A stretch of DNA of 32,000 nucleotides from Massilicoli timonensis (GTDB lineage: Bacteria > Bacillota_I > Bacilli_A > Erysipelotrichales > Erysipelotrichaceae). Under the pieces are notes generated by a model that saw nothing but the letters and a program-made list of their open reading frames with translations, did not search any database and was not told where the DNA came from. Where the stretch lies: contig NZ_LT963433.1 in assembly GCF_900199515.1 (NCBI RefSeq), positions 1 through 32,000 of the forward strand. The letters are read 5' to 3'. Position numbers and translations under genes: made by a program. Below are positions 1 to 32,000 of this stretch, piece after piece. Every line of letters begins with the position of its first letter. Within the stretch, counting starts at the first letter, position 1.

Positions 1-113
1 CTTTCTAGCGTCCTTTTCCTTTTTCTTGAATCATTTCGATTCGGGTTTGAATTGACGTTTTCCTGTTTAGTTTTCAAAGACCGACTTCTCGCACCCCTTT
101 TCGGTGCTCGCTT
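1..113 (-). other. Putative rRNA-operon leader transcribed leftward out of the window
   Basis: Lies downstream of the promoter at 114-142. The minus strand reads GGTCTTTGAAAACTAAACAGG (62-82), a motif typical of Firmicutes rrn leaders and spacers. A small hairpin GCACC/GGTGC sits at 91-107. There is no credible ORF. The 16S gene itself would lie beyond position 1, so this is unverified. Confidence 0.35.
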
Positions 114-142
114 ATAATATCAAATTCCTACTCTGCTGTCAA
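114..142 (-). promoter_or_regulatory. Strong sigma-A type promoter reading leftward
   Basis: On the minus strand: TTGACA (137-142), an exact 17-nt spacer, then TGaTATTAT, an extended -10 (114-122). Confidence 0.55.
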
Positions 143-145
143 CTA

Positions 146-236
146 CTTTTTTCCTTTTTATTCCCCTTTTTCTTCCCTCCCTTCTCCTTCTCCCTTCCCT
201 TGTCTTTTTTTGCCTTCTTTCCCTTCACTTTTCTCC
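146..236. repeat. Polypyrimidine (+) / polypurine (-) tract upstream of the leftward promoter
   Basis: By my count these 91 nt contain only four purines on the + strand (positions 160, 202, 212, 227). CT-rich blocks such as cttccctcccttctccttctcccttccc are present. The tract is non-coding. Confidence 0.8.
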
Positions 237-409
237 ATATTTTTCAATGTGTTGCAAGGGAATTCTCTATGTTAGCCGATAAATGCTTTTTATCGCTCAT
301 GCAATACTATCCTATCGTAAATCTTTTCGATATTCTTTCTATGTTAGTTTTTTGCCGATCCAAACACGCACTCTTCATCGTGCTTAGATCGATCATGCCT
401 GCGCTTGCT

Positions 410-1153
410 TCAGATATAACGAACACTGCGATCATCCAGACAAAACAATGCCAGTCTACCGCTTTCGCTTCCTAAAGCGCAGCCGCAGTCAATATCGATG
501 ATCCCTGCCTGCATCAGATCTTTTCGATTCGCCCAAATCCGATAAGGCTTCCCTTTTTGCAGATAAAGCGTCGGCGTATGTCCGTGAATCACGCAGCGAT
601 CTTCAAAAAAATCTGTCGTTTCCTCATAACGCTCCCATACCAAATGCACTGCTTCCACTTCTTCGCAGTTTGATAAATACAACACTTCTTCCTGTCGGTT
701 TGGCAAAGGACATGCATGTACAAGATAATACCGCTGTTCCTTTACCGTTAAATTTGTGATCGCCAGCGGTAACTCGCGCAAATACAAATACAGCTGCTTT
801 TGCCTTTCATCGCTTAACTGATAAAAAGCATGCAAAGTCGGCACATTTCCATTGCGATTCCACCTCTCTACCGCTTTTATCCGATTACACGCGCGAATAT
901 CTTTGAAATAACCGTAGTGCTCCTCGGCATATGACAGATATTCGACCATCATATGCTCATGATTGCCCATGATCAGTGTAACATGAGGGTTCTCCATGAT
1001 TTCTTCCAAAATCCGGATCCCCTCTTTTCCTCGATCGATCACATCACCTAATATATAAAGATGATCTGTACCGTTTACAAGATCAAGGGCTTCACATGCC
1101 TTTTTGAATTTATCGTACAGTCCATGTATATCACTGACTACATATGTACCCAT
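410..1153 (-). CDS. Metallophosphoesterase, PPP-family Ser/Thr phosphatase-like
   Basis: Calcineurin-fold motifs occur in order: SDIHG, LGDVIDRG, GNHEHM, HGHTP. The start is placed at MGTYVVSDIHG. The upstream TTG (1228) and ATG (1174) lack a well-spaced RBS, so the start remains uncertain. Confidence 0.8.
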   Translation of the reverse strand: MGTYVVSDIHGLYDKFKKACEALDLVNGTDHLYILGDVIDRGKEGIRILEEIMENPHVTLIMGNHEHMMVEYLSYAEEHYGYFKDIRACNRIKAVERWNRNGNVPTLHAFYQLSDERQKQLYLYLRELPLAITNLTVKEQRYYLVHACPLPNRQEEVLYLSNCEEVEAVHLVWERYEETTDFFEDRCVIHGHTPTLYLQKGKPYRIWANRKDLMQAGIIDIDCGCALGSESGRLALFCLDDRSVRYI

Positions 1154-1271
1154 TGTATGATTTCCATCAAGCATCTTCCTAATATGAATCTGCGATGCTT
1201 TCCTTTCTTTCCTGCTTGCTTTTCTCAATAATAGGATAAAAGCAAGACTTTCATCAAAATCTTGCTTTTCG

Positions 1272-1736
1272 TTATACGCCTAAATGGCCCACTTTGCCGA
1301 CATCGGCCGTTTCCTTCCGCGTTTTCCCGCAAATCGGATAATTCGGACATTTCTCATTGCAGGCCTCGCTGCTGATCGCCCGCAGCTTAGCGGGAATCAG
1401 CGAAGTGATCTCATCATCGTCATATCCAACCACAAACGTGCGCTCATCCAGTATGATCGGTCGTTTCATCACGGAAGGATTTTTCTGAATAAAAGCGATC
1501 AATTCTTTGGTCGATAAATCATCTATATTCATCTTCAATGCCTGAAACGGCTTACTTCTGGTCGAAATAATATCCTCGGTTCCATTCTCGCATCTGCTCA
1601 AGATATATTTGATCTCATCCTCTTTCAACAAGGTCGTAAAGATATTTTTTTCGACAAAAGGAAGATCGTTGTCTTTCAGCCATTGTTTTGCCTTCCGACA
1701 GCTTGCACAACCGGGCGATGTATATAACAATATCAT
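1272..1736 (-). CDS. spx: Spx/MgsR-family (ArsC-fold) global regulator with a Cys-rich C-terminal extension
   Basis: Near-colinear with Spx: MILLYTSPGCASCRKAKQWL (CxxC), DIISTRSKPFQ, MKRPIILDE, VGYDDDEI. AGGAGG at 1745-1750 lies 8 nt upstream of the ATG at 1736. The ORF-track GTG at 1742 is too close to that RBS. Confidence 0.85.
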   Translation of the reverse strand: MILLYTSPGCASCRKAKQWLKDNDLPFVEKNIFTTLLKEDEIKYILSRCENGTEDIISTRSKPFQALKMNIDDLSTKELIAFIQKNPSVMKRPIILDERTFVVGYDDDEITSLIPAKLRAISSEACNEKCPNYPICGKTRKETADVGKVGHLGV

Positions 1737-1900
1737 TTGCACATCCTCCTGTTCTGATCGTAATCTTTTATTACAGTCTCTATTATATTCTATTTATCAT
1801 TTTAATAAAAGCATAATTATCGATAATTTCTCTCCTGCGTCATTTTTCTGTTTTCGTTTGGCTTTTTTGCTTTATAATATACACGATAGGAGATGATGCT

Positions 1901-2257
1901 ATGATACGAAATCAAGATGACTGGCTGACAGGACAAATCGATACGATCATCAAACTGCTGGCCCAATTATATTTTCAAGACAGTAAGGCGATCGCTTGCT
2001 TAGACGAATCTGAAAAACGAAACCTTTATCAGGAAGTCATGGCGCTTATGGAAAAGCAAGCCTATCAGCAGCTCAACCAGCTGCTTTTAGAAAAGGCCGA
2101 AACACGCAGCAAAGAAACGTTAAAGCTCGCCCTGCACATTTATGATCGGTTCAATCGATTATCTGATGAAGAATTAGAAAAAGGAGCATTTTCACACAAT
2201 CGTTTATACGGCGCTGTGCAGGAACTGGAAAAAATTTATACAAATTTCTTTTTCTAG
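1901..2257 (+). CDS. Hypothetical small helical protein
   Basis: 118-aa ORF with AGGAG about 9 nt upstream of the ATG. Composition is non-repetitive and helix-rich. I recognise no family with confidence. Confidence 0.5.
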   Translation: MIRNQDDWLTGQIDTIIKLLAQLYFQDSKAIACLDESEKRNLYQEVMALMEKQAYQQLNQLLLEKAETRSKETLKLALHIYDRFNRLSDEELEKGAFSHNRLYGAVQELEKIYTNFFF

Positions 2258-2276
2258 TTTTCTTTTCAAAATTTAA

Positions 2277-2285
2277 TGCTATAAT
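2277..2285 (+). promoter_or_regulatory. Extended -10 promoter for the trpS T-box leader
   Basis: TGcTATAAT at 2277-2285. No good -35 hexamer is present. Confidence 0.45.
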
Positions 2286-2291
2286 ATAGCT

Positions 2292-2507
2292 AATTATTCG
2301 CAGAAGAAGCAAAAGTAGGTTGTTGTTATAAGCAAAGAGAGCTGATGGTCGGTGTAAATCAGCGTGAGGCAACAATACGAAGTGGGGCTTTGGAGAATCG
2401 ACAGACGTCGCGGGCAACCGTTATCTTGAAAAGTGGCGGCAGTTTTGCCGCAAGTTGGGTGGTACCACGCACATGCGTCCCTTCGTATGGGGCGCTTTTT
2501 ATTTTTT
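2292..2507 (+). promoter_or_regulatory. T-box riboswitch leader (tryptophan specifier) controlling trpS
   Basis: Stem I start GCAGAAGAAGCAAAAGTAGG. AG bulge AGAGAG near 2336. UGG at 2383-2385 in the context GAAG-UGG-G. T-box sequence TTGGGTGGTACCACGC at 2455-2470. Terminator GCGTCCC/GGGGCGC (2475-2481 / 2489-2495) followed by TTTTTATTTTTT. Confidence 0.85.
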
Positions 2508-2547
2508 CAGGCGCTGTCTTGTTTGCGATCAATAAAGGAGGAATTTT

Positions 2548-3534
2548 ATGAAACGCATGGTAAGCGGCATCAAGCCGACCGGAAAGCTGACCTTAGGCAA
2601 TTATATTGGGGCAATCTCTCAATTCATCCAATATCAAGATGAATATGAAATGTTTATCTTTATCGCCAATCAGCATGCGATCACTGTTGCGCAGGATGCA
2701 AAAGAACTGCGGCAGAATACGAAAAATCTGATCGCTTTGTATTTGGCATGTGGATTGGATCCCAAAAAGGTAACGATGTTTTTGCAATCAGATGTACCGG
2801 CACATACTACTTTAGGCTGGGTCATGACCTGCAATTCTTATATTGGTGAATTAAACCGCATGACGCAATTCAAAGATAAAAGTGCAAAAGGTGAAGTGAA
2901 TCTGACTGCCGGTCTTTATACTTATCCATCGCTGATGGCTGCGGATATTTTATTGTATGATGCGGACTATGTACCGGTCGGTGTTGATCAGAAGCAGCAT
3001 GTGGAGCTGGCGCGTAATTTAGCCGAACGTTTTAACAACCGCTATTCGCCTACTTTTGTCGTACCGACACCCCTTACCCCAAAAATAGGCGCCAAGATTT
3101 ATTCCCTGCAAAATCCACTGAAGAAAATGTCAAAATCTGAAGAAGATCCAAAAGGTACGATCGCTTTGCTAGATGAACCGGCGGTTGCCCGCAAAAAGAT
3201 CATGTCGGCAGTCACTGATTCTTTTGCATGTATCGCCTATGATCCGCAGAAACAACCGGGTTTATCCAACCTGATTCAGATCTTATCTTGTTTGAGCCAA
3301 GAACCGATCGAGGAAATTGTAAAGCGCTATGAAGGAAAAGGCTATGGTGAACTGAAAAAAGAAGTCGGCGATACCGTTTATACATTCTTAGAACAGCTGC
3401 AGGCACGCTATCGCGCTATCATGGATAGCAATATCATCGAGGACATCCTTAAAGAAGGCGCGCAAAAGGCCAGCTTGATCGCCAACAAGAAAGTGGCAAA
3501 AGTACATCGCAAAGTCGGACTTTCTCTGTTTTGA
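2548..3534 (+). CDS. trpS: Tryptophan--tRNA ligase
   Basis: Class I aaRS signatures: PTGKLTLGNYIG (HIGH-equivalent) and KMSKS. 328 aa. AGGAGG RBS. Preceded by a Trp T-box leader. Confidence 0.95.
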   Translation: MKRMVSGIKPTGKLTLGNYIGAISQFIQYQDEYEMFIFIANQHAITVAQDAKELRQNTKNLIALYLACGLDPKKVTMFLQSDVPAHTTLGWVMTCNSYIGELNRMTQFKDKSAKGEVNLTAGLYTYPSLMAADILLYDADYVPVGVDQKQHVELARNLAERFNNRYSPTFVVPTPLTPKIGAKIYSLQNPLKKMSKSEEDPKGTIALLDEPAVARKKIMSAVTDSFACIAYDPQKQPGLSNLIQILSCLSQEPIEEIVKRYEGKGYGELKKEVGDTVYTFLEQLQARYRAIMDSNIIEDILKEGAQKASLIANKKVAKVHRKVGLSLF

Positions 3535-3563
3535 CGATCGATCGTTTCCGATCAGATCACATA

Positions 3564-3603
3564 AAAAGGAACGAAGCCACAATCTGACTGCATCGTTCCT
3601 TTT
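3564..3603. terminator. Bidirectional rho-independent terminator between convergent trpS and uppP
   Basis: AAAAGGAACGA (3564-3574) pairs with TCGTTCCTTTT (3593-3603). A and T runs are available on both strands. Confidence 0.7.
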
Positions 3604-3637
3604 CTTATTAAATGAAATGCTTGAAAACACTGCTTTT

Positions 3638-4507
3638 TTACACGTTGAGATTGATGGAAATTCCCATCATCGGCGCCAACACATAGGCAAACAATAAAAT
3701 TGCCACGCCTAAAATAATGCGGTAATAGCCAAATATCTTGAAATCATGACGGCGGATATAACTCAAAAGCATACGAATGGCAAATACAGATACGATGAAG
3801 GAAACCGCCATTGCCACAAGCAAGATCGTCATCTCTTCTCCGCTTGGGATCGGATTTCCATCCCACACATATTTGAAGATCTTTAAGCCGCTGGCACCCA
3901 GCATGACCGGAATGGCACAAAAGAAGGAAAATTCTGAAGCGATCTTGCGATCGGTGCCAAGCAATGACGCCCCTAAGATGGTCGCACCGGAACGAGAAGT
4001 ACCCGGAATCATCGCCAACACCTGAAAAAAGCCGATTCCCAAAGATGTTTTTACATCAATTTCCGATAAACGCCGAATCACAGCATGGCGTTTTTTGCTT
4101 TCCATGACCAAAAACAACACGCCATATACGATCAGCATGATCGCAACCACCAAGGCATTCTGCATCTTGCTTTCGATCCAGTCATTCAAAAGCAGTCCCA
4201 ATACCGCCGCCGGCAAGGATGCGATCAGCACCTTTTCCCAAAGCGTCCATGTCGCACGTCGTTCACTGATGCTTTTACGGCGAGAAAAAGGATTCAGCTT
4301 ATGAAAATAAAGCAAAACCACCGCCAAGATCGATCCAAACTGGATCACTACCAGAAACAACCCCCAAAAGCGCGGGTTTTCCAGTGATAGTTCCATCGGC
4401 CATATACTGTTGAACAAGATCATATGACCGGTCGAACTGATCGGCAGCCATTCGGTAATGCCCTGAATGATCCCGATCAGCACTGTTTTTATCAATTCAA
4501 CTATCAT
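3638..4507 (-). CDS. uppP: Undecaprenyl-diphosphate phosphatase
   Basis: Motifs EWLPISSTGH and PGTSRSGATI, in a polytopic membrane protein. The start is moved to the third codon (ATG at 4507) because GAGG at 4515-4518 is 7 nt upstream of it. Confidence 0.9.
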   Translation of the reverse strand: MIVELIKTVLIGIIQGITEWLPISSTGHMILFNSIWPMELSLENPRFWGLFLVVIQFGSILAVVLLYFHKLNPFSRRKSISERRATWTLWEKVLIASLPAAVLGLLLNDWIESKMQNALVVAIMLIVYGVLFLVMESKKRHAVIRRLSEIDVKTSLGIGFFQVLAMIPGTSRSGATILGASLLGTDRKIASEFSFFCAIPVMLGASGLKIFKYVWDGNPIPSGEEMTILLVAMAVSFIVSVFAIRMLLSYIRRHDFKIFGYYRIILGVAILLFAYVLAPMMGISINLNV

Positions 4508-4601
4508 AACCATACCTCTTTATCTTATCATTGCTTATTGTACCATACCGACAGACGAGAATCTATGCCTTGCCTGTATCTTGTCAAAAGGTAAAATTCT
4601 C

Positions 4602-5936
4602 TCAACGCTGCCCTTGTTTCAAATATTCGGCAACATAGTCTTTGAAAACACGTCCGCGTTCTTCGTAGTTGGCGAACTGATCATAACTGGAAGTTGCCGG
4701 TGCAAGCAGGATCACATCGCCGCTTTGCGCCAAGGCAACAGCCTGATCAAAAGCTGCTTTCAGATCAGTTACCGTTTCCACATGGGTAAAGATTGGCACA
4801 AACTGATCTTTGATCATGCCATAGGCAAAACATTTTTTTACTTTGGCATCGTACTTGCGCAAAGAATCGTAGGAAATGCCTTTATCGTAGCCGCCCGCCA
4901 ACAAGATCACATTGCCATCAAAGGAAGACAGCGCTGTTTCACATGCATCGGTATTGGTCGCTTTGGAATCATTGTAAAAACGGACGCCGTTTCGCTCTCC
5001 GCAAAATTCCAAGCGATGCTCAACACCTTCAAAAGCCGCAATTCCGTTTCTGATTTCCACAAGCGGTACTCCCATCTTATATGCCATACATGCGGCAACC
5101 ATTGCATTCGCCAAATTATGCTTGCCGACAATTTGCAGAGAATCGATTGAAAACAACAACTGATCCCATAAATAAACCGCACCCTCTTTGACATACAGAT
5201 CGACGTCTTGCCGCTCCAAAGAAAAATCAATGATCTTACAGGGAATCGCTTTGGCATAGCGCATCAGCGTCGCATCATCGACATTGCGCAGGAACCAGTC
5301 ATCGCCGCTTTGATTCTGCATAATTTTCATTTTTGACGCATAATAGGCTTCTTCACTTTTCATATAGTCAAGGTGATCCGGTGCCAGATTGCATACGACC
5401 GACACAAGCGGATGAAAATCTTTGATGCCTAACAGCTGAAAGTTGCTTAATTCTATTGCGACATCAGCTGTTTCTTCGCCATGCGCCAATACGACTTCAC
5501 TTAGCGCATAACCGATATTACCGGCCACCAGCGCATGATCCTTTTTACGCTTCAGCAGTGCATAAAGCAAGGAAGTGATCGTCGTCTTGCCATTGGTGCC
5601 GGTAACAGCACCGTATGTAAATCCCTTTGCATAATGATAAGCGATCTCTACCTCGGTATAGATGGGAACCTTTTTTTCGAGAAAGTAAGCAATGAATGGA
5701 TTATGATAGGGAATCCCGGGATTTTTTACAAGATAGTCCCAGTCGATTTGCTTTAAGCTTTCCGGATGACCGCCATCTAATACCGTAATGCCCAACTGCT
5801 CCAGCTGTGCTTTTTGCGGGATCGGCTTTTGATCGGTGATCGTTACCGCTGCGCCCTTTTGTATTAAAAGGCGCGCGACCGCGTCCCCGCTTTTTCCACA
5901 GCCGACCACCAGTACCTTTGCTTTTTCTTCTTTCAT
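4602..5936 (-). CDS. murD: UDP-N-acetylmuramoylalanine--D-glutamate ligase
   Basis: N-terminal Rossmann motif VVGCGKSG and Mur ligase P-loop GTNGKTT. Sits in the expected dcw position after mraY. Confidence 0.93.
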   Translation of the reverse strand: MKEEKAKVLVVGCGKSGDAVARLLIQKGAAVTITDQKPIPQKAQLEQLGITVLDGGHPESLKQIDWDYLVKNPGIPYHNPFIAYFLEKKVPIYTEVEIAYHYAKGFTYGAVTGTNGKTTITSLLYALLKRKKDHALVAGNIGYALSEVVLAHGEETADVAIELSNFQLLGIKDFHPLVSVVCNLAPDHLDYMKSEEAYYASKMKIMQNQSGDDWFLRNVDDATLMRYAKAIPCKIIDFSLERQDVDLYVKEGAVYLWDQLLFSIDSLQIVGKHNLANAMVAACMAYKMGVPLVEIRNGIAAFEGVEHRLEFCGERNGVRFYNDSKATNTDACETALSSFDGNVILLAGGYDKGISYDSLRKYDAKVKKCFAYGMIKDQFVPIFTHVETVTDLKAAFDQAVALAQSGDVILLAPATSSYDQFANYEERGRVFKDYVAEYLKQGQR

Positions 5937-5937
5937 C

Positions 5938-6900
5938 TTACATCACTCCAAACCAGCATCCGATCACGGCACAGATCAAGCCAAACGACCAAAACAACAG
6001 AACGACCTGCGTTTCCTTAAAACCGCTCAACTCAAAATGATGATGGATCGGCGCCATCTTAAATACTCTTTTCCGTGTCAATTTATAACTGGTAACCTGA
6101 ATGACCACTGACAGTGTCTCAATCAAGAATACCGCCCCGATGATCAGCAGCAGCAATTCTTTTTTCAATACCATTGCACTGGCAGCCAAAAGTCCGCCTA
6201 AAGCCAAACTGCCGGTATCCCCCATAAAAATTTTAGCCGGATGTAAATTAAACTTCAAATATCCAAGCAGCGCTCCCGCTACCGCAAGCAGCAGCAGCGC
6301 CAAATCACTGTTTTTCTGTACCAGCGCAAATACGATATACGGTGCGATCGCGATCACGCTGCATCCGGCACACAATCCATCTAACCCATCGGTGAGATTA
6401 ACCGCATTGCTTTCTGCAGTAAACATGATAAATACCAAAGCAAAATAGAAAATGCCCAGCTCCAGCGGTTCTTTTATAAACGGTAAATCAATGGCAGTCG
6501 ATGCCATGCCCTGGTAAATGAAATAAAACAAAACAGCCAGCACGCTCTGCATCGCAAATTTTACCGCCGGTTTTAAGCCGTCGTTCTTCTTCTGTACAAC
6601 GATCAGATAATCGTCGATAAAACCGATCAGCGCATATCCAAGATAAGCAAGCATCACGATCAGCACATCCAAAGAGAAAAACGCCTGATGATCCAGTATC
6701 GCCATTATCAACAGCGGCACGATCACAAACACGATTCCCCCCATGGTCGGGGTCCCGGTTTTCTTCATATGGGATTGCGGTCCTTCTTTGCGAATGCTTT
6801 GACCGAATTTGATCTTATGTAGAAAAGGAATCAAGATCGGCATAACACATAAAGTCGCCGCTAAACTGATTCCGAATGATAAAGCATATTTGATAAACAT
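5938..6900 (-). CDS. mraY: Phospho-N-acetylmuramoyl-pentapeptide transferase
   Basis: Motifs GFIDDYLIV, MGDTGSLALGG and PIHHHFE. Strong RBS GGAAGGAGG 7 nt upstream. The start lies 40 nt inside the murE 3' end. Confidence 0.95.
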   Translation of the reverse strand: MFIKYALSFGISLAATLCVMPILIPFLHKIKFGQSIRKEGPQSHMKKTGTPTMGGIVFVIVPLLIMAILDHQAFFSLDVLIVMLAYLGYALIGFIDDYLIVVQKKNDGLKPAVKFAMQSVLAVLFYFIYQGMASTAIDLPFIKEPLELGIFYFALVFIMFTAESNAVNLTDGLDGLCAGCSVIAIAPYIVFALVQKNSDLALLLLAVAGALLGYLKFNLHPAKIFMGDTGSLALGGLLAASAMVLKKELLLLIIGAVFLIETLSVVIQVTSYKLTRKRVFKMAPIHHHFELSGFKETQVVLLFWSFGLICAVIGCWFGVM

Positions 6901-8345
6901 GGAAATCCTCCTTCCAAGATCCGCAGCACTGTTTCCTTATCACAATAGGGCAGCCGTTCCTGTTTTACCAACTGTACTTTTTCACTGCCTCTACCACAGA
7001 TTAGTATTATATCATTTTTCTTAGCATTTGTAAGGGCATATTTGATGGCAAATTGACGATTTTCAATGACGACGCCGCGAAAGGATGGAAAAGCGATCAT
7101 TTCCATGAGAATTTGCCAAGGCGCTTCTCCTCTTGGATTATCACTGGTGGCAATCACAACATCACTAAAAGCACAGGCGATCTGTGTCATTTCCCGCCGC
7201 TTGCCGGTATCACGCTCCCCACCGCAGCCAAATACGGTAATCATGCGCTGCTTTGCTTCTTTGAGCGCTTTTACATCATGAAGCAAGGAAGCCAAAGCAC
7301 TGCTTGTATGGGCATAGTCGATGAGGATCATTTTTTCATCAGCCCTAAACAGTTCCATTCTTCCCTCTTTTCCCTGCAACAGAGGAATCTGCTTTTGTAA
7401 TTGCCGATAGGATAAGCGTATGCTTCTGCCATAAGCGATGACCATTGCCAAATTATGAATTTGAAAAGCACCGATCAGCGGCGTTTGAAACAAATAACCG
7501 TTCAGTCGAAAACGGCTCCCCTTTAAGGTACAGGAAAGGGGCGTGATCTGCATATGTGCCCCATGTTCGCCGACCGTTATCAAATGAGGAATCTTAAATT
7601 GATCAATTTCTTTCATCTCCTCGCTGTCATGGAATACGATCATCGTTCCCTGCTCTTTCAAATACCAGCGCAGTGAAAACTTCGTATATCGATACTGCAC
7701 TTTCGTAATATGATCATCTAAATGATCACTTGTAATAGAATTTAACAGCACGGTATCAAAGCGAAGCAAAGCGCATCTTCTCTGCATGATCGCCTGAGAA
7801 GAAACCTCCATCACCACATGCGTGATCTTTTGTTCTAACGCTTCATCCAGCAGTGAAAACAGCTTGCTGGCACAGGGCGTGGTGCGCTCGCTTGGATACT
7901 GTTTTCCATTAAAAGAAATACCATCTGTGCCGATCCACAAATACGGCACTTGATTCTCTTTCCAGAGCTGGGCGATCAAATGGGAAACACTGCTTTTCCC
8001 GTTGGTGCCACTGACCCCGACTAATGTGACCTGTTCCCATACTTTGCCATAAAGTGCTAACAGGATCGCTGCTTCATAGTGATCGATTCGATCACAGTAC
8101 ACGACTTTTTTATGATCCAAAGCATCTTTTCCGAGGATTTCCCGCTTCTCACAGAGAACCACACCGCCCTGCCGCAGCACTTCTTCCATAAATACACCGC
8201 CGTGTACATGAGCGCCTGCCTTTGCCAGAAAAAGCCATCCCGACTTCACTTCCCGATGTGACTGGGTAACACCTTGGATCTTTGTTTCATCACCGCCTGA
8301 TAAATTGAGATGTTTCATCAGTTCATGAAAATGAATCTTCTTCAA
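6861..8345 (-). CDS. murE: UDP-MurNAc-L-Ala-D-Glu--2,6-diaminopimelate ligase
   Basis: P-loop GVSGTNGKSS. The DNPR motif (ATSDNPRGE) indicates the meso-DAP-adding type. The start is ambiguous: TTG at 8345 has GAAAGGTG upstream, and the alternatives are ATG at 8372 or 8318. Confidence 0.9.
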   Translation of the reverse strand: MKKIHFHELMKHLNLSGGDETKIQGVTQSHREVKSGWLFLAKAGAHVHGGVFMEEVLRQGGVVLCEKREILGKDALDHKKVVYCDRIDHYEAAILLALYGKVWEQVTLVGVSGTNGKSSVSHLIAQLWKENQVPYLWIGTDGISFNGKQYPSERTTPCASKLFSLLDEALEQKITHVVMEVSSQAIMQRRCALLRFDTVLLNSITSDHLDDHITKVQYRYTKFSLRWYLKEQGTMIVFHDSEEMKEIDQFKIPHLITVGEHGAHMQITPLSCTLKGSRFRLNGYLFQTPLIGAFQIHNLAMVIAYGRSIRLSYRQLQKQIPLLQGKEGRMELFRADEKMILIDYAHTSSALASLLHDVKALKEAKQRMITVFGCGGERDTGKRREMTQIACAFSDVVIATSDNPRGEAPWQILMEMIAFPSFRGVVIENRQFAIKYALTNAKKNDIILICGRGSEKVQLVKQERLPYCDKETVLRILEGGFPCLSNMLYHSESV

Positions 8346-10239
8346 GATATAACCACACCTTTCCCCCTTCATTCAGTGTCGTTCCGGCTTGCGGCAGCTG
8401 GGCGATGACCGTATCTCCTTCACCGATCCATTCCAGTACCAGTCCTTCCTGTTTGATCTCTTCTTTCTTTTTTCCGATGAGATTTGGCACTTCGATCTCG
8501 ACTGGATCCAGCCAGATCTTCTTCTTCGGAATCTGCTCGCTTACTTTTTCCACTTCCAGATAAGGCAAAATATCTTCATAGCAGGCTTTGACCACCGGCG
8601 CTACCACAGTACCTCCATATTGCACATCGTTATCCGGCGCATCGACCGCAACATATAAAACGATCTTCGGATCGTTCATCGGCGCCGCAGAAAGAAAAGA
8701 TAAGATATATTCATTGGCCATATAAACGCCGTTTTCCGCCTTTTGTGCCGTTCCGGTTTTCCCGCCGATCTGATAGCCCTTGATATAGGACGGTTTTCCT
8801 CCCCCATTTGCAACGACGCTTTCCAGCGCATAGCGCATCAGATCACTGGTTTCTTTAGAAATAACCTGATCGACAGCTTTCGGCTTGATTTCCTCAATGA
8901 TCTCTCCGGTAGCAGGATCTTGTATGGCTTTGGTAATATGCGGTTCATATAACGTTCCGCCGTTTACGATCGCACTGAAGGCGCGCACCAACTGGATCGG
9001 TGTTACCGAAATGCCCTGTCCGAACGCTACGGTTGCCTGCTCGACTTCGCCCATCGCTTCTTTTTCAAACATGATCCCGGTGCTCTCTCCCGGTAAATCG
9101 ACATTTGTCTTGTTACCAAAACCAAATTTCATTACATATTCGTAAAGGTGATCCAGTCCCATGCGCCGCGATATTTCTACAAAGCCCGGATTCGATGAAT
9201 TCTCCAGCACTTGTAAAAAGGTCTGTAATCCATGACCGCCGGCTTTCCAGCTCTTGATCCGGGCACCGCCGACCATTTCATAACCACGGTCGTAATAGGT
9301 ATCCTGAAACATATCGAACAATTTTAGGTCCAGCGCGCTCGCAAATGTAACTGACTTAAATGTGGAACCGGGTTCAAAGCTTTTCCAGATCGGCAGATTG
9401 CGATTGATGATCGTATTCTCGTAATTCTGATAATCATTCGGGTCAAAATCAGGCTTGGATACCATTGCCAATATTTCACCGTTATTGGGATCCATCGCGA
9501 TTGCCAACGCTTCTTTGGGATGATAACGCTTCATCAAATTATTCATTTCCCGCTCGACGATATCTTGGATATTCGCATCGATCGTCAAAACGACATCCAT
9601 CCCCTTTCCCGATGCTTCATAGGTTTCATCATAAAGATCGACCTGATTCCCTTTGGCATCAAAAGGAATTTGCAAAGCGCCTTTTTTCGCACCCAGTATC
9701 TCCTCATACTGTAATTCTAAACCGGCTAAGCCTTGATTATCGATCCCGGTAAAGCCCAGTACCTGTGCCAGATAGCTGTGATTGGGGTAATAGCGCTGGC
9801 TGTCTTGAATCAAATAAACACCGTCTAGATCCGCATTTTCCAGCTTCACTGCGGCTTCATCGCTGATGAGCCTGCCTTCCGGCTGTAATTTCTGCGTGGA
9901 GACATGGTTGGTGATCTTTTCATAGATCGCATCCGCATCTGCCTCTAAGATATCCGCCAAAACGGCAGCTGTTTGCTTCGGCTCTTTGATCTGAGCCGGT
10001 ACGACCATGACACTGGTAGAAGGAATATCATAAGCCAATGCCGTCCCATTGCGATCTAAAATAGCACCGCGTCGTCCCGCAACCGGAAAATCTCTCTGCC
10101 ATAAATTCATCGCTTTTTCCATCGTAAAATCCTGATGAACGATCTGTTCATAGCCTAGCTTCAATAAAATGGCCCCAAAGATCAGACAAGCACAGATAAA
10201 GATGATATGAATTCTTTTTTCGATACGGTTTGCGATCAT
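8323..10239 (-). CDS. Class B penicillin-binding protein (SpoVD/FtsI-like transpeptidase) with one C-terminal PASTA domain
   Basis: N-terminal TM anchor. Motifs SxxK (GSTFKS), SxN (NSSNPG), KTG (GKTGTA) and a PASTA-like C-terminus (VPNLIGKKKEEI...). The start is probably ATG at 10239 after GAGGTGGA; the ORF-track ATG at 10251 lacks an RBS. Confidence 0.9.
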   Translation of the reverse strand: MIANRIEKRIHIIFICACLIFGAILLKLGYEQIVHQDFTMEKAMNLWQRDFPVAGRRGAILDRNGTALAYDIPSTSVMVVPAQIKEPKQTAAVLADILEADADAIYEKITNHVSTQKLQPEGRLISDEAAVKLENADLDGVYLIQDSQRYYPNHSYLAQVLGFTGIDNQGLAGLELQYEEILGAKKGALQIPFDAKGNQVDLYDETYEASGKGMDVVLTIDANIQDIVEREMNNLMKRYHPKEALAIAMDPNNGEILAMVSKPDFDPNDYQNYENTIINRNLPIWKSFEPGSTFKSVTFASALDLKLFDMFQDTYYDRGYEMVGGARIKSWKAGGHGLQTFLQVLENSSNPGFVEISRRMGLDHLYEYVMKFGFGNKTNVDLPGESTGIMFEKEAMGEVEQATVAFGQGISVTPIQLVRAFSAIVNGGTLYEPHITKAIQDPATGEIIEEIKPKAVDQVISKETSDLMRYALESVVANGGGKPSYIKGYQIGGKTGTAQKAENGVYMANEYILSFLSAAPMNDPKIVLYVAVDAPDNDVQYGGTVVAPVVKACYEDILPYLEVEKVSEQIPKKKIWLDPVEIEVPNLIGKKKEEIKQEGLVLEWIGEGDTVIAQLPQAGTTLNEGGKVWLYLEEDSFS

Positions 10240-10378
10240 GCTCCACCTCATAGTTACTATATGAACAACAGTTGTTATTTAGAAACCATAGATCATTTCA
10301 ATTCTGTCATTCTTCTATCAGCTTCATCATGCTTATCTGTCATGATTTCCTCTTAAAAACGATGATCTCTCTAAATAG

Positions 10379-10399
10379 AAAAAAGCGGAAACCTCCGCT
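10379..10399 (-). terminator. Hairpin terminator between the two PBP genes
   Basis: AGCGGA (10384-10389) pairs with TCCGCT (10394-10399) around a 4-nt loop. On the minus strand it is followed by a T run (the A run at 10379-10383 on the + strand). Confidence 0.5.
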
Positions 10400-10420
10400 T
10401 TTTCTATCAATTCCATACGA

Positions 10421-12592
10421 CTAATTTAAGGTAACCGAAATATCACTTTCCGAATTGATGGTAGCGCCCTGCGCTACACTTTGCGCCGTTACCGATCCGC
10501 TGCCCGACACCTTGATTTCGATGCCGGTCAATTCTTGGAAGGTCATCACATCCTTCAATGTCCAGCCGTTCATATTCGGCATAACGATATTATCACCTTC
10601 GGTAACCACAAAAATATTTTGTTTGGTGATGATCGCTTCCTGCGCTTTCGGATACTGTTTTACCACACTGCTGCCATTACCGATCATCACGATGTTTACA
10701 TCCATTCCCTCTAGTTTTTGATTGGCATAGTCAAGAGAATGATTGACGATTGCAGGCATGCTGTACTCTTGCCAATTCGTATAACTGTTATCGGATTCAT
10801 CATGGGTCACACCACCCATCGCATTGACCGCTACTAACGCTTCACGAAATGCCTGTTTGAAATTATCGCCGGTATAAGTCAAATACTGATCGCTTTCAAA
10901 AGCGTAATACATCATGATCTTCGGATCATCTTTCGGCGCCGCCGCCATGACGGAATTGATATAAACGCTCGCGTTATACTTGCCGTTCTCCGCAATTTCC
11001 GCTGTTCCGGTTTTCGCAATTACCCGCACATCATCCATCGCATATTTACGGCCGGTTCCATCCTCTGAATTGACGACCGCATCCAGCAGTTCTACCATCT
11101 GTGCCGCTGTATCGGCGGTGATCGGTTCTCCGGTTATTTCCGTTTTTCCTTTATACAGCACTTCGCCGTTATAAGGATTCACTACACTGTCGATATAGTA
11201 AGGCTTTACCATTTTTCCTTCATTAAAAATAGCGGAATATGCCTGCATCAGCTGTAAGGCGGTAACTGATGAACCTTGTCCAAATCCGGTCGTCAATTTT
11301 TCTACCGGATAGGTAAAGTTCTTTTCTCCGGTTCCCTCAGATACACCGTAAACACCGACTTCTTTGAAAAAGCCGAAACGATCCAAATAGCTTTCAAACA
11401 CATCCGGATCCAGATAATCCGCAAGCAGCTGACAAATAGCCGTATTTGCGGAATAAGTCAGCGCCTTGTCAAAACTGATCATGCCCCAGTTTTTTCCCAG
11501 CGCGTCATGAATGGACCAATAGCCGGGCTGCGCTTCATTCGTACGAACGATATCATCGTTCTCCGCATCATAATACCAGTTAAAAGTACCGGTCTGCACC
11601 AAAGCATCACCGTCATATACGCCCTCATTGATCGCCGCGGCATAAGTAAACGCCTTCATGACCGATCCCGGTTCAAAATTGAAGCTGCTTGGCAGATCCA
11701 GATAGCTTTCAATGTCTTCTTTCTCATTCAGATCAAACGTCGGATAACCGCTCCAGCCTAAGATCCGTCCGGTCTCGCATTCCATAATGATCGCCCATGC
11801 CCGTTTACAGTTAAAGTCGGTCATCGTCTGTGCCAATGCACTCTCTAGCGCCAACTGGACATTTTTATCCAGTGTCAGATTGACATCATTGCCATCTACC
11901 GCTTGCTTTTCCACATATTTACTGCCGAGCTGAGCGCCGCTGATCGTCTGTTTATATCGTTCAATACCGTTGACACCTTTTAATTTCTGATCCATAAAAG
12001 CCTCTAAGCCCATTTGTCCGACCTGTCGGTTTTCATTTTCATCATAGGTCGCAAAGCCGATCAGCGTCGATGCGAACTTGCCGCTTGGATAATAGCGAAC
12101 ACTTGATTTGGAAAACTCGATGCCCGGCAGCTCCAGTGATTCGATTTCCTCTTTGACCGCTGATTTCAAATTACGCCCGCGCGCGCCGAATTCCGTCTGA
12201 TACTGATCATGATCGATCGCCCTTTGCAGGATCGAGGCGATCTCCGTTTCTTCCATATTCAAATAAGGCGCCAGCTGTTTGGCGGTTTTATCAACATTTT
12301 TCACATACTGAATTTCATCACCGCTTTTGCGGCTGGAGCTGACTATGGCATAGATGGAGTATGTTTCCAGATCCTCGGCAATGGTATTGCCATTTCGATC
12401 TTTGATCTTACCGCGGTCCGCCACTACTTCATTGATCTGATTTTCTGCACCGGTCCAGCTTTCTTTGATATTGACGCCGCTGCGCAGATGCGTCCCGGTC
12501 GCCATCGTATAGATCGCATTGCCAACGACCAATGAACAAGCGATCGCAATGACTGACATGATCCAGACGATTTTTCGATTTGCACGTTTCAT
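10421..12592 (-). CDS. pbpB: Class B penicillin-binding protein 2B-type with two C-terminal PASTA domains
   Basis: Motifs SxxK (GSVMKA), SxN (YSANTA) and KTG (AKTGTA), with tandem PASTA-like repeats at the C-terminus. The true start is MKRANRKIVW at 12592, with AAGGAGGT 7 nt upstream. The ORF-track start at 12685 is an upstream extension. Confidence 0.92.
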   Translation of the reverse strand: MKRANRKIVWIMSVIAIACSLVVGNAIYTMATGTHLRSGVNIKESWTGAENQINEVVADRGKIKDRNGNTIAEDLETYSIYAIVSSSRKSGDEIQYVKNVDKTAKQLAPYLNMEETEIASILQRAIDHDQYQTEFGARGRNLKSAVKEEIESLELPGIEFSKSSVRYYPSGKFASTLIGFATYDENENRQVGQMGLEAFMDQKLKGVNGIERYKQTISGAQLGSKYVEKQAVDGNDVNLTLDKNVQLALESALAQTMTDFNCKRAWAIIMECETGRILGWSGYPTFDLNEKEDIESYLDLPSSFNFEPGSVMKAFTYAAAINEGVYDGDALVQTGTFNWYYDAENDDIVRTNEAQPGYWSIHDALGKNWGMISFDKALTYSANTAICQLLADYLDPDVFESYLDRFGFFKEVGVYGVSEGTGEKNFTYPVEKLTTGFGQGSSVTALQLMQAYSAIFNEGKMVKPYYIDSVVNPYNGEVLYKGKTEITGEPITADTAAQMVELLDAVVNSEDGTGRKYAMDDVRVIAKTGTAEIAENGKYNASVYINSVMAAAPKDDPKIMMYYAFESDQYLTYTGDNFKQAFREALVAVNAMGGVTHDESDNSYTNWQEYSMPAIVNHSLDYANQKLEGMDVNIVMIGNGSSVVKQYPKAQEAIITKQNIFVVTEGDNIVMPNMNGWTLKDVMTFQELTGIEIKVSGSGSVTAQSVAQGATINSESDISVTLN

Positions 12593-12718
12593 TTGTCTAC
12601 CTCCTTGGCAATGGAAAATGAGAAAGGAAAAGATGTACATCCTTTCCTTTTTGATTATTTTACAATGCTTCTTTGCTATGTACAAGTATTGTTTATCACA
12701 TATTTTTTCAGTAATTTG

Positions 12719-13027
12719 TTATTCTTCGCTGCCGATGATCACGACATTGTCCTGGTTGGTCTGTAAACCCTGATCCTTGGCTTGTGCCAAGATGCGATCA
12801 CGTGCCCGCAGCTGTTCCACTTCTACCCGCAGCGCTTCTTTTTCTTCTTTTACATCGCTGATTTCTTTTTCATAATCTGCGGCTGTTTTACCAAGATTGA
12901 CGTTATAGGATTTCAAAAAGATCGATGAGCCTAGATAAAGCAACAGCGAAACCATGAATAACAGGGTCGCCATCGATTCGAATTTTAATTTTCTTCTGTT
13001 TTTGTTTTTCTTTACAATCTTTGCCAT
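12719..13027 (-). CDS. ftsL: Cell division protein FtsL
   Basis: 102-aa bitopic protein: basic N-terminus, one TM segment, then a coiled-coil (EKEALRVEVEQLRARDRI). Conserved position between rsmH and pbp2B. Confidence 0.8.
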   Translation of the reverse strand: MAKIVKKNKNRRKLKFESMATLLFMVSLLLYLGSSIFLKSYNVNLGKTAADYEKEISDVKEEKEALRVEVEQLRARDRILAQAKDQGLQTNQDNVVIIGSEE

Positions 13028-13028
13028 C

Positions 13029-13964
13029 TTATTTGATCCTTTCTATTACCCGCAGTTTTGCGGAATGCGCCCGATTATTTGCCTCTTGTTCCTGCAAATC
13101 GGGAGTGATCGGCTTGCGGGTAACGAGCCGATAAGGCTTTGCTTCTATTTGCGCAGGAAGAAGCGGGATACGTTTATCGACCTTGTCGGCCGCTCCATAA
13201 CGCTTAAATGTTTCTTTGACGATGCGATCTTCCAAGGAATGAAAGGTGATGACCGCCAATCTGCCGCCGGGTGCCAGCAGAGAAAGCGCCGCATGCAGTC
13301 CTTCTTCCAGCTGCTTCAACTCATCATTTACTTCGATGCGGATCGCCTGAAAGATCCGTTTTGCAGGATGCCCTTTCTTATTCAGCACTTTGGCTGGCAG
13401 AGCGGATTTTATGACTTCCACTAATTCAAAGGTTGTTTCGATCGCTTTTTGTTCTCTTTGTTTTTCGATTCTTTTCGCAATCACCTTGGCAAACGGTTCT
13501 TCACCATAGCGATAAAAAATACGTACCAGCTCTTCATATGGATAGGTATTGACGACATCATATGCACAAAATGACTGGCTTTGATCCATACGCATGTCCA
13601 AAGGCGCGTCAAAACGATAGGAAAAACCGCGTTTTGCTTCATCAAATTGCGGCGAGCTGACACCAAGATCCAATAACATGCCGTCGATCTGCGTGACACC
13701 GTTTTCCGCCAGCACTTCTTTTACCTGTGCAAAAGTCGCATGGATCAGCGTAAAGTTACTGCCGATCGCCGCTAACCGCGCTTCACTTTCGATAATCGCG
13801 CTTTGATCACGATCGATCGCGTAAAGATGTCCTTGCGGGATCCGTTTCAAGATCTCACTGCTGTGTCCGCCGCGCCCCAGCGTACCGTCCACATAAATGC
13901 CGTCAGCTTTGATCTGCAGCTGTTCCATGCAGGCGTTTAATAAAACCGATATGTGCTTTGTCAT
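13029..13964 (-). CDS. rsmH: 16S rRNA (cytosine1402-N4)-methyltransferase
   Basis: Motifs DGTLGRGGHS, DLGVSSPQFD and FHSLEDRIVK. The ATGA start overlaps the mraZ stop. Confidence 0.95.
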   Translation of the reverse strand: MTKHISVLLNACMEQLQIKADGIYVDGTLGRGGHSSEILKRIPQGHLYAIDRDQSAIIESEARLAAIGSNFTLIHATFAQVKEVLAENGVTQIDGMLLDLGVSSPQFDEAKRGFSYRFDAPLDMRMDQSQSFCAYDVVNTYPYEELVRIFYRYGEEPFAKVIAKRIEKQREQKAIETTFELVEVIKSALPAKVLNKKGHPAKRIFQAIRIEVNDELKQLEEGLHAALSLLAPGGRLAVITFHSLEDRIVKETFKRYGAADKVDKRIPLLPAQIEAKPYRLVTRKPITPDLQEQEANNRAHSAKLRVIERIK

Positions 13965-14389
13965 AGGAACTCCGTCAGGCTTTCCGCCATTTCTTCAAAG
14001 TTATCGGCATTGTCCGCATTCAACTGTTCCCATACGTTCTTCGCCCAGATTTCGACCCGATTTCCGGTTCCGGTGATGATACACTCCTTTTCCAGATGGG
14101 CAATCTGGATCAACGATGCGGGGATCAAGATCCGGCCCTGTGCATCCAGTTCGCACTGTGCCGCTTTGCTGGTTACCATACGCACGTACATACGCGCTTC
14201 TTTTTTCGTCGTAGGCAAAAGCATCAGTTTTTCGTAAAGCAGCTTCCACTGTTCCATCGTATAAACACAAAGGCAGCCGTCTAAGCCACGCGTTACCATC
14301 ATCGTATCGCCCAGATCTTCACGAAACTTAGCGGGGATGATCAAACGCCCTTTGGCATCGATGTTGTGTCCATATTCACCAATGAGCAT
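13961..14389 (-). CDS. mraZ: Transcriptional regulator MraZ
   Basis: Duplicated SpoVT/AbrB-like halves with DAKGRLIIP and DAQGRILIP. First gene of the dcw cluster. GGAGG RBS. Confidence 0.95.
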   Translation of the reverse strand: MLIGEYGHNIDAKGRLIIPAKFREDLGDTMMVTRGLDGCLCVYTMEQWKLLYEKLMLLPTTKKEARMYVRMVTSKAAQCELDAQGRILIPASLIQIAHLEKECIITGTGNRVEIWAKNVWEQLNADNADNFEEMAESLTEFL

Positions 14390-14396
14390 CTAATCC

Positions 14397-14462
14397 CTCC
14401 ACTTTCTACCACTTTCTACTACTTCGTACCACAATTATAACTGATTTCCTGTTATTTGTATA
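14397..14462 (-). promoter_or_regulatory. mraZ promoter plus four 10-bp-phased GTGG-type repeats (putative MraZ operator)
   Basis: On the minus strand: TATACA (14457-14462), a 17-nt spacer, TATAAT (14434-14439), then GTGGTA (14427-14432), GTAGTA (14417-14422), GTGGTA (14407-14412) and GTGGAG (14397-14402). The repeat period is exactly 10 bp and the last repeat overlaps the RBS. Confidence 0.65.
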
Positions 14463-14530
14463 GGGGGGAAACAGAATTTCCTTTTCTTTTTTCGACATTT
14501 TTTGTATTACTTTTTCCATAAATTGTAAAA

Positions 14531-14566
14531 TTAAAACAAAAAGCAGAAGGAACTGTGCCCTTCTGC
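14531..14566 (-). terminator. Rho-independent terminator downstream of polC
   Basis: On the minus strand: GCAGAAGG, an 8-nt loop, CCTTCTGC (14543-14566), followed by TTTTTGTTTTAATTTT. Confidence 0.8.
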
Positions 14567-14585
14567 CGATAAACATCGCTTTTAA

Positions 14586-17500
14586 TTAAAACAAACTCAT
14601 CTGATTTTCTTCCTGTAAACCGCTTAATACACCCATCGCTTCCATCTTTTTCGCCAGCGTACCGTTTAACAAAGTGCGGTCCATTAAATCCTGCTTTGAC
14701 AAGAACGCACCTTTCTGACGCGCTTCCACGATGCTCAAGGCAACGCTTTCGCCAAGTCCATCAATGCTAGTAAAGGAAGGAATGATGACATTTTGATCAG
14801 CCGGATCGACCACGAACGTCGTTGCCTCTGACTTTTCAAGCGAGATATTGCCGAAGCGATACCCGCGCAGCACCATTTCCAATGCCAGCTCTAAACAAGT
14901 ATAGATATCTTTTTCTTTCTTGGTTACTTCATTTTTGTATTCTGAATTCAGCTTTGCCGTGATTTCTTCCATACGTGAACGAATGGCCGCTTCGCCCTTG
15001 ATCATCGTTTCAATCTCATAGGCATCACAGCGGATCGAGAAAAACATGCAGTAGTAATACTGCGGCTTATGCACCTTGAACCAAGCGATCCGCACTGCCA
15101 TCATGACATAGGCGACCGCATGTCCTTTCGGGAACATGTACTTGATCTTCAAACAGGAATCAATGTACCAATCCTCTACGCCGCACGCCTTCATTTCCGG
15201 GATCCATTCCTCTTTTAAGCCTTTTCCCTTACGCACGCTTTCCATGATCGTAAAAGCGAGCTTTGGCGCCAATCCTTTATGAAGCAGATAAACCATGATG
15301 TCATCACGACAGCCAATCACACTTTTTAACGTGCAGGTACCGCTGTCGATCAAATCCTTGGCGTTGCCCAACCAAACATCTGTCCCATGTGACAAACCGG
15401 ATAGTTTTACCAATTCTTCAAAGGTCGTCGGACGAGTCAATTCCAAAATACCGCGGACAAACGGCGTTCCAAATTCCGGCAAGCCGGCTGCTCCGGTTAC
15501 TTCGTTTGTTTTAGAAGTATCCATCTTTAAGGCTTCTACTCCGGAAAAGATGCTCATCGTTTCCGGATCATTCATCGGAATGCTCTTTGGATCTACCCCG
15601 CTCATGCGCTCCAGCAATTTCATCGCGGTTGGATCGACATGCCCTAAAATATCGAATTTCAAAACATTGTCATGAATGTCATGGAATTCAAAGTGAGTCG
15701 TTTTCCATTCCGCAAACGGGTTGTTGGCGGGATACTGGACCGGAGTAAAATCGTGCACATCCATATCAAGCGGAATCACGATGATGCCGCCGGGATGCTG
15801 CCCGGTCGTACGCTTCACCCCTTCACAGCCCTTCGCCAGACGCAGCTCTTGGGCTCTTCTCAGCATTCCTTCTTTGCCCATTTCCTCTTCATAACGCTTG
15901 ACATAGCCAAACGCCGTCTGCTGGGCGACCGTACCGATCGTGCCGGCGCGAAATACATGATCCTCACCAAATACTTCTTTCGTATAAGCATGTGCATACG
16001 GCTGATAATCGCCGGAGAAATTCAAATCGATATCCGGTACTTTGTCGCCTTCAAAACCTAAGAAGGTCTCAAATGGAATATCCTGCCCATCACCGCGAAT
16101 GGTAGCACCGCAAACAGGACATTTTTTATCCGGCAGATCAAAACCGGAAGCAACGCTGCCATCGGTAAAAAACTCCGAATAATGACAGTGTGGACAGACA
16201 TAGTGCGGCGGCAGCGGATTGACTTCGGTGATCTCTGCCATCGTTGCGACGAAAGAAGATCCTACCGATCCTCTGCTCCCTACCAAATAACCGTCATTTA
16301 ATGATTTTTTCACCAATAAATGTGAAATGTAGTAAACGACATAAAAGCCATGCCCGATGATGCTCTTTAATTCCTTTTCCAGACGTTTTTCGACGATTTC
16401 CGGCAATGGGTCGCCGTAAATGCGATAAGCGTTTTCATAGCATAGTTTTTTCAGCTTTTCATCGGATCCTTCCATATCAGGAGGATACAGGCGATCTTTC
16501 ACCGGATAGATCATTTCGATCTGATCGGCAATCTTGCGGGTATTGGTCACGACCATCTCGTAGGCCTTCGTTTCTCCTACCCACGCAAAAGCTTTCAACA
16601 TCTCATCCGTGGTTAAAAAGTGCTGCTTAGGCGTTTCCAGCTTCCGCCTTTTTTCTGTATTGTAGATGTAAAGCGGATGGCGGGCGCCGCCGATTGCCTG
16701 TGATGAAATATAGATATCGCGGATCATTTTTTCACTTGGATGCACATAATGCGCATCACCGGTTGCCACCAGCGTTTTTCCCAGCGCATCGGCACAGTCG
16801 ATGATATCCCGCAGCATCGCATAAAGACGATCCATATCGGCCATCTTATTGGTTTCCACCAAATGCTTATAGCAGTCGATTGGCTGAATCTCTACATAAT
16901 CGTAAAATTGCATCGCTTCTTTTAACTGGGGAAGTTCTCGCGTTGTAGCCAGATCAAATATTTCCCCGTTCAAACAGCTGGTACCGATCAAAAGATTCCC
17001 ATTGCGGCGGCGCTTTTCAATTTCAAAGCGCGGGATGCGCGGCTCTGCCACCACATTATCGACATTTTTACCGTTATAAGCCAGATAGTTGCAGTGAGAC
17101 AAAGTGACCAGTTCAAACAGTTCTTTTAAGCCTGCGGCGTTTTTTGCCAAAATCGTTACATGCTTTTTACGCACTTTATTAAAACACTGTTCACTTTGCA
17201 TATTCTGCAGATCCTTTAAGGTCTTGATCTCTTTCAGATCATTCAACATATGCAGATATACTTGTGCCAATACCTGTGCATCATAGTCGGCACGATGGGC
17301 GACATCTTCATCATAACGGATCCCATAGCCATGTGCGATCTGTCCCAGCCGATAACCGCGCCGATCACTTTGCAAAGAACGCGCCAGATCCAGCGTATCG
17401 ATGACCGGATTTTGTAATGGCTCCCGTCCCATGCGAATGAGCGCATCATTGAGGAAATTCACGTCGAAACCCGCATTGTGCGCCACTAAAATGCGGTCGC

Positions 17501-18914
17501 CGATAAAGTCCAGTATCTGATCGATCGCCGCTTCGATAGAAGGCGCATCTTTCACGTCTTCCTCGGTAATATTGGTCAGTGAAATCGTAAAAGCGGATAA
17601 GCGCTGCGGCGGTTTGATGAACAGCTGCAGTTCTTTGACGATCGTGCGATCTTTTACGATCTGTCCGCCAAATTCAATGATATGATCATAGCGAGATGAC
17701 AAACCGGTCGTTTCCAAGTCAAAGACACAGTATTCCCCTTTTTCCAGTTCGGTGTCATCGGCATTGCGCACGATTTGTAACTGGGGATCGACCATATTCA
17801 TCTCAATGCCGTAAATCATCTTGAACGGCTTTTCTCTGCCTTTGTTGATGGCGCTCACGCAATGCTGAGCCTTTGGAAATGCCTGAACGACCATATGATC
17901 GGTACAGGCGATCGCATCCATTCCCCAGGCATCGGCCTGTTTGATAAATTCTTCGATGTTGCAGACGCCGTCCATTTCGGAAAGCTTGGTATGCACATGC
18001 AGTTCAACGCGTTTTTCTTTCGCCTGATCCTGCCGCTTCACTTCTTCGATTTCCATGATCGCATCCGGCGTCATGACGAGTTCTCGGGCAAAGGTGTCAT
18101 ATTCCGCTCTGCCATACACATCAATATAACTGCCGGTCTTGATCTTTTCCAGTTCTTCACGGGTCAAAGAACCGCGTTCAAATCGCTTTACAACGATCGC
18201 ATCGCTGTCATCGCCGACCCAAAGCGTCTGAATGCACTTGCCGCTGCGCAGTTCTCTGATCTCACTGTCGAAAACTTTTCCGCGGATCCGGATCCCGTTT
18301 CCCGCTTCTTTGATTTCCGCAATTTGATAAGGAGTATATTGGTCTAACGCCCGTTTCCCCTTCGGCTTGTAGTATTTCGGCTTACTTTCCATGACCGGTG
18401 CCGGCTTTGGGGCTTCCGTCTTTCCTTTTACGGTCATGACTTCCATATGTAATTTTAATTCTTCGATCGCGCTTTCCATCTGGATCCCGCATTTTTTCAA
18501 AAACGCATCTAGGTGGTGGCGATTCAGCACCGCTTGATCACGCTTCTGCGCATCCGCGATACGATATACGATAAAGCGTTCTTCGACTGCCGGCAGCACT
18601 TCATCAAAGATGCGGTACTGTGGATGTAAGGATACAAAATATCCGATATACTCTTTTAATTCCAGCAAGGTGCAGATCCCTTCCTCACAGGTCAGGGTCA
18701 AGTCGATCTGACAGCGCGTTGCTAAGCGCAGTTTGTGAAGCAGCGATTCATACAGGGAAAAAGGGAGCACATGTTTTAGTTTCATGTTGAGTTCCAGCAC
18801 TTTGCTTTTATGCTTCAAGATCGGATTCATCGTAAAAACGGCTTCTTCAAAGCCCGGATATGCCGCAAGCTGCGGATCGATCTTTTGTAAGATTTCGGTT
18901 GCTTTCAGTTCCAT
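14586..18914 (-). CDS. polC: DNA polymerase III PolC-type (Gram-positive replicative polymerase with intrinsic 3'-5' exonuclease)
   Basis: PHP motif HVHTKLSEMDG. Exonuclease motifs FDLETTGLS, HNAGFDVNFL and HRADYDA. Zinc finger CPHCHY...CPVCG. About 1440 aa. The start is probably MELKATEIL at 18914 (GAGG 6 nt upstream); the ORF-track start at 18932 is a TTG. Confidence 0.95.
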   Translation of the reverse strand: MELKATEILQKIDPQLAAYPGFEEAVFTMNPILKHKSKVLELNMKLKHVLPFSLYESLLHKLRLATRCQIDLTLTCEEGICTLLELKEYIGYFVSLHPQYRIFDEVLPAVEERFIVYRIADAQKRDQAVLNRHHLDAFLKKCGIQMESAIEELKLHMEVMTVKGKTEAPKPAPVMESKPKYYKPKGKRALDQYTPYQIAEIKEAGNGIRIRGKVFDSEIRELRSGKCIQTLWVGDDSDAIVVKRFERGSLTREELEKIKTGSYIDVYGRAEYDTFARELVMTPDAIMEIEEVKRQDQAKEKRVELHVHTKLSEMDGVCNIEEFIKQADAWGMDAIACTDHMVVQAFPKAQHCVSAINKGREKPFKMIYGIEMNMVDPQLQIVRNADDTELEKGEYCVFDLETTGLSSRYDHIIEFGGQIVKDRTIVKELQLFIKPPQRLSAFTISLTNITEEDVKDAPSIEAAIDQILDFIGDRILVAHNAGFDVNFLNDALIRMGREPLQNPVIDTLDLARSLQSDRRGYRLGQIAHGYGIRYDEDVAHRADYDAQVLAQVYLHMLNDLKEIKTLKDLQNMQSEQCFNKVRKKHVTILAKNAAGLKELFELVTLSHCNYLAYNGKNVDNVVAEPRIPRFEIEKRRRNGNLLIGTSCLNGEIFDLATTRELPQLKEAMQFYDYVEIQPIDCYKHLVETNKMADMDRLYAMLRDIIDCADALGKTLVATGDAHYVHPSEKMIRDIYISSQAIGGARHPLYIYNTEKRRKLETPKQHFLTTDEMLKAFAWVGETKAYEMVVTNTRKIADQIEMIYPVKDRLYPPDMEGSDEKLKKLCYENAYRIYGDPLPEIVEKRLEKELKSIIGHGFYVVYYISHLLVKKSLNDGYLVGSRGSVGSSFVATMAEITEVNPLPPHYVCPHCHYSEFFTDGSVASGFDLPDKKCPVCGATIRGDGQDIPFETFLGFEGDKVPDIDLNFSGDYQPYAHAYTKEVFGEDHVFRAGTIGTVAQQTAFGYVKRYEEEMGKEGMLRRAQELRLAKGCEGVKRTTGQHPGGIIVIPLDMDVHDFTPVQYPANNPFAEWKTTHFEFHDIHDNVLKFDILGHVDPTAMKLLERMSGVDPKSIPMNDPETMSIFSGVEALKMDTSKTNEVTGAAGLPEFGTPFVRGILELTRPTTFEELVKLSGLSHGTDVWLGNAKDLIDSGTCTLKSVIGCRDDIMVYLLHKGLAPKLAFTIMESVRKGKGLKEEWIPEMKACGVEDWYIDSCLKIKYMFPKGHAVAYVMMAVRIAWFKVHKPQYYYCMFFSIRCDAYEIETMIKGEAAIRSRMEEITAKLNSEYKNEVTKKEKDIYTCLELALEMVLRGYRFGNISLEKSEATTFVVDPADQNVIIPSFTSIDGLGESVALSIVEARQKGAFLSKQDLMDRTLLNGTLAKKMEAMGVLSGLQEENQMSLF

Positions 18915-18940
18915 AACACGCCTCATTTCCAAGTATGTTT

Positions 18941-18949
18941 ATTCTACCA
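18941..18949 (-). promoter_or_regulatory. Candidate extended -10 promoter for polC
   Basis: The minus strand reads TGgTAGAAT (18941-18949). There is no convincing -35. Confidence 0.35.
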
Positions 18950-19091
18950 TTTTTTTGAGTATAAAAAAAGCAAAAGGAAAAAGAATTTACGGCTGATGCT
19001 GCTCGTGTATATAAGGGGAAGTTCCATTCAAAAATGGAGCAGATGCTTCGGTTGGATCGCTGGGAACGTATTTCGGGATAGAAGCGCGGTG

Positions 19092-20078
19092 TTATTTACT
19101 TTTTAGGTTTGTGATATTTTTGATCTGAATGGAATAGGTGCCATCGGCAGCTTCAATGATCTCAAACTTAGCCGGCTGGGAAAGGTATTCCAACGGCAAG
19201 GTAATTTCAATTTCCGCATCGGCAAGCAGTTTCTGGACTTTATTGCTTTTTGCCAAGCGGCAATGCGCGGTTGATACCTTAGCGGCGATCCCAGCATTTT
19301 TTACTTCTTCGACAAATAAATCTTTGGCATAAGGCACTTCCTGAAAAAGGACTTCCGCAACCTCGGCAACGGCGATCTCGCTTTGTGCTTCCACTGCTTC
19401 TTTCATCATCTGCTTCATCTTCGGCAATACTTTGACAACATCCATATCATATTTTTCGCTCATCGTTTTACCGACGGTTTCCATCACTTTCTGCGTTTCT
19501 TCAAATGAAGGGGCAGTTGTGGCTTGTAAATAGCGTGATGCCAGCAGTGTCGTTTCCTTCCCTTGCCATTCGCTTTTTTCTTCTAACACATATAGTGTGA
19601 AATCAGATAATTCTATTACAAAAACAAAGTCAGTTTTCAAGATTCCGTTTGGCAGTACCGTTGTTTCATACAATACGTTGTTCTGCTCTTGATCCGGATA
19701 GCAGGTCATCGCCGACTGATAGTTTTGGTCGATTCCGATCAAATAACGACGGCCTTCTTCTACGATTTCCGAAATCAGAAAGGCACTGTCTTCATAGCGG
19801 GCACATTCTGATTTTTCCGCATATAAGTGTTCTGCCATCCATGTGGAAAACGCATCAAAGGAAATTGTCTTATCACGATACTGCCGCAGCCTCTCTAAAA
19901 AAAGCGAGTTTTCTTGGAAGCTGCCCTGCTTGCGTTTGCGGGCACCGAGCGCTTTGCTTAATTTCCGTTCAAGGAAGGCAGCGGTCTTTTCTTCTTTGAT
20001 GGGCAGCGGTGCTTGGGCACAGACAAGTGTTTGTGAAGCGGTATTTAATAGATGCAACATGCTGTGTTCGATCTGCAT
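19092..20078 (-). CDS. Nucleoid-associated protein (NdpA/YejK-like, NA37 family)
   Basis: 328 aa. The N-terminus (IEHSMLHLLN) and the C-terminus (...EIEITLPLEY...FEIIEAADGTYSIQIKNITNLKSK) match the pattern I recall for Firmicutes NA37-family proteins. AGGAGGG RBS. The assignment is from memory, not a search. Confidence 0.55.
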   Translation of the reverse strand: MQIEHSMLHLLNTASQTLVCAQAPLPIKEEKTAAFLERKLSKALGARKRKQGSFQENSLFLERLRQYRDKTISFDAFSTWMAEHLYAEKSECARYEDSAFLISEIVEEGRRYLIGIDQNYQSAMTCYPDQEQNNVLYETTVLPNGILKTDFVFVIELSDFTLYVLEEKSEWQGKETTLLASRYLQATTAPSFEETQKVMETVGKTMSEKYDMDVVKVLPKMKQMMKEAVEAQSEIAVAEVAEVLFQEVPYAKDLFVEEVKNAGIAAKVSTAHCRLAKSNKVQKLLADAEIEITLPLEYLSQPAKFEIIEAADGTYSIQIKNITNLKSK

Positions 20079-20352
20079 GAAATCCCTCCTGTTTTTTCAT
20101 TTTTCCATCTTATCAGGTTTGGGTTACTTTTGCCAGTGTTTTCTTGTCTCTATGTCCATAAAAGCAGATCCGTTTTTTCTGTCCGCTATGTGATTGCATG
20201 CTCTTATTTTCTATTTTATTCGTCATCGGATCTATTTGATCAAATTGGTGTAAAATGATAAAAAAGACTATCAATTTCATAAATTATGGCTCTTATTACA
20301 CTTATTGTGTGTTATTTATGGCGGCAGTGATCGTTAATCGCTTCCTTTTGCA

Positions 20353-20383
20353 ATAAAAAACATCAGTTGTGAGGAACTGATGT
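20353..20383 (-). terminator. Rho-independent terminator downstream of the DUF378 gene
   Basis: On the minus strand: ACATCAGTT, a 6-nt loop, AACTGATGT (20360-20383), followed by TTTTTTATTG. Confidence 0.75.
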
Positions 20384-20586
20384 TAATAGTCACTGTGGGT
20401 TACTTGTGGAATTAAGCATAAGCTGTAGATGCCGCAAATACCGATCAGCACATAGGTTACTGTTGTCAAGAAGCTGCCGCTGCCGAACAGAAATGTGACT
20501 AGATTAAAGTCAAATATGCCGATCAGGCCCCAGTTAATTGCGCCGACTGACGCAAGCAACAGTGCAATGCCATTGATAACTTTCAT
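20383..20586 (-). CDS. DUF378 family small membrane protein
   Basis: 67 aa with two TM helices and the family-typical GAINWGLIG motif. GGAGGG RBS. Confidence 0.8.
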   Translation of the reverse strand: MKVINGIALLLASVGAINWGLIGIFDFNLVTFLFGSGSFLTTVTYVLIGICGIYSLCLIPQVTHSDY

Positions 20587-20702
20587 ATTCTGCCCTCCTG
20601 CTTCTAGTATGGGACAATGATGGAAATTTATTCATCGATCATAGGTAAAAGCCCGGCGAGCGTTTTATAGCAGGCATAGGATACAGGGAAAGGAGAAATC
20701 AC

Positions 20703-21128
20703 ATGGCAAAAATCATTGTTTACAATGTTTATACGCAGGTACTGGAGATTTATGACCGTGGAGAAAATGAACCGATGCCTTATGCGTATAATCGAACGCT
20801 GCTGGTGCGTGAATTTAGAGGTTCATCTAAGAGCAATGTCTTGTGGACGACGAATGCGGCGATGGAAAGCTGGAATGCGACCAGACGATCGTTTAATGCG
20901 CCGATCCCGATGCGCTATGCGTTTAAGCGGATTTGGGAAGGCGGCCATGGGCAGCAGTCGCAGCATTATGCGGGATTGGCATTTGATGCCGGACAGGCTT
21001 TGTCAAGCACGCAGCGCAATCGTTTATGGCAGACGGCTTATAACTTAGGGGTGTGGAGCTATGTGGAACCGCAGAGTTTAACACCAACGTGGTACCATCT
21101 ACTGTTAAGGAAACGGAGTTCTACTTAA
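20703..21128 (+). CDS. Peptidase M15-like (zinc D,D-peptidase / hedgehog fold) small protein
   Basis: SQHYAGLAFD fits the SxHxxGxAxD zinc motif, and a distal His is present (PTWYH). AGGAG RBS. The gene ends at the compositional boundary of the island. Confidence 0.5.
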   Translation: MAKIIVYNVYTQVLEIYDRGENEPMPYAYNRTLLVREFRGSSKSNVLWTTNAAMESWNATRRSFNAPIPMRYAFKRIWEGGHGQQSQHYAGLAFDAGQALSSTQRNRLWQTAYNLGVWSYVEPQSLTPTWYHLLLRKRSST

Positions 21129-21231
21129 AATAATAAAGTAGAGATTTTGGGGCCTCTATCAGAAATTTTTTTATAAATTAGAGTGATCCATATAAATCTA
21201 TTCCACTTTTTGAAGAAATATAAAAAGTGAG

Positions 21232-21267
21232 AATAAAAACAGCACATTTTAATTATGAAAGTGCTGT
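21232..21267 (-). terminator. Terminator ending the hipA-like/phosphoesterase/small-gene operon
   Basis: On the minus strand: ACAGCAC (21261-21267 on +) pairs with GTGCTGT (21239-21245 on +) around a 15-nt loop, followed by TTTTTATT. Confidence 0.55.
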
Positions 21268-21279
21268 AAATCTAAATTA

Positions 21280-21596
21280 TTATTTTGAAATAAAACATTT
21301 AATGGTTTCTTTTAACTCATCGCTAAATTCATCTAAATCATTCAACTCAATGACTTTATCATGTAATAATTCTAAAATGTTTACTATCATTCTAGATCTT
21401 CGCATATCAATCACTACACCAATTTTTATTCTATCTTTGAAGATTCTATTTTCCAGATCCCAGAAATTTCTAGCTGCCGATTCATCTCTTTGAAGTATTT
21501 CGATATATTCCTTATTTAATTTTGCCATATAATTTTCTTGCCAAACCGGTACTTTTTTCTAAGAATTTTCCAATCTTTCTCATTTACTTCATACAT
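21280..21596 (-). pseudogene. Small conserved-hypothetical gene interrupted by a 1-nt homopolymer frameshift
   Basis: MYEVNEKDWKILRKK (from the ATG at 21596, RBS AGGAAAGGG) continues in another frame as VPVWQENYMAKLNKEYIEIL..., which is the 82-aa ORF at 21280..21528. The shift occurs at the A6 run AGAAAAAAGT (T6 on + at 21553-21558). An A7 run would restore a product of about 105 aa. Confidence 0.55.
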
Positions 21597-21639
21597 AATT
21601 TCATTTCCCTTTCCTACAAATAATTTTGATTTTATTATT

Positions 21640-22503
21640 TTATTCATCCAATTCTTTTATCAAAATAACGTTGCGTTCGTATTCTTTATTCAATAAGTCT
21701 ATTTCCACATAAGTCATTAACATATCATAAAGTTCTGTTTGTCCTGGCTGGACACATGTCGTCTCATCAATATAATTCATCCATTTACCCTTTTGTGTAT
21801 CAGGGCATTCATGAATATGTCCATGTAAGGACAACAGTGGTTGTTTTTCTTTTAAGAAATTATAAATATCAACTGAACCAATATCCAAATCTTGATATAA
21901 CAATTGTCCTAATTGTAAATTTGCTGGAGGCATGTGCATTACATAAACAGTTTTTCTTGGATTTATAGATGTGGGTAGGTTATTTAAAACATCACTCATA
22001 TGTGGTAATTCTGCTAGAGAATATACTAACCAATCATAAATTTTATTATATCCATACATATTAGATATTCCTACCACAGGACTTAACTGTTGTTGAGGAA
22101 TATAATCTTTCTCTGTGATTACTCTGTCTTTGCATCCAAATGGGTGATCTAAAATATAGTTCATACCAATAAATTCATAATCATTAATTATCACTTTTTT
22201 ACCAGCTATGTTATAAATATTATCATATTTTCCACATACACTATCAAACATCTCATCTAAAGCTTGCAAGTCATCATTACCAAGCATACAAAGATAACTA
22301 ATTTGATGGTCTTTCAGTTCTTTGAAATAATCATTTAAAAAACCTTTGATAAATAATGGTTGTTCTTCATGTCTATTACATTGCTTTGGAAGCATATCTC
22401 CGCCATTAACAATAACATGAATGTCTTTATTTATTGCAACTTCTAATATTTTTTTATATTTATCTTTATCTCCATGTAAATCTGTAACATATAAAATTTT
22501 CAT
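21640..22503 (-). CDS. Calcineurin-like metallophosphoesterase
   Basis: Full motif set in order: VTDLHGD, NGGDM, LGNDD, VMHMPP, LHGHIHE. AAGGAG RBS. 58 nt downstream of the hipA-like gene on the same strand. Confidence 0.85.
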   Translation of the reverse strand: MKILYVTDLHGDKDKYKKILEVAINKDIHVIVNGGDMLPKQCNRHEEQPLFIKGFLNDYFKELKDHQISYLCMLGNDDLQALDEMFDSVCGKYDNIYNIAGKKVIINDYEFIGMNYILDHPFGCKDRVITEKDYIPQQQLSPVVGISNMYGYNKIYDWLVYSLAELPHMSDVLNNLPTSINPRKTVYVMHMPPANLQLGQLLYQDLDIGSVDIYNFLKEKQPLLSLHGHIHECPDTQKGKWMNYIDETTCVQPGQTELYDMLMTYVEIDLLNKEYERNVILIKELDE

Positions 22504-22561
22504 TTTCAGTTACTCCTTTCCTCATTTTAATAAAAGGAAGGACTTGAATCCTCCCAAATTT

Positions 22562-23722
22562 TTAGCATTTCTCCAATTGCTTTTTTCTATCAATAACTTT
22601 ACCAATTCTTAGATTGATTTGTTGAACAATTTCTTGAATTCTTGTCTCATCCATTAGTGGATTTATTTTAAGTATTTCTTCTACTTCTTTTTCAAATCCT
22701 TCAAGTTTTGATGCGTCCAGCCAAGACAAATCATCCACTAATTCTAACTGTTCATCTGGATAAGGTTTAAATGGTTTAGATTTGTATATACTTCCAATTG
22801 CAGTTGTTGGCTGTGTAGCCCATAAACAACTTCCACTGTCAAATATAGGGGCAATTCCAATCCATTCCAGTGTGTCCACATTTCTGATTGCCCCAAAGTT
22901 ACGATAATGACGATCATAATTTGCAATAATATAGTCACATACAATCATTTTATCAATTTGTAACTTGGCATTTGGTATATTAAGAGAGTTACATGCTTCT
23001 AAAAAATGAATGTATAAAGAATCGTTTCCTCTTTGCTTGATAATACGATCAATATAATAAGCAGATACTAGCTCTTCATTTGTATTTACCATCGTAGGGC
23101 AAGCAGAATAATACATACCATTTTCTTGAATTAATTCATAAGGAACATAGTCTTCGTTCTTAAGTATTCTTTTATATAGCTTTGTTGCGATGATTTCGTT
23201 AAAAGGTTCTTGATTATTGAAACTATTTCCACCTTTGATAAGATAACGAGTATTGTTTATGATTTTCCATTTCTTTTTCAAGTTTCCATCACTAGAGTTA
23301 TCTGGGCTAAAAATATCTAAATCATCAGAATAATGAATCTGTCCCATTAACAGTTTTCCCATATCTTCACTAAAATCATTTTCAAAAAAATTAATATCAT
23401 TCCACTCAATTTTAGAATTTTCTTCTTTAATCCAATATTGATCACTTAAACTAAGACCAAAGCATCTTTCAAGCAATTCTACAGAAGAATGAATATCCAT
23501 TTCTGCCATTACTTCATTAAATCTGCTTCTAGAGGCAGGGATGGAACGATCTTTCCACCAGTTATTCAATGCTTTTCTAGTGATACCTGTTTTGTATTCA
23601 ATGATTCCTAAAGGAGCATAGTCAGGATGAATGACACGATTGATTTTTGCAACTGTATGTGTTTCGTTATCGTATGAAAACTCTAAAACTTCAATGTTTT
23701 TGTTCATAAGAATATAGTTCAT
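22562..23722 (-). CDS. HipA-like Ser/Thr kinase (HipA_C-type)
   Basis: Catalytic loop NYDRHYRNFG (22898-22915 covers DRHYRN), equivalent to HipA DxHxxN. Mg-binding-like APIFDSG. N-terminal SIPASR and GLSLSDQYW motifs typical of clostridial HipA-like proteins. AAAGGAG RBS. Confidence 0.75.
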   Translation of the reverse strand: MNYILMNKNIEVLEFSYDNETHTVAKINRVIHPDYAPLGIIEYKTGITRKALNNWWKDRSIPASRSRFNEVMAEMDIHSSVELLERCFGLSLSDQYWIKEENSKIEWNDINFFENDFSEDMGKLLMGQIHYSDDLDIFSPDNSSDGNLKKKWKIINNTRYLIKGGNSFNNQEPFNEIIATKLYKRILKNEDYVPYELIQENGMYYSACPTMVNTNEELVSAYYIDRIIKQRGNDSLYIHFLEACNSLNIPNAKLQIDKMIVCDYIIANYDRHYRNFGAIRNVDTLEWIGIAPIFDSGSCLWATQPTTAIGSIYKSKPFKPYPDEQLELVDDLSWLDASKLEGFEKEVEEILKINPLMDETRIQEIVQQINLRIGKVIDRKKQLEKC

Positions 23723-23751
23723 TTTACCTGCTCCTTTCTACTTATGGCATC

Positions 23752-23760
23752 ATTATAACA
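23752..23760 (-). promoter_or_regulatory. Extended -10 promoter for the hipA-like operon
   Basis: The minus strand reads TGTTATAAT (23752-23760). A 4/6 -35 match (ATGAAA) lies 17 nt upstream. Confidence 0.5.
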
Positions 23761-23866
23761 TATCTTTGATATTCTTTCATCATGATCACAAATGAGAGAT
23801 ATAAATAGGAATATATCAGAAAGCTACTGCAAAAGATGTTTTTTTTTAGATTTCCACACCCTTGGC

Positions 23867-25695
23867 TTAATTCTCTTTACCGAAGGTTAATTCTAATAGC
23901 TCCGCGGCAATACTTTCACTGCACACACGCATGAGATTATCCTCAGCATCTTCTTTTTCCAATAAATTTGTACTGCCATACCACACAATATTTCTATCAA
24001 TGATACAATAGCGTTCACAATAATCCTCCATTAAATTCATGTGAAAACCGGCATTACGCATTCGCTCATGAAGCTGGAGCCAATAGGACGTATCACCAAA
24101 ATGATATTCATCAGGCTTCCATGTAACGATTACAACCTTTAATCCTTCGGCTTGCTTTTCACTAAGTAGGTGAATAAGATCATTTACTTTTTGAGTGCTG
24201 ATTCTTGGGCTGGGATATAATTACTTCGTTTTTAGCTGTAAGCGAGTCGTTTTGATAAACATCGAAGTATTGGTCAATATCATAAATAGAATTAAGAGGA
24301 CTATTCATTTGAGAGTAGTTTTCTTCTGTGCAAATGGCGTAACCGATTTGTTTATATGCCTTCAATCGTTTATGGTACATATTTTCAAACATTGGAATAT
24401 GACCGTCCACATAATCATAAATAATTACATCTTCTTTTCCTTCATAATCGCGATTCAAGCGTCCCGCGTATTGCTCGACAACACTTTTCCATGCCACCGG
24501 AGTTGCCATGATTAGCGTATCTTATCGTGAAAAGTCGATGCCTTCACCAATTAAACTTCCAGTCGCAACTAAAATCATACTTTCCTCTTTAGAAATCTGA
24601 TTCATTTGTTTGAGGATTTCTTTATGTTCCTTTTTAGAATTTTTTCCGGATAATAAGAATATATGATCGGCATAGCCTTTTAAGCGATGAAAGAGTTTTT
24701 GAGAGTGATCAACATATTTGGAGAGAATAACCGGAGGGTGACCCGAATCGATACATCGCTTTACATCTTTAACGATCATATCATCACGATCAGGATTCTC
24801 TCTTAAAATAGCATAGGCTTCATTAGGGTGCATCTTCTCATGATTAAATCTAGGTGCTACGGATCTTGTAAATCTTGGATAAATCCAATGGGCGATACCT
24901 TGCTCCTTAGCTCTTTCTTTGGAGGTGTATTTATAGCGAATAGGTCCTAACAGCATAAAGTAGATTTTTTCTAAGCCATCTCCGCGGAAAGGGGTTGCTG
25001 TAACACCATATACATATCGTGCTTTTACTTTTTCAAGAATATCAACAATAGTATTGGAAGCTGCGTGATGACATTCATCTAAAATAACCATTCCATATTC
25101 TTTCAATTTTGGGTGAAATTCTCCCTTTTTGCATAATGAACCAGCCATGGCAATATCAATAATGCCGGTGGAAGAATCATGAGAGCCATGTATTTTACCA
25201 ATTAAACTTTTCCTTGTCTTTATTTCTTCATGAAGGTGTTGTGTAGGTTGTGAGTGCTTCATCAATACTTAAAAAGCGGGTTAAGGCATTTTCCCATTGC
25301 TCGATAAGCGCGGAAGATTGTATGAGTATAAGCGTATTCACTTTTTTCTGGTAATCATATCGCAGCAAACAACTGTTTTCCCAAAAGCCGTGGCAGCATG
25401 AAGGATACCGTTGTCTTTTTTCTCCATTACTTCGATGGCGGAAACTTGTGAAGATTTTAATTGGCCTTTAAAGGTTACGCGTATTTGCCTTCCTTGGCAG
25501 CGTTTGTCTTGAAGATCTATTTTTATGTTTTCACTATGGCAACGACTCATTAGATCATCAAACAATCCTCTGGGAATACGGATATATCCATTCATATCTT
25601 TACCAAGATAAATATAACGGGCCTGATCAAAATTGGAGAGTCCCATAGCTTGATTTTTATAGAAGATGGGGTTGCTGAAGGCAGCCATTTCGATA
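23867..25695 (-). pseudogene. HKD(PLD)-nuclease / DEAD-DEAH (SF2, ResIII-like) helicase fusion gene, 5'-truncated and multiply disrupted
   Basis: Four ORF fragments are colinear with one helicase. Motifs in order: Walker A ATAFGKT, DECH (ILDECHH), TATP, QYAGRLNR, and a degenerate C-terminal PLD-like domain (CERYCIIDRNIVWYGSTNLL). Lesions: the IS at the 5' end; an A-run frameshift at 25342-25347; an indel at about 25230-25265; an in-frame TAA at 24522-24524; a C-run frameshift at 24207-24209. Confidence 0.8.
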
Positions 25696-25757
25696 TGATC
25701 CCACTAAAGTAGACACACAAATAAAACAAAAGCGTGTCTATGGAGGTGGGATTTTCT

Positions 25758-26474
25758 ATGAGAAGGAAACCAAAAATATCAGTAGAAGAAAAAGTGAATA
25801 TATGTGAACAATATTTAAGCCGAACAAAAAGCATGAGGGAACTCGTAAGTGAAAGTGGAATCAGTAAAGAAACGATAAGAAGATGGATAAACAAGTATCA
25901 AAGATATAGATCAATCGTTTTTCAACCAAAAGCACATAACCAAAAATATACAAAGCAATTCAAACAAGAAGTAGTCGAAGCCTATTTGCGAGGAGAAGGA
26001 ACACCAGAATCGCTTTCCGTTAAATACAATATACCTGCATATTCTACTGTGCGAAATTGGATAATCAAGTATAATAACCTTGAAGAACTTAAGGACTATG
26101 ATCCTAAGCCGGAGTTTTATATGAAAAAACACAGTAGAAAAACAACTTATGAAGAACGAATGGAAATTGTGGATCATTGCTTAGCCCACAATAAGAATTA
26201 CAAAGGAACAGCAGAAATATTTGATGTATCCTATACACAGGTGTATCAATGGGTAAACAAGTATTTAGATACAGGAAAAGAAGGACTGATCGACAAACGC
26301 AGAATACGCAAGAGTGAGGAACAATTAAGTGAAACGGAAATTCTACAACGCAAAGTAAAGATACTTGAAAAGCAATTGAAAGAAAAGGAAATGGAGAATG
26401 AACTATTAAAAAAAGTACAGGAAATCGAAAGGAGGCGGTATTCTCCAAAACAAAAAACGAAGCAAAATACTTAG
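25758..26474 (+). CDS. IS3-family transposase OrfA (HTH DNA-binding, leucine-zipper C-terminus)
   Basis: MRRKPKISVEEK start with GGAGGTGGG 9 nt upstream. Two HTH-like segments are present (RELVSESGISKETIRRWINKY and TAEIFDVSYTQVYQWVNKY), followed by the heptad region ILQRKVKILEKQLKEKEMENELLKK. Confidence 0.85.
   Translation: MRRKPKISVEEKVNICEQYLSRTKSMRELVSESGISKETIRRWINKYQRYRSIVFQPKAHNQKYTKQFKQEVVEAYLRGEGTPESLSVKYNIPAYSTVRNWIIKYNNLEELKDYDPKPEFYMKKHSRKTTYEERMEIVDHCLAHNKNYKGTAEIFDVSYTQVYQWVNKYLDTGKEGLIDKRRIRKSEEQLSETEILQRKVKILEKQLKEKEMENELLKKVQEIERRRYSPKQKTKQNT
26408..26415 (+). promoter_or_regulatory. Programmed -1 ribosomal frameshift site (A AAA AAA G)
   Basis: The A7 run at 26408-26414 reads TTA AAA AAA GTA in the orfA frame. 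The -1 frame is open from 26414 into orfB and encodes ...KYLAIKELHEERNYSIQWMCKQLGV. Confidence 0.7.
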
Positions 26475-26518
26475 CAATTAAAGAACTTCATGAGGAAAGG
26501 AATTATAGTATCCAGTGG

Positions 26519-27373
26519 ATGTGCAAGCAATTGGGTGTTTTATGTTCTGCCTACTATAAATGGATAAATCGAACGATTCCTGAGAATGAACAGGAAGATA
26601 TGGAATTAGCAGGAATCATAAAGAAGTACCATCAGAAGTATGGAGGGATCCTAGGATATAGAAGAATGCGTATGTTCATCAACCGTAACTGCAATAAGAA
26701 CTATAATATAAAACATATTCATAGGATCATGAATATTCTTGGTATTCACGCAAAGATAAGAAGAATCAGAATTGGTTGTACCGTATCGAATAAGGCAGAT
26801 CAGAAAGTGGAAAATCTATTGCATCGCAATTTTGAAGCATCAGCACCGAATGAAAAAAGGACGACAGATGTAACAGAATTCAAAGTACCTCATTCAACAG
26901 AAAAGATATATCTTTGTGCCTTTTTGGATTTGTATGATCGTACCATTATCGCATGGGCTATTAGCAATCATAAGGACAATAGACTAGTACAAGATACCTT
27001 TCATAAAGCGATTCTGCAAAATCCGGATGCACATCCTCTCTTTCATTCAGATCGAGGATATCAATATACAAGTCCTATGTTTCGAAATAAACTAAAGGAA
27101 TATGGAATGAAGCAATCGATGTCAAGAGTGGCGAGCTGCATAGATAATGGAGTGACAGAAGGATTATGGGGAATCATCAAGACAGAGATGTATCAAATGT
27201 ATGAGATATATGATAAAGGGATCTTAATAGAAGCGATTAGGAGCTATATCAATTTTTATAATCAGCAGCGTTATCAGGCGCGTTATCATTCAAAAACACC
27301 GATGGAAGTAAGAGCGGAAGCCATGAACATGACAAAGCCTAAACAATATCCGATTATATCCGATTGCATTTAA
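26519..27373 (+). CDS. IS3-family transposase OrfB (DDE/rve integrase core), expressed as an OrfAB fusion
   Basis: DDE triad context: TDVTEF, HSDRGYQYTS, DNGVTEGLWGIIKTE. The frame is -1 relative to orfA and open back to 26414. Confidence 0.85.
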   Translation: MCKQLGVLCSAYYKWINRTIPENEQEDMELAGIIKKYHQKYGGILGYRRMRMFINRNCNKNYNIKHIHRIMNILGIHAKIRRIRIGCTVSNKADQKVENLLHRNFEASAPNEKRTTDVTEFKVPHSTEKIYLCAFLDLYDRTIIAWAISNHKDNRLVQDTFHKAILQNPDAHPLFHSDRGYQYTSPMFRNKLKEYGMKQSMSRVASCIDNGVTEGLWGIIKTEMYQMYEIYDKGILIEAIRSYINFYNQQRYQARYHSKTPMEVRAEAMNMTKPKQYPIISDCI

Positions 27374-27487
27374 TCCAAGAATAGCGAAGTATAAGGAATC
27401 ACTGAACAAGTTAAAAGCCCAATCAGCATAATACCAATTGGGCTAAAAATTTTATTTATTTTGTGTGTCCTCTTGACAGGGACCGGA

Positions 27488-27676
27488 TCAGTTCATGAGT
27501 TCTACAAATTGTACTTCGATATTTTTATTTATCGCTTGCTTTAATACGCCTTCTTCTATGTTTTTCTTTTGGCTGGGATTATGGAATACGATGATTTGAT
27601 CATCATCTTTTAATAATTCTATTCCCACTAATCCGGCTTCATTTATGTTTTCATAATCAATTAAAAACCATATCAT
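27488..27676 (-). pseudogene. PIN/NYN-like domain N-terminal fragment, terminated at the IS terminus
   Basis: MIWFLIDYENINEAG...IIVFHN...VQFVELMN resembles the first strand-helix units of PIN-like/NYN domains (hhhIDxENh). The expected downstream acidic motifs are absent. The stop codon TGA (27488-27490) is the first three nt of the IS inverted repeat. GAGAGG RBS lies 10 nt after the upstream gene. Confidence 0.4.
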
Positions 27677-27686
27677 TTTATACCTC

Positions 27687-30308
27687 TCAAATCAAATACT
27701 CTTCTAATTTTTTTGCAATATGCAAAATCATTGGAAGAATTGTCTCTTTATTCTCATATTGAATGGAAATCTTTCTTAGATTATGAGTATCTAATACACA
27801 GTCTTTTTCTTTTTCTGAATATTGATTTGCTCTATGAATCGGATAAATTTCAATAATGTTTCGATGCAAAAAAGCATCATTGCTATTAAGCTTACTATTT
27901 TCTAATAAAAACGATTTATCATCTCCCGAAGGTTTTTCGGCTAATGAGTAAAAAACACTTTCAAACCTAAATGCACCATGTTCACTTTTGAATCGTTTTT
28001 TTTCTTTTTTATTTAGACTAAACATAGGAACATAATCAGGGACCTCATCATTTGTTCGAATACGGATAAGATTAATATTGTTATGATTTCTTAAGTTAAT
28101 TGTATAATTTAATTTTTCATTGATAATAAATTCTTTTTTTTCTTCAGTAGCTGTTTTGTTCATTTTTTCAATGTTTCTATTTGAAATACCATTTATAATT
28201 TTTCTAGTAGTACCATTAGCTTCAATGAAAACATGATACAAACATTTTGAATCCAAATTTTCAAACCAATTCATAATAAATTTATCATCAGGCTTTATTG
28301 TTAGATTTCTTTCTTCCTTTAGAAGTTGAACTAGTTTCAAAGGAAACTCATAATAAGGGCAGTTAAACATTTCTACTTTTTCTTCTTTTGTTGATTTATG
28401 AACTAAGATAATCTGCGTTTCAACATAGATTTCTTTTTTTTGAAGATCGCATGAAAGAATAATTGGAAAAGGCAGGGTGTTGATTCCTTTTAATAATTTT
28501 TTATAATTAATTACATGAATACCCACTAATAACGGCAATGGTTTATATTTAGATATTTTAGGTTTTATTGGATTTAAAAATCCTAATTGACGATAAGCAT
28601 CTAAAATAGCTCCTTTTACAGCAAAATTACATCTTTCTCCCTTCTTTTTCTCCACTGCATCATATGATTCTTTAGTGATAAATTGAGTAAGCCTTCCTGT
28701 CAATGCAAAGCCTGTCCTTAATGCATTCTTCGGATCTAACTTTGTAGCAGTGATATTGTTCTCTTCATCTTTATAGAAGTCTTGATTATGAATAATTATA
28801 ATAGACATGGTAACATTTTTAGAAATGGAAATTTGCTCTTGTATTTCATTCACCCTTCTACTATAACCTTCCAAATTGTCATTTTTTTTAGGATTTCTGC
28901 ATTCCAATGCATCTCCTAAATTATTTAAACTATGAGATTGAATTAAAACATCACTATATTTGAAATGATTTTTTAATATATTTACTATTTCCTCATTTAA
29001 TATTTCTAAACCAGAAGAATACCATACTTCAAATGATAGATTGCGATCATTCTGTATAGCTTTTATATTACTTATGAATTCTTCTCTAATCATTTCTTCA
29101 TCTGAAATATCAAAATTACCATCAAAATACAAATTGCAATAGGTAGAATTATTATCTACCTTATCTGCCTGTAATTTTTCTTTCTTTGTTGAATATAAGC
29201 TTAATTTCTCTTTTATGTCTTCGAATAGTTGTAAACGATCATTATGGGTGATTCCAGCGTCCATATTATGCATTTTGGAAGTTCCATCATTCATGCCGTA
29301 TTCAAACGGTACATAAGCGTCATAACCTTCTACACCTCTCATAAATTTTTGGGGATCTGTAATGATGTTTTCAAAATTGTGATCCTTGTGTAATTCCCCA
29401 TATATAATTTTATAGCGATTTTTATCTGCATAAAGCCAGTCTACGCATCTTTTTGAAGACTGATATTTTACTCTCAATGGTAGAAGTTTATTACCAATAG
29501 TACGCAAATAGACACTTTTTTTATCAGGAATATACGGGGTATTTTTACTTTTGTTTTCGGTAATCCATCTTCGAGAGGATAAATTTATGTTTAAAAATAG
29601 TTCATTGGAAGGCGGTATTGTTTGAACGCTAAAATTAGCAACAAATGAGAAGGGCTTTATTTCTATACCATTTTCAGTATGTATACATGGATCAGTTACG
29701 ATTTCGTTTTTACCGGAGTACAACCATTGTAATTTTTCGTTATTAACAATTACCTCTGTATTACGCAATTGATTGACTGCTAATAATGGTAATAAGGAAT
29801 ATGCGTCATTATCACAAACTTTTTCCTCATCAAAAAGGATAACTGTTTCTTTATAAGAACAGTTTTCAAAATCTTTTTGATTAATTTCATCTATGATTTT
29901 TTGAGCATATTTTTTGACATTGTCAGAGTTATTCCTTTTTTGTTCAAGTTCTGTCTCTTCAATATAAAATGCAGAAATCCATTCTTTTATAATTTTACAA
30001 ACGAGATTTATAGCAATTTCTTGAGTTGAAACAATCCAACGAGAATCATCTACTCCCCATCTAACAGGCTTCATATTTACTACTCCGGGAAAATATGAAA
30101 TAAATAAATTCTTTAAAGAATTTAGAGGCAAATTGTGAAATTCTTTTATAAATCTTCCAGAAAATCCATTTCCATTTTTAGACAATTCTTCAAGATGGAT
30201 CAATTTTTCTTTTATAGAACTTGGCAGCTTTAAATAATAAACTTCAGCTTGAATTTTTTTATCTAATTTTATTACAAGCGGAATAATGTAATTCTTTTGT
30301 GTTTGCAT
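27687..30308 (-). CDS. MID/PIWI-like protein, candidate pPIWI-RE family (prokaryotic Argonaute relative)
   Basis: 873 aa with an ordered motif series resembling the Argonaute MID-PIWI region. DPKNALRTGFALTGRLTQFI (28677-28736) compares with K...GxxTQcv. NFAVKGAILDAYRQLGFLN (28572-28628) compares with NxxxKiNxKlGGxN. LLVGIHVINY (28503-28532) compares with hhGxDVxH. HVFIEANG compares with hhxRDG. The C-terminal ILPMILHIAKKLEEYLI compares with vPxPxyYAhxLa. Also IRIRTNDEVP. The gene follows directly and is coupled to a DinG-like helicase gene, as in pPIWI-RE islands. This was not verified by any search. Confidence 0.5.
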   Translation of the reverse strand: MQTQKNYIIPLVIKLDKKIQAEVYYLKLPSSIKEKLIHLEELSKNGNGFSGRFIKEFHNLPLNSLKNLFISYFPGVVNMKPVRWGVDDSRWIVSTQEIAINLVCKIIKEWISAFYIEETELEQKRNNSDNVKKYAQKIIDEINQKDFENCSYKETVILFDEEKVCDNDAYSLLPLLAVNQLRNTEVIVNNEKLQWLYSGKNEIVTDPCIHTENGIEIKPFSFVANFSVQTIPPSNELFLNINLSSRRWITENKSKNTPYIPDKKSVYLRTIGNKLLPLRVKYQSSKRCVDWLYADKNRYKIIYGELHKDHNFENIITDPQKFMRGVEGYDAYVPFEYGMNDGTSKMHNMDAGITHNDRLQLFEDIKEKLSLYSTKKEKLQADKVDNNSTYCNLYFDGNFDISDEEMIREEFISNIKAIQNDRNLSFEVWYSSGLEILNEEIVNILKNHFKYSDVLIQSHSLNNLGDALECRNPKKNDNLEGYSRRVNEIQEQISISKNVTMSIIIIHNQDFYKDEENNITATKLDPKNALRTGFALTGRLTQFITKESYDAVEKKKGERCNFAVKGAILDAYRQLGFLNPIKPKISKYKPLPLLVGIHVINYKKLLKGINTLPFPIILSCDLQKKEIYVETQIILVHKSTKEEKVEMFNCPYYEFPLKLVQLLKEERNLTIKPDDKFIMNWFENLDSKCLYHVFIEANGTTRKIINGISNRNIEKMNKTATEEKKEFIINEKLNYTINLRNHNNINLIRIRTNDEVPDYVPMFSLNKKEKKRFKSEHGAFRFESVFYSLAEKPSGDDKSFLLENSKLNSNDAFLHRNIIEIYPIHRANQYSEKEKDCVLDTHNLRKISIQYENKETILPMILHIAKKLEEYLI

Positions 30309-32000
30309 TTATTTTTCTCCTTTCTTCAGAGCTTCGTAAAATGGCTCATATAATGTTCTAGCAACAATTCCATTTTTATCATCATCCATTATTTCTTCCA
30401 GATATTTTTCCAGTTCTTTCAAAGTGTCAAAACTATTTGGATCAGGAGCATTAAATGCTCCATCTACAAAATATATTTTAGGATACTTATTTTTCAGTGT
30501 AGCTCCAATCCTACACAAGCGACCGAATATCTGTTGGATTGTAACAAATAAACTTGCAACAATATCTTTTTTATCCTCATCTAGTAATGTTGAAAGACTA
30601 TAGGAAGGATAGTTTAATAATGAATATTTTCCATAAGCTTCTTTTCTCATATCTTCAATGATATTTATTAAATTTTCATATCCTTTGGAAGAAAACTTAT
30701 TCATAATATATCCATTGACTCTTTGCACATGAATTTGAAAATCACTTGGATCATTTAACGGACGGACAAGAAAGAATACAGTATCAAATGTTGCATTTCC
30801 TAGGGGATCAACAATATTAAAGCCTCTTTCAATTACACAGGCAGGGGCGACTAAAATACCTTCTTTAAAAGAAGTGATGTCTCTTCTTTGAATTACTGCT
30901 TGTGCTTCATCTTCTATTTCTGCACTATCCGGATTTAAGCGATAAACATGACAATTTGGCTGCTCATTTTTTAAAATTTTAGATATTTCTTCTTGTGCTA
31001 TTTTGCATTGCTCGTAACTATTAACAATAACAAGAATATTCTCCTCATTTCTTACACATTTTATGAATGTATTTGATTTTTCTTTAATTAGTTTTTTTAA
31101 ATTATCCTCTTTTTTCTTATCATCAAAGATTCCTGAAACTCTTGTTTCGCTCCTTAAATTGATAATTTCAGAGTTTGCGATAAAATCGCGTTTTATTTGC
31201 TCTGCTTCAATAATGTAATCAACAGTATCGCTCACATGAAATTTATTAGATCCGGGGATAAACCCGGTTCCTGACAGCAATAGAACATTGGCACCTAAAG
31301 AAGAACCATCATCATCTAAAACCAAATAAGGCATTTTCATAGCAAGTGCGCGTCCAAAAGCAAATTGTTTTTTAATATATAAGTCATCGTCTCTTTTATA
31401 CTCAATAGATAATGTATTTCCTATTGGCGAACTAGGCAAAATCTTTTGTTGTTGTACAAAGGAACGATTTAATATTTCTCGTAAATCCATTGGAAGATCA
31501 TTTATTTCTCCAACAGAAATTGAAATAGTATGATACACTTGTTCAAAAGCGATTACCTTTAATAAGAAAAGTAATCTTTTTCTCATTTCATTACTAAAAT
31601 CTTCAATTTCTGTTTTAATCTCATTTTCTATTTGTTCTCGCGAGAGTTTTTCCGTTTTATTTGTTGTAAAACTATTTTCAACAATCGCATCCACTAAATT
31701 TTTCTCAATATCGGAGAACTTAACATCTGAATTTTCTACTGTCTTCAATAATTGATATAAACTTGTATTACGATCTGCAAATTTGAAGAAAGAAGATAAT
31801 GAATCCCAAAATATATCTGATAAAGTGTTTTTATCTTTTTTTCTTTCTTCTCGTTTTAGCTTTTGTAATAAACTAAATCCGGAAAAACTTTTTATTGTAG
31901 AGTCTGACCAACCGGTTAGATTTTCGTTTAAATCTGTACCAATTGAAACCATTAAAATTTGAAATCTGTAGAGATTCCAATATAATTCTTTTTGATTATT
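30309..32000 (-). CDS. DinG/XPD-like SF2 helicase, C-terminal part (5' end outside the window)
   Basis: The reading frame stays open upstream of the listed ATG at 31952 through to position 32000. Visible motifs are VLLLSGTG (III-like, 31263-31274), ILVIVNSYEQ (IV-like), GILVAPACVIERGFNIV (V), FDTVFFLVRPLNDPSD (compare DinG hhIxkLPFxxPxDP) and QQIFGRLCR (VI, 30510-30536). Walker A and DEAH must lie beyond the window. The stop TAA abuts the ATG of the next gene. Confidence 0.65.
   Translation of the reverse strand, partial: NNQKELYWNLYRFQILMVSIGTDLNENLTGWSDSTIKSFSGFSLLQKLKREERKKDKNTLSDIFWDSLSSFFKFADRNTSLYQLLKTVENSDVKFSDIEKNLVDAIVENSFTTNKTEKLSREQIENEIKTEIEDFSNEMRKRLLFLLKVIAFEQVYHTISISVGEINDLPMDLREILNRSFVQQQKILPSSPIGNTLSIEYKRDDDLYIKKQFAFGRALAMKMPYLVLDDDGSSLGANVLLLSGTGFIPGSNKFHVSDTVDYIIEAEQIKRDFIANSEIINLRSETRVSGIFDDKKKEDNLKKLIKEKSNTFIKCVRNEENILVIVNSYEQCKIAQEEISKILKNEQPNCHVYRLNPDSAEIEDEAQAVIQRRDITSFKEGILVAPACVIERGFNIVDPLGNATFDTVFFLVRPLNDPSDFQIHVQRVNGYIMNKFSSKGYENLINIIEDMRKEAYGKYSLLNYPSYSLSTLLDEDKKDIVASLFVTIQQIFGRLCRIGATLKNKYPKIYFVDGAFNAPDPNSFDTLKELEKYLEEIMDDDKNGIVARTLYEPFYEALKKGEK

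Follow-up and report, generated by a model that had tools for sequence, protein, structure and literature searches.

The last part of the 32,000-nucleotide stretch of DNA analysed here (the window) carries three minus-strand open reading frames: a helicase gene (30309-32000), a gene for an 873-aa protein (27687-30308) and a 62-aa ORF (27488-27676). The first two are the distal two-thirds of a pPIWI-RE operon ('Argonaute type III' in PADLOC) of Massilicoli timonensis, a member of the Erysipelotrichaceae. M. timonensis is a cultivable human-gut species. The part of the operon absent from the window was supplied by contigs 99.97-100% identical to it, and the complete gene order is REase (385 aa; WP_102265918.1), DinG/XPD-type Fe-S helicase (1032 aa; WP_102265916.1) and pPIWI-RE (873 aa; WP_102265914.1); in the coordinates of one near-identical contig (L001) these genes occupy 5748-6905, 6902-10000 and 10001-12622 respectively. 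The REase and DinG genes overlap by 4 nt and the gap between the DinG and PIWI genes is 0 nt, the helicase ending ...GGAGAAAAATAA with the ATG of the 873-aa ORF directly next; the start of the 62-aa ORF is 10 nt past the PIWI stop, behind its own GAGAGG ribosome-binding site. About 135 nt upstream of the start of the REase gene there is a strong match to a sigma-70-like promoter (TTGACA-17-TAAAAT, 11/12). A preliminary description of the window had proposed a three-gene pPIWI-RE system with a DinG-type helicase, and this core call is borne out by Pfam, PADLOC and the gene order; the tight coupling that it reported for the three minus-strand genes is confirmed at both junctions, and the REase gene that it expected upstream, outside the window, is present on the near-identical contigs.

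The 873-aa protein is a predicted catalytically inactive Argonaute-like protein by Pfam, PADLOC, AlphaFold2 and Foldseek, and by its profile matches it belongs to the pPIWI-RE family. All three of its matches to the Pfam models, a check that the preliminary description had proposed, are above the gathering score. Domain X (aa 18-370; 29199-30257, minus strand), which replaces the N/PAZ lobe of Argonautes, matches PF13111 pPIWI_RE_X with 97.6 bits against a cut-off of 30.5 (E-value 1.2e-27); the MID domain (aa 476-581; 28566-28883, minus strand) matches PF18157 MID_pPIWI_RE with 51.0 bits against 26.6 (2.3e-13); and the PIWI domain of RNase H fold (aa 593-872; 27693-28532, minus strand) matches PF13032 RNaseH_pPIWI_RE over aa 692-872 with 55.4 bits against 25 (1.1e-14). 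The PADLOC model PprPIWI covers aa 8-870 (E-value 5.6e-73). Matches of this strength go well past what chance would give, and RefSeq already names the protein 'pPIWI_RE module domain-containing protein'.

An alignment with 60 diverse members shows that the residues characteristic of the family are in place. The glutamate of the RE signature is E820 (codon 27849-27851), found in 60/60 members, and there are two candidates for its arginine, R749 (28062-28064; 58/60) and R751 (56/60). The MID pocket residues D525, K527, R531, R539, Q542, F543, D570, R573 and Q574 are conserved in 54-60 of the 60 members, and the family's describers assigned these positions to a cleft for the guide 5' end (PMC3702460). 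The motifs quoted in the preliminary description are all present and most fall on family-conserved residues: GRLTQFI covers R539 (54/60), Q542 (58/60) and F543 (60/60), and LPxxLHxAxxLEEY covers P859 (60/60), H863 (56/60) and Y871 (57/60).

Structure prediction gives a confident model of the protein (AlphaFold2; pLDDT 91.0, pTM 0.90), and a Foldseek search of the PDB, which had been suggested as a check, returns full-length PIWI/Argonaute structures with E-values of 4e-16 to 1e-12, TM scores of 0.35-0.55 and alignments of 770-1040 columns. All 50 PDB matches listed are PIWI/Argonaute proteins (best E-value 4.2e-16, probability 1.00). When the family alignment was used as a profile against the PDB, there was no meaningful match, the best (E-value 0.1) being to an unrelated protein.

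Both positions of the catalytic aspartates in the PIWI domain are replaced, by H598 (codon 28515-28517) and N698 (28215-28217), which predicts a domain without catalytic activity. These positions were assigned from alignment columns and predicted secondary structure rather than by superposition on a solved Argonaute; in the AlphaFold2 model H598 lies in predicted strand beta-1 (593-600) and N698 just after a strand at 691-696. Among the 60 relatives aspartate is found at position 598 in two, at 698 in 26 and at both in two, and only a subset of the family is described as keeping the catalytic residues (PMC3702460). The substitutions thus place the protein in the inactive subset of the family and leave its membership unaffected. 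From its sequence the 873-aa protein is probably a guide-loaded sensor and not a slicer. The motifs given as hhVGIHV and hhIEANG in the preliminary description are the two catalytic-aspartate sites, and the loss of the aspartates was overlooked there.

The window holds the 3' part of the DinG/XPD-type helicase gene (30309-32000, minus strand; TAA stop at 30309-30311), which encodes residues 470-1032 of 1032 and comprises a helical, arch-like region followed by the second RecA-like domain with motif VI. We rejected a 547-aa ORF as the complete helicase gene; it merely begins at the first in-frame ATG, and no stop interrupts the frame up to base 32000. Beyond the window edge lie the N-terminal domain Z, Walker A, four Fe-S cysteines and DExD box, and extension past position 32,000, another of the proposed checks, located Walker A, DExD and the REase gene on the near-identical contigs. 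The Walker A motif GSGKST is present (G245-T248), DExD is D423-E424, and between them C323, C343, C369 and C375 are invariant in 27/27 homologues. LVRPLNDPSD covers R882, P883, P887 and D889, and QQIFGRLCR (motif VI) covers Q959, G962, R963 and R966, each of which is also found in 27/27 DinG homologues. The assignment to the DinG type stands on these motifs and on the PADLOC model PprDinG (E-value 6.4e-89 with the whole protein, 3.8e-51 with the part inside the window). Neither of the Pfam models DEAD_2 and Helicase_C_2 named in the preliminary description matches the helicase; domain Z scores 24.8 bits against a Pfam cut-off of 25. The model of the helicase half has a pLDDT of 69, with aa 1-190 of the window fragment filled by the helical region, and Foldseek ranks CasDinG, XPD and DinG highest for it, at E-values near 1e-3, led by CasDinG (7xf0_A; E-value 1.2e-3, TM about 0.26). 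Because the pLDDT is mediocre and the matches are weak, we use this model as supporting evidence only.

The REase is a predicted zinc-ribbon PD-(D/E)xK protein. Its zinc ribbon (C213-x2-C216...C230-x4-C235) and the residues E268, D299/D302 and D316-A-K318 are all invariant in 13 homologues. It scores 23.3 bits with PF18154, under the cut-off of 26.1, and matches the PADLOC models pPIWI_RE_REase and PprRE at an E-value of 1.2e-5 each; the REase homologues of two related loci (L007 and L008) match PF18154 at E-values of 1e-5 or below. With their catalytic and ligand motifs intact, the helicase and the nuclease look active, and all three ORFs of the operon are full length.

Beyond the PIWI gene, the 62-aa ORF is the 5' remnant of a PIN7-type (PIN/NYN-like) gene (62 codons; 27491-27676, minus strand), which matches positions 1-52 of the 103 of PF18475 PIN7 with 33.0 bits against a cut-off of 34. 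It retains the first acidic motif only (IDYEN) and so falls short of a complete PIN domain with the full acidic catalytic set. Its TGA stop (27488-27490) is formed by the first three bases of the terminal inverted repeat of an IS3-family insertion sequence (25696-27490, plus strand), whose orfA (25734-26474) matches HTH_28/HTH_Tnp_1 and orfB (26519-27373) rve/HTH_21/rve_2 in Pfam. The terminal inverted repeats are imperfect and both start with TGATCC (repeat I1, 25692-25731 and 27450-27489). A terminator-like hairpin within the IS end is the sole terminator candidate. Since there is no target-site duplication at the IS ends (flanks ...GATA and GTTC...), the flanks do not represent a simple insertion site, and material has probably been deleted. 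When the flanks were joined in silico, the reading ran ...ELMN and then YRNGCLQQPHLL to a stop, with no PIN continuation. A search of protein collections with the 62 aa for a full-length PIN7 allele returned only copies of at most 62 aa, tblastn of the stump against plasmids found nothing, and two scans of metagenomes for the DNA pattern at the stump's 3' end yielded no copy whatever of the sequence and so do not bear on the existence of such an allele. No PIN7 homologue follows the PIWI gene in 38 related loci. The 62-aa PIN7 ORF is a dead remnant cut by the IS, outside the conserved system; the preliminary description was right to set this fourth gene apart from the classic triad, but the effector role that it suggested does not hold for a truncated frame with its stop in the IS and no counterpart in those loci.

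The operon lies in an AT-rich island, as had been noted, with a GC content of about 29-31% across 21-24 kb and 28-32 kb of the window against 42-49% in its first 20 kb; overall the island is at about 29% GC and the host at about 45%. This low-GC island is a horizontally acquired defence island. It contains a serine recombinase, two IS elements and the PADLOC candidate defence genes PDC-S27, PDC-M03A and PDC-S10; a transposase-like gene (HTH_38) adjoins the REase gene on its upstream side, and downstream of the operon an SF2 helicase gene, its start missing, survives as four separate ORFs. Within the window, no tRNA gene marks the border of the island. Exact copies of the 873-aa protein are recorded on about 100 contigs from many samples.

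A genome scan with the single 873-aa protein as query found no relatives, and the scan repeated with the alignment as query found 38 loci. In 36 of these 38 the PIWI gene has a DinG gene as its immediate upstream neighbour, the two exceptions being a locus with a PIWI ORF under threshold (L029) and one with only a 294-aa PIWI fragment (L035). A REase-like gene is upstream of DinG in almost every locus whose contig reaches that far, and the order REase, DinG, PIWI recurs in loci L007-L050; in three of them (L011, L017 and L046) DinG is split. The family is rare and patchy, with 208 representatives at an E-value of 0.001 or below among 1.84 billion proteins. Related triads sit among restriction, CRISPR and Abi genes, and the gene after PIWI varies between loci (i.e. 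AbiD, Cas6, nitroreductase, transposase or methylase). In two loci (L032 and L043) a UvrD-like helicase plus PDDEXK_3 nuclease begins at -3 or +3 nt from PIWI, and in a Bacillota MAG (L030) an HEPN_LA2681 gene lies 58 nt downstream of it.

On balance we think it probable, by analogy with better-studied systems, that the triad is a guided sensor-helicase-nuclease system that degrades invader DNA. The pPIWI-RE protein would bind a short guide strand of RNA or DNA, the 5' end of which would be held in the conserved MID pocket. Because both catalytic aspartates are replaced, the protein would not slice; it would instead act as a sequence-specific sensor that pairs with the nucleic acid of an invading plasmid or phage. 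Pairing with the target would open an R-loop or D-loop, which would load the 5'-3' DinG helicase, and the helicase and the PD-(D/E)xK REase together would unwind and degrade the invader DNA. An R-loop restriction model was originally put forward for pPIWI-RE by the family's describers (PMC3702460), and the mechanism of DdmDE (bioRxiv 10.1101/2024.05.10.593530) provides the other precedent. The literature searched has no experiment showing protection from phage or plasmid by any pPIWI-RE triad, and what speaks for a defence role is context, namely the setting in a defence island. The remark in the preliminary description that the family is little characterised holds, as we found one biochemically studied member and no sequence-detectable solved structure.

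Several other explanations of the locus have to be weighed against this sensor-helicase-nuclease model. That studied member, PsPIWI-RE of Pseudomonas stutzeri, raises two of them. Guided by RNA, it cuts ssDNA, an activity that either of the substitutions D525A and D610A abolishes (PMC10991935), so that the M. timonensis PIWI protein might itself be the nuclease, as an RNA-guided DNA or DNA-guided RNA slicer with DinG and REase as accessories; this we consider very unlikely, since the corresponding columns here hold H598 and N698, the first aspartate is missing in 58/60 relatives, and the catalytic residues are kept by a subset of the family only, according to its describers (PMC3702460). The deletion of piwi-re in P. 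stutzeri also makes cells more sensitive to ciprofloxacin and disturbs cell division, and the authors of that work suggest a joint role of the three proteins in replication (PMC10991935); similar effects of ciprofloxacin are reviewed for other Argonautes (PMC11555693). A chromosome-maintenance module that finishes replication or decatenates chromosomes, rather than conferring immunity, would fit these observations, and such a role has also been proposed for some classical Argonautes. It is nevertheless a distinctly unlikely account of a locus that shares a low-GC island with a serine recombinase and with IS elements, whose family is as rare and patchy as described above and whose related triads are surrounded by restriction, CRISPR and Abi genes; a housekeeping role is unlikely to rest on a mobile, sporadic island, and the PIWI protein here is without the residues that PsPIWI-RE needs to cleave.

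The state of the surroundings suggests a different objection, namely that the operon is an inert relic, apparently intact yet silent or non-functional in an IS-eroded island. An IS3-family element abuts the operon and the next gene is truncated, the SF2 helicase gene downstream is in four ORFs, the HTH_38 transposase-like gene is immediately upstream of the REase, DinG is split in the three related loci noted above, and the only terminator candidate is the hairpin within the IS end. Given these decaying surroundings (the IS, the broken helicase gene and the PIN7 stump), the triad may no longer be expressed or may be in the process of being lost. As a full explanation we nonetheless find decay unlikely in view of the three full-length ORFs, the intact helicase and nuclease motifs, the strong promoter match upstream of the REase and the exact recurrence of the 873-aa protein on about 100 contigs from many samples. 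The truncated gene bears on a further proposal, which goes back to the effector role suggested in the preliminary description, namely a four-gene variant of the pPIWI-RE system with the PIN7 RNase as its dedicated effector, now or in the past. Its start 10 nt past the PIWI stop with its own ribosome-binding site would be consistent with such a role, as would the closely coupled fourth genes of L032, L043 and L030, but the PIN7 frame is cut at about half of the domain with its stop in the IS repeat, none of the 38 related triads has a PIN7 homologue behind it, and the post-PIWI gene changes by locus, as it does in defence islands; we regard the proposal as extremely improbable.

A broader version of this idea is that the triads are modular in the manner of other Argonaute systems, such that a conserved sensor-helicase-nuclease core gains lineage-specific, translationally coupled fourth effector genes. 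If so, the fourth gene here would have been a PIN7 RNase before the IS destroyed it, its place being taken by a fusion of a UvrD-like helicase with a PD-(D/E)xK nuclease in two uncultured Clostridia lineages and by an HEPN protein in L030, and the dead PIWI would be a DdmE-like recruiter. We consider this reading doubtful, and the ordinary clustering of genes in defence islands accounts for the variable neighbours no less well.

RefSeq and PADLOC already recognise this family, of which the locus is a member of the expected sort, and we claim no discovery. Within the prokaryotic Argonautes pPIWI-RE is the least understood branch, and M. timonensis adds an intact, compact triad from a species that can be cultivated. 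Since its helicase and nuclease look active and its PIWI looks dead, a DdmDE-style model in which a sensor recruits a helicase-nuclease becomes directly testable in the pPIWI-RE family.

Among known systems, the plasmid-defence system DdmDE of Vibrio cholerae (bioRxiv 10.1101/2024.05.10.593530; PMC11795196) likewise combines a dead Argonaute-like sensor with a DinG/XPD-like 5'-3' SF2 helicase and a PD-(D/E)xK nuclease, by which the target DNA is destroyed. DdmD is a helicase-nuclease fusion, whereas the two activities reside in separate proteins in M. timonensis, and its insertion domain is without an Fe-S cluster, whereas four cysteines are invariant in the DinG described here. DdmE is a 'long-C' classical Argonaute; the pPIWI-RE profile finds no PDB chain at an E-value below 0.1, and DdmE is absent among the 50 Foldseek matches listed for the 873-aa model. 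The likeness to DdmDE is one of mechanism and does not extend to membership of the family. Type IV-A CRISPR-Cas shows a similar pairing of a guide-bearing, non-cleaving complex with a DinG-family helicase (CasDinG), although its guide carrier is a Cascade-like multi-subunit crRNA complex where the M. timonensis locus has an Argonaute-like protein; type IV-A is without a REase partner, and the M. timonensis locus is without a CRISPR array.

PsPIWI-RE (Huang et al. 2022, PMC10991935) belongs to the same protein family, and its gene likewise comes after dinG, which it overlaps by 4 nt. The protein binds short oligonucleotides of DNA and RNA and is an active RNA-guided DNA nuclease, and the phenotype of its knockout is ciprofloxacin sensitivity and a cell-division defect rather than a loss of immunity (PMC10991935). 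It retains D525 and D610 and cleaves, whereas the 873-aa protein has H and N at these positions, which were matched from alignment columns and predicted strands; the PsPIWI-RE residue pattern D525, D610, R639 and E718 is in none of the retrieved proteins.

The closest comparison is with the pPIWI-RE three-gene system as it was defined by comparative genomics (Burroughs, Iyer and Aravind 2013, PMC3702460), for which the family's Pfam models are PF13111, PF18157, PF13032, PF18154 and PF18155. The two have in common the gene order REase, DinG, PIWI, in which neighbouring genes overlap or abut, and a PIWI architecture of domain X, MID and PIWI with an invariant Arg/Glu pair. The DinG with its Cys-rich Fe-S region, large helical insert and N-terminal domain Z, the zinc ribbon before the PD-(D/E)xK core of the REase, and the patchy distribution with horizontal transfer are all found here too. 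Behind the M. timonensis operon come the truncated PIN7 gene and an IS, and its REase and domain Z are slightly under the Pfam thresholds. There is no difference in kind, and the M. timonensis member, with H598 and N698, falls within the catalytically inactive majority of the family.

Three minus-strand ORFs lie at the 3' end of the window in the positions given by the preliminary description, which had proposed a pPIWI-RE system followed by an extra PIN/NYN-like gene. The helicase ORF (30309–32000) ends ...GGA GAA AAA TAA and the next base begins ATG CAA ACA of the 873-aa ORF (27687–30308), leaving a gap of 0 nt and placing the ribosome-binding site GGAGAA of the latter within the last helicase codons; a 62-aa ORF starts 10 nt past the 873-aa stop (TGA, 27687–27689), behind GAGAGG. 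ORF calling starts the helicase at the ATG at 31952, for a length of 547 aa; read by hand, the frame has no stop up to base 32000, so that the gene is merely cut by the window edge, as had been assumed. The motifs quoted in that description are all present, at positions invariant or near-invariant among homologues, and the AT-rich island is also evident, with GC content falling from 42–49% to about 29–31% past roughly 21 kb.

We are highly confident that the 873-aa protein belongs to the pPIWI-RE family. Three Pfam family models match it, each above its gathering score (pPIWI_RE_X, 97.6 bits; MID_pPIWI_RE, 51.0; RNaseH_pPIWI_RE, 55.4), PADLOC PprPIWI matches end to end (E 5.6e-73), and its RefSeq entry, WP_102265914.1, is already named "pPIWI_RE module domain-containing protein"; the helicase and the REase are still "hypothetical protein". 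Only 208 relatives at E <= 0.001 were recovered when 1.84 billion representative proteins were searched exhaustively with HMMER, and the family is thus rare. Across 60 diverse members that were aligned, E820 never varies and R749/R751 rarely do, and these correspond to the Arg/Glu pair from which the family takes the "RE" of its name (PMC3702460). The MID residues D525, K527, R531, R539, Q542, F543, D570, R573 and Q574 are conserved in 54–60 of the 60, and such positions were mapped by the family's describers to a cleft anchoring the guide 5' end (PMC3702460). An AlphaFold2 model built from the same alignment is confident (pLDDT 91.0, pTM 0.90), and the 50 PDB matches listed by Foldseek are without exception PIWI or Argonaute proteins at full length, including sponge and mouse PIWI, CbAgo, KmAgo, TtAgo, MpAgo and human Ago2, with E values among those 50 of 4e-16 to about 1e-12 at 8–12% identity. 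A sequence-profile search of the PDB with the family found nothing, and structures of close relatives do not appear to have been solved.

We predict that the PIWI domain is inactive. In the RNase H fold the first catalytic aspartate lies at the end of strand beta-1 and the second after strand beta-4; in the model, beta-1 spans residues 593–600 (PLLVGIHV) and a later strand, 691–696, is followed by A697-N698-G699. Assigned from the alignment and predicted strands, the catalytic columns are occupied by H598 and N698. Aspartate is present at column 598 in 2/60 relatives and at column 698 in 26/60, and at both only in the relatives P0057 and P0083. These counts agree with the published retention of catalytic residues by only a subset of the family (PMC3702460), and fit the D525/D610 pair that is essential in PsPIWI-RE, the biochemically studied Pseudomonas stutzeri member (PMC10991935).

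Identical copies of the 873-aa protein are indexed in 153 assembly-collection blocks, and all 23 contigs read carry one. Six contigs were fetched that are 99.97–100% identical to the window over 9.5–14.3 kb and extend the locus upstream, where both the expected REase gene and the missing part of the helicase were found. The full helicase is 1032 aa (PADLOC PprDinG, E 6.4e-89; N-terminal pPIWI_RE_Z match), with only residues 470–1032 encoded in the window. Walker A (G245-K246-S247-T248) and the DExD box (D423-E424), both beyond the window edge, are kept across 27 homologues, as is motif VI (Q959, G962, R963, R966). DinG/XPD helicases are defined by a four-cysteine Fe-S signature, and four invariant cysteines (C323, C343, C369 and C375) lie between Walker A and DExD in these homologues. 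A model of the window half is mediocre (pLDDT 69), with CasDinG, XPD and bacterial DinG as top Foldseek matches (E about 1e-3). The REase gene (385 aa) overlaps the helicase start by 4 nt. Its product has a CxxC...Cx4C zinc ribbon and, C-terminal to it, E268, D299/D302 and D316-A-K318, none of which varies among 13 homologues; as judged by these motifs, it shows the architecture, ribbon plus REase, that was described for the family. In Pfam it scores slightly below threshold (23.3 versus 26.1 bits), and two PADLOC REase models match at E 1.2e-5. A promoter-like site, TTGACA-17-TAAAAT, is located about 135 nt 5' of the REase start. Between this site and the start codon is a 13-bp AT-rich hairpin with a T-run (5696–5724 of the fetched contig L001), which may act as an attenuator or a regulatory stem, or may have arisen by chance.

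The same triad of abutting genes is present in four independent relatives at about 45% identity, and a genome-wide scan identified 38 related loci, most of them in Clostridia or other Bacillota and the more distant ones in Actinomycetota, Cyanobacteria, Chloroflexota and Verrucomicrobiota. In 36 of the 38, the gene immediately upstream of PIWI is DinG; in the two exceptions the PIWI ORF is below the score threshold (L029) or only a 294-aa PIWI fragment (L035). Almost all loci with enough contig have a REase-like ORF of about 360–430 aa overlapping the DinG start. At L045 1764–3008 and L047 1917–3005 (the Amycolatopsis and Saccharothrix loci) the ORF in this position keeps the zinc-ribbon region and apparently lacks the D..D...DxK nuclease motif that every other locus shows, and the REase may be degenerate there. 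The DinG gene is two ORFs in L011 (4950–7999), L017 (4933–7986) and L046 (4968–8059) and is intact in L012, a sister contig of L011; the splits point to ongoing triad decay in some loci or to assembly errors.

The fourth gene, which the preliminary description had offered as a possible effector, did not hold up. The 62-aa ORF matches only positions 1–52 of the 103 in Pfam PIN7 (33.0 bits against a 34-bit cut-off), and its stop codon (TGA, 27488–27490) is supplied by an IS3-family element (25696–27490; orfA with HTH, orfB with rve), as the three bases that open the right-hand terminal inverted repeat; both repeats of the element begin TGATCC. There is no target-site duplication, and the sequence past the IS holds no PIN continuation; an IS insertion followed by deletion is probable. 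The protein collection holds no full-length homologue, only versions of 62 aa or shorter, and none of the 38 related loci has a PIN7 homologue after the PIWI gene. With half a domain, an IS-supplied stop and no counterpart in relatives, the ORF is a dead stump, whatever its former role, rather than a conserved component.

Other fourth genes are seen elsewhere. In a distant branch (uncultured Clostridia, 'Ca. Scatousia'), a gene of about 600 codons lies at -3 or +3 nt past the PIWI gene (L032 10469–12301; L043 5192–6994; L033 4706–5165) and encodes a fusion of a UvrD-like SF1 helicase with a PDDEXK_3 nuclease that matches PADLOC GajB-like models. L032 retains a REase-like gene upstream of DinG, the L043 contig begins inside DinG, and the arrangement may represent a four-gene variant. 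Close downstream genes also encode a 516-aa HEPN_LA2681 protein (L030 10506–12053, 58 nt), a 439-aa protein without family match (L034/L046 10519–11835, 26 nt) and a PDC-M19B-like protein (L047 9150–10757, 91 nt); these may be triad accessories or mere defence-island neighbours.

The window was assigned by exact-sequence matching to Massilicoli timonensis (Erysipelotrichaceae). The surrounding island is at least 19 kb, of roughly 29–36% GC. On its far side, upstream of the window on the same contig (L001 198–5420), are genes for a 613-aa large serine recombinase, a 461-aa ATPase_2/DUF234 protein (PADLOC PDC-S27, E 1.6e-58) and a 427-aa HTH_38 protein, the last within a 39–43% GC patch that may be another mobile element. 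Two intact minus-strand genes at 21640–23722 match PADLOC candidate defence families and could be a kinase/phosphatase pair. The product of one, of 386 aa, shows a weak HipA_C-like kinase match (PDC-M03A, E 3.9e-14), and that of the other is a 287-aa calcineurin-like metallophosphatase (PDC-S10, E 3.2e-9). An SF2 helicase gene (ResIII/Helicase_C; 23867–25688, minus strand) is fragmented into four successive ORFs (116, 247, 109 and 64 aa) and weakly matches the PADLOC models for Cas3, PbeA and type IV mREase; its 5' end is missing because the IS3-family element abuts it, and what remains is probably a wrecked second defence gene. Core genes border the island on the minus strand (14586–20078), one for a 1448-aa PolC-type DNA polymerase III alpha subunit and one for a 328-aa nucleoid-associated protein, NA37. 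Exact copies of NA37 are found on 182 contigs and of the PIWI protein on 101, hinting that the island is absent from some strains.

The triad was identified correctly from raw sequence; it belongs as an ordinary member to a family that is known and recognised by databases, and the only trait put forward as unusual is an IS-insertion artefact. Two functional readings, a PIN7 effector and a self-slicing PIWI protein, are contradicted by the sequence. Erosion next door would suit an operon that is itself silently decaying, but all three ORFs and their motifs are intact and we consider decay unlikely. A role in replication or decatenation, the only alternative suggested by experiment, fits poorly with a mobile, sporadic island. 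The locus is valuable as a clean, testable gut-commensal example of a family still without functional proof.

The three genes are translationally coupled on a mobile defence island; their sequences indicate an intact nuclease and Fe-S helicase, and an Argonaute-like protein that keeps its guide pocket without catalytic aspartates. We lean modestly towards a sensor-helicase-nuclease mechanism as a whole, in which the PIWI protein would hold a short guide and recognise, but not cut, invader nucleic acid complementary to it, the R-loop or D-loop so formed would load the DinG helicase, and the REase would then degrade the DNA. This is the original model of Burroughs and colleagues (PMC3702460). 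PsPIWI-RE bound both RNA and DNA (PMC10991935), and the guide here may be either. PIWI-RE systems have been equated with Argonaute type III, the PADLOC class detecting such triads (PMC11333966). In the Vibrio cholerae plasmid-defence system DdmDE, plasmids are degraded by a helicase-nuclease whose helicase "closely resembles E. coli DinG" and which is recruited by an inactive Argonaute carrying a 5'-phosphorylated DNA guide (bioRxiv 10.1101/2024.05.10.593530); DdmDE is a worked precedent that now backs the original pPIWI-RE model.
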